Source: Omnitrophica WOR_2 bacterium RIFOXYA2_FULL_38_17 (GTDB taxonomy: Bacteria > Omnitrophota > Gorgyraeia > Zapsychrales > Zapsychraceae). Taken from it: DNA of 64,000 nucleotides. The DNA lies in NCBI GenBank assembly GCA_001805965.1, contig MHHG01000024.1, positions 1,384 to 65,383 on the forward strand, written 5' to 3'. The position numbers and the translations under genes were made by a program. This document shows positions 1-64,000 of this stretch, one piece after another. The notes beneath the pieces were generated by a model. That model was not told where the DNA came from. It saw only the letters and a program-made list of their open reading frames with translations, and did not search any database. Position 1 is the stretch's first letter. Every line of letters begins with the position of its first letter.

Positions 1-306
1 TAGGTATAAGAATATATGGTTTACAGTCTCTTTAACTCATAAGCATATTACCGTGATGGCGCAGCTCATAAGAACATCTTCTATGCAAACAACAAGTGAG
101 ATATTGGTTGAGATAAACAAGGCAAGGCATAAGCTTGTGCCTGGAAAAGCGCATACGGTTGCTTTATAAAGGGTCTTTCTTTGCAATCATTGCAAGGAAG
201 AGGGGACACAATCTGTAAATAAATATCTGAACCCTTGTGTCCCATTAATTTTATTATTAACAAAAGTCCTCAACATAACAATGAAAAGATTTATAAAAGG
301 AATTTT

Positions 307-1413
307 ATGAAAAAAAAGATCTTGCATAATGTTTTTCTTTCGTCAATATCTCAAAATGTCGGAAAAACCACGATTGCTTTAGGGCTTTATCAAGCATTTA
401 ATGAAAGAAAGATAAGAACAGCGTTCATTAAGCCCGTTGGACAGCAGGTTGTCAATGTTGGTAATTCTAATATTGATAAAGATTCGTACTTGATCGGGGA
501 AGTTTTTCATTGTGCTAAGAATTTCAAAGAAATGAGCCCGGTAACGGTAGGGAGAGGTTTTACAGAAAAATATATTTTTCATCCACAAAAAAATATGCTC
601 AAAAATAATATTGAAAAAGCATTTAATGCTTTGATCAAAGCAAAAGATGCAATTATTGTTGAAGGGACCGGGCACTGTGGGGTTGGCTCTGTAATTGATT
701 TTTCAAATGCTGATGTTGCAAAATTACTTCATTCTAAGGTCATAATAATCAGTGAAGGCGGAATAGGAAAAAGTATTGATGAGATTATGCTGAACAAGGG
801 ATTGTTTGATCTTAACGGAGTTGAAGTTATGGGAGTGATCATCAATAAGGTTTTATCCGAAAAATATGAAAAGGTCAAAAGAGCCCTGGAAAGAGGATTG
901 AAGAACAAAGGCCTGAATTTGCTCGGGGTAATTCCTGATAGGCCTTTATTAAGTTCGCCTACGATCATGCAGATCAAGGATAAATATAAATTTGAATTAT
1001 TGTGCGGAGAAACTGAAGTCTCAAGACGTGTAAAGCATGTTATTGTCGCGGCCATGGAGCCACACAACATGGTTCATCATCTTGAAGACGGCACTTTGGT
1101 CCTTGTTTCCGGGGACCGAATTGATAATATATTACTAGCAGTAAGTTCGCACCTTGTAGGCAGTCAAAAGGATTTTCAGATCGCAGGTATTATTTTGACG
1201 GGAGGGCTGATGCCCAATGAAAAGATCGTTGATCTTCTCAGCAAAAGTAAAATACCTGTTTTGATAGACAAAGAAGACACGTATTCTGTTGCTGCAAAAC
1301 TTGAAAATTTAATATGTAAAATAGAAAAGACAGATAAAGACAAGATCGCGGAAATAGGACGGCTTGTAAAAAAATATGTTGATATAGACCAGATATTGGA
1401 ATTATCAAAATAA
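307..1413 (+). CDS. DRTGG-domain protein resembling the N-terminal BioD-like + DRTGG portion of phosphotransacetylase; no acetyltransferase domain
   Basis: ORF 235..1413 trimmed to the internal ATG at 307 (MKKKIL...). The VGKTTIALGL...FIKPVGQQ P-loop-like N-terminus and the later DRTGG-type region are recognised by eye. It ends 22 nt before the GAF-ANTAR gene. Confidence 0.5.
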   Translation: MKKKILHNVFLSSISQNVGKTTIALGLYQAFNERKIRTAFIKPVGQQVVNVGNSNIDKDSYLIGEVFHCAKNFKEMSPVTVGRGFTEKYIFHPQKNMLKNNIEKAFNALIKAKDAIIVEGTGHCGVGSVIDFSNADVAKLLHSKVIIISEGGIGKSIDEIMLNKGLFDLNGVEVMGVIINKVLSEKYEKVKRALERGLKNKGLNLLGVIPDRPLLSSPTIMQIKDKYKFELLCGETEVSRRVKHVIVAAMEPHNMVHHLEDGTLVLVSGDRIDNILLAVSSHLVGSQKDFQIAGIILTGGLMPNEKIVDLLSKSKIPVLIDKEDTYSVAAKLENLICKIEKTDKDKIAEIGRLVKKYVDIDQILELSK

Positions 1414-1435
1414 ATCTTGAAAGGGTGGAAAGTTA

Positions 1436-2671
1436 ATGGCGGACAATAAAAAGACCAGTACAACATTGGCTATAGGGCAAAAGCAAGAGCTCACTATCCT
1501 TAGGAAAATAGTAGAGCTGACAAATACAGAATTAGACCTTAAAAAAATATTAAATGAAACCGTAAAAGTCGTTTCTGAAATGACTAAGGCAGACTCCGTT
1601 TTTGTTTATCTTTTTGACGATGTTAAAAGAAGCTTTGTACTTATGGCATCAAAAACGCCTCATGCAAAAGAATTAGGTGAGGTTAATTTAAAAACAGGCG
1701 AAGGGATCACAGGTTGGGTTGCCAAACAAAATAAACCTGTTGTTATAAAGGAAATGGCTTTTGCAGACCCAAGATTCAAAAGCTTTGATGTTTTGCCTGA
1801 AGATAAATACGAGGCATTTCTGTCGGTACCGATAGTTTATAAAAACAAAGCAATAGGTGTAGTCAATGTCCAGCATAAAAAGCCTCATGATTATGCTCAG
1901 AACACAACCGAGTTGATATCTGTGATAGCAAAACAAATAGGCGGGGTCATTGAAAATGCCAGGCTTTATGAGGAGAAAAAGACCAAGGCTTTGCAGTTTG
2001 ATAGCCTGGTCAAAGTAAGCAAGTCGATCACATCCCAGGATTATTTAGATGAGATTTTAAGTCTTATAGTTGTTGTGACGGCAGAGATGCTTAATTCAAA
2101 AATATGCTCGATCATGCTGTTAGATAAAAAAGCCAAAGAGCTGATCATTAAGGCGACGCAAAGCCTGAGTGAAGAATATAAGAAAAAACCGAACATAAAA
2201 GTCAATGCAAGTATCAGTGGCGATGTTGTCAAAAGCAAGAAACCAATAGCTATCTATGATGTTCGTAATGAAAAGAAATATGCCTTTAGGGATATTGCAA
2301 TAAAGGAAAAGCTGACATCAATGCTGGCTGTTCCGATGATCGTGAAAAATAATGCAATAGGTATTATCAATATCTATACAAAAACGCCTCATTCCTTCTC
2401 CCAGGAAGAGATCGATGTGCTGCAGCTGGTAGCTAATCAGGCTGCAATAGCTATTGAAAATACTAAGCTGGTTGAGGACGCTGTTAAAGCAAAAGAAGCG
2501 CTTGAAACAAGGAAGGTAATTGAGAGAGCTAAAGGCATATTAATGAAAATGGGTAGCTTAAATGAGCAGGAGGCATATAAGCTAATACATAAGAAGAGCA
2601 TGGATTCATGTAAGCAAATGAAGGAAATTGCTGAATCTATTATCTTGATGGAAGAGTTGCAGCGACAATGA
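1436..2671 (+). CDS. GAF-GAF-ANTAR RNA-binding transcription antiterminator (paralog 1)
   Basis: 411 aa with two GAF-like blocks. The C-terminal ALETRKVIERAKGILMKMGSLNEQEAYKLIHKKSMD segment is a typical ANTAR helix bundle (AmiR/NasR/EutV-like). It is ~60% identical to the protein at 12988..14235. Confidence 0.8.
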   Translation: MADNKKTSTTLAIGQKQELTILRKIVELTNTELDLKKILNETVKVVSEMTKADSVFVYLFDDVKRSFVLMASKTPHAKELGEVNLKTGEGITGWVAKQNKPVVIKEMAFADPRFKSFDVLPEDKYEAFLSVPIVYKNKAIGVVNVQHKKPHDYAQNTTELISVIAKQIGGVIENARLYEEKKTKALQFDSLVKVSKSITSQDYLDEILSLIVVVTAEMLNSKICSIMLLDKKAKELIIKATQSLSEEYKKKPNIKVNASISGDVVKSKKPIAIYDVRNEKKYAFRDIAIKEKLTSMLAVPMIVKNNAIGIINIYTKTPHSFSQEEIDVLQLVANQAAIAIENTKLVEDAVKAKEALETRKVIERAKGILMKMGSLNEQEAYKLIHKKSMDSCKQMKEIAESIILMEELQRQ

Positions 2672-4209
2672 AATCATTTCTCTTAGCACACAAAGATAAT
2701 AAGTATGTTGTGCCGGCTGCGCTTTTAGTTTTCAGCTTTTTAATAAGAATGAGCTTGATCAGCAAAGGGCCGTATAGCCTCGATTCTTTAGCTGTAGTAA
2801 ATGCAGCACTTCAAACAATCAAAACCCACCAGATTCAATATTTCCACGAGTTTCAATATCCTTTAGCTGTTATTTTTCTTGTAGGATTTATAAACTTTTT
2901 TAGATTGTTTGCAGTTGATGACCCGGTATTTTTATATAACCTTATAAGCGTTGTGTTCAGCTCAATAAGCGTTGTGTTGTTTTATGTTTTGATCAAGCCT
3001 ATCCTAAATAAACCTGCGGCTTTTTTTACGGCTATTTTGTTTTCCTTATGTCCGATCTATTTAGGTTTATCTGTTTATGGAACAAGCAATATCTTAAGCT
3101 TGTTCTTTCTTTTTTTGTGCTTTGTGAGCATGAGCCAATATTTTTCGCTGCAAGACAACAAATATTATTTCATCAGCTCTTTTAGTTTAGGGCTGATGGC
3201 TGCAGCAAGGCTACAGGAAATGTTCTTTTTGTTACCTGCTGTTTTTTGTTTTTTTGTTTTTCCACCTTTTAAAAAAATCAGCGAAGATGGCTCCGAACAA
3301 ACCATTCCGGGGGGGAGCCTGAATGGTTTTGTACCATATCTTTTTCTTGCTTTTGCAGTAGGAGCGCTTTTTTATTTTCCGGCGCTTTTAAGATATATCA
3401 AGTCCCCTGAAACCCCTTTTCTTCTGGAGGTCTTGGCTGACAATGTTCCAAGGAGAGGTTTTATTCCTTTCTTTATAGGATCGCTGGTCAGAAATGTAGA
3501 GTTTATCAAAATGTCTTTTTCTTCAACTGGGCTTTTGCTTTCAGTTGTTGGTTTAGCATTAATGCTTTTTTCACATAGAAAAGCCTTGTCCCTATGCTTA
3601 GCCTGGATAATGGCCCCTTTATTCCTTTTGACTTGTTTTAGGATTACGGGGCCAAGGCTGCTTGTTTTGACTGTTCCAGCTTTTTATATAGGGCTGGGTT
3701 ATGTTATTTTTATACTTTTTCAAAAGAACAAATTAATGCGCTTAGCTGCTTTTGTGATATTTATCGGGATTATGTTCTCGAACTATTTAGCAATATACCC
3801 AATTTTATTACATAGGCATAATGCCGCTCTTTTGCCTGATTATGCAAGGAAGATCGGCGAGATTTCCAAGCCAAACGATGTGATCATATGTCACGACGAA
3901 GCCTTGTTTATACAATATTATGCAAAGCGCAAGACAATTTCGCGACCTTCCGAGAAGGATCTTTTTAGCAGGGAAGCTATGATGAAATTTAAAGATGAGA
4001 TCAGTGAAGTATTGGAGCAGGGAAACTCTGTTTATTTAACTTGGCCCGGGATGTTTGCATCTGGGCATCCACAAGTGCTGGAGTATTTAATGAATAAATA
4101 TTTTAAAGTTGAAGAAATCGGGATTATGCCATATGAGGATTGGCACAGAGGGCCTATTAGGCAGCAGCTTTACAATTTACCTATCTATCAATTAAAAAAA
4201 AAGAAATGA
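2668..4209 (+). CDS. Polytopic membrane protein, possibly a GT-C fold (ArnT/PMT-like) glycosyltransferase
   Basis: 513 aa with about 12 hydrophobic segments. The start overlaps the upstream stop (ATGA). The family assignment is tentative. Confidence 0.45.
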   Translation: MKSFLLAHKDNKYVVPAALLVFSFLIRMSLISKGPYSLDSLAVVNAALQTIKTHQIQYFHEFQYPLAVIFLVGFINFFRLFAVDDPVFLYNLISVVFSSISVVLFYVLIKPILNKPAAFFTAILFSLCPIYLGLSVYGTSNILSLFFLFLCFVSMSQYFSLQDNKYYFISSFSLGLMAAARLQEMFFLLPAVFCFFVFPPFKKISEDGSEQTIPGGSLNGFVPYLFLAFAVGALFYFPALLRYIKSPETPFLLEVLADNVPRRGFIPFFIGSLVRNVEFIKMSFSSTGLLLSVVGLALMLFSHRKALSLCLAWIMAPLFLLTCFRITGPRLLVLTVPAFYIGLGYVIFILFQKNKLMRLAAFVIFIGIMFSNYLAIYPILLHRHNAALLPDYARKIGEISKPNDVIICHDEALFIQYYAKRKTISRPSEKDLFSREAMMKFKDEISEVLEQGNSVYLTWPGMFASGHPQVLEYLMNKYFKVEEIGIMPYEDWHRGPIRQQLYNLPIYQLKKKK

Positions 4210-4325
4210 TTGCTCGAGAGTCAGAAAGGTATTATTTAAATATCAGTTGTAAAATGCTATTTTTGCTGGTTTAATTGTATAATTGAACAATCGGATGAAT
4301 CCTTTTAACAGGAACAGGTCTTTAA

Positions 4326-6509
4326 ATGAATAGATTTAGAAAGCTTTTAAATATAGTTCTTGGTGCTGTATTTTTTCTTTTGTTGTCAGCGCATGCCTTT
4401 GCTTCGTCCGGGCAAGCAGAAGGCGGAATAGTCGCAATAACCAGCTTGCTCGTGATCCAGTTAAGTGTAATATTATTTGCTGCTTGGGTTGGCAATCTTG
4501 CGTTCGCGAGGATGAAGCTGCCTGCAGTGCTCGGAGAGATCGTTGCCGGAGTTGTTATTGGCCCGTACTTTTTAGGGTCTTTTGGTTTTCCCGGTTTTGA
4601 ACATGGTCTTTTCCCGCCATCAGGTGATTTTCCAGTTTCAATAGAATTGTATAGCCTTGCAACAATAGCATCGATAATCTTATTGTTCTTTGTCGGACTT
4701 GAGACGGATATACAGACCTTTTTAAGATTTTCTTTTGCTGGCTCCATAGTTGGTGTTTTTGGTGTTATTTTTAGTTTTATAGCAGGCGATATTTTAGGTG
4801 TCATGTTAGCCCAAAACCTGATGGGGCAAAATTACAGTTTTACTCACCCGTTCTGTCTTTATCTGGGTGTTTTATCCACAGCTACTTCAGTTGGCATTAC
4901 TGCCCGTATTCTCTCAGAAAAAAGAAAAATGAATTCTCCCGAAGGGGTCACTATTCTAGCCGCAGCAGTTATTGATGATGTGTTGGGCATTATTATCCTC
5001 GCAATAATCCTTGGTATGGTAAAAAGTGGCCACATAGGATGGAAGGAAGTTTCCCTTATCTCCCTTAAAGCTTTTGGTATCTGGCTGGGATTTACCTTGG
5101 TGGGACTGAAATATTCTTTAAAGTTATCTGCTGTTCTTAACAAAATCAAAGACCAAAACACGATTGCTATATTAAGCCTTGGCCTTGCCTTGTTATTGGC
5201 GGGCATATTTGAGCATTTTGGTTTAGCGATGATCATAGGCGCTTATGTTATGGGGCTATCGTTATCTAAGACAGACCTTGCCTTTATTGTCCAAGAGAAG
5301 CTGGAAATGTTGCAGAAATTTTTAGTGCCAATCTTTTTTTGTGTAATGGGCATGCTGGTTAATTTAAAAGAAATGGCGTCATTGCAGATCATTAGTTTTG
5401 GAATGCTTTATGTTGTTATGGCAACTCTTGGCAAGATCATAGGGTGCAGCATTCCGGCATTATTCCTGAATTTTAATTTAAGGGGAGCTTTGCGTATTGG
5501 TGTTGGAATGGTCCCGAGAGGTGAAGTAGCTTTGATCATTGCAGGTATTGGGCTTTCTTCAGGGATCATTGATGATAAAGTTTTTAGCATTGTCATGATA
5601 ATGACATTTGTTACAACATTGATCACTCCTTTGGTCCTCGACAAGATGCTCGATTCAAAAAAGCCTGTTCTAAGGAAAGAGCAGGAGATCAAGGATGAAC
5701 AAAAGACGATAAAATATGAAATGCCAAGCGTGGAAACGGCAGAACTGCTTCTTGCTAAAGTTGTCACTGCATTTGAAAATGAGGGGTTTTTTGTTCACAG
5801 AATGGGTCGTGAAGAAAGGCTGTTTAAGATCAGAAAAGAAAGCGTCTTTATTGTCATGCGATACACTACACAAAGAATGGAATTTGATTGCAGCGAGATG
5901 GATGCGCCATTTATTCACACCTTGTTCTATGAAGTTATTGCGGAACTGGAGCATGCTATGCAGACATTGCAGACGTTAACAGACAAAAGTTCTATTGGTA
6001 AAAAGATATTTGATACACAAAAAATAATTGCAAATATCAATAGTGACAGAAAAAAGAAATTTCAGATCATTTCTTCCAAGGCCCTTAATGTTGATTTACA
6101 GGGCAGGTCAAAAGAAGAGATTCTTGCTGAACTTGTTGAGCTGTTAATAGAGTCAAAGCAATTAGACGCATCACAAAAAGAAGAAGTAGTTAAAGATCTT
6201 CTTAAAAGAGAGTTAATGATGTCGACTGGAATGCAAAATGGCATTGCGCTGCCTCATGCTAAAACAATAGCTGTGGACCATGTTGTTGCTGCAGTAGGCA
6301 TAAGCAAAGAGGGAGTGGATTTTGCATCTCTGGACAAAATACCATCTAAGATCTTTGTTTTAACTTTGGCCTCGAAAGAACACCCTCATGCATATTTACA
6401 GTCCATGTCGGAGATCAGCAGGTTTTTATCGAAAGAAGAGAACAGGGCGAAAATGATAGCGTGTACTACAAGAATACAATTGTTTGACGTGTTAAGCTTT
6501 CATATGTAA
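4326..6509 (+). CDS. Kef/CPA2-type cation:proton antiporter fused to a C-terminal PTS EIIA-Ntr (PtsN-like) domain
   Basis: 727 aa. A signal-like N-terminus is followed by about 12 TM helices of a Na+/H+ (K+/H+) exchanger fold. The C-terminal ~150 aa contain RELMMSTGMQNGIALPHAK, which matches the PtsN active-site region REKMGSTGIGNGIAIPHGK. Confidence 0.8.
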   Translation: MNRFRKLLNIVLGAVFFLLLSAHAFASSGQAEGGIVAITSLLVIQLSVILFAAWVGNLAFARMKLPAVLGEIVAGVVIGPYFLGSFGFPGFEHGLFPPSGDFPVSIELYSLATIASIILLFFVGLETDIQTFLRFSFAGSIVGVFGVIFSFIAGDILGVMLAQNLMGQNYSFTHPFCLYLGVLSTATSVGITARILSEKRKMNSPEGVTILAAAVIDDVLGIIILAIILGMVKSGHIGWKEVSLISLKAFGIWLGFTLVGLKYSLKLSAVLNKIKDQNTIAILSLGLALLLAGIFEHFGLAMIIGAYVMGLSLSKTDLAFIVQEKLEMLQKFLVPIFFCVMGMLVNLKEMASLQIISFGMLYVVMATLGKIIGCSIPALFLNFNLRGALRIGVGMVPRGEVALIIAGIGLSSGIIDDKVFSIVMIMTFVTTLITPLVLDKMLDSKKPVLRKEQEIKDEQKTIKYEMPSVETAELLLAKVVTAFENEGFFVHRMGREERLFKIRKESVFIVMRYTTQRMEFDCSEMDAPFIHTLFYEVIAELEHAMQTLQTLTDKSSIGKKIFDTQKIIANINSDRKKKFQIISSKALNVDLQGRSKEEILAELVELLIESKQLDASQKEEVVKDLLKRELMMSTGMQNGIALPHAKTIAVDHVVAAVGISKEGVDFASLDKIPSKIFVLTLASKEHPHAYLQSMSEISRFLSKEENRAKMIACTTRIQLFDVLSFHM

Positions 6510-6527
6510 ATTATTTTTTTTGCCCTA

Positions 6528-6556
6528 TTGACAAAATGTTTTATCTGTTGTATAGT
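6528..6556 (+). promoter_or_regulatory. Sigma-70-like promoter for the amt1 leader (TTGACA-17-TATAGT)
   Basis: TTGACA at 6528-6533, a 17-nt spacer, TATAGT at 6551-6556. Confidence 0.55.
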
Positions 6557-6580
6557 TTGTCTAGTTAAAGGGCACAGTGG

Positions 6581-6616
6581 TTCTCTTGAATCGACGGAGA
6601 TTCAGGGGGATTTTTT
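6581..6616 (+). terminator. Leader hairpin + U-tract (first attenuator-like element of amt1 leader)
   Basis: CTCTTGAATC-gacgga-GATTCAGGGGG followed by TTTTTT. Confidence 0.4.
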
Positions 6617-6666
6617 ATTGTAGAAATGATCTTAATTTAAGGTTTATTTAAGACAGGTAAAATAGC

Positions 6667-6717
6667 GGACGCAGATGTCCTCTTTCGGGCATAGTTGCTT
6701 GAAAGGGGATTTTTTTA
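6667..6717 (+). promoter_or_regulatory. ANTAR-target-like hairpin GGAC-gcagat-GTCC overlapping the 5' arm of an intrinsic terminator (attenuator 2 of amt1 leader)
   Basis: GGAC 6667-6670, hexaloop, GTCC 6677-6680. The terminator is GTCCTCTTTC...GAAAGGGGA followed by TTTTTTT (6711-6717). Confidence 0.6.
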
Positions 6718-6718
6718 T

Positions 6719-6777
6719 GGACAAGGTTGTCCTCTTTAGAACAGTTGTCAAACAACGGTTTTGAAGAGGACTTTTTT
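6719..6777 (+). promoter_or_regulatory. ANTAR-target hairpin GGAC-aaggtt-GTCC overlapping a terminator (attenuator 3 of amt1 leader)
   Basis: The hexaloop AAGGTT has A1/G4. The terminator is GTCCTCTT...AAGAGGAC (perfect 8 bp) followed by TTTTTT (6772-6777). Confidence 0.65.
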
Positions 6778-6824
6778 ATAGATGGAAGGTTAATTGCAAA
6801 TCAATAAATATAAGAGGAGGGAAT

Positions 6825-8168
6825 ATGTTCGGGAAATTATTAACAAAATATGCATCAAGCTTTATTGTCCTGCTGCTTGCTGTGGCAATGGCAATGAGCT
6901 TGTCTTCTACAGCAAGTGCCGCAACTGCGGATGAAGCTATGTTCACAGTAAACAATACCTGGATGCTTGTGGCAACGATACTGGTCTTTATTATGCATCT
7001 TGGTTTTGCCACTCTGGAATCAGGCTTGACAAGATCAAAGAACACGGTAAATATTATTTTTAAGAATGTTTTGATCGTAGCTATAGGGCTTTTAACATAT
7101 GCTATAGCCGGATTCAATTTAATGTATCCGGGTGATGCCTGGATATTGGGGAAGTTCTTTGGCTTTGGGGGTTTTGGTATATCCTCACCGGAAGGTGCTG
7201 CGGGGTTAATAGATTATGCAAATGGCGCTTATACTTATTGGACTGATTTTATTTTTCAGGCAATGTTCGCCGCTACGGCAGCTACAATTGTCTCAGGTGC
7301 GGTCGCTGAAAGAATAAAACTGCACAGCTTTTTACTGTTTTCAGTTATCTTTGTGGGGATAGTTTATCCCTTTGTTGGAAGCTGGAAATGGGGCGGGGGC
7401 TGGTTAGATGCAATGAATTTTTATGATTTTGCCGGGTCTACTTTGGTTCATTCTGTAGGAGGATGGGGGGCGTTGGCAGGTGTTATTGTTTTAGGCCCAA
7501 GAATCGGCAAATATACAAATGGTGCAGTAAAGGCTATTCCTGGCCATAGTTTGCCGTTAGCTGCTATCGGTGTATTCTTATTATGGTTTGGCTGGTTTGG
7601 TTTTAACGGAGGTTCAGTTCTTTCTGCTGATCCAGGAGCTGTTTCTCTTGTATTTGTAACAACTTCTTTGGCAGCAGCGGCAGGGATCATTACATCAATG
7701 GTTACTTCTGAAATAATTCAGAAAAAACCTGACCTTTCTATGGTGTTAAATGGGGCTTTGGCAGGTCTTGTAGGCATTACAGCAGGCGCTGATACCGTGT
7801 CTGTTCTCAGTGCAATTATTATAGGAGGGATCGCAGGGTTCTTGGTAGTTGTTGCTGTAATTATCTTTGACTCAAAATTAAAACTGGATGATCCTGTCGG
7901 GGCATTGTCAGTTCATTTGGTTTGCGGGGTTTGGGGGACTTTGGCTGTAGGCATCTTTAGCATAAATCCAGAGCACTCCTTTATAACTCAGCTGATAGGG
8001 GTAATGGCATATGCTGCAATTTGTTTTCCTGCGGCCTTTTTGATATTTTCAATAATAAAAATAACTATGGGCATTAGAGTTACAGAAGAACAAGAAAACA
8101 GAGGGCTTGACATTTGTGAGCATGGTATGGAATCATATGGAGGGTTTCAGGTTTTTACTAATCAATAA
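6825..8168 (+). CDS. amtB: Ammonium transporter Amt (copy 1)
   Basis: 447 aa with a signal peptide and 11 TM. Conserved Amt/MEP blocks are present (…GAVAERIK…, …WFGWFGFNGGS…, …HLVCGVWGTLAVG…). RBS is GAGGAGGG. Confidence 0.9.
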   Translation: MFGKLLTKYASSFIVLLLAVAMAMSLSSTASAATADEAMFTVNNTWMLVATILVFIMHLGFATLESGLTRSKNTVNIIFKNVLIVAIGLLTYAIAGFNLMYPGDAWILGKFFGFGGFGISSPEGAAGLIDYANGAYTYWTDFIFQAMFAATAATIVSGAVAERIKLHSFLLFSVIFVGIVYPFVGSWKWGGGWLDAMNFYDFAGSTLVHSVGGWGALAGVIVLGPRIGKYTNGAVKAIPGHSLPLAAIGVFLLWFGWFGFNGGSVLSADPGAVSLVFVTTSLAAAAGIITSMVTSEIIQKKPDLSMVLNGALAGLVGITAGADTVSVLSAIIIGGIAGFLVVVAVIIFDSKLKLDDPVGALSVHLVCGVWGTLAVGIFSINPEHSFITQLIGVMAYAAICFPAAFLIFSIIKITMGIRVTEEQENRGLDICEHGMESYGGFQVFTNQ

Positions 8169-8201
8169 TCTTAACAATATTAGATATGGAGGAATAAAAA
8201 A

Positions 8202-8543
8202 ATGAAATTGATCATAGCAATGATACAGCCTCATAAGTTGCCAGATGTAAAAAAAGCTCTGTTTGAGGCAGAGATACATAAAATGACTGTGACTAATGTT
8301 CTTGGCTGCGGTCAGCAAAGGGGGTTCAGTGAGACTTATAGAGGCGTAGTACATGAAGTTAATCTTTTAAAAAAAGTGCGTCTAGAAATTGCTGTAAATG
8401 AGGACTTTGTCGACGACACAATAAAGGCAATTATTAAAGGTGCCAAGACAGGCAATATCGGAGATGGCAAGATCTTCGTCATGGATCTTCAGCGATGCAT
8501 AAGGATAAGGACTGAAGATGAAGGGCACGATGCGATAGGGTAG
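8202..8543 (+). CDS. glnK: PII nitrogen regulatory protein (GlnK-like, copy 1)
   Basis: 113 aa. It has a PII fold signature with a T-loop (...[12 protein letters not shown]...) and the C-terminal ...GDGKIFV...RIRT... block. It lies immediately downstream of amt. Confidence 0.85.
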
Positions 8544-8553
8544 AATTTTAAGA

Positions 8554-8581
8554 TTGACAAATTTGAGATTAATGCTATATT
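8554..8581 (+). promoter_or_regulatory. Sigma-70-like promoter for the amt2 leader (TTGACA-16-TATATT)
   Basis: TTGACA 8554-8559, TATATT 8576-8581. Confidence 0.5.
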
Positions 8582-8595
8582 TATTTCAAATTTAA

Positions 8596-8650
8596 GGGCA
8601 ATGAAGTCCTCCATAGAAACAGCAGTGATGTTTTTGTGGGGGACTTTTTT
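8596..8650 (+). promoter_or_regulatory. ANTAR-target-like hairpin GGGC-aatgaa-GTCC overlapping a terminator (attenuator 1 of amt2 leader)
   Basis: Loop A1/G4. The terminator is GTCCTCCA...TGGGGGAC followed by TTTTTT (8645-8650). Confidence 0.6.
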
Positions 8651-8678
8651 ATTGCGGAAAACAAAGATGTTTTCAAGA

Positions 8679-8699
8679 TTTTCTGATTAGATCAGAAAA
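8679..8699 (+). promoter_or_regulatory. Perfect 9-bp hairpin with a triloop (TTTTCTGAT-tag-ATCAGAAAA), no U-tract
   Basis: Seen directly. It sits between the two amt2 attenuators, 3 nt upstream of the next GGAC hairpin. Confidence 0.4.
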
Positions 8700-8702
8700 C
8701 AA

Positions 8703-8765
8703 GGACAAAGAAGTCCTCTCGCAGAAGAATGAAGTTTTGTTCTTTAGCCAGAGGTCTTTTTTTTA
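8703..8765 (+). promoter_or_regulatory. ANTAR-target hairpin GGAC-aaagaa-GTCC overlapping a terminator (attenuator 2 of amt2 leader)
   Basis: GGAC 8703-8706, GTCC 8713-8716. The terminator is GTCCTCT...AGAGGTC followed by a 9-T run (8757-8765). Confidence 0.6.
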
Positions 8766-8790
8766 ACAAAACACAGAAAGGAAATTAACA

Positions 8791-10125
8791 ATGAAGTTAT
8801 TCCGCATGTTAGGTTCTTTGATCACTGCAGCTGCTGTATCTTTGTTTTATGCTGTATCTTGTTTTGCAGGGGAAAATGGAGTTATTGATTCTGGAGCTAC
8901 TGCATGGATGTTGACATCAACGGCTTTGGTGCTTTTAATGGTCCCTGGGCTGGCTATGTTCTATGGTGGATTGGTTAGAACAAAGAATGTTCTTGGCACA
9001 ATGATGCACAGTTTTGTTTCTATAGCGATTATTGGTGTGTTGTGGACAATATTTGGGTATTCGTTATCTTTTGGACATAGTATTTTGGGCGGTTTTCTTG
9101 GTTGGAATCCTGATTATTTCTTCTTAAAAGGTATTGATGAAAGTATTGTTAATGGGGTTCCTGAATATGTATTAGCTATGTTTCAAGGTAAATTTGCGAT
9201 CATAACTCCTGCATTAATAGCAGGTGCACTTGCTGAGAGGGTTTATTTTAGAGGGTATTGTCTTTTTATAGCTCTTTGGTTCCTATTTGTTTATTGTCCT
9301 TTAGCTCACTGGGTCTGGGCTTCTGATGGGTGGCTCTTTAATGCTGGCGCTAGAGGTGTGATCGATCTGGCTGGAGGAACGGTAATTCATGTTTCAGCCG
9401 GAGTAAGTGCATTGGTCGTTTCCTTGTTTCTTGGAAAAAGAAAAGGTTATCCTGAAACAGTAGTAATGCCAAATAATCTGGTTATGACAATGATCGGAGC
9501 AGGATTACTATGGGTAGGCTGGTTTGGTTTTAATGCAGGCTCAACAGTGCATAGCGGGTTAGATACTGCCCGGGCGCTTACAATGACTCAGATTTCGGCA
9601 TCAAGTGGTGCTGTTACTTGGCTTGTTCTAGAAGCCATTATTTTTAAGAAGGCAACTTCTCTGGGCTTTGTGTCAGGAATTTTAGCAGGTTTGGTGGTAA
9701 TAACGCCTGCGGCAGGAGTTGTGCTTCCGTCGGGGGCTCTTATCTTGGGAATGTTATCATCAATCGCTTGTTATTTTGCACTAAAAATGAAAGCAAAATT
9801 TGGTTATGATGATAGTCTTGATTGTTTTGGTATCCATGGAGTTGGAAGTGGATTGGGAGTGCTAATGCTGTCTTTTTTTATAAGGGGAAGTTGGATGGCA
9901 GAGGCTTCAGCGGCTATCGGTACAAGATGGACGAACGTTGATCAATTTTTTATTCAGCTAAAAGGATTAAGTGCAACAATTGTATTAGCGGCTTTGGGTA
10001 CTTTGATAATTAGTTTTGTTGTAGAAAACACAATAGGTTTTAGATTAGGAAAAGCAAAAGAAATGGCAGGGATGGATCATTCTTTGCATGGTGAGCATGG
10101 ATATGGGATGTTGAATGTAAACTAA
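8791..10125 (+). CDS. amtB: Ammonium transporter Amt (copy 2, divergent)
   Basis: 444 aa with a signal peptide. Amt blocks are present (…GALAERV…, …WVGWFGFNAGS…, …HGVGSGLG…). Confidence 0.9.
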   Translation: MKLFRMLGSLITAAAVSLFYAVSCFAGENGVIDSGATAWMLTSTALVLLMVPGLAMFYGGLVRTKNVLGTMMHSFVSIAIIGVLWTIFGYSLSFGHSILGGFLGWNPDYFFLKGIDESIVNGVPEYVLAMFQGKFAIITPALIAGALAERVYFRGYCLFIALWFLFVYCPLAHWVWASDGWLFNAGARGVIDLAGGTVIHVSAGVSALVVSLFLGKRKGYPETVVMPNNLVMTMIGAGLLWVGWFGFNAGSTVHSGLDTARALTMTQISASSGAVTWLVLEAIIFKKATSLGFVSGILAGLVVITPAAGVVLPSGALILGMLSSIACYFALKMKAKFGYDDSLDCFGIHGVGSGLGVLMLSFFIRGSWMAEASAAIGTRWTNVDQFFIQLKGLSATIVLAALGTLIISFVVENTIGFRLGKAKEMAGMDHSLHGEHGYGMLNVN

Positions 10126-10153
10126 ATGTATTTTATCTATGGAAGGGAAAAAC

Positions 10154-10495
10154 ATGAAATTAATTACTGCTATTATTCAACCAGATAAATTAGATGAGGT
10201 CCGTGAGGCATTGATAAAAGCTGAAATTACAAGAATTACTGTGAGTCGTTGTTCCGGAAGAGGACAAGCTGAGGAAATTGATATATACCGTGGCCAGGAA
10301 ATAGTCCCGGAGCTAATATCAAAAGTAAGGCTTGATATTGCTGTTAATGAGGCTTTTGTTGATATTACAGTTGATACGATATTGAAGGCAGCAAAGCATG
10401 GAGATGGTGCAATTGGTGATGGTAAGATATTTATTACTTCTTTGGAAGAGTGTATACGTATTCGGACTGATGAGAGAGGGGGTAAGGCAATCTAG
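10154..10495 (+). CDS. glnK: PII nitrogen regulatory protein (copy 2, divergent)
   Basis: ORF 10139 trimmed to the ATG at 10154, which follows the RBS GGAAGGG. MKLITAIIQPDKLDEV... is a PII N-terminus, and the protein has the T-loop ...GRGQAEEIDIYRG... Confidence 0.8.
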   Translation: MKLITAIIQPDKLDEVREALIKAEITRITVSRCSGRGQAEEIDIYRGQEIVPELISKVRLDIAVNEAFVDITVDTILKAAKHGDGAIGDGKIFITSLEECIRIRTDERGGKAI

Positions 10496-10576
10496 TAACA
10501 GAATTATTATATTTAATAAAACTCAAGAATTGTGATATAACTCTAAGTAAGAAATTAAAAAAGGGAGGCAAACAAA

Positions 10577-12658
10577 ATGGAAGAATTTACTTCAATAGCG
10601 GATTATTATGGCGAAAATGTTTTTAATCTCAAGACTATGCGCAACTATCTCTCAGAGGAGGCATATAAATCTTTGAGCGCTACTATTAAGACTAGTGGCA
10701 CTTTGGACCCAAAGATTGCAGATGAAGTTGCAGATGCAATGAAAACATGGGCACTTTCAAAGGGTGCGACTCATTATACTCATTGGTTTCAGCCTTTGAC
10801 AGGTTCAACCGCTGAAAAGCATGATGCTTTTATCGACCCTGATAATGAAGGAGGCGTTATTATCAAATTCTCCGGTAAAGAACTTATTCAGGGTGAGCCG
10901 GATGCTTCAAGCTTTCCTTCAGGAGGATTAAGGACTACTTTTGAAGCTCGTGGATATACAGGATGGGACCCAACATCCCCAGCTTTTATTAAAGAAGGGC
11001 CTGAAGCAGCTACTCTTTGTATCCCAACATATTTTATTGGCTGGAAAGGAGAAGCCTTAGATAAGAAAACACCTCTTTTGCGTTCAATGAAAGCTCTTTC
11101 AAAACAAGTTTGTCGCTTGGCGGAGATATTTGGCATTAAATCAAAAGGTAAAACCGCATATGCAACTTTGGGTGGTGAGCAAGAATATTTTTTGATCGAT
11201 AGAGAGTTCTATTATTCAAGAATTGATCTTATGCAAACCGGCAGGACCTTATTCGGAAAAGAACCTGCAAAGCATCAGCAAATGGCAGATCACTATTTTG
11301 GTGCTATAAAGAGCCGTGTTATGGGCTTTATGGAAGACCTTGATAGAGAGATGTGGAGATTAGGTGCTCCTGTTAAAACAAGGCACAATGAAGTTTCTCC
11401 TGCACAATTTGAGATCGCCCCTGTTTTCGAACAGTTAAATTTAGCCATTGACCATAATATGTTGTTAATGGAGGTTATGCAAAAGGTCGCTGAAAAACAT
11501 GACCTGGCATGCCTTCTTCACGAAAAACCATTTTCTGGTGTTAATGGATCCGGGAAGCATAATAACTGGTCAATAGTTGGCCCTGACGAGAAGAATTGGC
11601 TTTCTCCAGGAGATAACCCGCACGATAATGCTAAGTTTTTAGTGGTTCTTTGTGCTATCATTAAGGCAGTTGATACATATGCTGATCTATTGAGAGCTTC
11701 AATTGCGTCAGCCGGCAATGATCATAGGCTTGGTTCACATGAAGCCCCTCCGGCTGTTATTTCAATTTTCTTAGGAGATCAGCTTACAGATATTATTGAG
11801 CAAATTGAAAAGGGCGGAGCAAAGTCTTCTAAGAAGGGTGGCGTTCTTGAGATAGGTGTTGATTCATTGCCTGATCTGCCTCGAGATGCGACTGATAGGA
11901 ACAGAACGTCTCCTTTTGCGTTTACTGGAGCGAAATTTGAATTTAGGGCAGTTGGCTCAAATGCTAATTTAGCAGGGCCAAATATTGTGCTTAATACTAT
12001 TGTCGCGGAAGCCTTAGACGAAATTTGTACAATATTAGAAGGTGTTAGTAAAAAGGACCTAAATGCTACAATACAAAAATTATTGCAGGATATTGTCAAG
12101 AAGCACAAAAGGATTCTTTTTAATGGTGATAATTATACAGAAGAATGGTTAAGAGAGGCAAAGAAAAGAGGCTTGCCAAATCTTAAGAATACTCCGGAAG
12201 CTTTAGAGGCTTTAAGGAGCCCGGCTAATGAGAAAGTTTTTGGAAAGCATGGAGTGTTATCCAAAACAGAGCTAGCTTCCAGGTATGAAGTTTATAAGGA
12301 AATGTATGAGTCTGTTATAGACTATGAAGCAAAGCTGTCTCTTGATATGGCAAAGACCATGATAGTGCCGGCTGTTTTTAGCTACCAAGAAGAGCTTGCA
12401 GACAGCATTAGATCAGTCGAGGGCATCAATAAGACAAAATCAACGGGGTCAAGAAAGATATTGAAAGAGATAACTGACGAGCTTGAAGGGGCGCTAGTTA
12501 AGATTGATACGCTTGCTGCTGCAATTAAAAGAGGCAATGCCTTAAAAACTAAGGTTGCGATGTTGGATCTTAGGTCTTCAATTGACTCTCTAGAAGGATT
12601 AGTTGCTGAAGATGTTTGGCCACTGCCTTCTTATGCAGAAATGTTGTTTATGCTTTAA
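10577..12658 (+). CDS. glnN: Glutamine synthetase type III
   Basis: 693 aa. The GSIII length and its N-terminal and catalytic blocks are recognisable. No terminator separates it from amt2-glnK2, so the three are probably co-transcribed. Confidence 0.85.
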   Translation: MEEFTSIADYYGENVFNLKTMRNYLSEEAYKSLSATIKTSGTLDPKIADEVADAMKTWALSKGATHYTHWFQPLTGSTAEKHDAFIDPDNEGGVIIKFSGKELIQGEPDASSFPSGGLRTTFEARGYTGWDPTSPAFIKEGPEAATLCIPTYFIGWKGEALDKKTPLLRSMKALSKQVCRLAEIFGIKSKGKTAYATLGGEQEYFLIDREFYYSRIDLMQTGRTLFGKEPAKHQQMADHYFGAIKSRVMGFMEDLDREMWRLGAPVKTRHNEVSPAQFEIAPVFEQLNLAIDHNMLLMEVMQKVAEKHDLACLLHEKPFSGVNGSGKHNNWSIVGPDEKNWLSPGDNPHDNAKFLVVLCAIIKAVDTYADLLRASIASAGNDHRLGSHEAPPAVISIFLGDQLTDIIEQIEKGGAKSSKKGGVLEIGVDSLPDLPRDATDRNRTSPFAFTGAKFEFRAVGSNANLAGPNIVLNTIVAEALDEICTILEGVSKKDLNATIQKLLQDIVKKHKRILFNGDNYTEEWLREAKKRGLPNLKNTPEALEALRSPANEKVFGKHGVLSKTELASRYEVYKEMYESVIDYEAKLSLDMAKTMIVPAVFSYQEELADSIRSVEGINKTKSTGSRKILKEITDELEGALVKIDTLAAAIKRGNALKTKVAMLDLRSSIDSLEGLVAEDVWPLPSYAEMLFML

Positions 12659-12689
12659 AGACTAGAATTATGTAATAAAAAATCATTGA

Positions 12690-12746
12690 AAGTATCGGGG
12701 CATATGTTATCCTCGACGAAAAAAGTATTCCCCGATACTTTCTTTT
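12690..12746 (+). terminator. Intrinsic terminator after glnN
   Basis: AAGTATCGGGG...CCCCGATACTT (11-bp stem) followed by TCTTTT. Confidence 0.55.
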
Positions 12747-12783
12747 GAAGTACAAAAGATTTGTTTTATACTAATCTCTGCAT

Positions 12784-12812
12784 TGACAAATAATAGAAAT
12801 TGTTATATACTC
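12784..12812 (+). promoter_or_regulatory. Sigma-70-like promoter (TTGACA-17-TATACT) for the second GAF-ANTAR gene
   Basis: TTGACA 12784-12789, TATACT 12807-12812. Confidence 0.55.
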
Positions 12813-12856
12813 CAAACATAGTAGTAGATGTAAAGAACGATGATGTTTATATGTCC

Positions 12857-12904
12857 TGGCAAAGTTGTCCGGAACTCATAGTAATGTGGGTCCGGGTTTT
12901 TTTT
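12857..12904 (+). promoter_or_regulatory. ANTAR-target-like hairpin (T)GGC-aaagtt-GTCC overlapping a terminator (TCCGGA...TCCGGG, then T8)
   Basis: Loop A1/G4, U-tract 12897-12904. It lies in the leader of the ANTAR paralog 2 gene. Confidence 0.5.
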
Positions 12905-12922
12905 GTGTAAGATATTTATTTT

Positions 12923-12972
12923 GGGCAAAGATGTCCTCATTCAATGAAGATATAATTGGGTGGGGCTTTTTT
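12923..12972 (+). promoter_or_regulatory. ANTAR-target-like hairpin GGGC-aaagat-GTCC followed by a weaker terminator-like hairpin/U-tract
   Basis: GGGC 12923-12926, GTCC 12933-12936, then ...GGGTGGGGC followed by TTTTTT (12966-12972). The downstream stem needs G-U pairs. Confidence 0.45.
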
Positions 12973-12987
12973 ATTGCAAAGGAAAAT

Positions 12988-14235
12988 ATGATGGCCGAAA
13001 AAAAGATCAGAAAGTTGCATATTAGTCAAGTGATGGAGAATAAACTCTTGCGTAAGATCGTTGAAATAACCAATTCTGAACTGGGCCTAGAAAAAGTTCT
13101 GAAAGAAACAGTTAATATTATCACAGAGGTTACAAAGGCAGACTCCGTGTTTATCTATTTACTTGATAATACAAAAAAACAGTTATCCTTGATGGCCTCG
13201 AAGACTCCTCATCAAAAAGAGATAGGACAGCTTAATTTAAAAGCAGGTGAAGGCATTGCAGGATGGGTCTTTAGCAACTCTTCCCTGGTGGCGATCGCAG
13301 AAAATGCTTATAAAGATGAACGTTTTAAAAGTTTTGATGTTTTGCCAGAAGATAAATATGAAGCCCTGTTATCTGTGCCAATTATCAATAAAGGTAAAGC
13401 TGTAGGCGTCGTGAATATCCAGAACAAAAGAAAACATGACTATAGTGAAAAGACGATAGATCTTATTTCTTTGATCGTAAAGCAAATTGAGGGTGTTTTA
13501 GAAAATGCTCGACTATATGAAGAAGCAAAGAAGAAAGCAGTACAATTTGATAACTTGATGAAGGTCAGTAATTCAATAACGTCAAAGAATTATCTTGAGG
13601 AGATCTTAAGTCTTATTGTGGTTGTTACGGCAGAGATTCTTAGCTCAAAGATATGTTCAATTATGCTTGTAGATAAAACGGGTAAAGAGCTAGAAATAAA
13701 GGCTACGCAAAGCCTTAGTGAACATTACAGGACAAAACCTAATTTAAAGATAGGTTCATGTATCAGCGGAGATGTTATAAGATCAAAAAAACCAATTGCG
13801 ATCTTTGATGTTCGGGAAGAAAAAAGATATTCATTTAGGGGTCTGGCAATAAAAGAAAAATTAACATCAATGTTATGTGTTCCAATGGTTGTGAAAGAGC
13901 AGGCAATTGGTTTGATAAATGTATATACGGAGAAGAAACACGAATTTACAAAAGAAGAGATTGATGTTTTGCAGATGGTGGCTAATCAGGCGGCAGTTGT
14001 TGTTGAGAATACAAAGTTAGTAGAAGAATCTATAAAGGCAAAAGAAGCATTAGAAACAAGAAAAATAATAGAAAAAGCAAAGGGCCTTTTGATGCAAATT
14101 AGATCTCTTAATGAAGATGATGCTTATAAAATGATATTGAAGAAGAGCATGGATTCTAGAAAATCTATGAAAGAAGTGTCAGAATCAATTTTATTAATGA
14201 GTGAATTTAAGAGTGAAGGGGTAAATTTGCAGTAG
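12988..14235 (+). CDS. GAF-GAF-ANTAR RNA-binding transcription antiterminator (paralog 2)
   Basis: ORF 12865 trimmed to MMAEKK at 12988. The upstream part overlaps the leader hairpins and has no match to paralog 1. The C-terminal ANTAR is ALETRKIIEKAKGLLMQIRSLNEDDAYKMILKKSMD. Confidence 0.8.
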   Translation: MMAEKKIRKLHISQVMENKLLRKIVEITNSELGLEKVLKETVNIITEVTKADSVFIYLLDNTKKQLSLMASKTPHQKEIGQLNLKAGEGIAGWVFSNSSLVAIAENAYKDERFKSFDVLPEDKYEALLSVPIINKGKAVGVVNIQNKRKHDYSEKTIDLISLIVKQIEGVLENARLYEEAKKKAVQFDNLMKVSNSITSKNYLEEILSLIVVVTAEILSSKICSIMLVDKTGKELEIKATQSLSEHYRTKPNLKIGSCISGDVIRSKKPIAIFDVREEKRYSFRGLAIKEKLTSMLCVPMVVKEQAIGLINVYTEKKHEFTKEEIDVLQMVANQAAVVVENTKLVEESIKAKEALETRKIIEKAKGLLMQIRSLNEDDAYKMILKKSMDSRKSMKEVSESILLMSEFKSEGVNLQ

Positions 14236-14297
14236 CATAAGTAGAAAGCTATCATTAATTAATACAAAGCTTTTATCTCGTTGCAGATTTAAAAGCT

Positions 14298-14347
14298 GGA
14301 CATAGCGGTCCGCCTTAGAACATGGATGTTCGAAAGCGGACTTTTTT
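14298..14347 (+). promoter_or_regulatory. ANTAR-target hairpin GGAC-atagcg-GTCC overlapping an intrinsic terminator (GTCCGC...GCGGAC, then T6)
   Basis: GGAC 14298-14301, GTCC 14308-14311, U-tract 14342-14347. It lies between the ANTAR2 gene and the porin-amt3 unit. Confidence 0.65.
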
Positions 14348-14429
14348 ATTTTAACAGAGCGCAGATTGTTCTTAATAGACTATGTTGTCAGTAAAATCAA
14401 ATATAAGACATAATATGAAAGGAAACGAA

Positions 14430-15221
14430 ATGAATAAGAATTTAATTAAAAGCTTGTTGGTTCTTTTGACAGTTTTAGTTACACCGATGTTTCAAACGAA
14501 TGCCGAATCTTCAACAGTATTAGGGGATTACTTGGCAAGTAAAGATGTGGAAATAGCAGTTTCTGCTAACATTGATTATTACGATAAATATGTCTGGAGA
14601 GGATTTCTCCTGGATGGCGATAATGTTATGCAATCAGGAGTTACGCTTTCTTCAAAAGGTTTTGAGGGAGGCTTCTGGGGAAGCTGGGACCTTCAGTCTG
14701 AAGATGGATTAGCCTCTGATGAAGTAGATGGATTCATTGGTTATGGTTTTGGTCTTGGTTTTTTAAATGATGCACTTGAGAAAATCACAGTGTCCTTAGG
14801 TCATACATGGTATGGATTTCCTGAAGCTGACCTTTATTCTAAAGAATTTTATTTAGGATTTGCAGTAGACACGTTCTTGTCTCCATATTTTACATGGTAT
14901 AAGGATTATGAAGATGAGGAGCAAGGTGGTGCTGATGGCAACTATTTTATGGCAGGGATCGGCCATAGTTTTAATATTAGTGAAGAGTATGGCGTTACCC
15001 TTGATTTAGGGTTGGAATATGGATTTAACGATAACGCTTTTATTGATGGAAAAGGTCATTATGCTTTGTCTAAAGTAGGCGTTACTATTCCGCTAACTGA
15101 AAAAATCTCTATGAGCCCTGTTATTGCTTACAGTGTTCCATTTGGCGATCTAGCAAATGGCGGGGGAAATGACCAAAAAGAACAGTTTTATGGGGGTGTT
15201 TCACTTGCGTTTAATTTTTAA
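14430..15221 (+). CDS. Predicted outer-membrane beta-barrel (porin-like) protein with signal peptide and C-terminal Phe
   Basis: ORF 14382 trimmed to the ATG at 14430, which follows the RBS AAGGAAA. It has alternating amphipathic Gly/aromatic-rich strands and ends ...LAFNF. It lies directly upstream of amt3. Confidence 0.6.
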   Translation: MNKNLIKSLLVLLTVLVTPMFQTNAESSTVLGDYLASKDVEIAVSANIDYYDKYVWRGFLLDGDNVMQSGVTLSSKGFEGGFWGSWDLQSEDGLASDEVDGFIGYGFGLGFLNDALEKITVSLGHTWYGFPEADLYSKEFYLGFAVDTFLSPYFTWYKDYEDEEQGGADGNYFMAGIGHSFNISEEYGVTLDLGLEYGFNDNAFIDGKGHYALSKVGVTIPLTEKISMSPVIAYSVPFGDLANGGGNDQKEQFYGGVSLAFNF

Positions 15222-15241
15222 GCAAAAAGGAAGGATATAAA

Positions 15242-16633
15242 ATGTTAAATAAAATAATGAAAAATATTGTTCGATCATTGCCCTTAATAGGGCTGATTAT
15301 AATGTTTTCGGTTATGCCGGCATTTGCAGAAGAGACAGAAACAAATGCAAAGGCAATTGAAGCATTAACTACTAATTTGAATATTGTTTGGACTTCAGTG
15401 GCTGCATTTTTGGTTTTTTTTATGCAAGCCGGTTTTGCGATGGTAGAAGTAGGTTTTACAAGAGCAAAAAATGCAGTGAATATTATAATGAAGAATTTAA
15501 TGGATTTTGCAGTTGGGACCCTTGTATTTTTCTTCATTGGTTTCGGACTTATGTTTGGAAAATCAAACGGTATATTTGGAACTACAAATTTCATGTTAGG
15601 CGGTGATGTTCTTGGTTCGGCTGAACATTGGAATTGGGCTTTCCTTATATTTCAGACGGTTTTTGCTGGAACTTCAGCAACTATAGTGTCGGGAGCAATG
15701 GCAGAAAGGACTAAATTTAAGGCATATTTATGTTACAGTGTCTTTATTTGTGCTTTTATCTATCCGATATTTGGCTCATGGGCGTGGGGAGGACTTCTTG
15801 ATGGTGGTGGCTGGTTAGAGAATTTAAAAACCCCTTTTGTTGATTTTGCTGGGTCAACCGTTGTTCACTCTATTGGTGGCTGGTTAGCATTAGCTGGAGC
15901 CATTGTTTTAGGCCCTAGATTGGGTAAATATTCTCCGGATGGAAAATCAAAGGCAATTCCTGGACACAATATAACTTTAGCTGCATTAGGTGTTTTTATA
16001 TTGTGGTTTGGATGGTTTGGTTTTAATCCTGGTTCAACAACTGTAGGCAATGGAGAGATCGGGCGGGTTGCTGTAACCACAAATCTGGCAGCGGCAGCTG
16101 GTGCGGTCAGCGCTATGATAATTGCATGGATATTATTTAAAAAACCTGATGCTTCAATGACTCTAAATGGTGCGCTAGCTGGATTAGTTGCGATAACAGC
16201 AGGTTGTTATACTGTTACGCCTATGGGTTCCATCTGGATAGGTGCTATAGGAGGAATCTTAGTTGTTTTTAGTGTCATTTTTATTGATCAGGTGCTAAAG
16301 GTTGATGATCCTGTAGGAGCTGTTTCTGTCCATGGAGTTTGTGGTGCTTGGGGTACGCTTGCTTGTGGCCTATTTAATGCCGAGAAGGTATTAGGAACAG
16401 GCGAAGTAAGCGGTGGTTTGCTCTATGGGGGAGGGATGAATCAATTAATAACACAGTTAATAGGGGTTGGAGCTGCTTTTATTTGGGCTTTCTCTATAGG
16501 GTTAATTTTATTTAACGTAATTAAGGTTACAATGGGCATTCGTGTTTCTCCAGAAGAAGAATTAAGAGGTTTGGATATTATGGAACATGGAATGGAAGCA
16601 TATGATGGATTCCAAATCTTTAGTAATTCATAA
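15242..16633 (+). CDS. amtB: Ammonium transporter Amt (copy 3, close paralog of copy 1)
   Basis: 463 aa with Amt blocks (…GAMAERTK…, …WFGWFGFNPGS…, …HGVCGAWGTLACG…). Confidence 0.9.
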   Translation: MLNKIMKNIVRSLPLIGLIIMFSVMPAFAEETETNAKAIEALTTNLNIVWTSVAAFLVFFMQAGFAMVEVGFTRAKNAVNIIMKNLMDFAVGTLVFFFIGFGLMFGKSNGIFGTTNFMLGGDVLGSAEHWNWAFLIFQTVFAGTSATIVSGAMAERTKFKAYLCYSVFICAFIYPIFGSWAWGGLLDGGGWLENLKTPFVDFAGSTVVHSIGGWLALAGAIVLGPRLGKYSPDGKSKAIPGHNITLAALGVFILWFGWFGFNPGSTTVGNGEIGRVAVTTNLAAAAGAVSAMIIAWILFKKPDASMTLNGALAGLVAITAGCYTVTPMGSIWIGAIGGILVVFSVIFIDQVLKVDDPVGAVSVHGVCGAWGTLACGLFNAEKVLGTGEVSGGLLYGGGMNQLITQLIGVGAAFIWAFSIGLILFNVIKVTMGIRVSPEEELRGLDIMEHGMEAYDGFQIFSNS

Positions 16634-16658
16634 AAAAGTTTAAAGGAGGTATCAAATC

Positions 16659-17000
16659 ATGAAAATTATTACTGTAATGATACAGCCGCACAAATTGCCG
16701 GATGTTAAGAAAGAGCTCTTTGATGCAGATGTTCATAAAATGACCGTGACAAATGTGTTAGGTTGCGGGCAGCAAAGAGGTTATAGTGAGACATATAGAG
16801 GTGTGGTTCATGAAGTAAATCTCTTGAAAAAGGTTAGGATAGAAATAGCGGTAAATGAAAATTTTGTCGATAGGACAATAAAAGCAATTATCAAAGGCGC
16901 CAAGACAGGAAATATTGGTGACGGGAAGATATTTGTCACAGATCTGGATCGCTGTATTCGAATCAGGACAGGAGAGGAAGGCAATGAAGCTATAGGATAA
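16659..17000 (+). CDS. glnK: PII nitrogen regulatory protein (copy 3, ~85% identical to copy 1)
   Basis: 113 aa: [18 protein letters not shown]...[12 protein letters not shown]... Confidence 0.85.
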
Positions 17001-17013
17001 AATAGAGGGGTTG

Positions 17014-17050
17014 GGGGCAGCATGCGGATCAATCGCAAGCTGCCCCTTTT
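17014..17050 (+). terminator. Intrinsic terminator after glnK3
   Basis: GGGGCAGC...GCTGCCCC followed by TTTT. Confidence 0.6.
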
Positions 17051-17101
17051 ATATGCAATAAAAGTGCAGACATCAAATAATAATTTAAGTATATTATAGT
17101 T

Positions 17102-19360
17102 ATGCAAAATTCAGATAAAGATAATATAAAGCTGATATGCGATATCAGTGAGCTTAGCAATCTTTTCACAGATTCCAACAGTTTAGAGAATTTTTTATCT
17201 AAAACTGTTGAGATGGTTGCCAGCCATATGAAAGCGGATGTTTGCTCGATCTACCTTTACTCCGATGGGACGCAGGAGTTGATTTTAAAAGCGACAATGG
17301 GATTAAATCAAGGTCTTATCGGGAATGTTAAGATGAATGTTGATGAAGGCTTAACTGGATTAGCTCTAAAAGAGCTTCGGCCGATTTGTGAGAGAAATGC
17401 GAGCAGGAACCCTAATTTTAAATATTTTCCTGATCTAGGTGAAGAAATCTATGAGTCTTTTCTTGCTGTGCCTATATTGCGGGGAACAAATAAAGTAGGA
17501 GTTATGGTAATTCAAAACTCTGAAAAGAATTATTTTAAAGAAGGAGATGTAACTGTTTTACAAGCAATTACTTCTCAGCTTGCAAATACAATAGAGATGG
17601 CAAGGTTTTTACTGTCTCTTGATGAAGATAGACAGCAAAAGAAAGTAATTAAAGAGGAAGGTGACCTGAAATTTGTTAAGGGAAGAGTTGGCTCGCCGGG
17701 CTTTGTTTTTGCTGAAGCAGTTGTTCTTTTAGAGAGTAATTCTTTATGGCTCAATCAAGCAGTAGTTCAAGAGCACACCGTAGATGATTTCTATAAGGCA
17801 TTAAAAGATTCGGAACATCAGCTGGAAGATATGCAGACGCAGATAGAAGAAACATTAGCTGATATTGCTTCGTTCATATTTAACGCTCAAATATTGATGC
17901 TGAAAGATTCTATATTTGTTAACGCTATGGTTGATAAAATTAAAAAAGGCATAAAACCTCATGCTGCAATAATCGAGGTTGCTGGTAATTATTTGAAGAA
18001 ATTTGACAATATTGCAGATGAATATCTGAAAGACAGAAGCCAGGATGTTAAAGATATATGTAGAAGGATTTTAAGTAATCTTATCGGGTTTGATGTTAAT
18101 GCCACAAATTGTGAAGGCCGTATTTTAATTGCTAAGGAACTCTCTGCGGGCGATGTTTTAAAATATTCTTCAGAGAAAGTAAAGGGCATAATCCTTTTAA
18201 GCGGAGGGGTCACTTCGCATGTTTGCATTCTTGCAAGTTCGTTGCAGTTGCCGGTTATAATAGCTGATGAGCCCCGACTGATGTCTATAAGGAACAATAC
18301 TAGAGTTTTGATGGATGCTGAAATTGGGAATTTATATATCAATCCGACAGATGATATTATTGAATCGTTTAGAGAAAAGCAGAAGCTATTGAAAACAAGC
18401 GCTGAAATTAGTAGCGAATTAAAAGAAAAGACTTTTACCGCAGATGGCTCCCAAGTCCATTTGTTGGCAAACATTAATTTATTAGGAGACCTGAAAATAG
18501 CAAAACACTATAAAGCGGAAGGTGTCGGGCTCTACAGGACAGAGTTTCCGTTTATAGTTAGAAAAGATTTTCCTTCGGAGGAAGAGCAGTTAGTTGTCTA
18601 TAAGAAATTATTCGAAGGTATGCCTGGCAAGGAGATGACGATACGCACTCTTGATATAGGAGGAGACAAGGTCTTATCATATTTTCAAGAACATTCACGC
18701 GAGAAAAATCCATTTATGGGCATGAGGTCAGTAAGGTTCTCTTTAAGGCATAAAGATATTTTTGCTCAACAAATAAGGGCTATCTTGAGAGCAAGCGTAG
18801 GTGCTGATGTTAAAATAATGTTCCCTATGATATCTTCTGTAGATGAGTTTGTAGAGGCAAAGCAATTGGTGTTGAATTGTGTTAGTGAGCTTAGAAGTTC
18901 TGGTGCAGAATTTCAGGTAAATCCAACGATAGGCATGATGATAGAAATGCCTTCAGTAATGGAAATTTTAGAAGAACTGGCAAATTATTCTGATTTTTTC
19001 AGCATAGGTACAAATGATTTTGTTCAATATATGCTTGCAGTAGACAGGACAAATGAAAGGGTTGCAGATATGTATTTATCGCACCACCCATCCATTTTGC
19101 GTGCAATTAAAAAAGTAGTGGATGTGTCTGCTAAGTATGGTAAAGAGGTCTCTGTTTGTGGTGAGATGGCACATGAAGAAAAATATATAAGATATTTACT
19201 GGGTATTGGAGTCAGAAGATTTAGCTTGAGCCCTTCCTATATACCGAAAATACAAAGAGCTATCATGAATGTTCAAATAAAAGATGCAGAAGCGTTTGCC
19301 AAAGAAATTCTTTCAATGGATAAATTGACAGACATATCAAAAAAAATTGGAATAAGTTAG
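17102..19360 (+). CDS. ptsP: Phosphoenolpyruvate-protein phosphotransferase PtsP (EI-Ntr, N-terminal GAF domain)
   Basis: 752 aa with a GAF N-terminus. It carries the EI phosphohistidine region GGVTSHVCILASSLQLPVI and the PEP-utilising C-terminal domain (…NDFVQYMLAVDR…). Confidence 0.85.
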   Translation: MQNSDKDNIKLICDISELSNLFTDSNSLENFLSKTVEMVASHMKADVCSIYLYSDGTQELILKATMGLNQGLIGNVKMNVDEGLTGLALKELRPICERNASRNPNFKYFPDLGEEIYESFLAVPILRGTNKVGVMVIQNSEKNYFKEGDVTVLQAITSQLANTIEMARFLLSLDEDRQQKKVIKEEGDLKFVKGRVGSPGFVFAEAVVLLESNSLWLNQAVVQEHTVDDFYKALKDSEHQLEDMQTQIEETLADIASFIFNAQILMLKDSIFVNAMVDKIKKGIKPHAAIIEVAGNYLKKFDNIADEYLKDRSQDVKDICRRILSNLIGFDVNATNCEGRILIAKELSAGDVLKYSSEKVKGIILLSGGVTSHVCILASSLQLPVIIADEPRLMSIRNNTRVLMDAEIGNLYINPTDDIIESFREKQKLLKTSAEISSELKEKTFTADGSQVHLLANINLLGDLKIAKHYKAEGVGLYRTEFPFIVRKDFPSEEEQLVVYKKLFEGMPGKEMTIRTLDIGGDKVLSYFQEHSREKNPFMGMRSVRFSLRHKDIFAQQIRAILRASVGADVKIMFPMISSVDEFVEAKQLVLNCVSELRSSGAEFQVNPTIGMMIEMPSVMEILEELANYSDFFSIGTNDFVQYMLAVDRTNERVADMYLSHHPSILRAIKKVVDVSAKYGKEVSVCGEMAHEEKYIRYLLGIGVRRFSLSPSYIPKIQRAIMNVQIKDAEAFAKEILSMDKLTDISKKIGIS

Positions 19361-19453
19361 GAAATTGTTTATTCAAAATAATTATGTTCTTGCTCCGAAT
19401 AGCTTTTACCTTTATAATCCTTTAAAAGAAGTTAGTTGTGAACTGGAAAACAT

Positions 19454-21103
19454 ATGTTAAGAATCGCTATAGCACAAATTAATCCTACGGTTGGCGACCT
19501 GAGAGGTAACCAGCTGCTGATCTTGGATTACATTATTAGGGCAAAAGAAAAAAATGCTGACCTGGTTGTTTTTCCCGAACTAGCGATTTGCGGGTACCCT
19601 CCGGAAGACCTTCTGTATAAAAATCATTTTATTCAAGATAATATTAAATCGCTTAAAAAAATTGCCTCTAATGTTAAAGGTATTTCTGCGGTCATCGGAT
19701 TTGTTGATTGCATAGAGAGCGGTGTTCTGCATAATGCGGCCGCTTTTATTAGCGAGGGGAAGGTCAAGAGCGTTTATCATAAGCAGAAGCTTCCAAATTA
19801 CGGGGTTTTCGATGAGAAAAGATATTTTAAATCGTCTTGGCTTAAGGGTAAGCTTTGTGGAATGCTTAAAATAAAAGGGGTTTCTGCCGGCCTTAGTATT
19901 TGTGAAGATATCTGGATCGAAGATAGCGTCTGTATACAGCAAGCAAAAGCTGGAGCAAAATTGTTAATAAATATCTCAAGTTCTCCATACGACATGGGAA
20001 AGGTGAAAATAAGAGAAGCAATGCTTAAAGAAAGAGCCAAGCAGACTAATGCGTATGTTTGTTATGTGAATGTTGTTGGCGGGCAGGATGAACTGGTTTT
20101 TGATGGAAGAAGCATGATAGTTGACCCTAAAGGTGTGATAGTGGCAAAAGGAAAACATTTTGAAGATGACCTCGTTTTTTGTGATTTACCCTTGGGAGAG
20201 AGAACGGCTAAAGATTATAAAAAAGTCCAGATAAAAAATGTATTGCCAAAGAAAACCACGAAAATTGAGAGGGTTTATAAAGCGCTTGTTCTTGGCACAC
20301 AAGATTATATAAGGAAAAACGGTTTTAAGAAAGTTGTTATAGGATTGAGCGGAGGAATAGATTCTGCGCTTGTGGCGGCGATCGCTGTTAAAGCAGTCGG
20401 TAATGACAATGTAACATGTGTTACTATGCCATCGAGATATACATCAAAAGGCACCAGGGCTGATGCAGAAAGACTGGCAAACAACCTGAAAGTTAGCCTT
20501 ATTACAATTCCAATAGAAGATATTTTTGCTTCATATATAAAAACGCTGTCCGGAGAATTTAAGGGGACACAAGTCAATGTTGCTGAAGAAAATATTCAAG
20601 CCAGGATAAGAGGGAACCTTTTGATGGCTCTCTCCAATAAGTTTGGATGGCTTGTTTTGACGACAGGAAACAAAAGTGAAGTGGCTGTTGGTTATTGTAC
20701 CCTCTATGGAGATATGTCAGGAGGCTTTGCTGTTATTAAAGATGTCCCGAAAACAATGGTTTATGAATTATCAGCATATATTAATAATACATGTGATCAA
20801 GTGATTCCAAAAACCATTATAAGAAGAGCACCTTCTGCAGAGCTAAGGTCAAATCAAAAAGACCAGGATTCTTTGCCGCCGTACAATGTTCTTGATCCTA
20901 TCCTTGAGCAGTATGTCGAGAAGCACGATTCAGTAGAAACAATGTCAAAGAAAAACAAAAAGGAACTCGTTGAGAAGATAATTGACCTCGTTGACCATAG
21001 CGAGTATAAGCGCAGGCAGGCGCCACCAGGCATAAAGATCACTGCAAGGGCTTTCGGAAAAGACTGGAGGCTCCCTATCACCAATAAGTACAAGGAGTTT
21101 TGA
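19454..21103 (+). CDS. nadE: Glutamine-dependent NAD+ synthetase (N-terminal nitrilase/CN-hydrolase domain + NAD synthetase domain)
   Basis: 549 aa. It has a CN-hydrolase N-terminus (…VVFPELAICGYPPEDL…), the SGGIDS PP-loop and a conserved C-terminus. Confidence 0.85.
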   Translation: MLRIAIAQINPTVGDLRGNQLLILDYIIRAKEKNADLVVFPELAICGYPPEDLLYKNHFIQDNIKSLKKIASNVKGISAVIGFVDCIESGVLHNAAAFISEGKVKSVYHKQKLPNYGVFDEKRYFKSSWLKGKLCGMLKIKGVSAGLSICEDIWIEDSVCIQQAKAGAKLLINISSSPYDMGKVKIREAMLKERAKQTNAYVCYVNVVGGQDELVFDGRSMIVDPKGVIVAKGKHFEDDLVFCDLPLGERTAKDYKKVQIKNVLPKKTTKIERVYKALVLGTQDYIRKNGFKKVVIGLSGGIDSALVAAIAVKAVGNDNVTCVTMPSRYTSKGTRADAERLANNLKVSLITIPIEDIFASYIKTLSGEFKGTQVNVAEENIQARIRGNLLMALSNKFGWLVLTTGNKSEVAVGYCTLYGDMSGGFAVIKDVPKTMVYELSAYINNTCDQVIPKTIIRRAPSAELRSNQKDQDSLPPYNVLDPILEQYVEKHDSVETMSKKNKKELVEKIIDLVDHSEYKRRQAPPGIKITARAFGKDWRLPITNKYKEF

Positions 21104-21131
21104 TTCTGCGTTAATTCACAATAAATAATAT

Positions 21132-21160
21132 TTGACAATAAAAGTCCCTAAGAGTATATT
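21132..21160 (+). promoter_or_regulatory. Sigma-70-like promoter (TTGACA-17-TATATT)
   Basis: TTGACA 21132-21137, TATATT 21155-21160. It is followed at ~21218-21250 by a GTCCTC-containing hairpin and a U-tract. Confidence 0.5.
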
Positions 21161-21369
21161 AACTTTACTCTAGGCAATGGCGTCTTGGGTAGATCTCGTT
21201 GTAGAGATTCTTGCAGGGAAGTCTGTCCTCAAAGAACCAGGAGGTTTTTTGGGGATATTTTTTTTGTTGTTTTTTATTGCACCGAATTATCAATGGCGAT
21301 AATAACTCTGGTTTGATTGGGTTTTTATATTTTGGATAAGTAACCTAACAATAGAAAAGGAGAAGGGCA

Positions 21370-23010
21370 ATGAGTCAATGGCAAAAAACAAATGATGCAC
21401 TTGGTACAGTCAATCGTGGCAATCCTTGTGAATCCGGATTGTGTACGCTTTGTCGTGCAGATTGTCAAGGAAAATGCGAAACATGGCTGTCCAGCATGAA
21501 GGGCAGAAAGATGCTTTATCCAAGGGATTTCGGATGGGTAACAGCAGGCAGCGCAAATACGGAGCACATTGGAGTTTCCTACAATAATTTACGTGTCCAA
21601 GGATATGTCTTCGGAGCAAACAACCTTCCAAATGGAATCACTAACAGCGCGGATGATTGTGTTTTTCCAAATGTTTCTACTGAAACAGAATTCGGTGGCA
21701 AAATCAAAACTAAATGCAGATTGCCTATAATGACGGGTGCTTTAGGCTCTACTTTTATTGCTGCACGATATTGGGATTCTTTCTCGATAGGAGCTGCTTT
21801 GAGCGGTTTTCCTATTGTTGTTGGGGAAAATGTTGTTGGAGTTGATAAAAAAGCTGTCATTGAGAACGGAAGAATTAAAAAAGCTCCTGAATTAGACAGA
21901 AGAGTTGACACCTTTTTACGTTATTATGATGGTTATGGCGCGATCATTGTTCAGATGAACGTTGAAGATACACGTAATGGGGTTGCTGAATATATTATTG
22001 AAAAATATGGCGACAAAGTTATTCTTGAGCTTAAATGGGGTCAAGGTGCTAAAGTTATCGGTGGAGAGATACAGGTTGACTCGCTTGAGTATGCCAAATT
22101 TTTGAAAGACAGAGGATATGTAGTTGATCCTGATCCGACATTACCTGAAGTTGCTGCTGCTTTTAAAGCAGGTTCTATCACTTCAATAGCCCGTCATAGC
22201 AGGTTAGGATATACAAACAGGAATTCCATAGATGAAGTCAAGAAAGATTTTATGGGTGCTGTTGTGTATCTTCGCAGTTTAGGATACAAGAGAATATCGT
22301 TAAAGACCGGTTCTTATGGCATGGAAGCTCTTGCTATGTCGATCAAATATGCAAGTGAAGCCAAACTGGACCTTCTTACTATTGACGGTTCTGGTGGTGG
22401 AACAGGTATGAGCCCTTGGGGAATGATGGAAAGCTGGGGAGTTCCTTCTATTCATCTTCATGCAAAGGCCTATGAGTATGCAAAACTTCTTGCAGACCAA
22501 GGCAAGAAAGTGGTTGATATGTCTTTTGCTGGCGGCTTGGCAAAAGAAGACCAGATATTTAAAGCTCTTGCTTTAGGCGCTCCTTATACAAAACTTGTTT
22601 GTATGGGAAGGCCGCTAATGATCCCTGGATATCTTGGTGCCAATATTGAAGGTGCTTTGGACCCTAAGAAGAGAAAAGAGATCAACGGTAATTGGGATAA
22701 ATTGCCAAAGACCGTAACTGATATAGGCAGTACGCCTGAGGAGATCTTTGCTTGCTATAGTGCAGTTGAGAAGAAGGTGGGCAAGAAAGAAATGAAGGAC
22801 ATCCCTCTTGGCGCGGTTGCTGTATATACTCTCGGTGATAAATTGGGAGCTGGATTACAGCAATTAATGGCAGGTACTAGAAAATTCTCACCTGTGGGTA
22901 TTTCAAGAAAAGAGATCTTTTCTGGGAACAGAGAGACCGAAAAAGAAACAGGAATACCTTTTATGACAGATGTTGGAGATGATATCGCAAAACAAATAAT
23001 CAAAGCTTAA
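21370..23010 (+). CDS. Glutamate synthase-family FMN-binding domain protein with an N-terminal Cys cluster (archaeal-type GltS domain-2 homolog)
   Basis: 546 aa. The N-terminus CESGLCTLCRADCQGKCE is a possible Fe-S site. The central TIDGSGGGTGMSPW motif matches the FMN/substrate region of GltB domain 2. Confidence 0.65.
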   Translation: MSQWQKTNDALGTVNRGNPCESGLCTLCRADCQGKCETWLSSMKGRKMLYPRDFGWVTAGSANTEHIGVSYNNLRVQGYVFGANNLPNGITNSADDCVFPNVSTETEFGGKIKTKCRLPIMTGALGSTFIAARYWDSFSIGAALSGFPIVVGENVVGVDKKAVIENGRIKKAPELDRRVDTFLRYYDGYGAIIVQMNVEDTRNGVAEYIIEKYGDKVILELKWGQGAKVIGGEIQVDSLEYAKFLKDRGYVVDPDPTLPEVAAAFKAGSITSIARHSRLGYTNRNSIDEVKKDFMGAVVYLRSLGYKRISLKTGSYGMEALAMSIKYASEAKLDLLTIDGSGGGTGMSPWGMMESWGVPSIHLHAKAYEYAKLLADQGKKVVDMSFAGGLAKEDQIFKALALGAPYTKLVCMGRPLMIPGYLGANIEGALDPKKRKEINGNWDKLPKTVTDIGSTPEEIFACYSAVEKKVGKKEMKDIPLGAVAVYTLGDKLGAGLQQLMAGTRKFSPVGISRKEIFSGNRETEKETGIPFMTDVGDDIAKQIIKA

Positions 23011-23040
23011 GAATATAATCTTTTTAAGCATTGTTAAAAA

Positions 23041-23075
23041 ATAGCCCCGTTTTTACAAGCGGGGCTATTTTTTTA
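23041..23075. terminator. Intrinsic (bidirectional-looking) terminator
   Basis: ATAGCCCCG-ttttacaag-CGGGGCTAT followed by TTTTTTT. Confidence 0.6.
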
Positions 23076-23168
23076 TTAAAAACTTTTTTTGGATCAATAT
23101 GGTTTTGTGTTGTTAAATATAATGTTATTAAAAGTTGTTCAGTAATATAGAAACAAAATAAAATATGT

Positions 23169-23393
23169 ATGAGCAAAATCACATTTATCAGGCTGCCCGT
23201 ATTTAATAAGAAAGATGAAAGGGCATTATTTGCTACTCCTCCAATAGCCTTGGCATATCTTGCTGCAATGATCAATAAGAATAATCATGAATGTCTGGTT
23301 ATCTATGTTATTGATTTTGCGCTAGAGGAAAGAATTTTAGCTGAAGATGGATTGTTCTGCTTATGTGGATTGACCAATAGCAACGATTTTTGA
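23169..23393 (+). pseudogene. Possible remnant of the N-terminus of a B12-binding radical SAM protein
   Basis: The 74-aa ORF FIRLPVFNKKDERALFATPPIALAYLAAMINKNNHECLVIYVID resembles the conserved N-terminal B12-binding region of that family. It is followed by stops and sits inside a ~520-bp intergenic gap. Confidence 0.3.
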
Positions 23394-23533
23394 CACATAT
23401 TTGTTTTTTATTTGCTTTTTTACAATAAATGAGTAAAATAAGAGCCTTCAAAAGGGAAATATATTATTTTGAATCATAATACTATTATATATTGTTTTAT
23501 ATATTTAGTTTACCATTAGAATAACATAAGAAT

Positions 23534-26500
23534 ATGGAAAATCATTTTTATCCAAAAAAACAAGGCCTTTATGATCCTGCCTTTGAGCATGATAGCTGTG
23601 GCGTTGGTTTTGTTGCCCACTTAAAAGGGAAAAAATCCCATAAAATCATTTGTGATGGCATTCAGATCTTGGAGAATTTGACTCACCGAGGGGCTACGGG
23701 TAGCGACCCTTTAACTGGTGATGGTGCAGGTATCTTGATTCAAATGCCGGATGCTTTTTTACGCAAAGAATGCACAAAGATCAATATTAATTTACCTCCG
23801 GAAGGTGATTATGCCATAGGAAATGTTTTTCTTCCGCACATTTTGTTCCCTAGAAATACAGTAAAAAAATGGTTTTCCCAGGTTGTCAAGGAAGAAGGCC
23901 AGGAGTTCTTAGGGTGGAGAGATGTTCCTTGTGATAACAAGCAGATAGGACGTGTTGCCGCTTCCGCTGAGCCTACGATAAGACAAGTAATAATTGGAAG
24001 GGGAAAGGGTACTTCCCGCGAAGCTTTTGACAGGAAGCTTTATGTCATTCGCAAGATATTGCATAACAAGGTTTGGGGGTCCAGCTTGTCTCAAAGAAGC
24101 TATTGCTATTGTTGCAGCCTTTCCAGCAAAACCCTTCTTTATAAAGGCCAGCTAATGTCGGAACAAGTTGCGCTTTATTACAAGGATTTGGCCGACACGG
24201 AGATGGTGTCAGCGCTTGCAATGGTACACTCCCGTTATAGTACAAATACTTTTCCCTCTTGGGCGCTTGCACAACCCTTTAGGATGATATGTCATAATGG
24301 GGAAATCAATACATTAAGAAGCAATTTTAATTGGATGAGAGCGCGTGAGCATAAATTGATTTCAAATGTTTTCGGGGAAGATATCAAAAAAATATTCCCT
24401 ATTTCTGAAGAAGGCGCAAGTGATTCTGCGGTTTTTGACAACACCTTTGAATTGATGGTCTTGGCGGGCAGGCCAATGCCCCATGTTATTATGATGATGA
24501 TCCCTGAAGCCTGGAGTGGGCATGAGAGTATGCCAGAACAAAAGAAAGCTTTTTATGAATATAATTCTTGTTTAATGGAGCCGTGGGATGGTCCGGCTTC
24601 AATAGCTTTTACTGACGGAAAAAGTATCGGGGCTGTTTTGGATAGAAATGGTTTAAGGCCATCAAGGTATCTTGTTACTAAGGATGATTATGTGGTTATG
24701 GCATCCGAGACAGGTGTTTTAGACATTGCTCCTGAAAATGTGATATTAAAAGGACGATTGCAGCCAGGCAAGGTTTTTTTGGTTGATACAGAGGCCGGCC
24801 GTATTATTGATGATACAGAGCTTAAAAATGAATATATATCAAAAAAACCGTATGCCAAGTGGTTAAAAGAAAATGTTGTTAATTTAGATGACCTGCCACA
24901 ACCGGAAAAAAAAGCTAGCATGGATGATAAAGAATTGTTTGTGAAACAAAAGGCATTTGGATATACGACAGAATTCTTAAAAATGCTGTTCACGCCAATG
25001 GTTGTTGAGGGGAAAGAAGCTATTGGGTCAATGGGTTGTGATACTCCTCTGGCAGTGCTATCAGACAAACCGCAGTTGCTGTACAATTATTTCAAACAGT
25101 TGTTTGCCCAGGTCACGAATCCACCGGTAGATCCTATTCGCGAAGAAGTTATTATGGCTGAAGATGTGATGCTTGGAGCTGAAGGCAACCTGCTTGATGA
25201 AACGCCTCAACAATGCCGAAGATTAAGATTAAAACGTCCGATTATTACTAATAGCGAACTTCTAAAGATATGCAATCTTAATCAGGAAGGATTAAAATCT
25301 GTAACTATTGATGCAATCTTTAAACTTTCAGATTCTTCAGATGGCATTGAAATAGCTATGGAAGAGGTCTTTAAGAAAGCAGATGCTGCTATTGTAGAAG
25401 GTTGCACTATTCTTGTCCTGACTGACAGAGGAATTGATAAAGATAATTTAGCTATCCCGTCATTGCTTGCTTGTGCAGGTCTGCACCATCATCTTATTCG
25501 GGCAGGATTAAGGACAAATGTAAGTATTGTTATTGAGACGGGAGAAGCCCGCTCTATGCATCACTATGCATTGTTGATAGGTTATGGCGCAAATGCAATT
25601 AATCCGTATCTAGTATATGAAACTGTCAAGAGCCAGATTAACCAAGGCATTTTGCCTGACAATTTGGTCTATGGCAAGGTTATTGAGAATTACTTAAAGT
25701 CTACAAGACAAGGTTTGCTTAAAATAATTTCCAAGATGGGTATATCAACAATACAATCTTATTGTGGTGCCCAGATCTTTGAAGCTGTTGGATTGAATAG
25801 AGATATTATTGGCAAATATTTTACAGCAACACCTTCAAGGATCGGTGGTATTGGTGTCAAGGAGTTAACCAAAGAGACAATTATGCGGCACATGGATGGC
25901 TATCCTCAAGAGAACAGTTTAAGTGATCAGCTCGATGTCGGAGGATATTATCGCTGGAGGAAACAGGGGGAACATCATCAGCTAAATCCTGAAACAATAT
26001 CAACGTTACAGCATGCTGTAAGGACTGGCAATTATGAACTATATAAGAAGTTTGCAAGATTGTGCAATGATAAAGAAACGAATTTATCTGCCATAAGAGG
26101 ATTGGTTCAGTTTAAGAAAAGAAGATCTGTTCCTATTGAAGAAGTTGAACCTGTATCAGAGATCGTAAAAAGGTTTGCTACCGGGGCAATGAGTTTTGGG
26201 TCGATCTCAAGGGAAGCCCATGAAACATTGGCTATTGCCATGAATCAGTTGGGGGGATTTTCTAACACTGGCGAGGGAGGGGAAAAGACTGAAAGATTTA
26301 AGGACCAGAGAAGAAGCAAGGTAAAGCAGGTTGCCCAGGGTCGGTTCGGTGTTACTATTGAATATTTGACCAATGCGGATCAGCTGCAGATAAAAATGGC
26401 CCAAGGGGCAAAGCCCGGAGAGGGAGGACATCTTCCGGGGCACAAAGTAAGTCAAGAGATAGCTGACACTCGTCATACTACTCCTGGGGTCGGCTTGATA

Positions 26501-28087
26501 TCGCCGCCGCCTCATCATGATATTTATTCAATTGAAGATCTTTCTCAGCTGATACATGATTTGAAGAATGCAAATCCGCAAGCAGATATTAGTGTTAAGC
26601 TGGTTGCTGAAATGGGAGTAGGTACCGTTGCGGCGGGAGTTTCAAAAGGCAAGGCAGATCATGTTCTAATAAGTGGTTATGAAGGAGGAACAGGAGCGTC
26701 CCCTCAAACATCGATAAAGCATGCTGGCCTTCCTATGGAATTAGGTATAGCTGAGACACAACAAGTGCTGGTCATGAACGATCTAAGAGGACGAATAAAG
26801 GTTCAGACGGATGGACAGCTAAGGACAGGAAGAGATGTTGTCATTGCCGGTATGTTCGGGGCTGATGAATTTGGTTTTGCGACGATAGCTTTAGTTTCTA
26901 TGGGATGCGTGATGTTGAGGAAATGCCATTTGAATGCATGTTCCGTCGGTATTGCAACTCAGGACCCTGAGCTTAGAAGGAATTTTAAAGGAAAAGCAGA
27001 GCATGTTGTTAATTATTTTACTTTTGTTGCGCAGGAAGTAAGAGAAATAATGGCGGAACTGGGTATAAGGAAATTTGAAGACCTTATTGGCAGGGTTGAC
27101 TATCTTGAAACGCGAGAAATTCTAGATCACTGGAAGGCAAAAGGAATTGATCTTACAGATGTTTTGCATCAGCCGGATGTACCTGACTATGTTGCAAAAA
27201 GGAACGTCGGTAAACAAGACCATGGCTTAGAGAAAGCCCTTGATCATCAATTGATTAAGCAAAGTAAGGCTGCTATAGAAGATAAGAAAGCTGTCTCTTT
27301 AGAGATGTTTATTAAAAATACGAATCGTACTGTAGGAACAATGCTGAGCCATCAAATTGCCTCCCGCTACGGGTTGGAAGGTCTTTCTGAAGATACTATA
27401 AAGGTTAAATTTACAGGCTCTGCAGGACAAAGCTTTGGAGCATTTCTTGCTAAAGGGATCACTTTCGAGCTCGAAGGAGATTCTAATGATTATGTGGGCA
27501 AAGGTCTTTCCGGAGGGAAAATTATTGTCTACCCTTCAAAGAAAGCAACTTTTATCTCACAAGACAATATCTTGATCGGAAATGTTGTTCTTTATGGAGC
27601 TATAATGGGTGAGGCTTATTTTAGAGGAATTGCAGGAGAACGTTTTTGTGTCAGAAACAGCGGAGCTAAAACCGTTGTTGAGGGAGTGGGAGATCATGGC
27701 TGTGAATATATGACCGGAGGGCGCACAGTTGTTTTAGGAAAGACAGGAAGGAATTTTGCTGCAGGAATGAGCGGTGGCGTGGCTTATGTCTGGGATCTTG
27801 ATGGAGATTTTAGTGGTAAGTGTAATATGGAAATGGTCGAGCTTTTCTCTGTCGTAAAAGAAAAAGATATTAATGAATTAAAGGGATTGATCGAGAATCA
27901 TTATAAATATACTGGTAGTATCGTTGCAAAGGGTATTCTAGATAACTGGAATGCAGCACTGCCTCAGTTCATCAAGGTTTTTCCTGTTGACTATAGAAGG
28001 GTTTTAGAAGAAGAACAGGCGAGAATGGAAGCATTATTAAAGAGCCAGGAAGTTGGAGTAGAAAATGAAGGGTGTTTTGAGGAATAA
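23534..28087 (+). CDS. gltB: Glutamate synthase large subunit
   Basis: 1517 aa. It has the N-terminal Ntn amidotransferase Cys (…HDSCGVGFVA…), an FMN domain and a C-terminal GXGXG domain. Confidence 0.9.
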   Translation: MENHFYPKKQGLYDPAFEHDSCGVGFVAHLKGKKSHKIICDGIQILENLTHRGATGSDPLTGDGAGILIQMPDAFLRKECTKININLPPEGDYAIGNVFLPHILFPRNTVKKWFSQVVKEEGQEFLGWRDVPCDNKQIGRVAASAEPTIRQVIIGRGKGTSREAFDRKLYVIRKILHNKVWGSSLSQRSYCYCCSLSSKTLLYKGQLMSEQVALYYKDLADTEMVSALAMVHSRYSTNTFPSWALAQPFRMICHNGEINTLRSNFNWMRAREHKLISNVFGEDIKKIFPISEEGASDSAVFDNTFELMVLAGRPMPHVIMMMIPEAWSGHESMPEQKKAFYEYNSCLMEPWDGPASIAFTDGKSIGAVLDRNGLRPSRYLVTKDDYVVMASETGVLDIAPENVILKGRLQPGKVFLVDTEAGRIIDDTELKNEYISKKPYAKWLKENVVNLDDLPQPEKKASMDDKELFVKQKAFGYTTEFLKMLFTPMVVEGKEAIGSMGCDTPLAVLSDKPQLLYNYFKQLFAQVTNPPVDPIREEVIMAEDVMLGAEGNLLDETPQQCRRLRLKRPIITNSELLKICNLNQEGLKSVTIDAIFKLSDSSDGIEIAMEEVFKKADAAIVEGCTILVLTDRGIDKDNLAIPSLLACAGLHHHLIRAGLRTNVSIVIETGEARSMHHYALLIGYGANAINPYLVYETVKSQINQGILPDNLVYGKVIENYLKSTRQGLLKIISKMGISTIQSYCGAQIFEAVGLNRDIIGKYFTATPSRIGGIGVKELTKETIMRHMDGYPQENSLSDQLDVGGYYRWRKQGEHHQLNPETISTLQHAVRTGNYELYKKFARLCNDKETNLSAIRGLVQFKKRRSVPIEEVEPVSEIVKRFATGAMSFGSISREAHETLAIAMNQLGGFSNTGEGGEKTERFKDQRRSKVKQVAQGRFGVTIEYLTNADQLQIKMAQGAKPGEGGHLPGHKVSQEIADTRHTTPGVGLISPPPHHDIYSIEDLSQLIHDLKNANPQADISVKLVAEMGVGTVAAGVSKGKADHVLISGYEGGTGASPQTSIKHAGLPMELGIAETQQVLVMNDLRGRIKVQTDGQLRTGRDVVIAGMFGADEFGFATIALVSMGCVMLRKCHLNACSVGIATQDPELRRNFKGKAEHVVNYFTFVAQEVREIMAELGIRKFEDLIGRVDYLETREILDHWKAKGIDLTDVLHQPDVPDYVAKRNVGKQDHGLEKALDHQLIKQSKAAIEDKKAVSLEMFIKNTNRTVGTMLSHQIASRYGLEGLSEDTIKVKFTGSAGQSFGAFLAKGITFELEGDSNDYVGKGLSGGKIIVYPSKKATFISQDNILIGNVVLYGAIMGEAYFRGIAGERFCVRNSGAKTVVEGVGDHGCEYMTGGRTVVLGKTGRNFAAGMSGGVAYVWDLDGDFSGKCNMEMVELFSVVKEKDINELKGLIENHYKYTGSIVAKGILDNWNAALPQFIKVFPVDYRRVLEEEQARMEALLKSQEVGVENEGCFEE

Positions 28088-28090
28088 TAA

Positions 28091-29518
28091 ATGGGTGAAG
28101 TAAAAGGATTTTTAAAATATGGCAGAAAGGATCTGAAGAAGAAACTTGTCGAAGAGCGATTGAAGAATTGGAACGAATTCACGGAATCTTTGGCAGAGCA
28201 AGATCTTAAGAATCAAGGCGCGCGGTGTATGGATTGCGGGGTGCCTTTTTGCCATTGGGGATGCCCTGTTTCGAATATTATTCCGGATTGGAATGATCTT
28301 GTCTACCAAGGAAGATGGAAAGAAGCCCTTGACGTCTTAAGCTCAACAAATAATTTTCCTGAAGTTACAGGACGGGTCTGCCCTGCCCCATGTGAAAACT
28401 CCTGTGTTCTTGCTATCAATGACCCAGCTGTTACCATCAAGAATATTGAGGCCGCTATTGCTGAAAAAGGCTTTCAAGAGGGATGGATAAAACCAAGGCC
28501 CCCTAAGAAGCGGACAGGCAAAACAGTTGCAATTATTGGCTCTGGACCAGCAGGCTTGGCATGTGCGGACCTCTTGAACGGAAGCGGACATCAAGTGACC
28601 GTATATGAAAAAAATGAGGTTCTTGGCGGGTTGATGACCTTGGGCATACCAACATATAAGCTTGAAAAAACAGTTGTTGAAAGAAGATTGGCTATACTTG
28701 AAAAAGAAGGTATTAAATTCAAGACAAAAGTAAATATAGGTGTGAATGTATCTGCTGATGAATTGAAAAAGAAATTTGATGCGGTTGTTCTTTGTGGAGG
28801 GGCAGAGCAACCACGGGATTTGCAGGTAGATGGAAGAGATCTACAAGGTATTTATTTTGCAATGGATTTTTTAACACAGCAGACAAGGGTGAACTTAGGT
28901 TTTAAAATAGACAAAGAGAACAGAATAGATGTAAAGGGTAAAAAGGTTGTTATTCTTGGTGGAGGAGATACGGGTTCTGATTGTATTGGGACAGCTAATA
29001 GACAAGGAGCAGCATCAGTAACGCAGTTTGAACTTCTTCCAGAGCCGCCCAAAGAAAGAGATGCTGATAATCCCTGGCCCCAGTGGGCTGCAATAAAAAG
29101 GGTTTCTACCTCTCAGGAAGAAGGCTGTGATGTTCATTATTGTGTCATGACAAAAAACTTCATTGGAGAGGGTGGAAAGCTTAAGAAATTAAAGGCGGTT
29201 AGAGTGGCGTTTGGGGCAAAAGATCCAGAAACGGGCAGAAGTCCGATGAAGGAAGTTGAAGGATCTGAGTTTGAAATTGATTGTGATTATGTTTTTTTGG
29301 CCATGGGATTTTTGGGACCATGCAAAGAGGGGATGATCAAAGAGCTTGGGGTCGCGCTTGATGCAAGGGGTAATATTAAGACGGATATTACTTATATGTC
29401 AAGTATTGAAGGTGTGTTTTCTGCAGGGGATATGAGAACAGGGCAATCATTGGTTGTAAGGGCTATTGATGAAGGGCGCAATGCAGCTTTGTCAGTGCAT
29501 AAATGGCTGAGCAAATAG
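28091..29518 (+). CDS. gltD: Glutamate synthase small subunit (NADPH-dependent)
   Basis: 475 aa. It has Fe-S Cys motifs (…CMDCGVPFCHWGCP…) and the FAD/NAD Rossmann motif IGSGPAGLACA. Confidence 0.9.
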   Translation: MGEVKGFLKYGRKDLKKKLVEERLKNWNEFTESLAEQDLKNQGARCMDCGVPFCHWGCPVSNIIPDWNDLVYQGRWKEALDVLSSTNNFPEVTGRVCPAPCENSCVLAINDPAVTIKNIEAAIAEKGFQEGWIKPRPPKKRTGKTVAIIGSGPAGLACADLLNGSGHQVTVYEKNEVLGGLMTLGIPTYKLEKTVVERRLAILEKEGIKFKTKVNIGVNVSADELKKKFDAVVLCGGAEQPRDLQVDGRDLQGIYFAMDFLTQQTRVNLGFKIDKENRIDVKGKKVVILGGGDTGSDCIGTANRQGAASVTQFELLPEPPKERDADNPWPQWAAIKRVSTSQEEGCDVHYCVMTKNFIGEGGKLKKLKAVRVAFGAKDPETGRSPMKEVEGSEFEIDCDYVFLAMGFLGPCKEGMIKELGVALDARGNIKTDITYMSSIEGVFSAGDMRTGQSLVVRAIDEGRNAALSVHKWLSK

Positions 29519-29653
29519 AGCTTTAGGTCAGGATTTGAGCCTTTATTTTCCAGGATAAACTATTTTTAAAAAGTAAAGGCAATAATCCTTGAGAAACCGA
29601 TAAGCTATTGTATAATAGTTTCATAATATTAATAATATTTAAGAGGAGTTTAT

Positions 29654-30118
29654 ATGAAAAGATTTATGCTCGTAGTTGCCGCAGTCGTGTTTTTAATTGG
29701 TTGTGGGCCAAAGCCCGAGCAAGCTGTAAAAAAAACAAACAGTAAAGAATATATTGATGCAGGAATGAACTATCTTAAGCAGGGAGATGTCGTTAATGCT
29801 ATTAAGAATTTTGACACAGCCATAAAAGTAGACCCAAGAAATCCTGAGAACTATATTGTTTTAGGGCAAGTTTATCTTAGGCTTAAGAATTATCAGTCCG
29901 CTATTGATACGTTGTCTGCAGCAACAAAGGTCGCGCCGAACAGCGGAGAGGCGTATTATTTTTTAGCGACGAGCAGAATGATGAGGCAGAATCCAGGGGA
30001 TAAAGAACAAGCTATTGAAGATGCAAAAATGAGCGCAGAAATATTTTTGAGAAATAATGATAAAGAGAGATTACAGAAGGCGATTGCTTTAGTCCAGAGT
30101 TTTTCGCAAGTTCAATAA
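29654..30118 (+). CDS. TPR-repeat lipoprotein
   Basis: 154 aa with a signal peptide and lipobox (LIGCG), followed by TPR-like repeats. Confidence 0.6.
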   Translation: MKRFMLVVAAVVFLIGCGPKPEQAVKKTNSKEYIDAGMNYLKQGDVVNAIKNFDTAIKVDPRNPENYIVLGQVYLRLKNYQSAIDTLSAATKVAPNSGEAYYFLATSRMMRQNPGDKEQAIEDAKMSAEIFLRNNDKERLQKAIALVQSFSQVQ

Positions 30119-30136
30119 GTTTGGTTTTCTATCTTC

Positions 30137-30808
30137 ATGTTCCAAGTAAGAGATAATATAAGATTTTACAGTATCAAAGCAATGCTTGAAAAAGCTGTTT
30201 TGTTATCTTTGTTAATGCTTTTTGAAACGAGTGTTTTTACTCAAGAATCTATGGCAAGCGGCGCTATATCTCAAGGAAAGCAAGCGCAACAGGCAGCTCA
30301 GCAGCAGGCAGCCCAGCAAATCTTGGCTCAGCAAGCTGCACAGGAGATTGCTCAGCAACAAGCTCAAGGACAAGTGCCAGCAATTCAGGAGCCGCAATAT
30401 AAAAGCAGAGCGCAAAAGTCTAGAACACTAAGAAGAGAAGTTGATGATTTAAAGGCGCATGAGATAGTTGATATTTATGAGGTTTGGGAGCAGATGGAAC
30501 GCTCAACTGAGGTCTGGGCATTGATAATGGATTATGCTCCCAAAGAAGTTACGGTTTCCAGGTATATCAGATTGTATGCAGAAGGCGGCATATATATTAG
30601 AAAATCTTCTAGTCATTATGTAAAGTTAATAGATTCCATGGCTAAGGAAAGTCCGGACCTTTTAAAAAGTCCATTTCGGGAAGTTTTAAGATTTATAGCT
30701 ATTATGGAATATGATTTTGATAATGGGCAGGACAGAGATAAATTGGCCTTGCAGGCTTTGGGCCAAAAATTATACGAAGATAATAGGATTAGACTGGGTA
30801 TTGAGTAA
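30137..30808 (+). CDS. Hypothetical secreted protein with a Q/A-rich low-complexity region
   Basis: 223 aa with a hydrophobic N-terminus and then QAAQQQAAQQILAQQAAQEIAQQQAQ. The start is uncertain. Confidence 0.45.
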   Translation: MFQVRDNIRFYSIKAMLEKAVLLSLLMLFETSVFTQESMASGAISQGKQAQQAAQQQAAQQILAQQAAQEIAQQQAQGQVPAIQEPQYKSRAQKSRTLRREVDDLKAHEIVDIYEVWEQMERSTEVWALIMDYAPKEVTVSRYIRLYAEGGIYIRKSSSHYVKLIDSMAKESPDLLKSPFREVLRFIAIMEYDFDNGQDRDKLALQALGQKLYEDNRIRLGIE

Positions 30809-30847
30809 GAATGAATTAAGAATAAATCTGATAAGATTGGATAGCAA

Positions 30848-31630
30848 ATGATAAAAAGGATCTTAATAGTTGATGATGCACCAGTTACTCTGACAATGGC
30901 TAAACAGCAGGCAGAAAAAGAAGGCTATGTTGTTTATGTCGCAGGCAATGGCAAAGAAGGCCTTAAAATAGTCAGGAGTAAAAAAATTGATCTTGTCATT
31001 ACTGATGTTGTGATGCCTGTTATGGATGGTGTAGATTTCTTTAATGCCCTGAAGAGTGACCCGAGCACAATGCATATTCCTGTCATAGTTATTACTGATA
31101 GCATGGTCATTCAGGAATCCTTCCGTGCCCTTGGTGTTAATGATTTTTTAGCCAAGCCTTTTGATGGAAGCGTACTGATCGAGAGAATCCAAAGGATCAA
31201 GAAATTGGAATTAGGCCCCCACAGGCATGGAAAAGTTGTAATTATTGGTGCTGGTACTAATGATGGTGTTTTGGAAATGAGGCGGTTGCTTGAGAAAAAT
31301 GGTTGCTCTGTGGTTCTTTCTAGCAATGGTGTTGATTCAATTGCTAAGGTGCTAAGAGTTGTTCCCCATATTGTTTTGATCGATGTTATGTTGACAGATG
31401 TTTCCGCAAAAGAAGTTATCAAAGCGTTAAGAAGCTTTATTAAACTGCAGGATATGAAAATTCTTGTGTATACTTTTCTTTCTCCAGAGAAAATGTTCAA
31501 TGTTGAAGCGGTTGAACAACTAAAAGATTCAAAAAATGCTTGTATGGATGCAGGCGGAACAGACTATATTGGCAGATTCTCAGCACTAACTTTCATTGAT
31601 AGCATGCATAAATATTGGATTCATGAGTAA
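30848..31630 (+). CDS. Stand-alone tandem receiver (REC-REC) response regulator without output domain
   Basis: 260 aa. The first half is CheY-like (ILIVDDAP...LVITDVVMPVMDG...). The second half is a divergent REC-like fold. Confidence 0.65.
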   Translation: MIKRILIVDDAPVTLTMAKQQAEKEGYVVYVAGNGKEGLKIVRSKKIDLVITDVVMPVMDGVDFFNALKSDPSTMHIPVIVITDSMVIQESFRALGVNDFLAKPFDGSVLIERIQRIKKLELGPHRHGKVVIIGAGTNDGVLEMRRLLEKNGCSVVLSSNGVDSIAKVLRVVPHIVLIDVMLTDVSAKEVIKALRSFIKLQDMKILVYTFLSPEKMFNVEAVEQLKDSKNACMDAGGTDYIGRFSALTFIDSMHKYWIHE

Positions 31631-31820
31631 ACCCGCTCATCTTGAATATTAGTGCGATCACAAGCATTTCTTTTCTTTTTGTTTTAAAAATCACACGACA
31701 TATAAGATATTTGCAAAAAAAAGGCTTATTTGTGCCTTTTACGTAATCAATATCGGTATTTTCTTGCATTATAATAAGATTATTATTATGATTATAGTAA
31801 TAGCGAGCAGGCATTATCTC

Positions 31821-31849
31821 TTGACAAATCATGGTAAAAAATGTATTAT
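31821..31849 (+). promoter_or_regulatory. Sigma-70-like promoter (TTGACA-17-TATTAT) for carAB
   Basis: TTGACA 31821-31826, TATTAT 31844-31849. It is preceded by a terminator-like hairpin at ~31723-31745 (AAAGGC...GCCTTT). Confidence 0.5.
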
Positions 31850-31952
31850 TCTGCCCGTGAAAGAGGTTAATTAAATATTCTGTTGAGTTGTAGTACAGAT
31901 AAAATAAATAGACTTTAAGTTTTCATTCCAAGCCCCACATAGCAAACATTAA

Positions 31953-33065
31953 ATGAAAAAAGCAATACTATTTTTAGAAGATGGAAGATATTTTTATGGC
32001 CAGGCTTTGTCAGCTACAGGTGACACATCTGGTGAAGTAGTGTTCAATACTTCAATGACAGGATATCAGGAGATCTTGACTGATCCTTCATATGCCGGTC
32101 AGATCGTGGCGATGACATATCCTCTGATAGGGAACTATGGAGTTAATGAAGAGGATGTTGAGTCAAATAAGATACATTTAAAAGGATTTGTTGTTAAGGA
32201 GTTTTGCCGACGCCATTCAAATTTTAGAGCCACAAAAAGCCTCATTGATTATCTTGATGAAAACAAGATCATTGCTATAGAAGGTATAGATACGCGGGCT
32301 TTAACTCGCCATATCCGTGAAAAAGGCGCAATGAAAGCATTGATCTCAACGGAAGATCTTGACTTGAAGAGCCTTCAGGGAAAGGTAAATAAAGCCCCGT
32401 CAATGGAAGGCAGTGATTGGGTTGAAAAAGTATCAGTTCAAGAGAAATATGTTTGGAAGGGCGAGGAAAGAACTGAAATTAAATACAAGGTCGCAGCAAT
32501 AGATTGCGGTATCAAATTCAATATATTGCGCATTCTTTCACGATTAGGCTGTGAAGTGCATGTTTTTCCTGCCAAAACATCCGCAAAGGAATTGCTGGCT
32601 ATTAAGCCAGATGGGCTTTTTGTATCTAACGGTCCTGGAGACCCTGCCGCAGTTACATATGTTATTGAAACTTTGAAACAATTATTCGGCAAGATTCCTA
32701 TCTTTGGTATTTGTTTAGGACATCAGATGTTAGGGCTGGCTTTAGGGGGAAAGACGTTTAAGCTCAAATTTGGCCATCACGGAGCTAATCATCCTGTTAA
32801 GCATTTAATGGATGGGAGAATTGGAATAACCTCGCAGAATCACGGGTTCTGTGTTGATATAGATAGTATTAAAGAGGGAGATATTGAGATCGTTGATATC
32901 AATCTAAATGACAATACAGCTGAAGGTTTGAGGCACAAGAAATATCCTATAATATCCTTTCAGCACCATCCGGAGGCAGCTCCTGGGCCGCACGACGTAC
33001 AATATCTCTTTAAGTATTTTATTGAAATGATCGAAGAAAGCAAAAAAGCAGGCAAGCATGCCTAA
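31953..33065 (+). CDS. carA: Carbamoyl-phosphate synthase small (glutaminase) subunit
   Basis: 370 aa with a class-I GATase triad region (…GICLGHQ…). Confidence 0.9.
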
Positions 33066-36000
33066 AAGAACAGATATTAAAAAAATATTGATTATTGGCT
33101 CCGGCCCTATTGTGATCGGCCAGGCCTGTGAATTTGACTATTCAGGAACCCAAGCTTGTCGTGTATTGAAGGAAGAGGGCTTTGAAATAGTTCTTGTTAA
33201 TTCAAACCCTGCGACTATCATGACTGATCCCGAGATCGCTGATCAGACATATATTGAGCCCCTGACGCCAGAGTTTGTCGAATATGTTATTGAGAAAGAG
33301 CGCCCATGTGCTATCTTGCCTACGCTTGGAGGGCAGACTGCTTTAAATATTGCAATGAAGCTTTATGAAAACAAGGTCCTGGAAAAGTATAATGTGAAAA
33401 TGCTTGGAGCTGATTATGATGTTATCAAAAAGGCTGAGGACAGGCAGTGTTTTAAAGAAGCGATTTTAAAGATCGGGCTAGAGGTACCTGAGAGTGAATT
33501 TGCTTATTCTATGGAAGAAGCAAGAGTTGCAGTAAAGAAAATAGGATATCCTGTGATCATACGTCCCAGCTATACTTTAGGTGGAACAGGTGGCGGGTTT
33601 GCTCACAATGATAAGGAATTTGAGAAAATTGCTTCTTTGGGTCTGGAGAGCAGCATGAACAGCGAGATCATTATTGAGGAATCTATTGTCGGATGGAAAG
33701 AGTATGAGCTTGAGGTCATGAGAGACAATAAAGATAATGTTGTTATTGTCTGCTCAATTGAGAATCTAGACCCTATGGGGGTCCATACTGGCGATAGTAT
33801 TACAGTTGCTCCGGCCCAGACATTGACAGATAAAGAATATCAAATCATGAGAAATGCATCATTAGCGATCATTCGAGAGATAGGCGTTGAGACTGGAGGG
33901 TCCAATATTCAGTTTGCTATCGATCCTACTAACGGCAGGATGATCGTTATTGAAATGAACCCAAGAGTATCGAGAAGTTCAGCCCTGGCAAGTAAGGCGA
34001 CAGGCTTTCCTATCGCGAAGTTTGCTGCAAAGCTTGCTGTAGGCTACTCATTGGATGAAATCCAAAACGACATTACAAGGGAGACACCGGCATCATTTGA
34101 GCCAACGATCGATTACTGCGTTGTAAAAGCGCCGCGCTTTACATTTGAGAAATTCCCCGAGGCGAAAGACATTTTAGGCGTACAGATGAAGTCTGTTGGC
34201 GAAACAATGGCCATTGGAAGGACTTTCAAAGAAGCGCTACAGAAGAGCTTAAGAGGGCTTGAGATAGGCCATATAGGATTTGATAACAAATTAGATTTTA
34301 ATGATATTCCTGACGAAAAAATTGAAACACGTTTAAAAGAACCTAATGCTTCAAGGATATTTTATATTAAGTATGCCCTTCAAAAAGGCTGGAGTATCGA
34401 GAGGATCTTTGATCTAAGCAAGATAGACTGCTGGTTCCTTGCGCATATGGAGCAGATCTTTAATCTTGAAAAAGAAATAGTTACAACGATCGAGAAAGAA
34501 AAGGATGTTCCGGACGACCTTCTTCGCAAAGCAAAGGAATACGGATTTAGTGATGCACAGCTGTCAAAAATGCTAGGGATCACAGAGGTTGAATTTAGAG
34601 CGAAAAGAAAAGAAAAAGGCATTATTGCAACTTTCAAATTAGTTGATACTTGCGCTGCCGAGTTTGAAGCATATACTCCTTATTTTTACTCGACTTATGA
34701 GACCGAAGATGAAGCTTGTTTACAGATTGCAAAATTTGACAAGGAAAAAGCCTGCCTGCCGGGAGCCAGTGTGGGGAAAAGGAAAAGAATAATGATCCTT
34801 GGCGGAGGGCCGAACAGGATAGGGCAAGGCATTGAATTTGACTATTGTTGCTGTCACGCATCTTTTGCTCTCGGGGAAATGGGTTATGACACTATTATGG
34901 TGAACTCTAATCCGGAGACTGTTTCTACTGACTATGATATTTCAGACAGGCTTTATTTTGAGCCTCTTACATTTGAAGATGTGATGAATATAGTTGATGT
35001 TGAGAATCCCGACGGTGTCATTGTTCAGTTCGGGGGGCAAACCCCGCTGAATTTAGCCAAGAGATTGAGCGACGCAGGCGTTCCTATTATCGGAACAAGT
35101 GTTGAGTCTATTGATCTCGCTGAAGATAGGGAAAAATTTTCCAAGCTGATCAAAGAGCTTGGTTTGATACAGCCGGAAAATGGTTTTGCTAATTCTGCTG
35201 AAGAGGCTGTTGAGGTCGCAAAAAAAATCGGATATCCGGTTTTAGCCAGGCCATCATATGTTCTGGGTGGTAGGGCAATGAAAATAGTTTATTCTAAAGA
35301 GGGCTTACTGTCTTTTGTCGAAGAGGCCAAAGAGGTCTCGCAAGGGCATCCAATACTTATTGATAAATTTATTGAAGATGCTGTGGAAGTGGATGTTGAT
35401 GCGATGTCTGATGGTAATGATACGTTTGTGGCAGGCATTATGGAGCATATAGAGAACGCAGGTATACATTCCGGTGATTCTGCGTGTGTTCTTCCTCCGG
35501 CCACGATCAGTGAGATAATGGTCCAGCAGATCAGAGAAGAAACAAGAAGGATCGCAAAGGCTTTAAATGTCATCGGACTTTTGAATATTCAGTTCGCCAT
35601 AAAAGGACGAAGGCTCTATGTTCTTGAGGTTAATCCCAGAGCATCTAGAACAGTGCCCTTTGTAAGCAAGGCTACAGGAATGCAGTTAGCGAAGATGGCT
35701 GCTCAAATAATGGTGGGAGAGCCATTAAGTAAATTTAATTTGTCGTACGATAAACTTGATAACATGAAACATTTTTCTGTAAAAGAGTCGGTGCTGCCTT
35801 TCTCTAAGTTCTCGGGTGTAGATATTGTGTTGGGCCCTGAAATGAAATCTACAGGTGAGGTTATGGGTATTGCAGCTACTTTTGGTGAAGCGTATGCAAA
35901 ATCCCAAACTAGTGCTTATCAAGAGCTGCCTCAGAAAGGAAAGATTTTTATAAGTGTCAATGACGAGGATAAAAGAGCGATCGTCTTTATGGCAAAAAGA

Positions 36001-36342
36001 CTTGCTGATTTGGGATTTTCTATTGTTTCTACTCGGGGAACAGCAAAGGTTTTGCGCTCAAATGGTGTAGAGACCGAAGAAGTTGCCCGTTACGATCAGG
36101 GAGCAAAGAATTCTTTGAATACAATGAGGTTGTTGGAAAATAACGAGATCAAGCTGATCATTAATACGCCATCAGGCCAAAGAAGCCAGTCTGATATGAG
36201 GTCAATCCGGGCTGCGGCAAATCTTCACAATGTTCCGTGCATTACAACTTTGCAGGGAGCATGGGCCGCTATAAACGGGATAGAGTCTCGCAAGATAAAA
36301 AAATTCTCAGTTCAGTCTTTGCAGCAGTATTATATTGGTTGA
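33058..36342 (+). CDS. carB: Carbamoyl-phosphate synthase large subunit
   Basis: 1094 aa with duplicated ATP-grasp halves and a C-terminal MGS-like domain. It overlaps carA by 8 nt. Confidence 0.9.
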
Positions 36343-36404
36343 AATAAATAATTAGGTTTAATGTTTTGTTTCTTCAGTATTTAGAGCGTTGAAAGGAATT
36401 ATAT

Positions 36405-37775
36405 ATGTGTGGTATTATCGGAGTTTCTAATATTGAGAATGCATCCAGGGTTGCTATGCTGGGCCTGCATGCGTTGCAGCATAGAGGAGAAGAAGCTGCC
36501 GGAATAGCTTCTTATGACGGGCAAAATGTCCATATAATAAAAAATACCGGGCTGGTTGATGATGCTATTAGCGCTATTCAAGTAGCAGAGCTAAAAGGCT
36601 CAACTGCTGTAGGCCATTGCCGTTATTCTACAACCGGGTCCAGCAATTATAAGAATATCCAGCCGTTCTTGGTTACGCATAAAAAGAAACGCATTGCAGT
36701 GGCTCATAACGGGAACTTAACTAACACTGAAGAGCTTTATAAGAAACTAGAAGAAGAAGGTTCTATTTTTCAGACAACCATGGATTCAGAGATCATCGTG
36801 CACCTTTTAGTTAAAACAAAGAACGGGGACCTCAAGCAATGGTTCTCAAATGTGTTAAGCCAGCTGCAAGGTGCTTTTTCTTTGATATTTTTGATCGAAG
36901 ATACGATAGTCGGAGCACGTGATAGAAATGGTTTTAGGCCATTATCGATCGGCAAGCTTGATGGAAAGTATATTTTGGCGAGCGAAAGTTGCGCTCTTGA
37001 TCTTTTGCAGGCAGAATTTGTTCGTGAAGTTGAGCCTGGAGAGATCGTGATAGTTAAGGGGGATAAGCTTGAATCAGTCTTTATGCCTGGCACAAAAGAG
37101 GCAAAAAGATCTTACTGTATATTTGAAAATATTTATTTTGCGCGTCCTGACAGCGATATTTTTCACGATAATGTTTATCAGGTAAGAAAGAGGCTGGGTG
37201 CTCAACTGGCAAAAGAACATCCTGCAGATGCTGATTTTGTCATGGCAATACCCGATTCAGGCAACTATGCGGCTTTAGGTTATGCCAATGAGATGAAAAT
37301 GCCTTTTGAAGTTGGGATAATCCGTAATCACTATGTTGGAAGAACATTTATTCAGCCAACGCAGCTAATGAGGGATTTTAGAGTACGTGTTAAGCTTAAT
37401 CCGATCAGAAGCGTGCTTAAAGACAAAAAGATCATTGTTGTTGAAGACTCGATTGTCAGAGGAACAACATCAAGAAGCCGTATTGAAGCATTACGAAGAG
37501 CAGGAGCAAAAGAGATACACATGAGGATCAGCTGTCCGCCTATTAAATGGCCGTGTTTTTATGGTATTGATTTTCCAAGCAAAAATGAATTGATCGCCTC
37601 AAACAAAAAAGTAAAAGAGATCGCGGATTTTATTAAAGTTGATTCATTGGAATATTTAAGCTTAGAGGGGATGTTATCAGTTATGAACGAATCAGGGAAT
37701 TTCTGTGATGCGTGCTTTACCGGAAATTATCCGGTAGCCATTCCAACAAACAAAAGCAAATATCTTTTGGAATGA
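36405..37775 (+). CDS. purF: Amidophosphoribosyltransferase
   Basis: 456 aa with an N-terminal MCGIIGV Ntn nucleophile and a PRTase domain. Confidence 0.9.
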   Translation: MCGIIGVSNIENASRVAMLGLHALQHRGEEAAGIASYDGQNVHIIKNTGLVDDAISAIQVAELKGSTAVGHCRYSTTGSSNYKNIQPFLVTHKKKRIAVAHNGNLTNTEELYKKLEEEGSIFQTTMDSEIIVHLLVKTKNGDLKQWFSNVLSQLQGAFSLIFLIEDTIVGARDRNGFRPLSIGKLDGKYILASESCALDLLQAEFVREVEPGEIVIVKGDKLESVFMPGTKEAKRSYCIFENIYFARPDSDIFHDNVYQVRKRLGAQLAKEHPADADFVMAIPDSGNYAALGYANEMKMPFEVGIIRNHYVGRTFIQPTQLMRDFRVRVKLNPIRSVLKDKKIIVVEDSIVRGTTSRSRIEALRRAGAKEIHMRISCPPIKWPCFYGIDFPSKNELIASNKKVKEIADFIKVDSLEYLSLEGMLSVMNESGNFCDACFTGNYPVAIPTNKSKYLLE

Positions 37776-37831
37776 TAGAATTATAAATTTTTAGTAATCA
37801 ATAAAGGCTTCAACCAAGAGGATACATAATC

Positions 37832-39436
37832 ATGTCAAAATTTATCTTTGTTACAGGAGGCGTTGTTTCAAGTTTAGGTAAGGGCATTGCTTCGGCTTCT
37901 ATAGGGAAGCTTTTGGAGACACGAGGATTAAATGTTACTCTTATTAAATGTGATCCTTACTTGAACGTTGATCCGGGAACAATGAGCCCTTTTCAACATG
38001 GAGAGGTTTATGTGACAGATGATGGCGCTGAAACCGATTTGGACCTGGGCCATTATGAAAGGTTTACAAATGCGGTGTTGAGCAAAGATAATAATATTAC
38101 GACGGGAAAGATATATTATTCAGTTATCACAAAAGAACGCAAAGGGGATTATCTGGGAAAAACAGTTCAGATCATCCCGCATATTACTGACGAGATAAAG
38201 AAAAGCATAATAAAGGTTTCCAAAGCGCGGGATGTGGATGTGACTATTGTTGAGATCGGCGGAACTATCGGAGATATAGAGAGCTTGCCGTTCTTAGAGG
38301 CTATTCGTCAACTGAGATGGGAGCTAGGAGAATTTTATGCCCTGAATGTGCACGTGACTTTATTGCCTTATATCAAGTCTGCAGGAGAACAAAAGACAAA
38401 GCCGACCCAGCACAGTGTTGGCAAATTAAGGGCCATTGGTATTGCGCCGGATATTCTTTTGTGTAGAACGGAAAAACATATTACAAAGGATCAAAAAGAT
38501 AAAATTGCTTTGTTCTGTAATGTTGATAAGGAAGCTGTTATTGAGGCTATTGATGTAAAACAGATCTATGAAGTGCCGTTGTCTTTTAAGAAAGAAGGGT
38601 TAGATACCCTCATTTTGAAAAAGCTGAATATAGTTCGTGATGATAATGATCTTGCGGCCTGGAAAAATGAAGTTGTGGGACGCTTAAAGAACCCGGAAAA
38701 GGAAGTAAAGATTTATGTTGTCGGCAAGTATGTGGCCCTGCAAGATGCCTATAAATCGATTTATGAAGCATTGGTTCACGGAGGCATTGCCAACAACGCC
38801 AGGGTCACTATTGTTCGAATTGATTCAGAACAATTAGAAAAAGAAAAGGTTGAAAAGAGACTGGAAGGTGCTCAGGGTATTTTAATACCGGGTGGTTTTG
38901 GAGACAGAGGCATTGAAGGAAAAATTCAGGCAGTACAGTATGCAAGAGAGAATAACATCCCTTATTTTGGTATTTGTCTGGGAATGCAGATAGCTACGAT
39001 CGAATTTGCAAGAAATATATGTAAATTGAAAAATGCAAACTCAACGGAGTTTGTTAAGGATGTAAAAGAACCGGTCATTTCACTTCTTGAAGAGCAAAAA
39101 GCAATAAAGAATTTAGGGGCAACTATGCGCTTAGGTGCATATCCTTGCAGAGTATCAAAAAATTCATTTAGCTATAAGGCATATAAGAAAGAAATTATAT
39201 CCGAACGGCACAGGCATAGATATGAGTTTAACAATAAATATAAAAAGTCATTTGAGAAGCAGGGCATGGTCATTGCAGGGGTAAACACTCATCAGGGACT
39301 GGTTGAGATCATAGAGCTAAAGAACCATCCGTGGTTTGTTGGTTGTCAATTTCACCCTGAATTCAAATCTAAGCCAGACCAAGCGCATCCATTGTTCAAA
39401 CATTTTATTGAAGCAGCGCTTAAATATGGCGGATAG
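37832..39436 (+). CDS. pyrG: CTP synthase
   Basis: 534 aa with a synthetase N-domain (…[13 protein letters not shown]…) and a C-terminal GATase (…GICLGMQ…). Confidence 0.9.
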
Positions 39437-39457
39437 TGATTGAGTTGTAAAAGAATT

Positions 39458-39538
<81 letters not shown>

Positions 39539-39559
39539 TAAAATTTTAGAGGGACTTCC

Positions 39560-40315
39560 ATGCAAAGAGAAAAGAGGTTTTTTGTAGGCCTGCTGAAAGA
39601 CAGCTTTGATCTCTATGTTAGTAATTTGGGTTTTCTTGTCCAGGCATCGATTTGTTTTTTTATTCCCTTGCTGATACTTGATAATTACTTTGCAAAAAAC
39701 AAAATGTTTTGCGTTGACGATGCGCCTGATGGATTGTTTGCTTTGCCATTTTTTTGGATGGTCTTGGTCCTTGTGGTCTTTATGATCCTGTTCTTTTATT
39801 ATGTTGTCGTGATCCTAAAGGCCATAAAGCATGTTGACGATAAAAAACATATTACTATATCAGAATTACATGCTCAGTCCTTAAAAGATCTTTCAGGGTA
39901 CCTTATAGTTAAAGGTATCCTTTTTTTTAAAGTCTTAATAAAGAGCATTATGCTTATTGTGCCGGGAATCGTTGCTTTGGTTCAGTATGGGTTTGCAAGC
40001 TTGGCCTTTGTTGTTGATGATAAGCGTAAAGGCGAGGCGCTAGAATTTAGCAGCGATATTATAAGGAATTGCTGGGTTCAGTATTTAGATTATTCTTTAA
40101 GCTGCTTAGGGATATTTATTTTTATTTTGGCACCCATTGTTGTGCCTTTCGATATTTTTATTCAGGCTGCAGTCATGAAAGACCTTGTGTGGATTGCAAG
40201 GGTTATTGATCTTATAGAGAGCGCCTTAATGCTTGTTGCCTCCATATTTTTGATGGTTTTTTATTATCATCTCTATAAAGAGCTCAAAGAAAGATATCTT
40301 GTAAAAAAGCAATAA
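39560..40315 (+). CDS. Hypothetical polytopic membrane protein
   Basis: 251 aa with about 6 TM segments and no recognised family. Confidence 0.5.
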   Translation: MQREKRFFVGLLKDSFDLYVSNLGFLVQASICFFIPLLILDNYFAKNKMFCVDDAPDGLFALPFFWMVLVLVVFMILFFYYVVVILKAIKHVDDKKHITISELHAQSLKDLSGYLIVKGILFFKVLIKSIMLIVPGIVALVQYGFASLAFVVDDKRKGEALEFSSDIIRNCWVQYLDYSLSCLGIFIFILAPIVVPFDIFIQAAVMKDLVWIARVIDLIESALMLVASIFLMVFYYHLYKELKERYLVKKQ

Positions 40316-40343
40316 GAAACATATTTTATCCGGGGAGTGAACC

Positions 40344-41075
40344 ATGCGTAAAGATATTAAGGTAAGCGTTAGTATTTTATGTGCAGACTTTAAGTATTTA
40401 GCTGATGAAGTAAAAAAGTGTGAAGATTCCGGGGCCGACATGCTTCATGTGGATGTAATGGACGGGCATTTTGTTCCTGTGATAACAGTAGGCAAAATGA
40501 TAGTTGAAGCTATCCGGCCTATCACTAAACTGCCTATTGAAGCGCATCTTATGATAGAGAATCCTTATGCCCATATTGATGATTTTTTAAACGCAGGCGC
40601 AGATATCATTTCAGTACATGCAGAATGTTACGGACAGAGAAGAAAAGGCTGCAGGAATTTTGGAGAATACCCCAAAGAAGTTGATAAGATTGATATTGAG
40701 CTGGCTAGAAAAGATATTAAAAAAGTGCATGATAGCGGTAAAGAAATAATTATGACAGTCAATCCAGGGACGCCTTTATGCTTTGATGAAATTTTGCCCG
40801 AGATTGATGGTGTGTTAATTATGTCCGTTAATCCAGGATTTGCTAAGCAAAAATTTATGCCGGTCGCCTTACCTAAGATCCAGGCGTTAAGCAGGACCTT
40901 TAAAGGATATATAGCAGTTGATGGCGGGGTTAACGCTGATACAGCACAAAGTGTTATTGATGCAGGGGCCAATGTTTTAGCTACTGCAAGTTACTTTTTT
41001 GGTGCCCAAGACCCTTCTCAAGCAGTAAAATACTTGAAAAGCTTAAAGCCGCAAAAGCATAAGAAAAGAGCTTAA
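40344..41075 (+). CDS. rpe: Ribulose-phosphate 3-epimerase (with an internal insertion)
   Basis: 243 aa with the ...SILCADF...HVDVMDGHFVP...GKMIVEAIRP... pattern and a C-terminal ...VDGGVN... motif. Confidence 0.75.
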   Translation: MRKDIKVSVSILCADFKYLADEVKKCEDSGADMLHVDVMDGHFVPVITVGKMIVEAIRPITKLPIEAHLMIENPYAHIDDFLNAGADIISVHAECYGQRRKGCRNFGEYPKEVDKIDIELARKDIKKVHDSGKEIIMTVNPGTPLCFDEILPEIDGVLIMSVNPGFAKQKFMPVALPKIQALSRTFKGYIAVDGGVNADTAQSVIDAGANVLATASYFFGAQDPSQAVKYLKSLKPQKHKKRA

Positions 41076-42004
41076 AGATCTTTTCTTTGATTTCTAACGT
41101 ATTTGCTTTCCTCAAAACTTTTAGCATATGTCTTGAGTTCTGCTCCTATCTCGCCGATCTGTGCAAGGTGAGTGATACTTTGATTAACGCTGCTGACAAT
41201 TCCTATTGATACTGAAAGCAGCCCGAACCTTTGTTCGTTATCCTTGCGGTCCTTACCCTCAATATAGCCACGGGCATTATCTTCTGCATTGTAAAAAGAA
41301 GGGACTTGTGCGTCAAAGGATTCTATGATCTTTTCGCAGATCTGATCAGCCAGGTTATCTGGCGAAATGAATACAAAATCATCTCCTCCAATATGTCCTA
41401 CGAAGGCAGTATCTCCGGCTATTTCCCTGACATGTTTAATGATTATTCTGGCAATAGCCTTAATGACATCGTCACCTTTTTCAAAGCCGTATTTGTCATT
41501 ATAAACCTTGAATTTATCAAGGTCAGCGTATCCAACAGCAAAAGGATTCTTTTCGCTTATATTCTTTTGTAATTCATCCATGATCGATGCATTTCCAGGA
41601 AGATGAGTAAGGGGATTAGCATCAAGGCTTCTGATAGTTCTTCTGAGGATCATTTTGATCCTGGCTAATAACTCGTCAGGATCAAAAGGCTTTACCATAT
41701 AATCATCAACGCCAGCTTCAATGCCTCCGATGCGGTCGTGTACTTCGCCTTTGCCGGTTAGCATAATGATAGGGATGTGGCTAAGCAGGATATCCTTTTT
41801 AAGGGCCTTGCAGAATTCTCGGCCGTTCATTATAGGCATCATATAATCGCATATGATAAGGTCAGGGATCTTTTGTTGTACTATTTGCAAGCCTTCTTCG
41901 CCATTATTGCCCTGGACTACGTCATAATATTCTGACAAGGTAAGATCCAAAACATCCAGGATATCTGGATCGTCATCAACAGTTACAATTAACTCTCTTT
42001 TCAT
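41072..42004 (-). CDS. Response regulator: REC + GGDEF-family domain with variant GGDDF motif
   Basis: 310 aa with an N-terminal REC domain (…LIICDYMMPIMNG…). The C-terminal domain has the DKFKVYNDKYGF and ...IGGDDFVFI... motifs. Confidence 0.75.
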   Translation of the reverse strand: MKRELIVTVDDDPDILDVLDLTLSEYYDVVQGNNGEEGLQIVQQKIPDLIICDYMMPIMNGREFCKALKKDILLSHIPIIMLTGKGEVHDRIGGIEAGVDDYMVKPFDPDELLARIKMILRRTIRSLDANPLTHLPGNASIMDELQKNISEKNPFAVGYADLDKFKVYNDKYGFEKGDDVIKAIARIIIKHVREIAGDTAFVGHIGGDDFVFISPDNLADQICEKIIESFDAQVPSFYNAEDNARGYIEGKDRKDNEQRFGLLSVSIGIVSSVNQSITHLAQIGEIGAELKTYAKSFEESKYVRNQRKDL

Positions 42005-42061
42005 TTTTGAGCCCTTTACGTTTAATTAGTGCGATGCATTTTACTAGAAGGAATATAGCAC

Positions 42062-43543
42062 TTATGCAGGAATAGTGAAGTGGAAAGTTGTACCTTTCCC
42101 GATTTCACTGGTTATCCAAATCCTTCCTTTATGTGCTTCAACTATCTTTTTTGCCAAGGCGAGGCCTAAGCCAGTACCTTTAACATTTTGATTTATCTTG
42201 TTTTCTACGCGGTAAAATTCATCGAACAGCCTTTTTATATCCTGCTCTGAAATACCGATTCCGGTATCAGAAACGCATACAGTAACCATGTCATCTTTTA
42301 AGGAGGCAGATATAGAAATAGTCCCGTCTTCAGGGGTGAACTTGATGGCATTGCTTATCAGGTTAATAAAAACTCGTTCATAATGACTGCTATCCAGCAA
42401 TAGTGTAGGAACATCTGGGGCAATGTCAGTTACCCAGTTTATTTTTTTATCTTTTAATTGTGGCGTTAATAAGTCATGAACGTTCTCTATCATTCTTGAG
42501 ATATCACATTGATTAAACTTCATTTCAACTCTGCCGGATTCTATCCTCGAGATATCCAGAAGCTCATTGATCAAATTAACCAGATTATCAGAGTGGGTGT
42601 TTATTTTTGCCAAACGCAATTTAACATTTTCAGGAACTTCGCCAAGTTTTCCTGCCATGAGAATTGATGCATATCCTTTGATTGATGTTAAAGGGGTGCG
42701 TAATTCATGTGAAACTGCTGAAATAAATTCAGACTTTGTTTTGCTGATATTTTTGACCTCATCCAGGGCGGATTTAAGTTCAATAGTCCTGCTTTGGACC
42801 TTGCTTTCTAAAGCCTGCCTGGACCTGTATACTTCCTCAAATAAACGAGCATTATCAAGAGCTTGGGCAATTTGTGTTGCTAGTATGGAGATCAGCTCTT
42901 CGTCACCCTCGGTGATCGAGGATGTTGCAGCAGAGTTACCTACAAAGATAAGGCCTACCATGCCGTCAGTGGTCATGATAGGATTGAAAATATAATGCAT
43001 AACATTAAATGTTCGAATAATCGTGTCTTTTTGTAGTTTTGTTGAGTTTTCAGAAGATATCGTTTTGCCGTTCTCAAGCAATTTGATAAGCTCAGAATCG
43101 TTTCTTAAATGATCTAAAATAGCAGCTTTTTCTTTAGGCGTAAAGCCGATCTCTGAGCGGTCATAAAGAGCCTTGTTCTTGTCGTATTGAAGTATAAGGG
43201 TTTTTTCAAAACCAATATCCATCAAAAAGGTTTGGTCAAGTTTTGCAAAGATCTCATTTTCATTAAGGGATGTGCTTATAAGCTGAGAGGTGTTTTGTAA
43301 GGCGTCTAATCCGTTTAAACGCTTATCTAGCTCTTCTTGGGCTTTGTTAAGCTCAAGGTCGGTTTTAACGATAAGCTTTGCTTGTTCATCTAGGTCATTA
43401 AATGACTTTTTGAGTTTCTCAACGAGGGTGGTTAATTCCTTCACCTGTTCATCTTTTCCAATGTATAAAAAGACAAGCACCCCGATTATAATAAAAACAA
43501 AGGAGCCTACAAAATACCAAATATTTGCTGTAATGATTTCCAT
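42062..43543 (-). CDS. Sensor histidine kinase (TM, coiled-coil, GAF-like, HisKA, HATPase)
   Basis: 493 aa with an N-terminal TM helix and the H-box SHELRTPLTSIKGYA. The ATPase G-boxes are ...GTGLGLALAKKIVEAHKGRIWI... Confidence 0.85.
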   Translation of the reverse strand: MEIITANIWYFVGSFVFIIIGVLVFLYIGKDEQVKELTTLVEKLKKSFNDLDEQAKLIVKTDLELNKAQEELDKRLNGLDALQNTSQLISTSLNENEIFAKLDQTFLMDIGFEKTLILQYDKNKALYDRSEIGFTPKEKAAILDHLRNDSELIKLLENGKTISSENSTKLQKDTIIRTFNVMHYIFNPIMTTDGMVGLIFVGNSAATSSITEGDEELISILATQIAQALDNARLFEEVYRSRQALESKVQSRTIELKSALDEVKNISKTKSEFISAVSHELRTPLTSIKGYASILMAGKLGEVPENVKLRLAKINTHSDNLVNLINELLDISRIESGRVEMKFNQCDISRMIENVHDLLTPQLKDKKINWVTDIAPDVPTLLLDSSHYERVFINLISNAIKFTPEDGTISISASLKDDMVTVCVSDTGIGISEQDIKRLFDEFYRVENKINQNVKGTGLGLALAKKIVEAHKGRIWITSEIGKGTTFHFTIPA

Positions 43544-43652
43544 ACGGATCGCTTTTGATGGTCTGTTAAAATTGAATTAATGATAAGATTTTATAATAAT
43601 CTCATTACAAATAAAAGCTAAAAATCGCTAATTACTATACAGCAAATATTTT

Positions 43653-44840
43653 CTAGCTTAGGGCAACGACAACAATGCTTTCATTTTGAAGATGCGGCCT
43701 GTGGATGCTTGTTCTTGTCTTAAATGGACATATTTCACCGTTTGAATACATTCCAAAAATAGGCACGTGTTCTCCAAAAACATTCCTAACTCTTTTTATC
43801 TCTTGATATGCGTTTCTGCCAAGAAGTTTGAGTCGCGCCATTGAGCTTATTACTAAAACAAGCTTAGCTTCTTTGGGGCCCAAGTTATTCTTTGCGTCAC
43901 GGGCGGCTTCTTCTGCCGCATATTTGCAGGAGTCCTTATTCCCGATCATTAAATGTACTTTGACGCCTTGAGGTATGGCCCCTTGGCAGACGATGCTCCC
44001 ATCAGGTAAGATTTGTGTTGCGTTTCTAAGCAGGTATTCATTGCTTTCAGCTGAATAAATGCCTAGAGGATAAAAAATCACAGTCTGCCCTAATTTTGTT
44101 GACAGCAGTTCTGCAGACTCTTCTTCAAAATAGTTCTCGTATAAACTAACAGCTTTCTTTCCATCAATTGTGTTGATTATGTTTCCGGTTGTTTTGTGGA
44201 TGATATGAGGCTTGCCTAAAGGGCGCCAGCCATGATGCCCTCCGATCCCAACAGCAACATGACCGCCAAGCAATAAACCGGTAGCGCTGTTCTTGATAGC
44301 TTGGTTTTGATATATTTCGTATGATTTTGTGAACTGAAAATCATCGCAGCTTCCGGCACCTACGATAGGGAATACGCTGCCAAGTACTTCTTGCATGCTT
44401 TTTAAGAACAGCAAAGGATTCTTTAGGTGGCTGTTGACCATGAAGAACATAAGCTGTCTGGCATGTCTTCCAAAATCGGCAACAGTATTTTTAGCAAAAT
44501 TAAATCCGGCTTCTTGCGTGTTCTCAGGAGTGATATCTTTAAAAAAGCCTGTCCCGCTTTTTACTTCATCAGAGGTATATGCCAGTACGCTAATGCCCCG
44601 TGTTTGAACTGAATCGGAAAGGATTATGCCTGCGGTAGAGCAGCCAACGGTTTTTGTATTGCCGAGAACTTGATTTATGACCGGGAAGATAATCTTTGTG
44701 TCATAATGAACAGTACAAAAAATTATCGCAAAATCAATTCGGTCTTTGGCTAGATTTGTTTTTGCATAAAAAGCGGCATCTCTGGCTGCCTTATGCTGGT
44801 CATAATCTTTGCTGAAACCAATTCCTATAAATGTTGCCAC
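43653..44840 (-). CDS. FIST-domain sensory protein (FIST_N + FIST_C)
   Basis: 395 aa. The N-terminus MATFIGIGFSKDYDQHKAARDAA is typical of FIST_N. It is cytoplasmic with no TM segment, and lies directly upstream of the HK on the same strand. Confidence 0.6.
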   Translation of the reverse strand: MATFIGIGFSKDYDQHKAARDAAFYAKTNLAKDRIDFAIIFCTVHYDTKIIFPVINQVLGNTKTVGCSTAGIILSDSVQTRGISVLAYTSDEVKSGTGFFKDITPENTQEAGFNFAKNTVADFGRHARQLMFFMVNSHLKNPLLFLKSMQEVLGSVFPIVGAGSCDDFQFTKSYEIYQNQAIKNSATGLLLGGHVAVGIGGHHGWRPLGKPHIIHKTTGNIINTIDGKKAVSLYENYFEEESAELLSTKLGQTVIFYPLGIYSAESNEYLLRNATQILPDGSIVCQGAIPQGVKVHLMIGNKDSCKYAAEEAARDAKNNLGPKEAKLVLVISSMARLKLLGRNAYQEIKRVRNVFGEHVPIFGMYSNGEICPFKTRTSIHRPHLQNESIVVVALS

Positions 44841-45005
44841 CTGATAATTCTCCGAGAATCTGTTGGAAAAACAGCTTTTTTAATCTGTTGCTCATTTTAG
44901 CTTCTGCTACTGATAGTGTCAATAAATTCAACAGGTAATTAATATTTCTATTAAGATATTTATTTAAATGTCTGGTTTATATTAAAAATGGAAAAAAATC
45001 ATATT

Positions 45006-45419
45006 TTAAGGACAATTATTAGCGGGTGCACAATGGATTCCATCAGCAAAAGGGGAGGGTATAATTTGGTCGGTCAGAACATATCTTTGAGCTAACGGGA
45101 GTAGTCTGGTCGCTTCAAGATCATTACCTGCTTGAGTTCCATATAAGTAGGTGAATTCAGTGTCAATAATGTTGATTTCCAAATTGCTATTAATTTCTGT
45201 TAGAGACCAATCAACAACATTTACATCAGGATAATCTCCATGTCTCATCTTATATATGTCAAGGGCTGCATGGATCGTTTGCATGTTTAGCTGGGCTTTG
45301 CGGGAAAGCTCTCTTTCATACATTTTGTTGAAGTTTGGTACAGAGAAGGCAGCGATAGTGCCTATAATTATGGTTGTTATTATTATCTCAGTAAGCGTAA
45401 AGCCTCGATTATTTCTCAT
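45006..45419 (-). CDS. Prepilin-type (type IV pilin/pseudopilin-like) protein
   Basis: ORF trimmed to MRNNRGFTLTEIIITTIIIGTIAA. This gives the class III leader + GFTLxE methylation motif and a hydrophobic helix. Confidence 0.7.
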   Translation of the reverse strand: MRNNRGFTLTEIIITTIIIGTIAAFSVPNFNKMYERELSRKAQLNMQTIHAALDIYKMRHGDYPDVNVVDWSLTEINSNLEINIIDTEFTYLYGTQAGNDLEATRLLPLAQRYVLTDQIIPSPFADGIHCAPANNCP

Positions 45420-45601
45420 GATATGTTTTTTCTTTAGTAAGCGTGTTAATTTTGACCTGGATTTTTTCTTGGTGTTTATTATAATGGCTTTTATTTTGAT
45501 AGACAAGTTAATTATCAGTTGAAAAATTTGACATTACAATATTGTTGACCGAACAAAAAAATATGATATTATTGAATGGCTTGCAAATCGAGAGCGTTTT
45601 T

Positions 45602-45675
45602 GGCCCCATCGTCTAGCCTGGTTAGGACGGGAGATTCTCAGTCTTCAAACACGGGTTCGAATCCCGTTGGGGCTA
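45602..45675 (+). tRNA. tRNA-Glu (anticodon CTC)
   Basis: Hand-folded. Acceptor stem GGCCCCA/TGGGGCT (G1-U72). D-arm CGTCTAGCCTGGTTAGGAC, like E. coli tRNA-Glu. Anticodon loop TTCTCAG. T-arm ACGGG-TTCGAAT-CCCGT. Confidence 0.75.
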
Positions 45676-45685
45676 TTTAAGCATA

Positions 45686-45734
45686 AAAAAGGCATTATCC
45701 GTCGCGATGCGACAGATGGTGCCTTTTCTGTTTG
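45686..45734 (+). terminator. Intrinsic terminator after tRNA-Glu
   Basis: AAAAGGCA...(inner GTCGC-gat-GCGAC)...TGCCTTTT followed by a T-rich tail. Confidence 0.5.
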
Positions 45735-45926
45735 TTTTTAAATCAGGGCACAGAAAAAACAGGATATTGCGGTTATATTCTTTCAAAAATCCTTGTACAT
45801 AAAAAGAGGTTTGCCTACAGGCTCAAGGAACATTTTGAGACAAAAATGATATGTTTGTCGCTTGTATGTACAGTTATAATAAGTATAATAATAAAATAGA
45901 CAGGCAATATAGGAGTCTTTTAAACA

Positions 45927-48011
45927 ATGAAGAAAATTTTAATAATTGTATTTATTCTTCTGGCTACCCCATCTTTTGCAGAGAAGCTTCAACTAACGTC
46001 AGGCTTAACTGTGAGAGGCACGTTCGTTCGACGTGCTCAAGATTTTGTCATAGTGGATACCGGCCTCGGGGTGGAAGTATCTTTCTATTTTGATGAGATT
46101 GAAAGTGTTGATGGTGAACCGTTTGATGAAAAGATGCTCAAAGGTGTTGCCGAAATCCCGGCAGAAGAGCTAAAAAAGCTTAATGCCAGGCCTGAAGATC
46201 AAATAGAATTACCTGAAGACATAAAGGAAAAGCCGGCGCCCGTCCAACAGGAAAACCCAGATATAGAATTTAAACGCGTTCAGGAACAGGCCAATAATGA
46301 ATTTGAAAAAGGCAATATTAATAGGGCGTTTAAGCTGGTTGAAACTATATTTGAGAAATGTGATGATTTTCAAGAACGCCGATGCCTGGAAACATTTGAT
46401 CTATATCTTTCCATAGCAGTACATTCGCTTGCTTTTATTGATGAGGGGGGGTTGTATGACAAGATCGATAGCTATGCGAAAGATTTTCTCGATCATATTG
46501 AGCCGATTGGCGACCTTAATAATGTTATAGGCAAAATTGATAAAATAGAGGAAGGGCAAGAGGACGTCCAGAATAGTGCTTATAGCAGGCTATTTCAAGT
46601 GTATGCTTATTATTGTCTATACCTGGCTTCAAAAAAGGATATTGACGGGGCGAAAACATACATGTTGAAAGCTGGAAAGTTCGATCCAAATTTTGGAAAA
46701 GGGCTAGAAGGGTTAATAGGAGCATACGAGAAATTATTCTCTGATAAAGAAGTTATTGCCGTCTATAATGCGCTCTATGATATGCAAATAAGGCTATCGG
46801 CGTTAACGGAAGCTCCAGTGAACATAAAAGTTCTATATGACAGATTTCAAATAGATAGGTCAGCAAACGAGGATCGCATTATTGATCAATTGGCAGCACA
46901 ATTAGATCTGGTTAAGAACGAAGTGTTTGGCTTTAAAAGCAAGGAAGATTTTAACAAAAAGACCTTGCCGCTATTTGTCACTCTTTTAGATTCAGAAACG
47001 CCGGAATTTTTGGTTTGGTACTTTAAGAATTTTGCTAAGCAATCTCCAGAAATAAAGAAAGAAATGAATGAAAGGTTCAAGAGCTCGTTTGTTTCGATGA
47101 TCAATTATGTTCTTCTTAAAGCGAGAGGGTTTGATGTCTATTATGTGGCGACATGGGCAAAGGTGCCTGAATCAAGGGACCCTGAGAGTGGAGGGAGCTC
47201 TATTTTAGACCTGTTTGGCGGTAAAAAGACACCTGGGGAAAATGTGGAGAATTCTTTATGCGCCGTTAAAATAAGCGACAAGAATTTTGTCTTTGTTGAT
47301 TTTCTCGAGCATTGGATCAGTAAAAAGTTTATTCTTGAAGATGTCTACGAGAAAAAGGGCGAAATATACTATGAGATGAAGCCAGGCATTAAACACAATG
47401 ACCTCTATGAACATTTTCAATTAAGCAAAGGCGCATTAGTCCAGGCTAATGTTATTTCCAATCTTTTATTGCAAATGAATAGAATGGGTTATCCGCTTCA
47501 GGCGGATAATCCTTCTTTGAAGTTGGCAAGGATAAAAAATCCTCATAACAGGAACGGGTATCATCTGTTGGCTTATATTAGTTTTGGTGAGGGAAAGATT
47601 GCAGATTCTATAAATTATCTTAAGATGTCTCTTAAGGCCTATAATAATGACCCTCAAACCAATTATCTTCTGGGGCAGTTTTATTATGAAAGCAGAGATT
47701 ATATCAATAGCATTGAAAGTTTAAGCAATGCATTAAAGAGTGATCCAAGTCTTATCGGGGCAAGGTTGCTTTTGGCAAGTAATTATTATGAAATAAAAGA
47801 TTATGGATCTGCTTTAGAGGAAGCACAAAAATGCCTTAAAGAGAAGCCTAATGACCCTTCCGTACATATTATGCTTATTCAGCTGTATCCTTCTTTTGGG
47901 AATATTCCGGCGGCAAAAAATCATGCAAGAGAAGCGATCAAGCTTTTAAAGTTGCAAGGAGAGACGAAGAGGGCGGCTGATATAGCGAAATATCTCGAAA
48001 GTTTGCAATAA
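45927..48011 (+). CDS. Secreted TPR-repeat protein
   Basis: 694 aa with a signal peptide. The C-terminal ~150 aa hold TPR repeats (…AYNNDPQTNYLLGQFYYESRDYINSIESLSNALKSDP…). Confidence 0.6.
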   Translation: MKKILIIVFILLATPSFAEKLQLTSGLTVRGTFVRRAQDFVIVDTGLGVEVSFYFDEIESVDGEPFDEKMLKGVAEIPAEELKKLNARPEDQIELPEDIKEKPAPVQQENPDIEFKRVQEQANNEFEKGNINRAFKLVETIFEKCDDFQERRCLETFDLYLSIAVHSLAFIDEGGLYDKIDSYAKDFLDHIEPIGDLNNVIGKIDKIEEGQEDVQNSAYSRLFQVYAYYCLYLASKKDIDGAKTYMLKAGKFDPNFGKGLEGLIGAYEKLFSDKEVIAVYNALYDMQIRLSALTEAPVNIKVLYDRFQIDRSANEDRIIDQLAAQLDLVKNEVFGFKSKEDFNKKTLPLFVTLLDSETPEFLVWYFKNFAKQSPEIKKEMNERFKSSFVSMINYVLLKARGFDVYYVATWAKVPESRDPESGGSSILDLFGGKKTPGENVENSLCAVKISDKNFVFVDFLEHWISKKFILEDVYEKKGEIYYEMKPGIKHNDLYEHFQLSKGALVQANVISNLLLQMNRMGYPLQADNPSLKLARIKNPHNRNGYHLLAYISFGEGKIADSINYLKMSLKAYNNDPQTNYLLGQFYYESRDYINSIESLSNALKSDPSLIGARLLLASNYYEIKDYGSALEEAQKCLKEKPNDPSVHIMLIQLYPSFGNIPAAKNHAREAIKLLKLQGETKRAADIAKYLESLQ

Positions 48012-48137
48012 GTTCTAAATGTTATTTTTCAAGCTCTTTAAGGGGTTGTTTCAGCCGGGCTCCTTTTTGGGTCGAGGCCGTCATTTCTAATATGCAGGCA
48101 ACCAGAGTCAGCTTATAGGAGTTTAAAAGGATGAAAA

Positions 48138-48899
48138 GTGTATTATAATAAATTTTTTACAATGCTTTCTTTTTGGAAGAAATTTGGCTTCAATAATCTT
48201 CTATATTTTCTTTTTACAAAGAACCAAGAAGTTCGTCACTGGCCCGGGTTCCTTCCGATCTTTGGGATTATTACCAATAAAGAAGAAATCCGCAATATAC
48301 GTGACAATATCTTTCAAGGTTCACTTCGTGATCAATTAATAGAGAAAATAATCAAGAAAACAAAGAATCCCATAATAATTGATTGCGGGATCAATATAGG
48401 CGTAACGGTACGCTGGTGGTTTTATCTTAACCCCAGCAGTATTGTTTATGGTATTGATATGATGCGTGAAGCACACGAGTTTACCTTGAGATCATTATCT
48501 GAAAAATTCAAAAAAAGCTATATCCCGATCACTTTGGCGCTTGCCGCAGACAATAATCAAATGTTTAAAGTTCAATATAATGAACCTTTGTTTGGAGCAA
48601 ACAGCGTTAAATCCTTTGGAGAACATGAAAGAAATGTCTGTTCGTCCACTCTTGATGAATGTTTGAGGAAGTATTGCAGCAACAATAAAATCGATCTAAT
48701 GAAAGTTGATATAGAGGGTAGCGCAGCGGCCATGTTTAGTGGCGCGACCCAGAGTTTAAAGAGAATAAAACATATTTTTTTGGAATGGCATGATGACGAC
48801 GAAAGAGATAGCTCTATTAGCCTGCTGGCTAAAGCCGGATTTTTTATAAGAAAAAGATATAAGCGTCATATCTGGTTTGAAAATCTTTTAAAATGCTAG
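48138..48899 (+). CDS. Probable SAM-dependent methyltransferase (FkbM-like)
   Basis: 253 aa with IIDCGINIGVT, resembling the FkbM D-x-G-A-N-x-G motif. The start is uncertain, and the internal ATG at 48162 is possible. Confidence 0.4.
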   Translation: MYYNKFFTMLSFWKKFGFNNLLYFLFTKNQEVRHWPGFLPIFGIITNKEEIRNIRDNIFQGSLRDQLIEKIIKKTKNPIIIDCGINIGVTVRWWFYLNPSSIVYGIDMMREAHEFTLRSLSEKFKKSYIPITLALAADNNQMFKVQYNEPLFGANSVKSFGEHERNVCSSTLDECLRKYCSNNKIDLMKVDIEGSAAAMFSGATQSLKRIKHIFLEWHDDDERDSSISLLAKAGFFIRKRYKRHIWFENLLKC

Positions 48900-48921
48900 A
48901 TGGATAAAGTTTATATATTTG

Positions 48922-51900
48922 TTAACGTTCAATAGCTTTCTTATCCCCCAAGACCGGGTCAAGCCATTTTTCTGCTTCTTGAACAGGGATGTTCTTTCTT
49001 TTTGCGTAATCGATCACTTGTTCTTTGTCAATCTTTCCAACTGAAAAATAAGCAGCTTCGGGATTTGCCATATAGAAACCTGCAATTGATGCAGTCGGAT
49101 ACATCATATAGTTTTCTGATAATTTAACACCGATAGATTCTTCAGCTTTTAACACCTCGAAGATATCAGCGATCTGGCTGTTATCAGGACAGGCAAGATA
49201 TCCTGGGGCCGGCCGTATTCCCTGGTATTTTGTTAAAAAGATATCCTTGTTCTCTAAGGATTCACTTGGAGAGTATCCCCATAGTGCTTTGCGGACCTTT
49301 TTATGCATTAGTTCAGTAAACGCTTCTGCCAATCTATCAGCTAAGGCCTTTATCATAATATCCTCAAAGTCATTATTGTCTTTTTTCAGGGAAATAGAGA
49401 GGTCTTCAATACCAAGTCCGGCAGTTATGCTAAATAAACCCAAATAATCTTTAATGCCGGATTCTTTCGGCGCGATAAAATCTGACAAGCAAACATATGG
49501 AGCCCCGTCTTTATGTAGCTCCTGTTGCCTGAGCATGCTAAAAGATTTCACAATTTTGTCCCTGTTTTCATCTTCGTATATTTCAATATCATTTTCGTTA
49601 CTGTTGGCGGGGAAGAATCCTATGACCGCATCAGCTCTAAGGAGCTTCTTGCTTATTATCTTATCTAGAATGACCTTTGCTTCAGCGAATAATTTTTTAG
49701 CCTCGTCTCCAAGCTTTGGGTCAGACAGGATCTCAGGATATTTTTTTTTCATTTCCCAGGCAATAAAGAAGAACGTCCAGTCAATATATTCTCTTATCTC
49801 TGATAGGTTGTAGCTATGGAATACTTTTGTTCCTATAAAAGAAGGGGTTACTATTTTTGAATTGTTCCAGCTGCACCTATATTTATTTTTCAGCGTTTCT
49901 TCATAGCTTGCAAGCTCTCTGTTAATGTTGGTCCTGTTATGAAGATCACGCAGGTGTTCGTATTCTATAGTTGTCTTTTTTATTAGTTCTGACCTAAGGT
50001 TATCGTTGAATAAACTTCTGACCGTAGTGACGCTGCTAGAGGCATCTTTTGAATATAATGTAATGCCGCTGTAATGAGGGGCTATCTTGATAGCTGTATG
50101 TTTAGGCGAAGTTGTTGCGCCCCCGATTAATAACGGGATAGTGAATCCTTGCCGCTCCATTTCCTTTGCAACATTCTCCATTTCTTCAAGAGAAGGAGTG
50201 ATTAAACCGCTTAAGCATATCGCATCAACTTTTTCTTTTTTTGCAGTCTTTAATATTTTTTCGCACGGGACCATAACGCCAAGGTCGATAATTTCAAAAT
50301 TATTGCAAGCTAAAACAACGCTAACTATATTCTTGCCGATGTCATGTACGTCGCCTTTTACAGTTGCAAGCAGAATTTTGCCAGGGGCTTTTTTGACGGA
50401 GGAGCTGCTGGCGCTGATATAGGGGTTTAATATCTCAACAGCTTTCTTCATTACGCGGGCACTTTTCACTACTTGAGGCAGGAACATCTTTCCCTCTGAA
50501 AAAAGGTCCCCGATCTTTCCCATTCCAGCCATTAGAGGGCCTTCTATGATCTCAACAGGTTCTTTATATTTTTTCAGTGCTTCTTCAATATCAGTTTGAA
50601 TATAGTCAGTAATGCCTTTTACGAGAGAATGAGAAAGCCTTTCTTCAACAGAAGCTTCTCTCCAGGCTAAAGCTTCAGTTTGTTCCTGCCTGCCGAAAGG
50701 AAGGTTTTGCCCTTTCTTCTGCACGGTTTCTGCAAAAGATATTAATTTTTCAGTTGCATCAGGATGGCTGTTTAATATGACATCTTCAACTACCTTGAGA
50801 AGCTCGGGCTCTATCTCATCGTAGACAGAGATCATTCCGGCATTAACGATAGCCATGTCCATTCCGGCCTTTATCGCATGATACAGAAATACTGAATGCA
50901 TTGCTTCGCGGACAGCATTGTTCCCTCTAAAAGAAAAAGATACATTGCTTAGCCCGCCGCTTATTAAACAGTGGGGCAGGGTATCTTTTATTGTTTTAGT
51001 GGCTTTAATGAAATCTGCAGCATAATTATTGTGTTCTGCAATACCGGTTGCGACAGCAAAAATATTCGGGTCAAAAATAATATCTTGAGGAGGAAATCCA
51101 ATTTTTTCAGTCAAGATTTTATAAGCACGCGTGCAGATCTCAACTTTTCTCTCATAGCTATCAGCTTGGCCTTTTTCATCAAATGCCATAACTACAGCAG
51201 CAGCTCCAAGGTCCTTTATCTGCTTGGCATGTTCTTTAAATTTTGTTCCGCCTTCTTTAAGGCTGATAGAGTTAACAATAGATTTACCCTGGATACACTT
51301 AAGCCCTTCAACAATAACTTCCCATTTTGAAGAATCTATCATTATAGGCACTCTGCATATGTCAGGCTCGGAAGCTATTAAGTTCAGGAATTTTACCATG
51401 GCAGCTTTTGAGTCAAGCATTGCCTCATCCATATTGATATCAATGATCTGTGCTCCGGCCTCGACTTGTTGACGTGCAATAGAAAGAGCACCTTCGTAAT
51501 CTTCTTTTATGATCAGTTTTGCGAAGATCTTTGAGCCTGCAACATTAGTTCTTTCTCCAACGTTGATAAAGTTTGTCTCCGGGCGGATGACAAGAGCCTC
51601 CAATCCGCTAAAAGAGGACAGAAGCGGCTTGCTTTCAAGTTTTCTTGGAGGATATTTGCTAACGATAGCAGCAATTTTCTTTATGTGTTCAGGCGTGGTG
51701 CCGCAGCAGCCTCCCACAATGTTAAGGTAGCCGTTGCTTGCAAATTCCCCTAATAAATCAGCCATTTCACTTGCTGTTTGATCGTACTGGCCAAGTTCAT
51801 TAGGAAGCCCGGCATTTGGATAGCAGCTGATAAAACAAGAGGCCTTAGATGATAGCTCGGCAATGTAGGGTCGCATGTCCTCTGTTCCCAAGGCACAGTT

Positions 51901-52641
51901 CAGGCCGATGCTTAGAGGTTTTGCATGTGCAACCGAGATCAGAAAAGCTTCGGATGTTTGTCCTGATAATGTTCTTCCGCTGGCATCCGTTATTGTTCCC
52001 GATATCATTATTGGAAGGGTTTTGCCGATCTTTTCAAAATAGGAATTAACGGCAAAGATAGCAGCCTTACAATTGAGAGTATCAAAAACTGTTTCGATCA
52101 GGACAATATCAATGCCGCCATTGATCAGGCCTTTTAACTGCTCGGTGTATGCTTCGACAAGTTCATCAAATTTAACGGCCCTATACCCTGGATCATTTAC
52201 ATCAGGGGAAATAGAGGCTGTTTTATTCAAAGGGCCTAAAGACCCTGCTACAAATCGTGGTTTATTAGGAGTTTTTTTTGAGAATTTATCTGCCGCTCTT
52301 TTTGCGATCTTGGCTGAAGCGAGGTTTAGCTCGTATACTTTGTTCTCAAGTTTATAATCTGCCAGGCAGATTGAATTAGATCCAAATGTATTAGTTTCAA
52401 TGATATCTGCATTTGCCGCTAAGTATGCTTCATGGATTTCTTCAATAATATCAGGGCGCGTAATAGAAAGCAGGTCATTATTGCCTTTTAGGCTGCTTTC
52501 ATGATCAGCAAAAACGCTTCCTCTATAATCCTCTTCCTGAAGATTGTAACGCTGTATCATTGTGCCCATTGCGCCATCAAGAACAAGTATGCGTTTTTGC
52601 AGTAATTTGTATATTGGGTGATCTTTTAAGGCGGATTCCAT
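48922..52641 (-). CDS. metH: Cobalamin-dependent methionine synthase (full length, 4 modules)
   Basis: 1239 aa with Hcy-binding, pterin-binding, B12-binding (…[11 protein letters not shown]…) and AdoMet-activation domains. Confidence 0.9.
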
Positions 52642-52785
52642 AGCAATAAAATAGTTGAAATATACCCAATTGTCAATTAATTAGCGAAAAGAGATTGAAC
52701 TTTACCATATCTTGTTTTAAAGTAGTTGATACTAAATGCAAATATTTATATGAATATTAATCTCCATATTTATAGGAAGTAATCA

Positions 52786-53550
52786 ATGAACTTACTGCAT
52801 GCTTTTGTTTTTGGCATTGTTGAAGGCCTTACAGAATTTTTGCCAATATCTTCAACAGGACATTTGATCTTATCTGAGAAATTAATGGGCTTGGCTCATG
52901 GTGATTTTCTTGGGAGCTTTGAGATAGCGATACAATTGGGGGCCATTTTAGCGGTAGTGTGTCTTTATTGGAAAATGCTGATCCTTGATATTGAAATTAT
53001 CAAAAGGATCGCTGTTGCGTTTATTCCCACCGCGGTCTTAGGATTAGTTTTTTACAAGATAATAAAAAAGGTGCTATTGGGAAGCGAGAATGTTGTTCTG
53101 TGGTCGCTATTAGTAGGAGGCATTATAATTATTGTCTTCGAATTGCTTCATAAAGAAAAAGACAGTGATGTTGAGGACCTTAAACAGCTGAGTTATAAAA
53201 AGGCCTTTATGATAGGGGTTTTTCAATCTTTTGCAATGGTGCCGGGTGTTTCAAGATCAGCAGCTACGATCATTGGAGGCTTGTCTTTAGGCTTAAAGAG
53301 AAAAACTATTGTTGAGTTCTCCTTTTTACTCGCGGTTCCAACAATGGCGGCAGCAACGGCTTTAGACCTTATTAAGACCGCGTCTTCATTTACGTTCTCA
53401 CAATTTGGACTATTGTCTGTCGGGTTTACAGTATCGTTTTTTGTTGCAATAGGGTCGATCAAGTTTTTATTACATTTTGTTAAAAACCACAATTTTATAA
53501 TTTTTGGTATTTATCGCATTTTAATTGCAGGGCTATTTATAATCTTTTAG
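52786..53550 (+). CDS. uppP: Undecaprenyl-diphosphatase
   Basis: 254 aa with an N-terminus matching BacA/UppP (...EGLTEFLPISSTGHL...). Confidence 0.85.
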   Translation: MNLLHAFVFGIVEGLTEFLPISSTGHLILSEKLMGLAHGDFLGSFEIAIQLGAILAVVCLYWKMLILDIEIIKRIAVAFIPTAVLGLVFYKIIKKVLLGSENVVLWSLLVGGIIIIVFELLHKEKDSDVEDLKQLSYKKAFMIGVFQSFAMVPGVSRSAATIIGGLSLGLKRKTIVEFSFLLAVPTMAAATALDLIKTASSFTFSQFGLLSVGFTVSFFVAIGSIKFLLHFVKNHNFIIFGIYRILIAGLFIIF

Positions 53551-53566
53551 GATAATTTAGTAAATT

Positions 53567-54049
53567 ATGCCAGCTTTTAAACCAAATGAAAAATATATGA
53601 AAATGGCAATTGAAAAGGCCAGAGAAGGCGTTAAAAAATGGCAAACCCCTTTTGGCGCATGTATAGTCAAAGATAATAAAATATTAAGCTGTGTTCATAA
53701 TACTGTATGGAAGACAACTGATATTACTTCGCATGCAGAAGTTCATGCGATCAGAAAGGCCTGCAAAGAGATAAGCTCCATTGATCTAAGCGGCAGCGTT
53801 ATTTATTCCACTTGCGAGCCTTGCCCAATGTGTTTTTCTGCAATTCACTGGGCGAACATTGCAACTATTGTTTATGGTGCTAAAATAAAAGACGCGAGAT
53901 CAGCAGGATTTCATGAATTAACAATTTCAAACAGAAGAATGAAAACCATAGGAGGAAGCCCCGTAGCAATTATTGAAGGCTTTTTAAGAAAAGAAAATTT
54001 AGAGTTGTTTAAAGAATGGATTAACCGCTCTGATAGAAAAACTTATTAA
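53567..54049 (+). CDS. CMP/dCMP-type zinc deaminase family protein (nucleoside/tRNA deaminase-like)
   Basis: 160 aa with HAEVHAI and CEPCPMC zinc-binding motifs. Confidence 0.7.
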   Translation: MPAFKPNEKYMKMAIEKAREGVKKWQTPFGACIVKDNKILSCVHNTVWKTTDITSHAEVHAIRKACKEISSIDLSGSVIYSTCEPCPMCFSAIHWANIATIVYGAKIKDARSAGFHELTISNRRMKTIGGSPVAIIEGFLRKENLELFKEWINRSDRKTY

Positions 54050-54067
54050 TTATTGCAGGAGATCGTT

Positions 54068-54535
54068 ATGAGAAAAATATGGATATTGTTTTTAGGTATT
54101 ATAGCTTCCGGATGTGTTTCAATGGCGGTTGAGCCTCAGGATGAAGTTCTGACAGGCACAGTTGTAGAGGTTGTTGTGAATGAGCAAAAACCACAAGAAC
54201 CAGAAATTAATGAAGCAACAAGTATTGAAAAAGTGTATTTGGGAATGTCTGAAAAAGATGTGTCTAGGATAATGGGCGATGAGATGGTTGTGGGGTATCA
54301 AAAGAACAGCAGGACCGGGGTCTTAGAAACGATCAATATGGGCACTGTTTACAAGACAGAGACGTTAAAGGCAGGAGAAAAAGCTTATTTTATAAAGTAT
54401 TATTTTACGTCGAGCAATAAAGCGGACGGGATCATTTCCGAGGATGAGCTTACGCCTTTAGTTTTTGAAGACAGCAGATTGGTCGGGACCAGTTGGGATT
54501 TTCTTTTCCGGTTAAAAAACGAATTGAACTTTTAG
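54068..54535 (+). CDS. Hypothetical lipoprotein
   Basis: The track ORF begins at TTG 54053. The ATG at 54068 follows an AGGAG RBS. It has a signal peptide + Cys lipobox (IASGCVS). Confidence 0.5.
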   Translation: MRKIWILFLGIIASGCVSMAVEPQDEVLTGTVVEVVVNEQKPQEPEINEATSIEKVYLGMSEKDVSRIMGDEMVVGYQKNSRTGVLETINMGTVYKTETLKAGEKAYFIKYYFTSSNKADGIISEDELTPLVFEDSRLVGTSWDFLFRLKNELNF

Positions 54536-54550
54536 AGAATCTTATTTGTT

Positions 54551-55480
54551 GTGAAATCAATAGACGACTTATTCAAACCACTAGTGGCTTACCATAATGT
54601 TGGCCATCCGGCAGATTGGGATATGCAGTTTGACCGCAAGGCTCCTCTTGATGTAGAGATAGGATTCGGTATGGGGGAATTCCTCGTTCGAAGCGCTAAA
54701 AATTCTCCCGAGCGGAATATTATTGGCTTTGAACAGATATGGGAAAGAGTTGTTAAAACACTGAAGAGGATCCGCAGAGAAGCCGGCCTTCTTGAGAACA
54801 TCCGCATATTAAGGATGGATGTTCGAGTTTCGCTTGAAAGATTGTTTGGCCAGAGAAGCATAGATAATGTTTACTGTTTGTTCCCATGTCCTTGGCCAAA
54901 AAAAGGGCACATAAAACACAGGTTGTTCTCAACGGAATTTTTGAAATTGGTCAATAGCAGGCTCAAAGCAAAAGGCAACTTAAAGATCGTTACAGATTTT
55001 TATCCATACTATGAATGGGTGCTTGAGCAGTCAAAAGAGACAGGTTTTAAGGTAACAGAAAATACAGTTCAGCCTCAGTATGATACTAAGTTCGAGCGCA
55101 AGTGGATGGAAGCTGGACAAGAAGAATTCTACGAAATAAATATGCATAAGGTCAGGCATGTTGATGTGCCTGTAAGGAAGGATGTAAAATTGAGATCCTA
55201 TAAAGTAAAAAAATTTGATCCAGCAAATTTTCACTTTGAAGATCAAATCGGTAAGTGTTCGGTTGTGTTTAAAGATATTATTTTTGATGAAAAAAAACAG
55301 AAGGGTATAATTTCTCTTATTGTTTCAGAACTTGAAATGGTGCAGCATTTTTGGGTGTCTGTAATCAAGAGAGATGATGGCTGGCGTATTTGCAAAACAG
55401 AGGGCCAGAATATTTTTCCCACAGAGGGAATAGCAACGGCATTGGAATTAGTTTATCAGGCAGCAAAGAGCTCAACATAG
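54551..55480 (+). CDS. trmB: tRNA (guanine46-N7)-methyltransferase with C-terminal extension
   Basis: The core is ...IGFGMGEFL... plus ...CLFPCPWPKKGHIKHRLF..., matching the TrmB FPDPWPKKRH motif. The GTG start at 54551 is uncertain. Confidence 0.7.
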   Translation: MKSIDDLFKPLVAYHNVGHPADWDMQFDRKAPLDVEIGFGMGEFLVRSAKNSPERNIIGFEQIWERVVKTLKRIRREAGLLENIRILRMDVRVSLERLFGQRSIDNVYCLFPCPWPKKGHIKHRLFSTEFLKLVNSRLKAKGNLKIVTDFYPYYEWVLEQSKETGFKVTENTVQPQYDTKFERKWMEAGQEEFYEINMHKVRHVDVPVRKDVKLRSYKVKKFDPANFHFEDQIGKCSVVFKDIIFDEKKQKGIISLIVSELEMVQHFWVSVIKRDDGWRICKTEGQNIFPTEGIATALELVYQAAKSST

Positions 55481-55492
55481 AAAGATCAAGAA

Positions 55493-56338
55493 TTGAAATC
55501 ATTACAAAAGAATAGATCTAGAACGATCAATACAGCTTTTTTATTTCTGATCGTTTTTACTTTTTTATTTTCATCATCAGTAGATGCTGCCAAGCGAAAA
55601 AATAAACACCAGGTAACATGTAAGTCGGTTATTTTTTCTGACAGCACAAAGATGAAGCGGTTATACGGAAAAGGGGTTCATACCCGCATCTTGCCTGCGA
55701 GCACTGCAAAAGTAATGACCGCCCTTCTTGTAATTGAAAAACTTCCTTTAGGCCAATATGTTACCGTTAGCAAAGCCGCAACATTGGTCCAGCCAACAGT
55801 GATAAATCTTAAGCCCGGAGAGAGATATAAGGTAAAGGACCTTCTTTACGCAATACTTATAAAATCAGCAAATGATGCAAGCGTGGTCTTGGCAGAGGCT
55901 GTTTCAGGTTCAGAAGCTAACTTTGTCCAATTGATGAACCAGCGGGCAAAACAACTAGGGGCAAAACATACGAAATTCGCAAATTCAAACGGCCTTCCTT
56001 CAAGGGCGAAACAGTATTCAACGGCATATGATATGTATATGATCTTCAGAAGGGCGTTAAGACATAGTTTTTTCCGGCAAGCAATCACATTTAAAAACAA
56101 AACGATCCAATCAAAGGACGGCAGGCAGGTGCTATTGACGAGCCATAATAAAATACTTTTTAAAGATTGGAAGAAAAAGATTTATGGTAAGACCGGATAT
56201 ACAAGAGCCGCTCAAGCATGTTTTATAGGAACTATAAAGAAGGGCGATAGCGATTTGATCATCGGGGTTTTTGGATGTCCAAAAAGGTGGGAAGATATTA
56301 AGCATGTAGTATCAACATATGGCAAAATACCGCTGTAG
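55493..56338 (+). CDS. D-alanyl-D-alanine carboxypeptidase (PBP5/6-like, S11)
   Basis: 281 aa with a signal peptide, SxxK (PASTAK) and SxN (SANDAS) motifs. Confidence 0.75.
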   Translation: MKSLQKNRSRTINTAFLFLIVFTFLFSSSVDAAKRKNKHQVTCKSVIFSDSTKMKRLYGKGVHTRILPASTAKVMTALLVIEKLPLGQYVTVSKAATLVQPTVINLKPGERYKVKDLLYAILIKSANDASVVLAEAVSGSEANFVQLMNQRAKQLGAKHTKFANSNGLPSRAKQYSTAYDMYMIFRRALRHSFFRQAITFKNKTIQSKDGRQVLLTSHNKILFKDWKKKIYGKTGYTRAAQACFIGTIKKGDSDLIIGVFGCPKRWEDIKHVVSTYGKIPL

Positions 56339-56439
56339 GGATATTGATCGATATTTTTGAAAATTTATAATAGTATTTTTTACTCATTTGTGGTATTCTT
56401 TGAATCAGTAAAAAAAACAAAAAAAGAAAGGATATAGGA

Positions 56440-57321
56440 ATGAAAGATAGAATAACTACCCTGGTTCTAATCATTATGGTCTGCGTTTTTATCGGGCTTA
56501 TCGCTTTAAAAAATAATGGCGGAGGTAAAACTGCCCTAAAAGCTATCTTTGATGAACAATCAAAAATAGTTCAGATGCAAACTAGAATAGAGGCTAAAAT
56601 GGATGCTATGGGAGGAGCTATGTCCAAGAGTAGCGGTATGGGCATGTCTGATATTTCCGGGCTGATCGCAACACAAGTTAGCCTTCAACAGAAAATAGCA
56701 CTTCTTGAGTCCAAAGTTAACGATATAGAAAAAGCTATTAAAGGTGCCGGAGCACAAGCGCAAGAAAGACAGGCTCCACCACCGGAAGACTATACAACTG
56801 TTTACGAAATTCCTGTTGCACATTCAACGGTTGTTGGTGACAAGAACGCTAAAATTACCATCACAGAATTTTTAGATTTTCAATGTCCTTTTTGTGCAAG
56901 GTTTCATACTCCTATAAATGAAGTTCTTGCTAAGTATCCAGGAAAAGTTAATTATATATTGAAGAACTTTCCTTTAGGATTCCACCAAAATGCAAGGACA
57001 GCAGTTAAAGCATCTTTTGCTGCTGGTGAGCAAGGCAAATACGCTGAAATGATAGAACTGCTTCTTGAAAATGGAAATAGCTTAGGAGAAGAAAAATACA
57101 AGGAATTGGCTTCCCAACTTGGCTTGGATGTTGATAAGTTCTTAAAGGATTATAAGGACAAAGATGCTCAATGGGAAGATTATATTAATAAAGATATTGA
57201 GCTTGGGGCAAAAGTCGGCGTAAGAGGTACCCCAACCTTCTATATTAATGGCAGAAAAACACCAGCTAGGGATCTGGCGGGTTATGAGGCTGAGATAAAT
57301 AAAATATTAAGCGGACAATAG
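56440..57321 (+). CDS. DsbA-family thiol:disulfide oxidoreductase with N-terminal TM anchor
   Basis: 293 aa with the CPFC active site in a thioredoxin fold. Confidence 0.75.
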   Translation: MKDRITTLVLIIMVCVFIGLIALKNNGGGKTALKAIFDEQSKIVQMQTRIEAKMDAMGGAMSKSSGMGMSDISGLIATQVSLQQKIALLESKVNDIEKAIKGAGAQAQERQAPPPEDYTTVYEIPVAHSTVVGDKNAKITITEFLDFQCPFCARFHTPINEVLAKYPGKVNYILKNFPLGFHQNARTAVKASFAAGEQGKYAEMIELLLENGNSLGEEKYKELASQLGLDVDKFLKDYKDKDAQWEDYINKDIELGAKVGVRGTPTFYINGRKTPARDLAGYEAEINKILSGQ

Positions 57322-57346
57322 CTTCTTAGTTATGTAGATTATTTTA

Positions 57347-57380
57347 AAGGCCATGTCTCATAAGGGACATGGCCTTTTTT
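57347..57380 (+). terminator. Intrinsic terminator
   Basis: AAGGCCATGTC-tcataag-GACATGGCCTT followed by TTTTTT. Confidence 0.65.
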
Positions 57381-57457
57381 GGGTTATTATATTAAAGATT
57401 ATAGATGGGCATAATATTATGCTTAAATATAGATAATATAGGCATAAAATAAAAAGT

Positions 57458-57486
57458 TTGCATATTTTGCTAAAACATTGTATATT
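57458..57486 (+). promoter_or_regulatory. Sigma-70-like promoter (TTGCAT-17-TATATT)
   Basis: TTGCAT 57458-57463, TATATT 57481-57486. Confidence 0.45.
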
Positions 57487-57587
57487 TCTTGTCTTGTAGG
57501 AAACTATATCGGGCCATGAAATTGGGTTTAATTAAATTTAATTGAAGAAACGGTGATGATTGTATTGCTGTTTTTATTTGGGAGGTA

Positions 57588-57851
57588 ATGATGACAAAAA
57601 AAGGTGGTTTAACAGCTAAGTTTTATAAGGAAACAAAAGGCCTGAAGACATCAGGTGGCCAGAGCGTACTGTCTGGGACTATATTGACAAGAGAAGGCCA
57701 TAAATGGCAGCAAGGCCTTAATGTTAATGGTAAGAAAATGCATTTAACTGCAGGATGTGATGGTGAGGTTTATTTTACAAGAAAGAAAAATCCCTCTCGA
57801 AAAGTAGTCACTTATGTAAATATCAAGCCTTCAGCAGAGGATGTTAAATAA
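57588..57851 (+). CDS. rpmA: Ribosomal protein L27-like (divergent, stand-alone)
   Basis: 87 aa. TKKGG...GGQSVLSGTILTREGHKWQQGLNV...HLTAGCDGEVYF follows the L27 pattern HKKGGGS...GG.V.AG.I..RQRGT...G.NVG.G.DHTLFA...G.V.F. It is preceded by the RBS GGGAGG. Confidence 0.5.
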   Translation: MMTKKGGLTAKFYKETKGLKTSGGQSVLSGTILTREGHKWQQGLNVNGKKMHLTAGCDGEVYFTRKKNPSRKVVTYVNIKPSAEDVK

Positions 57852-58008
57852 TTTTTTATTTAATAGAAAAAATACAGCTCTGAGGGGTTTTTGATTTTAC
57901 GGACAATATTTTAGAACAGCAAAGAGTTCCTGCATTGCTGTAAAAAATATGAGGCTCAGCTAAACTTTTTATCCAAACATTATTTGATTTTAAGAAAAGA
58001 TTTGAACT

Positions 58009-59841
58009 ATGTGCGGAATTATAGGATATATTGGGTCGAAACAAGCAATTCCAGTTTTGCTTGATGGTTTAAAAAAGCTTGAATATAGAGGGTATGATTC
58101 CAGCGGTGTCGGGATAGTTTGTTCCTCTACTCACAAGTTAGATCTTAGAAAGATGCATGGAAAGATACACAACCTTGAAAAGCTTATCAAGGACAAGCCT
58201 GTCGGACAAAGCTCCGTTGGCATTTCACACACCCGCTGGGCAACACATGGCGCCCCAAATAAAGTTAATGCCCATCCCCATTTTGATTGTTCAAAAAAGA
58301 TACTAGTAGTTCATAACGGCATTATTGAGAATTATGAAGACCTAAAGAGAACTCTTATCCAAAAAGGGCACAAATTTGTTTCTGAAACAGACACTGAAGT
58401 TATCTCTCACTTGATAGAACAGAATTATAATGGAGATATTTTTGAGGCAGTTAAAAAAGGCATAAGGCATTTAAGGGGGGCTTTTGCTTTAGGGGTTATT
58501 TGCAGTGATGATCCAGAAAAGCTCGTTGCTGCGCGTGTGGGGTCACCTCTTATTGTTGGCATAGGCAATGGTGAAAATTTTATTGCTTCGGATGTTCCTG
58601 CGATTATTGATAAAACAAAGAAGATCATTTATCTAAAAGATGGAGAGATCGCCACAATCACCAGACAAGAAGTCTTGGTTCATACTTTTGCCGGCAAGCA
58701 GGTAAAGCCGAAGGTTAATATTGTAAAGTTTGATGTTGATGCCGTTAAGAAACAGGGCTATGCGCATTTCATGCTTAAAGAGATACATGAGCAGCCGGAG
58801 GTCTTAGCTAAAATAATCAAGGAGAGAATTCATGGGAACAGGATCTCTCTCGATGGGCTCAAATTAACTGAGAAGCAGTTAAAGGCATTTAAGAACATAT
58901 ATATTGTTGCTTGTGGGACGGCTTATCATGCAGGGCTTGTCGGGAAATATGTGATTGAGAAACTGGCATCAATACCGGTCAGCGTGGATGCTGCTAGCGA
59001 ATTTCGTTATAGGGACCCAATAATTGATAATAAGACCTTGATAATTGCCATAAGCCAATCAGGTGAAACGGCAGATACCTTGGCTGCTGTCAGAGAGGCG
59101 AGGTCAAAAGGGGCAAAGATCATTTCGATCTGCAATGTGGTCGGCTCCTCGCTTTCAAGGGATTCGGACGGTATTTTGTATACGCATGCAGGCCCTGAGA
59201 TCGGGGTGGCTTCAACAAAAGCTTATATTGCTCAAATAGCGATGCTGTATCTTTTGGCCCTGAAATTAAGCAGCCATACGGATAAAATATCAGAAAGAGC
59301 TAGGCTTGAAATAATAAAAGAACTGAAAACGATACCTTCTTTATACAAAGACATCTTAAAGACAAAAGGTTTGATCTCAAAGATCGCAAAGAAGAACTCT
59401 CATTTTGGATGTTTCCTTTTTCTTGGAAGAAATATAAATTATCCTTCGGCGCTTGAAGGGGCTTTAAAGCTTAAAGAGATTTCATACATTCCTGCAGAAG
59501 GTTATGCTGCAGGAGAAATGAAGCATGGTCCCATTGCTTTGATAGATGAATATCGCGCTGTTGTTTGTATCGCGGTGCAATCACCAACATATGAAAAAAT
59601 GATATCTAATATCCAGGAAATACGAGCAAGAAAAGGGAAGATCATTGCAATAGCGACGCAAGGGGACCAAACCATTAAAAAACACTCAAATCATGTTGTT
59701 TATGTTCCAAGGACTTTGGACCTTTTAACGCCTCTGTTAGTTGCCTTACCATTACAGCTGTTCGCATATTATGTTTCTGTAGGATTAGGCTGCGATGTAG
59801 ATCAGCCACGAAACTTAGCTAAATCTGTAACGGTTGAATAA
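58009..59841 (+). CDS. glmS: Glutamine--fructose-6-phosphate aminotransferase
   Basis: 610 aa with an N-terminal MCGIIGY nucleophile, two SIS domains and a conserved C-terminal ...AKSVTVE. Confidence 0.9.
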   Translation: MCGIIGYIGSKQAIPVLLDGLKKLEYRGYDSSGVGIVCSSTHKLDLRKMHGKIHNLEKLIKDKPVGQSSVGISHTRWATHGAPNKVNAHPHFDCSKKILVVHNGIIENYEDLKRTLIQKGHKFVSETDTEVISHLIEQNYNGDIFEAVKKGIRHLRGAFALGVICSDDPEKLVAARVGSPLIVGIGNGENFIASDVPAIIDKTKKIIYLKDGEIATITRQEVLVHTFAGKQVKPKVNIVKFDVDAVKKQGYAHFMLKEIHEQPEVLAKIIKERIHGNRISLDGLKLTEKQLKAFKNIYIVACGTAYHAGLVGKYVIEKLASIPVSVDAASEFRYRDPIIDNKTLIIAISQSGETADTLAAVREARSKGAKIISICNVVGSSLSRDSDGILYTHAGPEIGVASTKAYIAQIAMLYLLALKLSSHTDKISERARLEIIKELKTIPSLYKDILKTKGLISKIAKKNSHFGCFLFLGRNINYPSALEGALKLKEISYIPAEGYAAGEMKHGPIALIDEYRAVVCIAVQSPTYEKMISNIQEIRARKGKIIAIATQGDQTIKKHSNHVVYVPRTLDLLTPLLVALPLQLFAYYVSVGLGCDVDQPRNLAKSVTVE

Positions 59842-59855
59842 TTATCAGCAATATT

Positions 59856-60524
59856 ATGCTTTATATCACGTCTACTCCAATAGGAAACCTTAAAGACATT
59901 ACTCTTCGGGCGATCGAAGTTTTAAAAGAAGTCGATCTTATCGCTGCTGAAGATACCCGCCATACAAGAATATTAACTAAACATTATGATATAGATACAC
60001 CGCTGACGAGTTATTTTGAACATAATAAATTTAAGAAAAGTGAATACCTGCTTAAGGTGTTACAGGAAGGTAAAAGTGTTGCGCTTGTAACTGATGCAGG
60101 TACCCCTGGAATAAGTGATCCTGGCTATCGTCTTATTAAGCTTGCACAGGAAAATAATATTCCTATTACTGTTGTGCCGGGCGCGTGTGCGCTTGTTGCA
60201 GGATTGTCTTTGTCTGGGCTTCCAACAGATAGTTTTGTTTTTGAAGGATTTCTGCCGAACAAATCATCGGCAAGAAGAAAGAAGCTGGAAGCATTGAAAG
60301 ATGAGAAGCGGACTATTATTTTTTATGAATCGCCACATCGGATCACCAAGGCTTTAAAGGATATTGAAGAGGTGTTAGGAAATCCTGTAGTCGCTTGCGC
60401 AAGAGAATTGACAAAGAAATTTGAAGAGCTAAGGAAGGGGACCGCCGCTGAATTGTATGAACATTTTTCCCGAACAAATCCAAAGGGCGAGTTTGTGTTA
60501 ATGTTGAATTTGAAACGGGAGTAG
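59856..60524 (+). CDS. rsmI: 16S rRNA (cytidine1402-2'-O)-methyltransferase
   Basis: 222 aa in the tetrapyrrole-methylase family (MLYITSTPIGNLKDIT...AAEDTR...). Confidence 0.8.
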   Translation: MLYITSTPIGNLKDITLRAIEVLKEVDLIAAEDTRHTRILTKHYDIDTPLTSYFEHNKFKKSEYLLKVLQEGKSVALVTDAGTPGISDPGYRLIKLAQENNIPITVVPGACALVAGLSLSGLPTDSFVFEGFLPNKSSARRKKLEALKDEKRTIIFYESPHRITKALKDIEEVLGNPVVACARELTKKFEELRKGTAAELYEHFSRTNPKGEFVLMLNLKRE

Positions 60525-60540
60525 ATCTTGAACAACAAAA

Positions 60541-60576
60541 AAGCCTCTAACGCATTAGCGCTAGAGGCTTTTTTAT
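60541..60576. terminator. Bidirectional intrinsic terminator between convergent rsmI and the Cys-rich gene
   Basis: AAGCCTCTA-acgcattagcgc-TAGAGGCTT is flanked by an A-run upstream and a T-run downstream. Confidence 0.65.
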
Positions 60577-60586
60577 TATTTTATCT

Positions 60587-63500
60587 TTATTGACAACCTA
60601 TAAGTTTTCCGCAATGGTCGTGAATACAAGGATTTGTGACCCAAAAGGCAGAACAGTTGCCAGGAGTTCCTTCTGCCCCTCTTGGATGCCAAAGTGACCA
60701 TTTTTTATATTGTCCTTCCGTTAATGTCTCACATGTGCCGTAAGTCCCGTCAGGCTGGCATTTATATACGCCATCTTGCTTGTCACAATCACCAAAAGGT
60801 TTACATTTACCTTCAAGATTAGCTACACAGAAACATACTGGAACACCGCCAGACTTAATGTAATCTGTACCACATTCGTTTAGCCTATAAGCACCTGTAT
60901 AGTCATTCCCATCAGGGGCTTGAATGGTGCAAGAGCCCCTATAACTTAGAGGGGTTCCAAATGTTATTTGGAAGGAGCATGTTGGAGACCATTCATGGTT
61001 AACACAAGATCTAATTCCAGGGCAATTATTTATTGGATTCAATTCCCCGTTACGTTTTAGGTATCCATCTTCGCAGGAGTAGTAGTTTGGATCAAAGTCA
61101 GTAGGGCATGGAACAGAAGCATCATTACATGTGAATGAATCCAGGGTTGTATTGAAAGGATGATGCCCGCAGGAACAGGCTCCATATTGGTCACCGCATG
61201 GATCGCATATCTTATAATCATATTTTATATAAGGATCAGAACCATCTCCTGGAATAGGAAGATAGCTGCATGACAGAGTGGTATATGGGCTGCAAAGTGA
61301 ATGGCTGCAAGGACCCCAGTCATTAGTAGCAGCGCAATACTGAGTTCCCCGTCCTAAACAGCTAGGGCTGTAATCACAACTTTGATATGGATTGCTTGGG
61401 CCGGCAACGTAAATACATTGCCCGCAATTGTCTTCACAGCGCGTATAAATTGGACAGTTAGGATTTGTCGGGATCTTTGCCTGCAAGCTTTGAATGACGC
61501 TACAGCTTGTTGGACCTGACGAAAGCCTGGCAATATCTGCAAGAGTTAAGCTCATTCCGCAGCCAGTGGTGCTTCCATAGTTCTGCCAATCGCTCCAGTT
61601 GCAGCAGCTTTCTGCATATGGTGTTGAAGATATCAAAGTTGATGTTGTGCATCCTGAAACAGCTGAAGTCCGGCATTTCACAAGAGTTGTATCCGGATAT
61701 GAGGTGCTTTCACACGACAGACCACAAGATTCGTTGGTTTGGAAATTACAGCAAAGGTCTGAGCTATTTGATGCTATAACAGGGGTTTTATTACAACCAG
61801 GAGTTGGAGAAGTATAACAAGTAACATATTTATTTGCATCATAAAAAGTTGTTCCTCCGTCGCATGATATGCCACAGCCTTCGGTTGTTGTGTAGTCAGG
61901 GCAACAGGTCACATGTCCTATGTCTTTACTGGCTGTTACCGGACAGGTTGGCTTTGCCGGGATCGATACACAAGTAATAAGGTCGGTATCTGCGTATGTT
62001 GTAACATTCCCGCAGTCGATGCCGCAACCTTGAGTTGTTGTATATTCTGCCGGGGCACAACAGGCAGGGTCGTTCGTATCAAGGCGTGTTACTGTCGGGG
62101 CAGCACATCCCGGATTCCCTGTAAGGGAAGTCTTGCAAACGACATAATCGCTTACAAGATAGTCAGAGCCGGCACAATCGATCCCGCAGCCGGCATAAGG
62201 TGCTGCCTCAGTATATTGGCAGTAGGTGCCGTCCCCATCAAATGTCGGACCGTCTACCAGGACATCATCACAATAAGGGTCTGCGGCTCCAGGAGCAGTG
62301 ATTGTTTTTTTCTTGCATTCGGTGTATTCACCTGCTCCATATGTTATTCCATTACAGGTCTGTCCATAGCCTGAACTGTAAACATATCCGCAGTACAGGT
62401 CTGTCTGGTCAGCTGCGTTATCGACGATATCATCGCAATCGGCAACTACAGATGTTTGGCAGGTGACCCTGTAATAGGCTGGATAGTTTGTTCCAGCACA
62501 GGAGAGCCCCCAGCCTGTGTTTGAAGCATAGTTACAACAGGCATTCGCATTAACAACAGGGGATCCTGCCTCAAGCTGGTCTGTACAGCCATAAGTTTTT
62601 AGGGAGGAAGGTGTAACTTCATTACAGTCAACCCACTCATTGGTGCCATAATTTATATCGTTACATTCAAGGCTGCAGCCTTGAATATCATTATACGTGC
62701 AGCATGCCATTGTGCTTGTTGCTGTTTCAATAGGATCGCAACCGGCAACCGCAGAGGTTCGACAGGTTACATATTCTATTGGTGTATGGGCATGTCCGTT
62801 ACAGGTCAACCCGCAGCCAGCGACAGTTGTATAGTTGCAGCATGCAGTTACGCTTGTAGCTGCATTAGCTACTGTAGCTGTAATTCCGTCAGAGCATAAG
62901 GCTACATTTATTGTCGGCCTTTTGCACTTGTAAGCCTGGTTTGGTAAAAATGTCTGGGCACCGCAAGTTCCGCCGCATTGCCAGGTTGCATCTGTTACAA
63001 AAAGACAGCAGTCATTATGGTTTTGAGCAGTGATTATATTTTCAGAGCAGTATCCTGTAGCCGAGATCTGGCAAGTAGTGACTTTAGTGTCAGCAGGATA
63101 TATCGTACTGTTACAGTTTGCGCCACATCCGAGACCTCCTGTTGTATATTGGCAGCATGTGGCTGCATTTACCTCTTGGCTAACAATAACGTCATCGCAG
63201 CCGGCACCTCTCATAGTTGCTGAGACCTTACAGGTAACAAGGTCGCTATAGTTATATGTTCCGTCTCCGCCGCAAGCTTCTTCCAGGGCATTGAACTTGC
63301 CGCCGCAGCCGGATTTAGTTTCAAACCCGCAACAGACATCATCATTAGGGCTTGTTGTTACTATATCAGTACAATTTGCATTGCCTGCCGGCGTGCATAT
63401 GACTTTTGTTCCCAGAGGATATACAATTCCTCTGCCATTACATTGGCCGCCGCATGTAACCACTGGCGCTCCGTAGTTGCAGCATAAATTATTTACATCG

Positions 63501-64000
63501 CTTGTGCTTGTATTTTTTGTTACTGATTTAGATGGGCAGTCTGGATTGTCCGCATCTGTATATTGTACCCAGTTAGTTGAGCTTTCACACTCGTCTCTGG
63601 TTGTGTTGTACCCACAGCAATCATTATGGAAATCTTCTAGGGTTGTAGTTATGTCACAATCAGGATTGGCGACATCTTCTGATACAGTTTGCTTGGTTAC
63701 TCCTATATATGTGGCAGGTATAAGCGGGTCGAATTTATCTATACATGTTGTTGTTTCAGCATAATTGCAGCAGTTGTCTGAGTTTTCTTCTGATACGATC
63801 GTTGGATCACAATCTATAGGGAATGTGTCGGACCAAGTGCATTCTACCCAGGTCCCTCCATCATAAGTCACTCCATCACAAGAATTGTAAATAGTGCCAA
63901 TGCCGTCATCCAAAGCTGTTCCGCAACCTTCGGCATATTTATAGCTGCAGCAATCCGCTTCATTATCAACAGTGACTATCTTATCAGTACATTGTGGATG
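60587..64000 (-). CDS. Giant cysteine-rich tandem-repeat protein (5'-truncated by window edge), likely secreted/surface
   Basis: At least 1137 aa. The track start at 63913 is a TTG, and the reading frame stays open to the window edge with another CC...GCG module. It has at least 16 tandem ~50-aa modules of the type CC-x-Y-x(3-6)-GCG-x(2)-C-x(3-7)-Y-x(4-8)-C-x(2)-S/T-x(4-7)-C. A distinct ~330-aa Cys-rich C-terminal region follows. Confidence 0.7.
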   Translation of the reverse strand, partial: HPQCTDKIVTVDNEADCCSYKYAEGCGTALDDGIGTIYNSCDGVTYDGGTWVECTWSDTFPIDCDPTIVSEENSDNCCNYAETTTCIDKFDPLIPATYIGVTKQTVSEDVANPDCDITTTLEDFHNDCCGYNTTRDECESSTNWVQYTDADNPDCPSKSVTKNTSTSDVNNLCCNYGAPVVTCGGQCNGRGIVYPLGTKVICTPAGNANCTDIVTTSPNDDVCCGFETKSGCGGKFNALEEACGGDGTYNYSDLVTCKVSATMRGAGCDDVIVSQEVNAATCCQYTTGGLGCGANCNSTIYPADTKVTTCQISATGYCSENIITAQNHNDCCLFVTDATWQCGGTCGAQTFLPNQAYKCKRPTINVALCSDGITATVANAATSVTACCNYTTVAGCGLTCNGHAHTPIEYVTCRTSAVAGCDPIETATSTMACCTYNDIQGCSLECNDINYGTNEWVDCNEVTPSSLKTYGCTDQLEAGSPVVNANACCNYASNTGWGLSCAGTNYPAYYRVTCQTSVVADCDDIVDNAADQTDLYCGYVYSSGYGQTCNGITYGAGEYTECKKKTITAPGAADPYCDDVLVDGPTFDGDGTYCQYTEAAPYAGCGIDCAGSDYLVSDYVVCKTSLTGNPGCAAPTVTRLDTNDPACCAPAEYTTTQGCGIDCGNVTTYADTDLITCVSIPAKPTCPVTASKDIGHVTCCPDYTTTEGCGISCDGGTTFYDANKYVTCYTSPTPGCNKTPVIASNSSDLCCNFQTNESCGLSCESTSYPDTTLVKCRTSAVSGCTTSTLISSTPYAESCCNWSDWQNYGSTTGCGMSLTLADIARLSSGPTSCSVIQSLQAKIPTNPNCPIYTRCEDNCGQCIYVAGPSNPYQSCDYSPSCLGRGTQYCAATNDWGPCSHSLCSPYTTLSCSYLPIPGDGSDPYIKYDYKICDPCGDQYGACSCGHHPFNTTLDSFTCNDASVPCPTDFDPNYYSCEDGYLKRNGELNPINNCPGIRSCVNHEWSPTCSFQITFGTPLSYRGSCTIQAPDGNDYTGAYRLNECGTDYIKSGGVPVCFCVANLEGKCKPFGDCDKQDGVYKCQPDGTYGTCETLTEGQYKKWSLWHPRGAEGTPGNCSAFWVTNPCIHDHCGKLIGCQ

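Follow-up and report, generated by a model that had tools for sequence, protein, structure and literature searches.

The regulatory phosphotransferase system (PTS) controls cation transport through transient protein contacts that are hard to define, and the models of this control for TrkA, KdpD and YcgO disagree in places. In E. coli, unphosphorylated PtsN binds the K+/H+ antiporter YcgO at its cytoplasmic C-terminal region and inhibits it (PMC11808508), and the phosphorylation state of PtsN is set by PtsP and NPr (PMC11808508, PMC13104625). The cytoplasmic RCK domains of KefC contact the transporter module, inhibiting transport (PMC11150392). The electrogenic clades of the CPA2 antiporters are marked by a 'DD' motif and a Lys in TM-10/11, at CPA-motif positions 6, 7 and 8 (PMC6181914, PMC11150392). 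In NapA this Lys is K305, which forms a salt bridge with the first Asp and marks electrogenic transport.

We analysed 64 kb of Omnitrophota DNA (this whole stretch is hereafter called the window), in which an unbroken open reading frame at positions 4326..6509 encodes a protein of 727 aa. According to the ORF list and Pfam, this is a complete fusion gene that combines a NapA-type CPA2 antiporter, a middle domain and an EIIA domain; all features described below lie on the forward (+) strand and their coordinates refer to the window. The preliminary description of this DNA had claimed an antiporter-EIIA fusion, and both Na_H_Exchanger and PTS_EIIA_2 were indeed matched within the 727-aa frame. 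It had also raised the possibility of a frameshift or an assembly error that joins two genes. We ruled this artefact out, and it is by now hardly conceivable: the frame is continuous, the public protein HBG61205.1 (Ca. Omnitrophota) is 100% identical to the fusion protein, and identical copies were present on 9 contigs from independent sources. More than 100 full-length homologues combine both domains, the region of the junction folds as a conserved domain of its own, and relatives were recovered from at least 497 species-level genomes, the best 80 of these 497 spanning the query end to end (to about residue 720). The relatives come from several phyla, mostly uncultured, and their spread, a question left by the preliminary description, includes Omnitrophota, Elusimicrobiota, PVC-group bacteria and Spirochaetota; Treponema and Oceanispirochaeta are among the relatives that can be cultured. 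We found no published description of the fusion in the literature searched, and an earlier mention in comparative PTS genomics is possible. The architecture is visible in automatic annotations.

The membrane domain (aa 35-443; 4428..5654) was identified by Pfam, phmmer, Foldseek and the AF2 model as a NapA-type antiporter with 13 transmembrane helices, two of them discontinuous, and in the model the helices are broken at the TATSVG and PRGE motifs. The Na_H_Exchanger profile (PF00999) matched aa 50-438 (E 1.6e-52), and the NapA structures 5bz2 and 4bwz were recovered by phmmer (E 1e-45). Foldseek aligned the domain to 4bwz with a TM-score of 0.89, an rmsd of 2.6 A and 32% identity, whereas the match to KefC was far poorer (E 1e-6, TM-score 0.56).

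Each ion-binding or coupling residue of NapA has a counterpart in the fusion protein, according to the NapA alignment. The unwound-helix segment TATSVG (4878..4895) contains T187 and S188, corresponding to NapA T126 and S127, and V189, which occupies the position that is Val in NapA and Thr127 in KefC; S188 and V189 were present in all 83 sequences and T187 in 80 of the 83. The ion-binding and proton-carrier motif 'DD' is formed by D217-D218 (4974..4979; NapA D156/D157), with D218 kept in 83/83 sequences and D217 in 80/83. In three relatives, the first Asp is replaced by G or V. The same complete conservation (83/83) was observed for K370 (5433..5435), equivalent to NapA K305, and for R398 and E400 of the PRGE motif in the second discontinuous helix (5514..5525), equivalent to NapA R331 and E333. 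The preliminary description was thus right to place the protein among the CPA2 antiporters, as judged from the Na_H_Exchanger match and the fold and residues of NapA. The fold, the DD motif and the Lys are those of electrogenic CPA2 members, and on these motifs transport is predicted to be electrogenic. Because the DD/Lys/Val signature is that of NapA and not the QD/Thr of Kef proteins, Na+(Li+)/H+ is the most likely substrate pair; 'K+/H+ or Na+/H+' exchange had been proposed before, and the signature favours the sodium part of this proposal while the potassium part is not established.

The name 'Kef-type', which the gene had also been given, did not survive the comparison with NapA and KefC. 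With the NCBIfam models, the protein reached 42 bits for KefB (cutoff 804) and 40 bits for KefC (cutoff 752), DD and Val189 stand at the positions where a Kef protein has QD and Thr127, and no RCK/KTN (TrkA_N) domain was matched by Pfam at E<=1 at aa 432-577; a Kef-type identity was rejected on these grounds. The translation, the AF2 model and the alignment also revealed a hydrophobic, signal-peptide-like segment at the N-terminus (aa 1-27, ending ...AHAFA/S; 4326..4406). AF2 models a helix at residues 2-21, and the segment is poorly conserved in the alignment consensus of the family.

Directly after the last transmembrane helix we detected a family-specific middle domain of about 95 aa (aa 459-551; 5700..5978), delimited by its conservation and by the AF2 model (pLDDT about 83-86). 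Its modelled topology is antiparallel (beta-alpha-beta-beta-beta-beta-long alpha) and not Rossmann, and its MPNPET loop is conserved in the family alignments. Pfam gave nothing at E<=1 for the region between the two annotated domains (about aa 440-580), the PDB fold matches were all weak (TM about 0.5), and a search of 1.84 billion representatives returned 205 matches, all of this architecture or fragments of it. It is a small domain without a Pfam family and confined to this architecture. The region had been described earlier as a linker of ~150 aa without RCK/KTN character. The latter point stands, but aa 459-551 form a conserved folded domain, and the disordered, truly flexible linker is limited to the 23 aa at positions 557-579 (5994..6062), which are Lys-rich, have a pLDDT below 50 in the AF2 model and show no consensus in the family alignment.

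Several identities were considered for the middle domain and rejected. RCK/KTN, TrkA_C and CorC_HlyC had no Pfam match at E<=1 and were absent from the top 50 fold matches. The beta-loop-helix start and the conserved MPNPET loop had prompted the idea of a degenerate HPr, which was dropped because the comparison with an HPr alignment in hhalign gave a probability of 2.4% and the fold matches contained no HPr. We also largely discarded the notion of split, stand-alone proteins made of the middle domain and EIIA, because most matches of ~280-300 aa start inside the last transmembrane helix and are fragments. P0165 and P0129 might be genuine stand-alone proteins of this kind.

The C-terminal domain (aa 581-724; 6066..6497) was assigned to PTS_EIIA_2 (Pfam E 2.3e-27), with 96-100 bits for PF00359 against a cutoff of 27 and 141 of the 144 profile positions covered. 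Together with Na_H_Exchanger at aa 50-438, this is the pair of profile matches that the preliminary description had anticipated. Sequence matches in the PDB were solely to PtsN structures (4gqx, 3urr, 2a0j and 1a6j; E 1e-10 to 1e-6). In the alignments with these structures, His644 (6255..6257) falls on the PH of the PtsN motif GxAxPH and is the predicted phospho-acceptor, and R628/E629 (6207-6212) lie 16 residues upstream. The phospho-acceptor motif quoted previously, RELMMSTGMQNGIALPHAK, is present in the protein and contains this His. His644, the preceding Pro and the upstream Arg-Glu were found in 82 out of 82 sequences with an intact C-terminus, which share 44-100% identity and represent several phyla, and such invariance of the His and the Arg-Glu speaks for phosphotransfer being under selection. 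In double-EIIA variants, the PH motif is intact in both copies.

The more specific name, 'PtsN/EIIA-Ntr', holds for the family and for the phospho-acceptor His only. The NCBIfam PtsN models TIGR01419 and PRK10896 gave 56.7 bits (cutoff 138.7) and 37.8 bits (cutoff 221), although the free EIIAs of the same phyla also fail the PtsN cutoffs (best 96.2), and these models may not reach these lineages. The FruA-IIA model gave 85.9 bits, above the PtsN score and below its own cutoff of 103.5. PtsN orthologues are stand-alone proteins of ~150-160 aa whose genes accompany rpoN, hpf and ptsO; the domain studied here is part of a transporter protein, and neither rpoN nor ptsO was identified as a neighbour in the 64-kb window. 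At the sequence level, membership in the PTS_EIIA_2 family is established and orthology to PtsN is not.

These missed PtsN and FruA cutoffs, together with a weak Pfam similarity to Band_3_cyto at aa 587-637 (E 0.01-0.14), are consistent with a different use of the domain, namely as a phosphorylation-independent module for regulation, scaffolding or ligand binding, comparable to the cytoplasmic domain of EIIA fold in the eukaryotic Band 3/SLC4 anion exchangers, with the antiporter controlled by non-PTS means. The same can be said of the fact that most loci have no PTS gene nearby. We nevertheless consider such a module unlikely, given the invariant His, Pro and Arg-Glu in all intact sequences, the PH motif retained in both copies of the double-EIIA variants, and the presence of EI and HPr genes close to the fusion in several lineages.

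In the window itself, a GAF-containing, PtsP-type enzyme I (GAF-EI; 17102..19360) is encoded 10.6 kb downstream of the fusion gene and is the probable first enzyme of the phosphorelay. Pfam recognised a GAF domain (aa 26-165), PEP-utilisers_N, the mobile domain and PEP-utilizers_C, the EI family model TIGR01417 was matched with 493 bits (cutoff 341.7), and the protein aligned end to end with the PtsP model PRK11061 (aligned over 21-748; 11-730 of the 748 model positions), so the PtsP that had been annotated at this place was confirmed. In Proteobacteria, the GAF domain of PtsP reads glutamine and 2-oxoglutarate. The nitrogen cluster reported around this gene is also present: the fusion gene stands at its head, and it comprises three Amt-PII pairs, GS-III, two GAF-GAF-ANTAR proteins, NadE, GltB (GOGAT) and the GAF-EI. 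Neither phmmer nor Pfam searches of the small ORFs detected an HPr/NPr gene in the 64-kb window.

The leader of the fusion gene is 117 nt long and contains a consensus TATAAT -10 box (4278..4283) that, as read from the sequence, may belong to a promoter of its own. The terminator scan found no hairpin at 4210-4325, including the stretch from TATAAT to ATG, and an Rfam search on the fusion gene had no match. Control by ANTAR proteins or a riboswitch was rejected on these two results, which set this leader apart from those of the Amt genes. Since its leader lacks terminator hairpins of the Amt type, membership of the gene in the nitrogen regulon under ANTAR control is not apparent, and the gene seems to form a separate transcription unit that has no Amt-type leader.

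Across the family, the gene neighbourhoods were variable. Nitrogen genes were found beside the fusion in 8 of the 49 loci with enough flanking sequence, and such neighbourhoods recur in about 5-6 separate clades. Another 7 of the 49 had an HPr gene and a plain EI gene 6-8 kb upstream of the fusion; this HPr belongs to PF00381 and has the His15 and Ser46 motifs, the EI is 578 aa long and has no GAF domain, and in this clade PFK is located directly upstream of the fusion gene, i.e. in a glycolysis context. An EI-like gene was close to the fusion in 13 out of 82 loci. In about 70% of the well-flanked loci, no PTS gene and no nitrogen gene was present up to 10 kb away, and thus the link is supported by gene context in some lineages only. 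Neighbour clustering without prior assumptions gave no universal conserved neighbour. The tie to nitrogen and PtsP that had been put forward for this DNA applies to this genome and is lineage-specific in the family. With nitrogen genes in some clades and HPr, EI and glycolysis in another, the conserved link is to a PTS phosphorelay in general rather than to nitrogen in particular.

The nitrogen context also bears on the ion that is carried. CPA2 members that carry K+ and NH4+ exist, such as Bacillus AmhT, and the transporter of this lineage might move NH4+ or, as the counter-ion of glutamate, K+, acting as an NH4+/H+ or K+/H+ efflux valve under nitrogen status. Its place at the head of the ammonium-assimilation cluster (three Amt-PII pairs, GS-III, GOGAT and GAF-EI) would suit this function, as would the recurrence of nitrogen neighbourhoods in several clades. 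We judge it quite improbable: the ion site has the NapA signature (DD, Lys, and Val where KefC has Thr127) and lacks the K+-selective QD/Thr of Kef, most loci have no nitrogen context and one clade is associated with glycolysis and the PTS, and the gene appears to be transcribed on its own without an Amt-type leader.

Our favoured explanation, which we hold to be probable though well short of certain, is a NapA-type antiporter whose transport is switched in cis, according to whether its C-terminal EIIA domain is phosphorylated. Enzyme I would take the phosphoryl group from PEP and hand it to HPr/NPr, which would pass it on to His644, and in this genome the enzyme I would be the GAF-containing PtsP-type protein at 17102-19360. 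The middle domain may act as an adaptor and relay the state of the EIIA domain to the transporter; by analogy with the RCK domains of KefC and the C-terminal region of YcgO, it would do so by binding to the moving core domain or letting go of it. As an outcome, Na+/H+ (or K+/H+) exchange, and with it cytoplasmic pH, the sodium cycle and ion balance, would be tied to PEP and nitrogen status. A stronger version of this proposal, to which we give a little less than an even chance, is that the middle domain acts as a mechanical coupler through which the phospho-His switch directly gates the NapA-type elevator, making the protein the first 'PTS-gated ion transporter' in a single polypeptide. If this is true, PEP and nitrogen status act through a permease-less regulatory PTS to set Na+/H+ exchange and, with it, pH and the sodium motive force.

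The genomes with the fusion also encode free EIIA proteins and HTH-EIIA (HTH_17-EIIA) proteins, which points to a regulatory PTS with several outputs; in a spirochaete locus (L059), an HTH-EIIA gene is located directly upstream of the fusion. The steps of PTS phosphotransfer are reversible, and several EIIA outputs in one genome would compete for HPr~P. The signal might run the opposite way: through a conformation that depends on ions or pH, the membrane domain would set the readiness of the attached EIIA to take up phosphoryl groups, which would drain or spare HPr~P and in this way modulate the other EIIA outputs. The chances of this arrangement seem slim to us: in the precedents of PtsN with YcgO, TrkA and KdpD, the control runs from EIIA to the transporter, and the strictly conserved transport residues point to a functional transporter rather than a protein devoted to sensing.

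Switching in cis by EIIA phosphorylation would extend the coupling of the PTS to ion transport well past Proteobacteria and, beyond the K+ systems, to an exchanger of NapA type that probably exchanges Na+ for H+. The covalent fusion fixes the partners at 1:1 and offers a compact system in which one could measure directly, and resolve structurally, how phosphorylation of EIIA affects an antiporter. It also defines a new small domain without a Pfam family.

Compared with known systems, the closest membrane domain is that of Thermus thermophilus NapA (CPA2, electrogenic Na+/H+; 4bwz, 5bz2), which has the same 13-helix fold and shares the TS, DD, Lys305, R331 and E333 positions. NapA has no cytoplasmic regulatory tail, whereas the fusion adds an N-terminal hydrophobic segment, the ~95-aa middle domain, the linker and EIIA. 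The control of a cation/proton antiporter by a protein of the EIIA_2 family resembles E. coli PtsN with YcgO/CvrA (also TrkA and KdpD), but regulation takes place in trans in E. coli and, as we propose, in cis here; in addition, YcgO is a CPA1 protein with RCK_C and CorC, while the fusion is a NapA-type CPA2 protein with an unrelated middle domain. E. coli KefC and KefB are likewise CPA2 transporters with a covalent cytoplasmic regulatory domain. KefC has QD and Thr127 (PMC11150392), transports K+ selectively in an electroneutral manner and responds to glutathione, which gates it through RCK, in contrast to the DD and Val of the fusion, which has no Rossmann/RCK domain. HTH_17-EIIA proteins and the EIIAs of PRD-type regulators also place an EIIA_2 phospho-switch on a non-PTS effector, which is a DNA-binding domain in those proteins and an ion transporter in this one. 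Finally, Band 3/SLC4 combines a membrane exchanger with a cytoplasmic domain of EIIA fold, but that domain is N-terminal, serves as a scaffold and has no PTS-His phosphorylation, whereas the PTS catalytic residues of the fusion are invariant.

The open reading frame at 4326..6509 (+) encodes a protein of 727 aa, in which Pfam recognised Na_H_Exchanger at aa 50-438 (E 1.6e-52) and PTS_EIIA_2 at aa 581-724 (E 2.3e-27), with no match between these two domains. The profile searches of both ends, together with the enzyme I models (see below), bore out the preliminary description of an antiporter-EIIA fusion with PtsP at 17102-19360 in a nitrogen cluster. A public protein, HBG61205.1 ('sodium:proton exchanger', Candidatus Omnitrophota), was 100% identical and was found on 9 contigs, the longest of 822 kb. 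Both Pfam domains were present in the best 120 homologues (52-100% identity), except for one 608-aa entry. An assembly or frameshift artefact was ruled out by the identical protein on 9 contigs and by the homologues carrying both domains. Automatic annotation already contains both Pfam domains, and the JGI name is 'KefB/mannitol-fructose-specific IIA'. In a scan in which each species was represented by a single genome, 497 genomes encoded a relative. The best 80 relatives covered the query up to about residue 720; their hosts were Omnitrophota, Elusimicrobiota, Auribacterota, PVC-group and Planctomycetota-labelled MAGs (including Ca. Anammoxibacter), Verrucomicrobiota, Spirochaetota (Oceanispirochaeta, Treponema, Spirochaeta), KSB1 and Wallbacteria.

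The membrane domain had been read as Kef-type, and this did not hold. The closest solved sequence relatives were the Thermus thermophilus NapA structures (E 1e-45, versus E 1e-6 for KefC), and the AF2 model (mean pLDDT 82.6) superposed on NapA with a TM-score of 0.89 (rmsd 2.6 A, 32% identity), compared with 0.56 for KefC. Each functional residue of NapA had a counterpart in the alignment: T187/S188 correspond to NapA T126/S127, D217/D218 to D156/D157, K370 to K305 and R398/E400 to R331/E333. S188, V189, D218, K370, R398 and E400 were kept in 83/83 family sequences, and T187 and D217 in 80/83 each. Kef proteins have 'QD' instead of 'DD', and their Thr127 binds dehydrated K+ where NapA has Val (PMC11150392); electrogenic transport has been tied to an Asp at position 6 and a Lys at position 8 of the motif (CPA phylogeny, PMC6181914). 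The fusion protein shares DD, Lys and Val with NapA and differs from Kef in having DD and Val and in lacking an RCK domain, features that exclude a Kef identity. Because of this combination, an electrogenic NapA-like Na+(Li+)/H+ antiporter is the best prediction; as far as sequence goes, K+ or NH4+ could still be the transported ion. In the fusion proteins of three related loci (L049, L053 and L079), the first Asp of DD was replaced by Gly or Val (GD or VD), while the EIIA His and every other transport residue were kept; coupling stoichiometry or function may be changed in these proteins.

At the other end of the protein, the only solved sequence relatives of the EIIA domain were four PtsN structures (E 1e-10 to 1e-6). 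R628-E629 and H644 aligned to the PtsN active-site motif RE..GSTG.G.G.A.PH, and H644, P643, R628 and E629 were kept in 82/82 sequences with an intact C-terminus. The domain scored 85.9 bits against the generic FruA-IIA model (cutoff 103.5) and 56.7 bits against the PtsN equivalog (cutoff 138.7; both NCBIfam). Since both scores fell below cutoff, we filed it as a PTS_EIIA_2 domain with intact phosphotransfer residues and not as a PtsN orthologue; of the earlier label 'PtsN (EIIA-Ntr)', the family and the match of the His region to the PtsN motif stood, but the orthology did not. Free EIIA proteins of related genomes were likewise below the PtsN cutoff, and one of them (L027:20450; 96.2 bits) was more PtsN-like than the fused domain. 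Two variants of about 900 aa (L060:3262-5958 and L073:9944-12637) carried two tandem PTS_EIIA_2 domains after the antiporter and the middle domain, with the PH phospho-acceptor motif kept in both copies.

The region between the two Pfam domains, initially called a linker of ~150 aa without RCK, indeed contains no RCK domain, but most of it is a conserved folded domain, with disorder in the AF2 model limited to aa 557-579. Residues ~462-560 were strongly conserved in the family alignment (consensus ...MPNPETAEL..KVI.AFE.EGFYVH...LYQIRK...FITL.Y......FDC...D..F.HTLFYEVIAELE..MK.LQ.LTDK). The domain was modelled with a pLDDT of ~83 in the full-length protein and 85.6 alone, in the topology beta(459-465)-alpha(469-485)-beta-beta-beta-beta-long alpha(524-551). 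Even with the limit relaxed to E<=1, Pfam had no match for it, and Foldseek against PDB returned generic two-layer alpha/beta matches only, at TM ~0.5 (e.g. spermine synthase N-domain, KA1 domains, BamC-N). A degenerate HPr was also considered, with a negative result (hhalign probability 2.4%). When 1.84 billion cluster representatives were searched with a profile built from this domain, only 205 proteins were recovered, 102 of them at E<=1e-10. Full-length matches were either ~700-740 aa long with the domain at ~445-570, or ~870-906 aa long, the latter being the form with two EIIA domains, and the short ones were mostly fragments starting in the last TM helix; the middle domain is thus specific to the antiporter-EIIA architecture. 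One family member of 1000 aa (P0184) had an extra N-terminal region of ~280 aa, apparently extracytoplasmic, before the antiporter, middle domain and EIIA.

From 235 to ~29500, every gene of the window lies on the + strand and belongs to a nitrogen-assimilation cluster. The order is: AAA_26/DRTGG protein, GAF-GAF-ANTAR (1436-2671, +), PMT_2-like membrane protein, fusion gene, two Amt-PII pairs, GS type III, GAF-GAF-ANTAR (12865-14235, +), a 279-aa protein, a third Amt-PII pair, GAF-EI, NadE, a Glu_synthase-like protein and GltB. GAF-EI (17102-19360, +) combines GAF with three enzyme I domains in Pfam, scored above the EI family cutoff and aligned end to end with the PtsP model; no HPr/NPr was found within the 64-kb window. 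The AAA_26/DRTGG protein at the head of the cluster (235-1413, +) matched the HPr-kinase N-terminal domain weakly and below threshold; its gene keeps synteny with those of GAF-ANTAR and the fusion in L003 and L067. The 279-aa conserved protein (14382-15221, +; relative at L023:11338) has no Pfam family. Its signal peptide, its aromatic- and Gly-rich sequence suggesting beta strands and its C-terminal ...LAFNF make it look like an outer-membrane beta-barrel; as its gene also lies directly upstream of an Amt-PII pair, in the window and in one related locus, it may be an ammonium-related porin.

Each of the leaders of Amt1 and Amt2 (6528-6778 and 8554-8766) contains a near-consensus sigma-70 promoter (6528-6556 and 8554-8581), followed by tandem strong intrinsic-terminator hairpins, three before Amt1 and two before Amt2, most of which have GTCCTC...GAGGAC-type arms and then a T run. 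There was no Rfam match. This arrangement is in keeping with antitermination by both GAF-ANTAR proteins and, since the hairpin leaders and both GAF-GAF-ANTAR genes share one cluster, looks like a nitrogen-responsive antitermination regulon. The leader of the fusion gene (117 nt) contains a consensus TATAAT box at 4278-4283 and, unlike those of Amt1 and Amt2, no terminator. The gene thus seems to be transcribed as a separate unit next to the regulon, of which it is not a visible member.

We compared the window with 82 related loci, 49 of which had at least 12 kb of flank and were used for context counts. The nitrogen cluster with PtsP, true for the window, did not extend to the family at large: nitrogen-assimilation genes lay within 10 kb of the fusion in only 8/49 loci, HPr plus EI in 7/49, and either in 14/49. 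When the fusion proteins were placed on a neighbour-joining tree, nitrogen contexts were scattered over ~5-6 separate clades (the window with L003 and L067; L024, L002, L001 and L031; and L023, L055, L066 and L035, one per clade), several with GAF-ANTAR 1-2 kb upstream of the fusion gene. The HPr-EI context was confined to one clade, with an EI of 578 aa without GAF, an HPr with His15 and Ser46 motifs and, in 12 loci, a phosphofructokinase (PFK) gene directly upstream of the fusion gene. In L033, L035, L039, L041, L043, L045 and L048 (about 1000-3500 and 8900-9900), the order was HPr, EI, gap, PFK, fusion, gap and the downstream genes of this clade, namely FBP aldolase II, a Na/Pi-cotransporter-PhoU protein and an HD-domain protein. 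The surroundings here are glycolytic and PTS genes, in contrast to the nitrogen genes around the fusion in the window. No universal neighbour was found among the compared loci; what recurs is not nitrogen metabolism alone but the pairing of a PTS phosphorelay with central carbon or nitrogen metabolism. Finally, several EIIA outputs coexist with the fusion, since the same genomes also encode free EIIA (L010, L027) and HTH_17 (excisionase-type)-EIIA_2 proteins (L059:181-891, L027:1851-2555). The HTH_17-EIIA proteins suggest that the phosphorelay also has a transcriptional output; in the spirochaete locus L059, the gene for one of them lies immediately upstream of the fusion gene (885-3086).

Read most economically, the protein would be an antiporter of the NapA type that is controlled in cis through phosphorylation of His644, along the route PEP -> EI -> HPr/NPr -> His644, with the middle domain, joined directly to the last TM helix, as the proposed coupler. 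The GAF domain of PtsP responds to glutamine and 2-oxoglutarate in Proteobacteria, and because EI has a GAF in the window genome, nitrogen status could set the switch there. For the HPr-EI-PFK clade, glycolytic flux, via the PEP:pyruvate ratio and HPr Ser46, is the more likely input. We found no description of an antiporter-EIIA fusion in the searchable literature, and a fusion of this kind was absent from the 2024 YcgO-PtsN paper (PMC11808508) and the 2026 PTS-Ntr review (PMC13104625); it is well suited to experiment. Two precedents support control in cis: unphosphorylated PtsN binds and inhibits the E. coli K+/H+ antiporter YcgO at its cytoplasmic C-terminal region (PMC11808508; reviewed in PMC13104625), and the RCK domains of KefC contact the transporter module, so that transport is inhibited (PMC11150392). 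The fusion joins two known principles, a CPA antiporter that carries a regulatory tail in the cytoplasm and the control of cation transport by EIIA; what is new is their covalent form and the proposed adaptor domain.

Follow-up and report, generated by a model that had tools for sequence, protein, structure and literature searches.

Hairpin-terminator leaders in a nitrogen gene island of an uncultured Omnitrophota bacterium: probable targets of GAF-GAF-ANTAR antiterminators

What controls the ammonium transporter and glutamine synthetase genes of a nitrogen island whose leaders are interrupted by terminators? In the 64-kb stretch of DNA analysed here (the window), two genes for GAF-GAF-ANTAR proteins are embedded in a general nitrogen island in which many genes co-occur, and small hairpins of the consensus (A)GGRC-RNNGNN-GUCC(U), with 3–5 bp, lie just 5′ of each terminator in the leaders. 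A preliminary description had read these leaders as ANTAR antitermination targets, and the in silico evidence supports that core reading: Pfam matches, conserved EutV residues, gene–element linkage in three phyla, eut/nasF loops and the ranking by a model of validated hairpins. Most likely, the elements are ANTAR-type protein-dependent transcription attenuators that would be read by the neighbouring GAF-ANTAR proteins as a nitrogen regulon. The host is an uncultured Omnitrophota MAG, for which we infer binding, read-through and signal, together with the direction of control (read-through under nitrogen scarcity).

The proposed order of the amt, glnK and glnN genes and the presence of both GAF-GAF-ANTAR genes were borne out by Pfam, all on the + strand: amt1 (6825–8168; Ammonium_transp), glnK1 (8202–8543; P-II), amt2 (8791–10125), glnK2 (10139–10495), glnN for a type III glutamine synthetase (10577–12658), amt3 (15242–16633) and glnK3 (16659–17000). 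The amt3 operon opens on the same strand with a gene (14382 or 14430 to 15221) whose translation suggests a putative secreted beta-rich protein; this product, earlier called a porin, has a signal peptide and a C-terminal F, and no Pfam match was found for it. A glutamate-synthase-like (GltS-like) gene (21370–23010) lies downstream of a further leader (21132–21270, +). No terminator was seen on inspection of the glnK2–glnN gap. Within the 64-kb window, no NtrBC or GlnR gene is encoded and the sigma-54 signal is not enriched. Each of four leaders begins with a sigma-70-type promoter on the + strand that agrees with the consensus at 11 of 12 positions, and these are the top four across 17 kb: 6528–6556 for amt1-glnK1 (TTGACA-17-TATAGT), 8554–8581 for amt2 (TTGACA-16-TATATT, extended TG), 12783–12811 for ANTAR2 (TTGACA-17-TATACT) and 21132–21160. 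The claim that every element follows such a promoter holds for the amt1, amt2 and ANTAR2 leaders, but not for the element at 14298 (E7), which sits behind the ANTAR2 gene without its own promoter upstream.

All seven elements described before were recovered with the same architecture (E1–E7 below), although the list was incomplete, since it omitted E0, the 21132–21270 leader and a partner hairpin at 8657–8674. All are on the + strand. Three elements precede amt1 and glnK1, the genes proposed to be under their control. E0 (6570–6616) has the hairpin GGGC-ACAGUG-GUUC (6570–6583; 11.4 bits in model R1) and a terminator at 6581–6610 with a U-tract, and a strain SNP (6582 T>C) brings back the consensus GUCC; its terminator apex carries GAAUC-GACGGA-GAUUC (6588–6603; 11.0 bits in model R3). 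E1 (6667–6716) combines GGAC-GCAGAU-GUCC (6667–6680) with a terminator at 6678–6709 and a U-tract, and nests a second hexaloop, CGGGC-AUAGUU-GCUUG (6686–6701), after a 5-nt linker. E2 (6719–6777) consists of GGAC-AAGGUU-GUCC (6719–6732) and a terminator at 6729–6771 with a U-tract; a second hexaloop is absent from the unit itself, and 17 nt separate it from the E1 apex hairpin on its 5′ side. The E1 loop had been called the one exception to A at position 1, but G occupies this position in 10 of 54 family members of related loci and also in eutA P2 of L. monocytogenes (GAUGAA), a member of the published seed.

In the amt2 leader, E3 (8595–8650) has AGGGC-AAUGAA-GUCCU (8595–8610) and a terminator at 8606–8644 with a U-tract, scoring 26.5 bits in model R2 and 15.2 bits in R3. 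E4 (8702–8764), with AGGAC-AAAGAA-GUCCU (8702–8717) and a terminator at 8713–8756 followed by U8, reaches 26.5 bits in R2 and the best R3 score in the window (19.5 bits). Its putative partner, the P1-like hexaloop hairpin GAAAAC-AAAGAU-GUUUUC (8657–8674), lies 27 nt upstream and gives the second-best R3 match in the window (17.1 bits; R1, 11.5 bits). The ANTAR2 leader contains the weakest member, E5 (12836–12904; R1, 13.2 bits), with the hairpin (CCU)GGC-AAAGUU-GUC(CGG) at 12855–12872 (minimal form GGC-AAAGUU-GUC, 12858–12869), a terminator at 12869–12895 followed by U8 and a possible P1, GAAC-GAUGAU-GUUU (12836–12849; R3, 10.7 bits); E6 (12923–12972; R2, 22.4 bits) follows with GGGC-AAAGAU-GUCC (12923–12936) and a terminator at 12935–12965 with a U-tract. 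Between ANTAR2 and the amt3 operon, E7 (14297–14347) carries UGGAC-AUAGCG-GUCCG (14297–14312), a terminator at 14308–14341 with a U-tract and, after a 5-nt linker, the nested hexaloop GAAC-AUGGAU-GUUC (14318–14331). The leader of the GltS-like gene has AGGC-AAUGGC-GUCU (21172–21185; 16.4 bits in R2, which was built without training on the window, and 14.2 bits in R3), a second hairpin 5 nt later (AGAUCUC-GUUGUA-GAGAUUC, 21191–21210) and a degenerate GGG-AAGUCUG-UCC (21216–21228) that overlaps a terminator at 21224–21257, followed by U8.

Between one and three intrinsic terminators follow one another in each leader, and a hairpin with a U-tract is the minimum-free-energy fold after each of the seven small hairpins; the terminators have energies between −11.6 and −23.7 kcal/mol and significant z-scores, between −2.2 and −6.4. 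The small hairpins are weak alone (−0.1 to −4.0 kcal/mol) and absent from every minimum-free-energy fold. Their 3′ arm doubles as the first 1–4 nt of the terminator stem. The sharing of GTCC(TC) with the 5′ arm of the terminator stands for five elements, with 3–4 nt, but amounts to only 1–2 nt in the minimal forms at 12858 (E5) and 12923; for E5, a longer stem, CC(U)GGC/GUC(C)GG, raises the overlap to 4 nt. When the small hairpin is enforced, the remaining terminator stem ends 1–4 nt short of the U-tract (3–4 nt in five of eight).

The motif is not expected by chance at this frequency. GRC-ANNGNN-GTC occurs 7 times in the 64-kb window versus 1.28 expected, and the same figures hold for GRCANNGNNGTC, for which 7 matches were reached in 0 of 100 shuffles; the real matches all lie on the + strand in intergenic leaders. 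The looser GGRC-N6-GTYC gives 15 matches versus 2.1 expected, with both strands counted. A covariance model from 41 hairpins, all from other genomes (R2), has its seven best matches in the window at 8594, 8701, 12921, 21170, 6717, 14296 and 6665, with 15–26.5 bits versus a background of at most 10.9 bits. Model R3, built from validated eut/nasF hairpins only, ranks 8702, 8658 and 8595 as the top three, with 21171 and 12922 within the top eight. E0 and E5 are near background in these independent models. Sequence conservation in the stem makes its covariation weak; at the second stem pair, 48 distinct family members have A-U (26), G-U (19) or G-C (3), an alternation that is an RNA wobble signature.

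The statement that only single small hairpins are obvious proved partly wrong. It holds for E2, E3 and E6, in which no clear second hairpin was found by the criteria used for the other units, but not for E0, E1 and E7, where a second R/A-NN-G-NN hexaloop sits at the terminator apex 4–6 nt downstream, for E4 and E5, where it lies upstream of the main hairpin, or for the 21172 leader, with two hexaloop hairpins 5 nt apart. A nested RNNGNN apex hexaloop 4–9 nt downstream is present in 11 of 29 Omnitrophota units versus 9 of 364 other terminators (p = 5e-9), and an upstream P1 hairpin is found in 16 of 25 Nitrospirota units versus 1.6 expected. Could only the two-hexaloop attenuators be ANTAR-responsive, with E2, E3 and E6 being decaying duplicates or partial terminators without regulation, whose only effect is to lower basal expression? 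EutV antitermination in vitro required dual, correctly spaced hairpins and was abolished when the linker was extended by 20 nt, and a second hexaloop, significantly enriched in the hairpin-terminator family, is lacking in E2, E3 and E6. Nevertheless, we consider this unlikely. The hairpins of E3 (26.5 bits) and E6 (22.4 bits) are among the three that score best in the window, which points to selection acting on the hairpin as such, and the single-hairpin units keep the hairpin–terminator register of the dual units. Moreover, the minimal ANTAR target is a single hexaloop, the ANTAR dimer touches one hexaloop at a time (Walshe 2022), and for Geobacter just one conserved motif, in overlap with the terminator, has been described. 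A different recognition mode, as earlier suggested, need not be invoked.

The candidate readers are ANTAR1 (1436–2671, +; 411 aa; two Pfam GAF domains and ANTAR at 70.2 bits) and ANTAR2 (12988–14235, +; 415 aa with the ATG at 12988 as start codon), which are 67% identical and match Pfam ANTAR at 65–70 bits versus a cut-off of 27.3. The homologues have 405–461 aa, mostly 407–431, in agreement with this ANTAR2 start. ANTAR1, preceded by a DRTGG/AAA_26 gene, is closer to the orthologues elsewhere and is the top tblastn match at every related locus; model searches (R1, R2) found no attenuator upstream of it. ANTAR2 is probably autoregulated, because its gene follows its own two attenuators. Both proteins keep 8 of 11 EutV RNA contacts (R142, K143, K147, K149, E160, Y164, M172 and R175), including all G4 contacts and Met172; N173, R168 and R177 are replaced by D, L and S, respectively. 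GAF1 matches the PtsP GAF domain (PDB 3ci6, E = 2.8e-22) and is 33% identical to the PtsP encoded in the window.

Orthologues in Omnitrophota, Nitrospirota and Elusimicrobiota adjoin the same hairpin-terminator unit, so that the expected co-occurrence of elements and ANTAR genes extends across three phyla. Together, the window and 37 of 80 related loci yield 54 units with a common core on the ANTAR gene strand, their uniformity being partly by construction, as the related hairpins were gathered with a pattern fixing three inner pairs. They precede amt, glnK, glnN, nadE, ptsP, nifH or porin(-amt-glnK) genes or the ANTAR gene itself; the secreted-protein–amt–glnK trio also lies 3′ of an element in L014 and L023, and Nitrospira loci have a BBP2 porin–amt–glnK set in this position. 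No hairpin-terminator elements were found with the more distant acidobacterial homologues. A different reader (another RNA-binding protein, a small-molecule riboswitch or a P-II partner), with the ANTAR linkage reflecting shared nitrogen function only, would suit the island context and a 14–18-nt motif that is low in information and whose ANTAR binding is inferred, but it is decidedly improbable: loop and closing pair follow the consensus defined for ANTAR targets, the proteins retain the G4-binding residues, and the gene–element linkage persists despite different neighbours (nadE in Nitrospirota, amt/glnN in Omnitrophota); no Rfam riboswitch matched, and a hairpin of 14 nt leaves no room for a ligand pocket. 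Least credible is that GGAC-N6-GTCC is a DNA palindromic operator for a dimeric repressor that overlaps the terminators incidentally, since, even though four window copies are perfect palindromes matching both strands and E0 and E3 lie about 10–15 bp past the −10 box, a typical repressor position, G stands opposite T at the second pair in 19 of 48 distinct members (an RNA wobble, but a DNA half-site mismatch) with constant orientation, the loop is conserved and strand-asymmetric (A/G at position 1, G at position 4), E1, E2, E4, E6 and E7 lie far from promoters in constant terminator register, and all copies are on the coding strand.

Under ANTAR-dependent attenuation, the terminators would form by default and little RNA would reach amt1-glnK1, amt2-glnK2-glnN, ANTAR2, the amt3 operon and the GltS-like gene. 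Upon nitrogen scarcity, a GAF-GAF-ANTAR dimer may bind the nascent hexaloop hairpin, with G4 flipped out onto the conserved Tyr, like EutV. The protein would hold GUCC(UC) in the small hairpin, so that the terminator base could not close and RNA polymerase would read through. The second hexaloop, at the terminator apex (E0, E1, E7), upstream (E4, E5) or in a neighbouring tandem unit, probably corresponds to the hairpin used for recruitment or hand-over in the successive-binding model. ANTAR1, without an attenuator, could serve as the standing sensor; ANTAR2, behind two attenuators and before a third, might provide positive feedback and a second wave of expression (amt3-glnK3). The weakest step is the signal: a metabolite that reports nitrogen status, for example glutamine or 2-oxoglutarate, probably acts via the PtsP-like GAF1. 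By analogy with the PtsP GAF domain, which binds glutamine in other bacteria (PMC4848567), the earlier guess at the GAF-sensed signal appears reasonable.

The window loops are identical to those of validated eut/nasF ANTAR target hairpins. There is an experimental precedent in Geobacter, where GnfR has as its targets terminators that precede glnK, amtB and nif genes and carry the conserved CAGGCAANGGCGCC, and ANTAR RNAs have been predicted upstream of amt, P-II and GS genes (Ramesh 2012). Novelty is limited by these precedents, and the locus is largely an expected example of a known switch; its new aspects are the phyla, the arrangement of the hairpins as nested or tandem units and an uncharacterised GAF sensor that resembles PtsP.

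By Pfam assignment, the genes listed from a DRTGG/AAA_26 protein (235-1413) to gltD all lie on the + strand. ANTAR1 (1436-2671), the first of two GAF-GAF-ANTAR proteins, is followed by a PMT_2 glycosyltransferase listed between ANTAR1 and amt1, a Na+/H+ exchanger fused to PTS EIIA_2 (4326-6509), amt1-glnK1 (6825-8543), amt2-glnK2-glnN (8791-12658), which includes glutamine synthetase (GS) type III, and the second GAF-GAF-ANTAR protein, ANTAR2 (12988-14235). Further downstream are a secreted protein without family assignment followed by amt3-glnK3 (14382-17000), ptsP with its GAF domain (17102-19360) and, 3' of ptsP, nadE, a glutamate-synthase-like gene, gltB and gltD. Contigs of GCA_001806045.1, GCA_001804475.1 and others encode the exact GlnK1 protein within an identical gene order. 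The source is an uncultured Candidatus Omnitrophota bacterium, and homologues of the ANTAR protein that bear a name are labelled Omnitrophica or Omnitrophota. An exact database look-up of ANTAR2 counted from the ATG at 12988 found no record, because gene callers took a longer ORF beginning inside the leader. The EIIA_2 domain on the exchanger is of the EIIA-Ntr type and a GAF-containing EI (PtsP) is encoded in the same island, which suggests that a PTS-Ntr phosphorelay may act directly on a cation antiporter. Glutamine-consuming enzymes are strung along 19454-59841 (nadE, a GltS-like gene, gltB, gltD, carA, carB, purF, pyrG and later glmS), an unusually complete clustering of glutamine amidotransferases beside amt, glnK and GS.

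The leaders in this island carry attenuators, each made of a small hexaloop hairpin and an intrinsic terminator. All seven elements reported in a preliminary description are present (E1 at 6667, E2 at 6719, E3 at 8595, E4 at 8702, E5 at 12836-12904, E6 at 12923 and E7 at 14297). That description had overlooked E0, with its hairpin at 6570-6583 and its terminator at 6581-6610, as well as a leader at 21132-21270, whose hairpin at 21172 is the ninth linked to a terminator, and a partner hairpin at 8657-8674. The motif GRC-ANNGNN-GTC has seven matches against 1.28 expected in the 64 kb (both strands), a number reached in none of 100 shuffles; the matches lie on the + strand without exception and always in leaders. 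The looser GGRC-N6-GTYC has 15 matches where 2.1 are expected. An A1/G4 hexaloop is present in eight of the nine terminator-linked hairpins and a C-G closing pair in all nine; the exception, E1, has G1/G4, and loops with G1 are known from the published ANTAR seed as well. A hairpin with a U-tract is the minimum-free-energy structure at every element. The terminators range from -11.6 to -23.7 kcal/mol and the small hairpins from -0.1 to -4.0 kcal/mol. The 3' arm of the small hairpin has 1-4 nt in common with the terminator base, and when the small hairpin is enforced the remaining terminator stem stops 1-4 nt before the U-tract, these nucleotides being unpaired. On sequence and predicted folding, the hexaloop hairpin and the intrinsic terminator are mutually exclusive.

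Several other matches were judged to be chance or unclear: the one at 47154 lies within coding sequence and has no terminator, and those at 21287 and 8785 have no significant fold. The hairpin UUAAC AAUGAA GUUAU at 8785-8800 spans the amt2 start codon (8791) and scores 14.9 bits with R3, a hairpin covariance model described below, its local fold not being significant; it may represent either an ANTAR site that affects translation or an AT-rich chance match. The hairpin UUAUC AAUGGC GAUAA at 21287-21302 repeats the loop of the one at 21172. It is located past the terminator of the 21132-21270 leader and 68 nt ahead of the start codon, and no convincing terminator comes after it. Except for 21172, no hexaloop-terminator units were found upstream of the glutamine-enzyme genes in 19454-59841; the AT-rich 520-nt spacer upstream of gltB, which holds a 74-codon ORF at 23169-23393, showed no attenuator-like structure. 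Between the window and one other strain (L005), the sole difference in the amt1 leader is T>C at 6582, which turns the E0 3' arm GUUC into the family consensus GUCC and makes the small hairpin as well as the terminator stronger. This change fits both folds, and the three SNPs found in all among L001-L006 are too few for a test of structure.

In 17 kb, the four sites most like a promoter (6528, 8554, 12783 and 21132), each with 11 of 12 positions matched, are each directly upstream of a leader. Another site, TTGTCA-18-CATAAT at 14385-14414 (10 of 12 positions), comes after the E7 terminator and before the secreted-protein gene, the start of which is likely 14430; it could give amt3-glnK3 a basal transcript independent of ANTAR. 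The earlier statement that no sigma-54 box is seen is in line with our scan of the window for the -24/-12 element TGGCAC-N5-TTGC, which gave 43 matches with at most two mismatches against 52 expected and hence no enrichment. The sole such match in a leader, TGGAAGGTTAATTGC at 6783-6797, has two mismatches, sits after the last terminator of the amt1 leader and before the start of amt1, and is at chance level.

ANTAR1 and ANTAR2, 67% identical to each other, each combine a pair of GAF domains with a complete ANTAR domain (Pfam PF03861; scores of 70.2 and 65.0 bits, cut-off 27.3; model positions 3-54 of 54 aligned), and there are PDB matches to Rv1626, EutV and NasR. Assuming a +2 offset in PDB chain numbering, R358, K359, K363, K365, E376, Y380, M388 and R391 of ANTAR2 align with R142, K143, K147, K149, E160, Y164, M172 and R175 of EutV, respectively; the EutV contacts N173, R168 and R177 are changed to D389, L384 and S393. 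The sensor GAF matches PtsP GAF structures (PDB 3ci6, E = 2.8e-22; 3trc, 6.7e-16) and the PtsP of the window itself (33% identity over 162 aa, E = 2e-19). By this analogy, a nitrogen-metabolite signal for GAF-GAF-ANTAR is plausible because the PtsP GAF domain binds glutamine in several proteobacteria; binding of glutamine/2-oxoglutarate by EI-Ntr (PtsP) is known for E. coli, S. meliloti and C. crescentus.

The unbiased evidence for the elements consists of the enrichment tests and a model built with the window left out. This covariance model (R2), trained on 41 hairpins from other genomes only, has its top seven matches in the window at 8594, 8701, 12921, 21170, 6717, 14296 and 6665 (15.1-26.5 bits), and its best background match there reaches 10.9 bits. 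A second model (R3), trained on published seed hairpins only (E. faecalis and L. monocytogenes eut, K. oxytoca nasF), ranks 8702, 8658 and 8595 first in the window, with 21171 and 12922 in the top eight. E0 and E5 are near background in both models and are the weakest members. The loops AAUGGC and AAAGAA are common to the window and validated targets, and AAAGAC and AAAGGC were seen in related loci. The Rfam 15 covariance models, including that of the glutamine riboswitch, gave only two tRNAs at gathering score, and a permissive Rfam search (E up to 10) over 6400-14500 gave nothing credible.

Orthologues of the ANTAR proteins are 57-66% identical across Omnitrophota and 44-51% identical in Nitrospirota, Elusimicrobiota and a few MAGs with other labels; homologues in Acidobacteriota are 36-41% identical. 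When the window and 80 orthologue loci were scanned for hexaloop hairpins that overlap a terminator, 54 units with a GRC/GYC core emerged, all on the strand of the ANTAR gene. The proposed co-occurrence of elements and ANTAR genes extends to these relatives, the linkage being conserved in 37 of the 80 orthologue loci; within the window, the two ANTAR genes are at most 12 kb from E0-E7 and the 21172 element is 7 kb past ANTAR2. The genes 3' of the units are amt-glnK, glnN, a secreted-protein-amt-glnK trio, ptsP and the ANTAR gene itself and, in Nitrospirota, nadE and a BBP2-porin-amt-amt-glnK operon; the 279-aa secreted protein of the window has no similarity to the Nitrospira BBP2 porin. In another Omnitrophota MAG (L015, 3307-4371), a tandem pair of hexaloop-terminator units stands directly before nifH and two genes of P-II-like type, so that in some lineages the family extends to nitrogenase as well. 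Hexaloop-terminator units were not found in the loci of the acidobacterial homologues, and a loose 3-bp pattern was uninformative in these high-GC loci, where strand counts were equal (95 versus 96). Four of them (L076, L079, L080 and L084) have in common a sequence resembling ATAGAAWTTTTGAATTGGAC, which lies on the 5' side of the ANTAR homologue at a distance of about 100-190 nt. These distant homologues may be wired differently.

The most serious alternative is that only units with two hexaloops are regulated by ANTAR. The preliminary description had noted only single hairpins; this holds for E2, E3 and E6, in which no clear partner was found by the upstream and apex criteria, but not for E0, E1, E4, E5, E7 and the 21172 leader. 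A partner hexaloop lies 4-8 nt away in E0, E1, E5, E7 and the 21172 leader, some partner loops having G1. The apex hexaloops of E1 (CGGGC AUAGUU GCUUG), E7 (GAAC AUGGAU GUUC) and E0 (GAAUC GACGGA GAUUC, with G at loop position 1) are such partners; the partner of E4 is 27 nt upstream, and that of E5, of the G1 type, is 5-8 nt upstream. In E0, E1 and E7 it is the upstream hairpin that overlaps the terminator, which contains the second hairpin, whereas in E4, E5 and the Nitrospirota leaders the downstream hairpin does so, as P2 does in the eut pair of an upstream (P1) and a downstream (P2) hairpin. Nitrospirota show the classical order, in which P1 is followed by a linker and a terminator-fused P2. 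Of 25 units there, 16 have an ANNGNN-loop hairpin with a stem of at least 4 bp located 22-30 nt upstream (shuffles: mean 1.6, maximum 6). The Omnitrophota promoter leaves no upstream room, and an apex hexaloop is found instead. An RNNGNN hexaloop at the terminator apex, 4-9 nt after the first hairpin, is present in 11/29 units, compared with 9/364 other terminators of the same loci (Fisher p = 5e-9); for strict ANNGNN apex loops the counts are 8/29 and 2/364. We rejected an upstream P1 as a general feature of Omnitrophota, as most of the 10/29 cases (3.1 expected) were artefacts of AT-rich sequence or the preceding tandem unit. E2, E3 and E6 belong to tandem arrays; on the 5' side of E2, 17 nt separate it from the E1 apex hairpin. 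The terminator apex of E3 at 8618-8634 (ACAGC AGUGAU GUUUU) closely resembles the published seed hairpin P1 of E. faecalis eutA (ACACC AGUGAU GUUGU); it escaped the apex test because its loop reads as a heptaloop in the minimum-free-energy structure. In EutV the ANTAR dimer touches one hexaloop at a time, and the minimal target was redefined as a single hexaloop; antitermination in vitro nonetheless depended on hairpin spacing (Walshe 2022). The geometries catalogued here, with hexaloops that are single, nested or paired with an upstream partner, are relevant to a question raised by that work: whether a single hexaloop is sufficient for co-transcriptional antitermination.

It is unlikely that the motif is a DNA operator rather than an RNA element. 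Stem covariation is weak (0.195 versus 0.162 in shuffles, with 30 of 500 shuffles as high) and pair 2 alone is informative, because the stem overlapping the terminator is conserved in sequence; stem uniformity is also partly by construction, since the collecting pattern fixed the three inner pairs. At the second stem pair, the 48 distinct sequences have A-U 26 times, G-U 19 times and G-C three times, an alternation consistent with an RNA helix but not with a DNA half-site. Against an operator also stand this G-U wobble, the asymmetric loop, the strand restriction and the fixed register with the terminators, far from the promoters. A trans-acting factor other than the ANTAR proteins is likewise unlikely, since the elements match the ANTAR consensus and the linkage between gene and element holds across phyla.

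Sequence and folding establish the leader architecture, its conservation and linkage across phyla and the features of the proteins. In the mechanism that we consider most likely, the ANTAR protein would bind the leader RNA and cause read-through of the terminator, and the position of ANTAR2 behind its own attenuators would create positive feedback; the identity of the ligand and the direction of control are likewise inferred steps. A wider reading, which we put forward tentatively and consider rather doubtful, makes one protein family, the GAF-GAF-ANTAR proteins with their PtsP-type GAF, the master regulator of nitrogen status in Omnitrophota and in Nitrospirota, a phylum to which nitrite oxidisers belong. 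It would sense glutamine/2-oxoglutarate directly and act at the level of elongation through single hexaloops fused to terminators, with tandem units or a hexaloop at the terminator tip replacing the upstream recruitment hairpin. If so, the protein would be passed from unit to unit and take the place of NtrBC, GlnR or NtcA, and amt uptake, P-II, GS, NAD synthetase and, in some lineages, nitrogenase would be under purely elongation-level control.

The mechanism itself is already known. ANTAR-dependent read-through of leader terminators of glnK, amtB and nif by GnfR was shown in Geobacter sulfurreducens by Ueki and Lovley in 2010 (PMC2995071), and in many bacteria predicted ANTAR RNAs overlap terminators upstream of amt, P-II, glutamine/glutamate synthases and nitrogenase, often several per leader, in Table S2 of Ramesh 2012. 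For Desulfotomaculum acetoxidans, this table gives 13 predicted ANTAR RNAs in six transcription units. According to the accessible part of that paper, the searches demanded two hairpins and covered sequenced isolates; this part has no description of Omnitrophota or Nitrospirota, of a nested-apex geometry or of the family of GAF-GAF-ANTAR orthologues. Within the accessible text of the literature found, there is no description of the GAF-GAF sensor family, of how widely it occurs in Omnitrophota and Nitrospirota or of the sigma-70-type promoters, nor of the predicted autoregulation of a second paralogue and the predicted nested-apex partner hairpin. A 2025 review has no characterised GAF-ANTAR protein among those it lists, and in a 2020 paper NasR and PAL are the only named one-component ANTAR proteins. 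Our analysis provides a concrete and testable candidate regulon for the GAF-ANTAR subclass, of which we found no characterised member in the literature, and a plausible answer to how nitrogen assimilation is controlled in two poorly studied phyla, Omnitrophota and Nitrospirota, the second of which matters for nitrification.

Among known systems, GnfK/GnfR is similar in that the conserved CAGGCAANGGCGCC of Geobacter, upstream of and overlapping the terminator (PMC2995071), is readable as GGC-AANGGC-GCC, the kind of hexaloop seen in AGGC AAUGGC GUCU at 21172. Nevertheless, GnfR is a REC-ANTAR protein, a phosphorylated response regulator under sigma-54/GnfLM, whereas the window has one-component GAF-GAF-ANTAR proteins, sigma-70-like promoters and tandem terminators, and both GS type III and the gene of the regulator itself belong to its set. 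The eut RNAs of EutV/EutW from Enterococcus faecalis (Ramesh 2012; Walshe 2022) share hairpins of at least 3 bp with C-G closing and A1/G4 hexaloops, the identical loops AAUGGC, AAAGAA and AAAGAC, the exclusion of the terminator by the hairpin and, in the protein, the residues that contact G4. In eut, however, it is P2, the 3' hairpin, that overlaps the terminator, with P1 placed 5-12 nt upstream, whereas in the window the overlapping hairpin is often the 5' or sole one and its partner can be apical; the eut sensor is a REC domain and that of the window a pair of GAF domains. NasR/nasF from Klebsiella oxytoca (NIT-ANTAR) also combines a one-component sensor-ANTAR protein with a nitrogen-assimilation operon, and the nasF P2 hairpin GGAU AAAGGC GUCC is almost identical to the motif of the window and of Nitrospira (GGAC AAAGGC GUCC). 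The NIT domain of NasR senses nitrate/nitrite for one operon with one terminator, whereas the window has two GAF domains, several operons and at least nine attenuators.

Follow-up and report, generated by a model that had tools for sequence, protein, structure and literature searches.

A cysteine-rich module protein encoded beside a tail-fibre-like adhesin in Omnitrophota

The cysteine-rich gene that runs off the end of the window, i.e. the whole stretch of 64,000 nucleotides of Omnitrophica WOR_2 bacterium RIFOXYA2_FULL_38_17 analysed in this work, encodes an exported protein made of tandem CC-modules. Since the gene always adjoins that of a tail-fibre-like adhesin, the two products probably form a cell-surface attachment appendage, and we favour, with modest confidence, a reading in which an exported, disulfide-cross-linked, rod-like protein of this Omnitrophota bacterium is joined with a trimeric fibre as a surface appendage. 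The Omnitrophota are widespread, ultra-small and uncultivated bacteria suspected to attach to or prey on other cells; no attachment machinery has, to our knowledge, been described for them, and their large surface ORFs carry next to no annotation.

Gene, reading frame and assembly

Translation of the minus strand from 60587 to 63997 returned a frame of 1136 codons with no internal stop, open at the window end (Table 1), in agreement with the preliminary description of a protein of more than 1130 residues running off the window. A start at 63913 was discarded as a by-product of the ORF lister; the frame continues past the window end. The window protein contains 119 Cys residues (10.5%) and is rich in T (12.2%), G (9.3%), D (7.7%), S (7.3%), N (6.2%) and Y (5.9%), with scarce hydrophobic residues, as had been described from the sequence.

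Extension past the window end was provided by contig L005, in which a copy from the same organism encodes the full-length protein of 1427 residues with 19 modules. Codons 1-291, comprising the signal peptide, the N-terminal domain and modules 1-3, fall past the window end. The sole hydrophobic segment of the full-length protein is a Sec-type signal peptide, in support of the export implied by the extracellular location proposed earlier, and conserved residues start right behind the predicted cleavage site. The mature protein holds 139 Cys residues; as this total is odd, at least one is left unpaired. With 1427 residues, in a family ranging from 540 to 1634, the protein is large and not giant as first described.

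Table 1. Position of the features in the window and in contig L005
Feature	Position	Strand or orientation	Details
Cys-rich repeat gene, 3' four-fifths	60587..64000	-	codons 292-1427 of 1427 plus stop
Stop TAA/TAG	60587-60589	-	from translation
Array of ~50-residue Cys modules, tail of module 3 and modules 4-19	61424..63997	-	window residues 1-858; iterated module HMM, Cys statistics, shuffles
Modules 17-18, modelled stretch	61640..61948	-	window residues 684-786
C-terminal Cys-rich domain	60590..61423	-	window residues 859-1136; Cys spacing unlike modules
DsbA-like thioredoxin-fold gene	56440..57321	+	three genes away; Pfam Thioredoxin_4 and DSBA
Complete copy of the Cys-rich gene, same organism	L005:11002-15285		contig L005 (ENA ERZ27254750)
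Partner fibre gene	L005:10001-10948	co-oriented	53 nt upstream of the Cys-rich gene

The repetitiveness of the protein is the one point in favour of there being no real gene at all, either because the assembly had collapsed or expanded the repeats or because the frame is open by chance. L005 (ENA) and L016 (JGI) agreed with the window DNA at 99.94-99.98% without gaps, the overlap with L005 covering 56143-64000 at 99.96% identity; as these two further assemblies match at 99.9% or more without gaps, an assembly artefact, one of the grounds on which the preliminary description would have fallen, was excluded. Tandem Repeats Finder detected no DNA-level tandem array in the gene, thus indicating that the repeat copies are old and divergent. 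Together with the homologues kept across genomes of 39% to 65% GC, the negative shuffle controls described below and the native GC3, the three concordant assemblies and this divergence leave such an artefact with a negligible probability.

The gene is indeed GC-richer than its neighbours (0.454 against about 0.40), as had been noticed, and the excess sits at codon position 2 (0.544, the neighbours having about 0.36), while in GC3 (0.361) the gene does not differ from its neighbours. The raised GC therefore reflects the amino-acid composition, and a foreign origin of the gene was rejected on its GC3. No terminator or promoter was found around the 3' end of the gene.

Domain anatomy and family distribution

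The module array follows the consensus CCNYGTTTLGCGATCDGTTYPDTTLVTCKTPANPGCPDKIVTTENDD, with CC pairs spaced 45-60 residues apart. The pattern CC.[YFW] occurs 12 times in the window protein, compared with a mean of 1.06 and a maximum of 7 in 5000 shuffles, and a module HMM trained on distant homologues only recognised 12 domains in the window protein, with no domain recognised in any of 200 shuffles. The window holds 16 modules, the number claimed at the outset, but the six Cys said to characterise each of them are complete in only ten of the 16; three modules have four Cys, two have five and the last one is atypical. Among homologues the number of modules ranges from 6 to 23.

The Cys pattern was examined across 142 modules. 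Positions 2 and 6 are invariant, while positions 4 and 5 are both present in 58 modules, both absent in 81 and represented by one Cys only in 3 (Fisher p = 2.9e-36), a joint gain and loss that agrees with the disulfide stabilisation proposed earlier. The AlphaFold model of modules 17-18 was confident, with a pLDDT of 89.3. According to this model each module is predicted to be a small two-stranded beta unit, and it would be stapled by two or three disulfides, the pairing map being a statistical one.

These features bear on a different reading of the cysteines, namely a metal- or redox-active protein devoted to metallothionein-like sequestration or extracellular thiol chemistry, with no disulfide-stapled rod. 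A Cys content of 10%, the vicinal CC pairs and the CxxC and CxC motifs of the C-terminal domain would suit such a function, but we judge it very unlikely in view of the signal peptide, the pairwise gain and loss of Cys, the conserved aromatic and Gly residues between the Cys, the confident beta-module model obtained without metals and the low His content (1.1%). Metallothionein-like proteins, which are small and cytosolic with CxC/CxxC clusters and few aromatic residues, were likewise rejected for a protein of 1427 residues with a signal peptide, a conserved Tyr, Phe or Trp after each CC and Cys that co-occur in pairs.

The N-terminal domain of the Cys-rich protein spans about 130 residues behind the cleavable Sec signal peptide and holds three P(I/V)R..H(I/L).ELR motifs and a CCGDGxC...CPxDC knot. 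It is the best conserved part of the protein and showed no consistent match in Pfam; PDB matches to TnpB were insignificant (E about 0.07-0.09) and were discarded. The C-terminal domain, already recognised as distinct, has a Cys spacing of its own and consists of two to three degenerate units, C..GC.G...C....W..C ... C..CG..(Y/W)G.C.C, ending in ...HDHCGKLIGCQ. Its Cys pattern is retained in homologues down to 29-31% identity, Pfam returned zero matches for it and its AlphaFold model, built from five sequences, was unusable (pLDDT 31.9).

The earlier statement that the repeat could be assigned to no described domain withstood all the searches carried out. Pfam and NCBIfam at E <= 1 returned zero families for the window protein and for the homologues P0001, P0003 and P0004, PHROGs gave no match for the Cys-rich protein, and the module found no relative in a PDB sequence search or, with its model, in a fold search of PDB and BFVD. 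When 39 double modules were searched singly in Pfam, 15 families were hit by one or two members each (best E 0.011), i.e. by scattered chance matches. When 1.84 billion representative proteins were searched exhaustively, only nine real relatives came up, with P0063 rejected as a Ser/Pro-rich repeat protein. The relatives of the Cys-rich protein comprise P0001-P0004 and P0056-P0062; P0055 was discarded as an unrelated FN3 protein. Every relative with an organism name belongs to the Omnitrophota, every named locus lies in an Omnitrophota MAG, and the homologues occur in genomes of 39-65% GC.

The family was defined by a signal peptide, an N-domain with three HxxELR motifs and a CCGDG knot, CCxY...GCG modules and C..CG..WG.C.C units; the modules and the C-terminal domain were found in the window and the N-terminal features in L005. 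The relatives at locus L015 have the same N-domain in front of CGDG-type and TSP1-like repeats that take the place of the CC-modules. The annotation of L015 has an antisense call in place of two such genes, which can thus escape gene callers. A literature search on Omnitrophota or Velamenicoccus combined with cysteine-rich or tail-fibre returned no description of the family.

The paired fibre gene and the proposed appendage

The partner gene, which like the N-terminal domain is situated just past the window end, encodes a secreted fibre protein of about 300 residues (260-360) with a Sec signal peptide, a homologue of the prey-recognition fibres of Bdellovibrio and of phage tail fibres. Its profile (A7) matched the Bdellovibrio bacteriovorus mosaic adhesive trimer (MAT) fibre Bd2133 (PDB 8OND) with E = 4.8e-16 and also Bd3182, Bd1334 and Bd2439 (four MAT chains besides 8OND), and PHROG tail-fibre families were matched with E = 2e-8 to 4e-6. 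The N-terminal motif TTYYPAPFGAYDRLRLVPR is common to all fibre paralogues, which often occur as several tandem genes, including fibres with an S74 domain at their end; in the partner it reads TYYPAPFGAY. The YAxYAP C-terminus is confined to paired fibres.

The pairing is strict: a Cys-rich neighbour with the N-domain was found at nine of nine metagenome loci encoding YAxYAP fibres and beside none of 51 other fibres (p = 6.8e-11). In L001, L002, L005, L006, L008, L011, L012, L013 and L016-L018 both genes point the same way and are separated by 14-53 nt, and the pairing is maintained across genomes with 39-65% GC. As the two genes are convergent in L053 and L056, an operon is not obligatory. 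The gene occupies a conserved slot flanked by pyrR-pyrB-pyrC and glmS, and the pair also keeps together in unrelated neighbourhoods (L002, L004, L013 and L015). Compared with the L006/L010 genome, the Cys-rich protein shows 29% identity, its partner 39% and GlmS 71%; judged from these sequences, such fast divergence of the pair would be expected for an exposed protein. No phage genes occur near the locus. The position of the DsbA-like gene is conserved in L001, L005, L006 and L014, and its product might possibly provide the oxidising activity needed by the Cys-rich protein.

According to the proposed model, the Cys-rich protein would be produced jointly with the fibre protein encoded just upstream, and the two would join end to end in a single surface appendage. 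The N-terminal TTYYPAPFGAYDRLRLVPR motif would hold the fibre at the cell surface, while its YAxYAP C-terminus would dock onto the N-domain of the Cys-rich protein, with its threefold repeat. The modules would then serve as a stiff spacer whose length varies with their number (6-23), and the fast-evolving C-terminal domain would make the distal contact with a host cell, prey or particle. The physical complex and its adhesive role are inferred, and the motifs that co-vary with pairing suggest its orientation. No signal for secretion across the outer membrane or for anchoring in it could be recognised, so that surface exposure is presumed by analogy with the Bdellovibrio fibres. Of the roles first put forward, the putative one of an adhesin is made more specific by the strictly conserved tail-fibre/MAT-like neighbour, and nothing was found for an S-layer.

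The same two proteins might also be assembled with reversed polarity, the Cys-rich protein serving as the cell-proximal stalk or fibre-anchoring surface element and the short fibre as the distal tip. The N-termini of MAT fibres have been proposed to bind an unidentified surface element of the predator (PMC10769870), the N-domain is the best conserved part of the Cys-rich protein, and the array varies in length as a spacer would. However, the fibre N-motif is also present in the 51 fibres lacking a Cys-rich neighbour, pairing is tracked exactly by the C-terminal YAxYAP motif and the paired fibres have no elaborate tip domain, which makes this arrangement unlikely.

We attribute a similarly low probability to an envelope, S-layer-like or matrix protein that acts on its own, its gene being next to the fibre gene because surface components are co-regulated and not because the products form a physical complex. 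It would account for an exported, repetitive and disulfide-rich protein, and the conserved slot by pyrR-pyrB-pyrC and glmS suggests a core, vertically inherited gene; yet the pairing outlasts both relocation and changes of orientation, is specific to one fibre C-terminus, and Pfam detected no SLH or other wall-binding domain. Membership of the S-layer proteins, which carry an SLH or wall anchor and little Cys, was rejected (no SLH-related match, 10.5% Cys), as were RTX/T1SS giants, autotransporters and LPXTG adhesins, since Pfam returned no Ig-like, cadherin or Big domains. The C-terminus of the Cys-rich protein showed no sorting motif or beta-barrel.

A bolder extension of the two-protein appendage can be offered as a conjecture that is less likely than not: the CC-module would be a new disulfide-rich fold and the Cys-rich protein the second component that MAT-type fibres have so far lacked, here in an uncultivated phylum. 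One chain, through its pseudo-threefold N-domain, would cap the three YAxYAP C-termini of the trimer, and Omnitrophota nanobacteria would thereby have a host-attachment organelle of their own, modular and tunable in length.

Comparison with known systems

The cassette is a compact and strictly conserved two-gene unit, in which one gene links to the experimentally studied prey-recognition fibres of Bdellovibrio and the other encodes repeats of a domain for which neither a sequence relative nor a fold relative was detected. The CC-module is a candidate for a new disulfide-rich protein fold, and the N-domain, the CC-module and the fibre N-motif are candidates for new Pfam families, three in all. 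Both proteins can be targeted with antibodies, cryo-ET, heterologous expression and metaproteomics.

Giant ORFs of tens of thousands of residues have been proposed as adhesins in Omnitrophota, with only discoidin, laminin_G_3 and dockerin domains noted in the portions consulted (PMC10066038; bioRxiv 10.1101/2023.11.21.568195); cysteine-rich proteins are mentioned in neither paper. The giant ORFs come from the same phylum as the present family, are likewise sparsely annotated and have also been proposed to attach cells to one another, but the Cys-rich family, at 540-1634 residues, has its own module.

EGF-like, TSP1, granulin and Myxococcus cysteine-rich repeat (DUF4215) proteins resemble the array in forming extracellular rods from modules of 40-55 residues with two or three disulfides. 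The CC-module differs from them in its spacing (a vicinal CC, an aromatic residue at +2, then GCG); neither the whole protein nor the double modules gave a consistent profile match, and fold searches were empty.

In the long tail fibre of T4, the adjacent gene products gp34-gp35-gp36-gp37 are joined end to end. The proposed model is similar in that the products of side-by-side genes would build a single elongated fibre, adaptor at the proximal end and receptor-binding part at the distal end, but the distal partner here looks like a monomeric disulfide-rich array instead of a trimeric beta-helix, and both nearby phage genes and a PHROGs match for the Cys-rich protein are absent.

A further likeness, which concerns the partner gene and not the Cys-rich protein itself, is to the MAT fibres, trimeric and surface-exposed structures (PDB 8OND, 8OJN, 8OML and 8OL4; Bd2133, Bd3182, Bd1334 and Bd2439 are among such fibres) whose invariant N-terminal domain is stated to bind an unidentified surface element (PMC10769870). 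Common traits are the beta-helix GIGTxxPxxxLxV repeats (the match at E = 4.8e-16), the Sec signal peptide, an invariant N-terminal part followed by many alternative C-termini including S74 chaperone domains, and frequent tandem paralogues; moreover, Bdellovibrio and the Omnitrophota bacterium are both thought to live on other cells. The partner is however shorter (260-360 residues against about 1000), the paired subclass ends in the short YAxYAP peptide with no tip domain, and no Cys-rich companion has been reported for Bdellovibrio, the word cysteine being absent from PMC10769870. If the Cys-rich protein does cap MAT-type fibres, the same logic could reveal what Bdellovibrio-type fibres connect to. 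The kind of system is already known; the CC-module domain family is an undescribed one.

The cysteine-rich gene and its relatives

Translation of the minus strand returned a stop-free frame of 1136 residues that continues past the window end; the 1108-residue ORF of the ORF listing is the same frame counted from the first in-window start codon. This part of the protein contains 119 Cys (10.5%) and is also rich in Thr, Gly, Asp, Ser, Asn and Tyr. The Cys-rich frame running off the window stands as first described. CC pairs recur every 45-60 residues, and the pattern CC.[YFW] was counted 12 times, against a mean of 1.06 and a maximum of 7 in 5000 shuffles. An HMM of the module, derived from distant homologues only, recognized 12 domains in this part of the protein, against 0 in 200 shuffled copies. 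At least 16 tandem six-Cys modules had been claimed; 16 were found in the window, but all six Cys are present in only 10 of them, the others having four (three modules), five (two modules) or an atypical set (one module).

Tandem Repeats Finder detected no DNA-level tandem array in the gene, and the module copies are therefore old and divergent. Assembly collapse or expansion, named in the preliminary description as a possible refutation, was ruled out as the source of the repeats, since contigs from two other assemblies, L005 (window 60001-64000) and L016 (window 62267-64000), each matched with one mismatch and 0 gaps. The GC content of the gene is locally raised (0.454), as had been noticed, and the excess lies in codon position 2 (0.544 versus about 0.36 in the neighbours), with GC3 (0.361) at the level of the flanking genes; a foreign origin was thus rejected and the raised GC attributed to amino-acid composition.

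L005 derives from the window's organism (99.96% over 7.9 kb) and holds the complete gene of 1427 codons, with the parts listed in the table below. The proposed check of the N-terminus revealed a signal peptide, which provides the sole hydrophobic segment of the whole protein; directly behind the cleavage region, a W-T/S-D motif is conserved in all homologues. The separate Cys-rich C-terminal domain was likewise recovered, and the preliminary description and its interpretation were essentially correct.

Features of the Cys-rich gene, its partner and related loci
Feature	Location	Strand	Description
Cys-rich gene, window part	window 60587-63997	-	stop-free frame
Signal peptide	start of protein		charged stretch, hydrophobic segment, small-residue cleavage region ...HPQIAGS/LEW...
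N-terminal domain (N-domain)			about 130 residues; 3 copies of P(I/V)R..H(I/L).ELR..(I/V) and a CCGDGxC...CPxDC knot
Module array			19 modules of 45-60 residues; consensus CCNYGTTTLGCGATCDGTTYPDTTLVTCKTPANPGCPDKIVTTENDD
Modules 13-15	window 62063-62539	-	residues 487-645 of the window part
C-terminal domain			about 280 residues; Cys spacing unlike the modules; conserved even at 29-31% identity
Partner of the window organism	L005:10001-10948		53 nt beyond the start of the Cys-rich gene, outside the window
DsbA-like gene	window 56440-57321	+	thioredoxin fold; three genes from the Cys-rich gene
Na+/H+ exchanger-EIIA-2 fusion	window 4326-6509	+	
Same fusion in L002	L002:15970-17667		
PEP-utilising enzyme	window 17102-19360		contains GAF
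N-domain ORFs of L015	L015:7098-8510; L015:8556-10175	+	470 and 539 residues
Minimal N-domain protein	L055:238-696		152 residues
Slot with S74-ended fibre	L014:6001-9068 (= L021)		

Pfam, NCBIfam and PHROGs gave no match for the protein, in agreement with a repeat that had seemed unassignable; each double module scanned alone returned scattered chance matches only, the C-terminal domain and N-domain gave no consistent match in database searches, and PDB sequence searches gave none. A word-indexed search of 5.8 billion proteins yielded 4 relatives, and an exhaustive profile search of 1.84 billion cluster representatives 10 proteins at E <= 0.001, including P0063, rejected as an unrelated Ser/Pro repeat protein. 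As the exhaustive search gave so few relatives, the family is very small in public data. The three loci found among species-representative genomes are all titled Candidatus Omnitrophota bacterium, and one partner protein carries the name Candidatus Omnitrophica.

The remaining window is ordinary chromosome, with nitrogen assimilation, pyrimidine and cell-wall genes and two tRNAs. Its Na+/H+ exchanger fused to a PTS EIIA-2 domain has a counterpart in L002, a locus of a distant genome with 65% GC, a few genes from the Cys-rich gene and its partner. The PEP-utilising enzyme lies amid genes for GS type III, GOGAT and NAD synthase, and together with the fusion suggests a nitrogen-PTS regulatory set.

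Module fold and cysteine pairing

An alignment of 39 non-overlapping, in-register double modules from the window and four relatives (P0001-P0004) was used for modelling. The AlphaFold2 model of modules 17-18 was confident (mean pLDDT 89.3, pTM 0.69), with a two-stranded beta unit predicted per module and no fold relative detectable in the PDB or BFVD.

Cys patterns were evaluated in 142 modules of eight proteins, 48 of which contain all six Cys and 75 only C1, C2, C3 and C6. C2 and C6 are invariant; C4 and C5 occur together in 58 modules, are both absent from 81 and occur singly in just 3 (Fisher p = 2.9e-36), and loss of C1 is associated with loss of C3 (p = 4.5e-4). This co-occurrence bears the signature of three probable disulfides per module, one of them optional, with an exact map that we infer. 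Since the mature protein has 139 Cys in total, at least one must be unpaired. The consecutive modules 13-15 are broken in a complementary manner, module 13 lacking the GCG Cys, module 15 one Cys of the CC pair, and module 14 the GCG Cys and one of the pair; P0001 and P0002 conserve this pattern, which might stem from a disulfide between modules or from free thiols.

A metal- or redox-active role of the protein is disfavoured by the signal peptide, by the gain and loss of Cys in pairs and by a confident model without metal. The analyses show an exported protein with pairwise conserved Cys and a small, confidently modelled beta module repeated 6-23 times.

The partner fibre gene and its pairing

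Wherever a locus extended far enough, the Cys-rich gene had an adjacent gene of 260-370 codons, which in most cases lies upstream at a distance of 14-53 nt and in the same orientation. The pair occupies a common slot, between pyrR-pyrB-pyrC and TP-methylase-glmS-L27-dsbA, in L001, L005, L006 and L008, with a V-type ATPase nearby in L001 and L005; elsewhere its surroundings are unrelated (L002, L004, L013, L015), and the genomes that carry it range from 39% to 65% GC. GlmS of the window shares 71% identity with its counterpart in one Omnitrophota MAG of the same gene order, at which distance the Cys-rich protein retains 29% and the partner 39% identity, showing that both diverge much faster than their housekeeping neighbours. 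The GlmS match and the V-type ATPase point to an Omnitrophota genome as the probable origin of the window.

The partner has a signal peptide, an invariant mature N-terminus, (S/T)TYYPAPFGAYDR(L/I)RLVPR, a body of GIGTxTPxxxLxV repeats and the C-terminus GYYATYAP. Its profile matched the solved mosaic adhesive trimer (MAT) fibre of Bdellovibrio 8OND (Bd2133; E = 4.8e-16), as well as Bd3182, Bd1334, Bd2439 and PHROG tail-fibre families. MAT fibres are trimeric and surface-exposed and serve prey recognition; their tips vary, and binding to an as yet unidentified surface element has been proposed for the invariant domain at their N-terminus (PMC10769870). The N-terminal TYYPAP motif was present in 41 of 50 partner homologues, including S74 chaperone-ended and other-tipped ones, and the YAxYAP C-terminus was confined to short homologues.

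Specificity was evaluated on 79 metagenome loci retrieved by the partner profile, counting as neighbour an ORF within 1 kb of the fibre with the threefold HxxELR/CCGDG N-domain and 9-13% Cys, and YAxYAP fibres only where the DNA extended for at least 450 nt downstream. Such a neighbour accompanied 9/9 YAxYAP fibres versus 0/51 other-ended fibres (Fisher p = 6.8e-11), showing an obligate genomic coupling of the Cys-rich gene to a MAT-like fibre gene; a rival reading would make the Cys-rich protein a stand-alone envelope protein. L053 and L056 depart from the tandem arrangement, with convergent genes.

The region behind the N-domain varies, with long module arrays in the window's subfamily, six modules in L013 (540-residue protein), a different six-Cys module in the relative P0061 and CGDG- and TSP1-like repeats in L015. 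The stored gene calls of L015 omit both N-domain ORFs and carry an antisense ORF (7478-8257) and small fragments instead, the unusual composition having seemingly misled the gene callers. In L055 the order is reversed: upstream of a TYYPAP fibre gene, a minimal protein is encoded that is made up solely of a signal peptide, the N-domain with its threefold HxxELR and the CCGDG knot. This suggests the N-domain as the functional core of the pairing. In L014, the pyrR-pyrB-pyrC ... TP-methylase-glmS slot holds an S74-ended fibre overlapping by 4 nt the gene of a 440-residue protein (9% Cys) with TSP1-like WSxW repeats and 3 copies of a unit of about 60 residues. This protein has no HxxELR N-domain, and the arrangement appears to be another type of fibre and Cys-rich pair.

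A putative two-protein appendage

We infer that the Cys-rich protein and the fibre form a two-protein surface appendage. In the favoured model, the short trimeric fibre would be the cell-proximal adaptor, its three C-termini docking on the threefold repeat in the N-domain of a single Cys-rich chain, with the module array as a spacer stiffened by disulfides and the C-terminal Cys-rich domain as the distal contact surface. The reverse polarity is the rival arrangement; the fibre-proximal one is favoured because the fibre C-terminus tracks the pairing and the N-terminus is common to all fibre paralogues. The DsbA-like gene near the pair is consistent with the appendage and is no evidence for it. 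In its product, the thioredoxin domain begins only near residue 129. The gene keeps its place near the pair in several genomes and diverges at the rate of the pair (78% identity between the window organism and L001, versus 88-93% for glmS and pyrR).

No description of the family, the modules or the pairing was found in domain libraries, in the PDB or in the literature searched, which included papers on the giant proteins of Omnitrophota. The module and the N-domain are undescribed, as is the cassette of two genes; the general kind of system, in which a secreted repeat protein acts together with a tail-fibre-like adhesin, is known. Seven metagenome loci (L022, L047, L060, L062, L069, L076, L079) contain 2-4 tandem TYYPAP-type fibre genes with differing C-termini, recalling the 21 MAT paralogues of Bdellovibrio, and this analogy suggests that tip swapping may also occur in these organisms.
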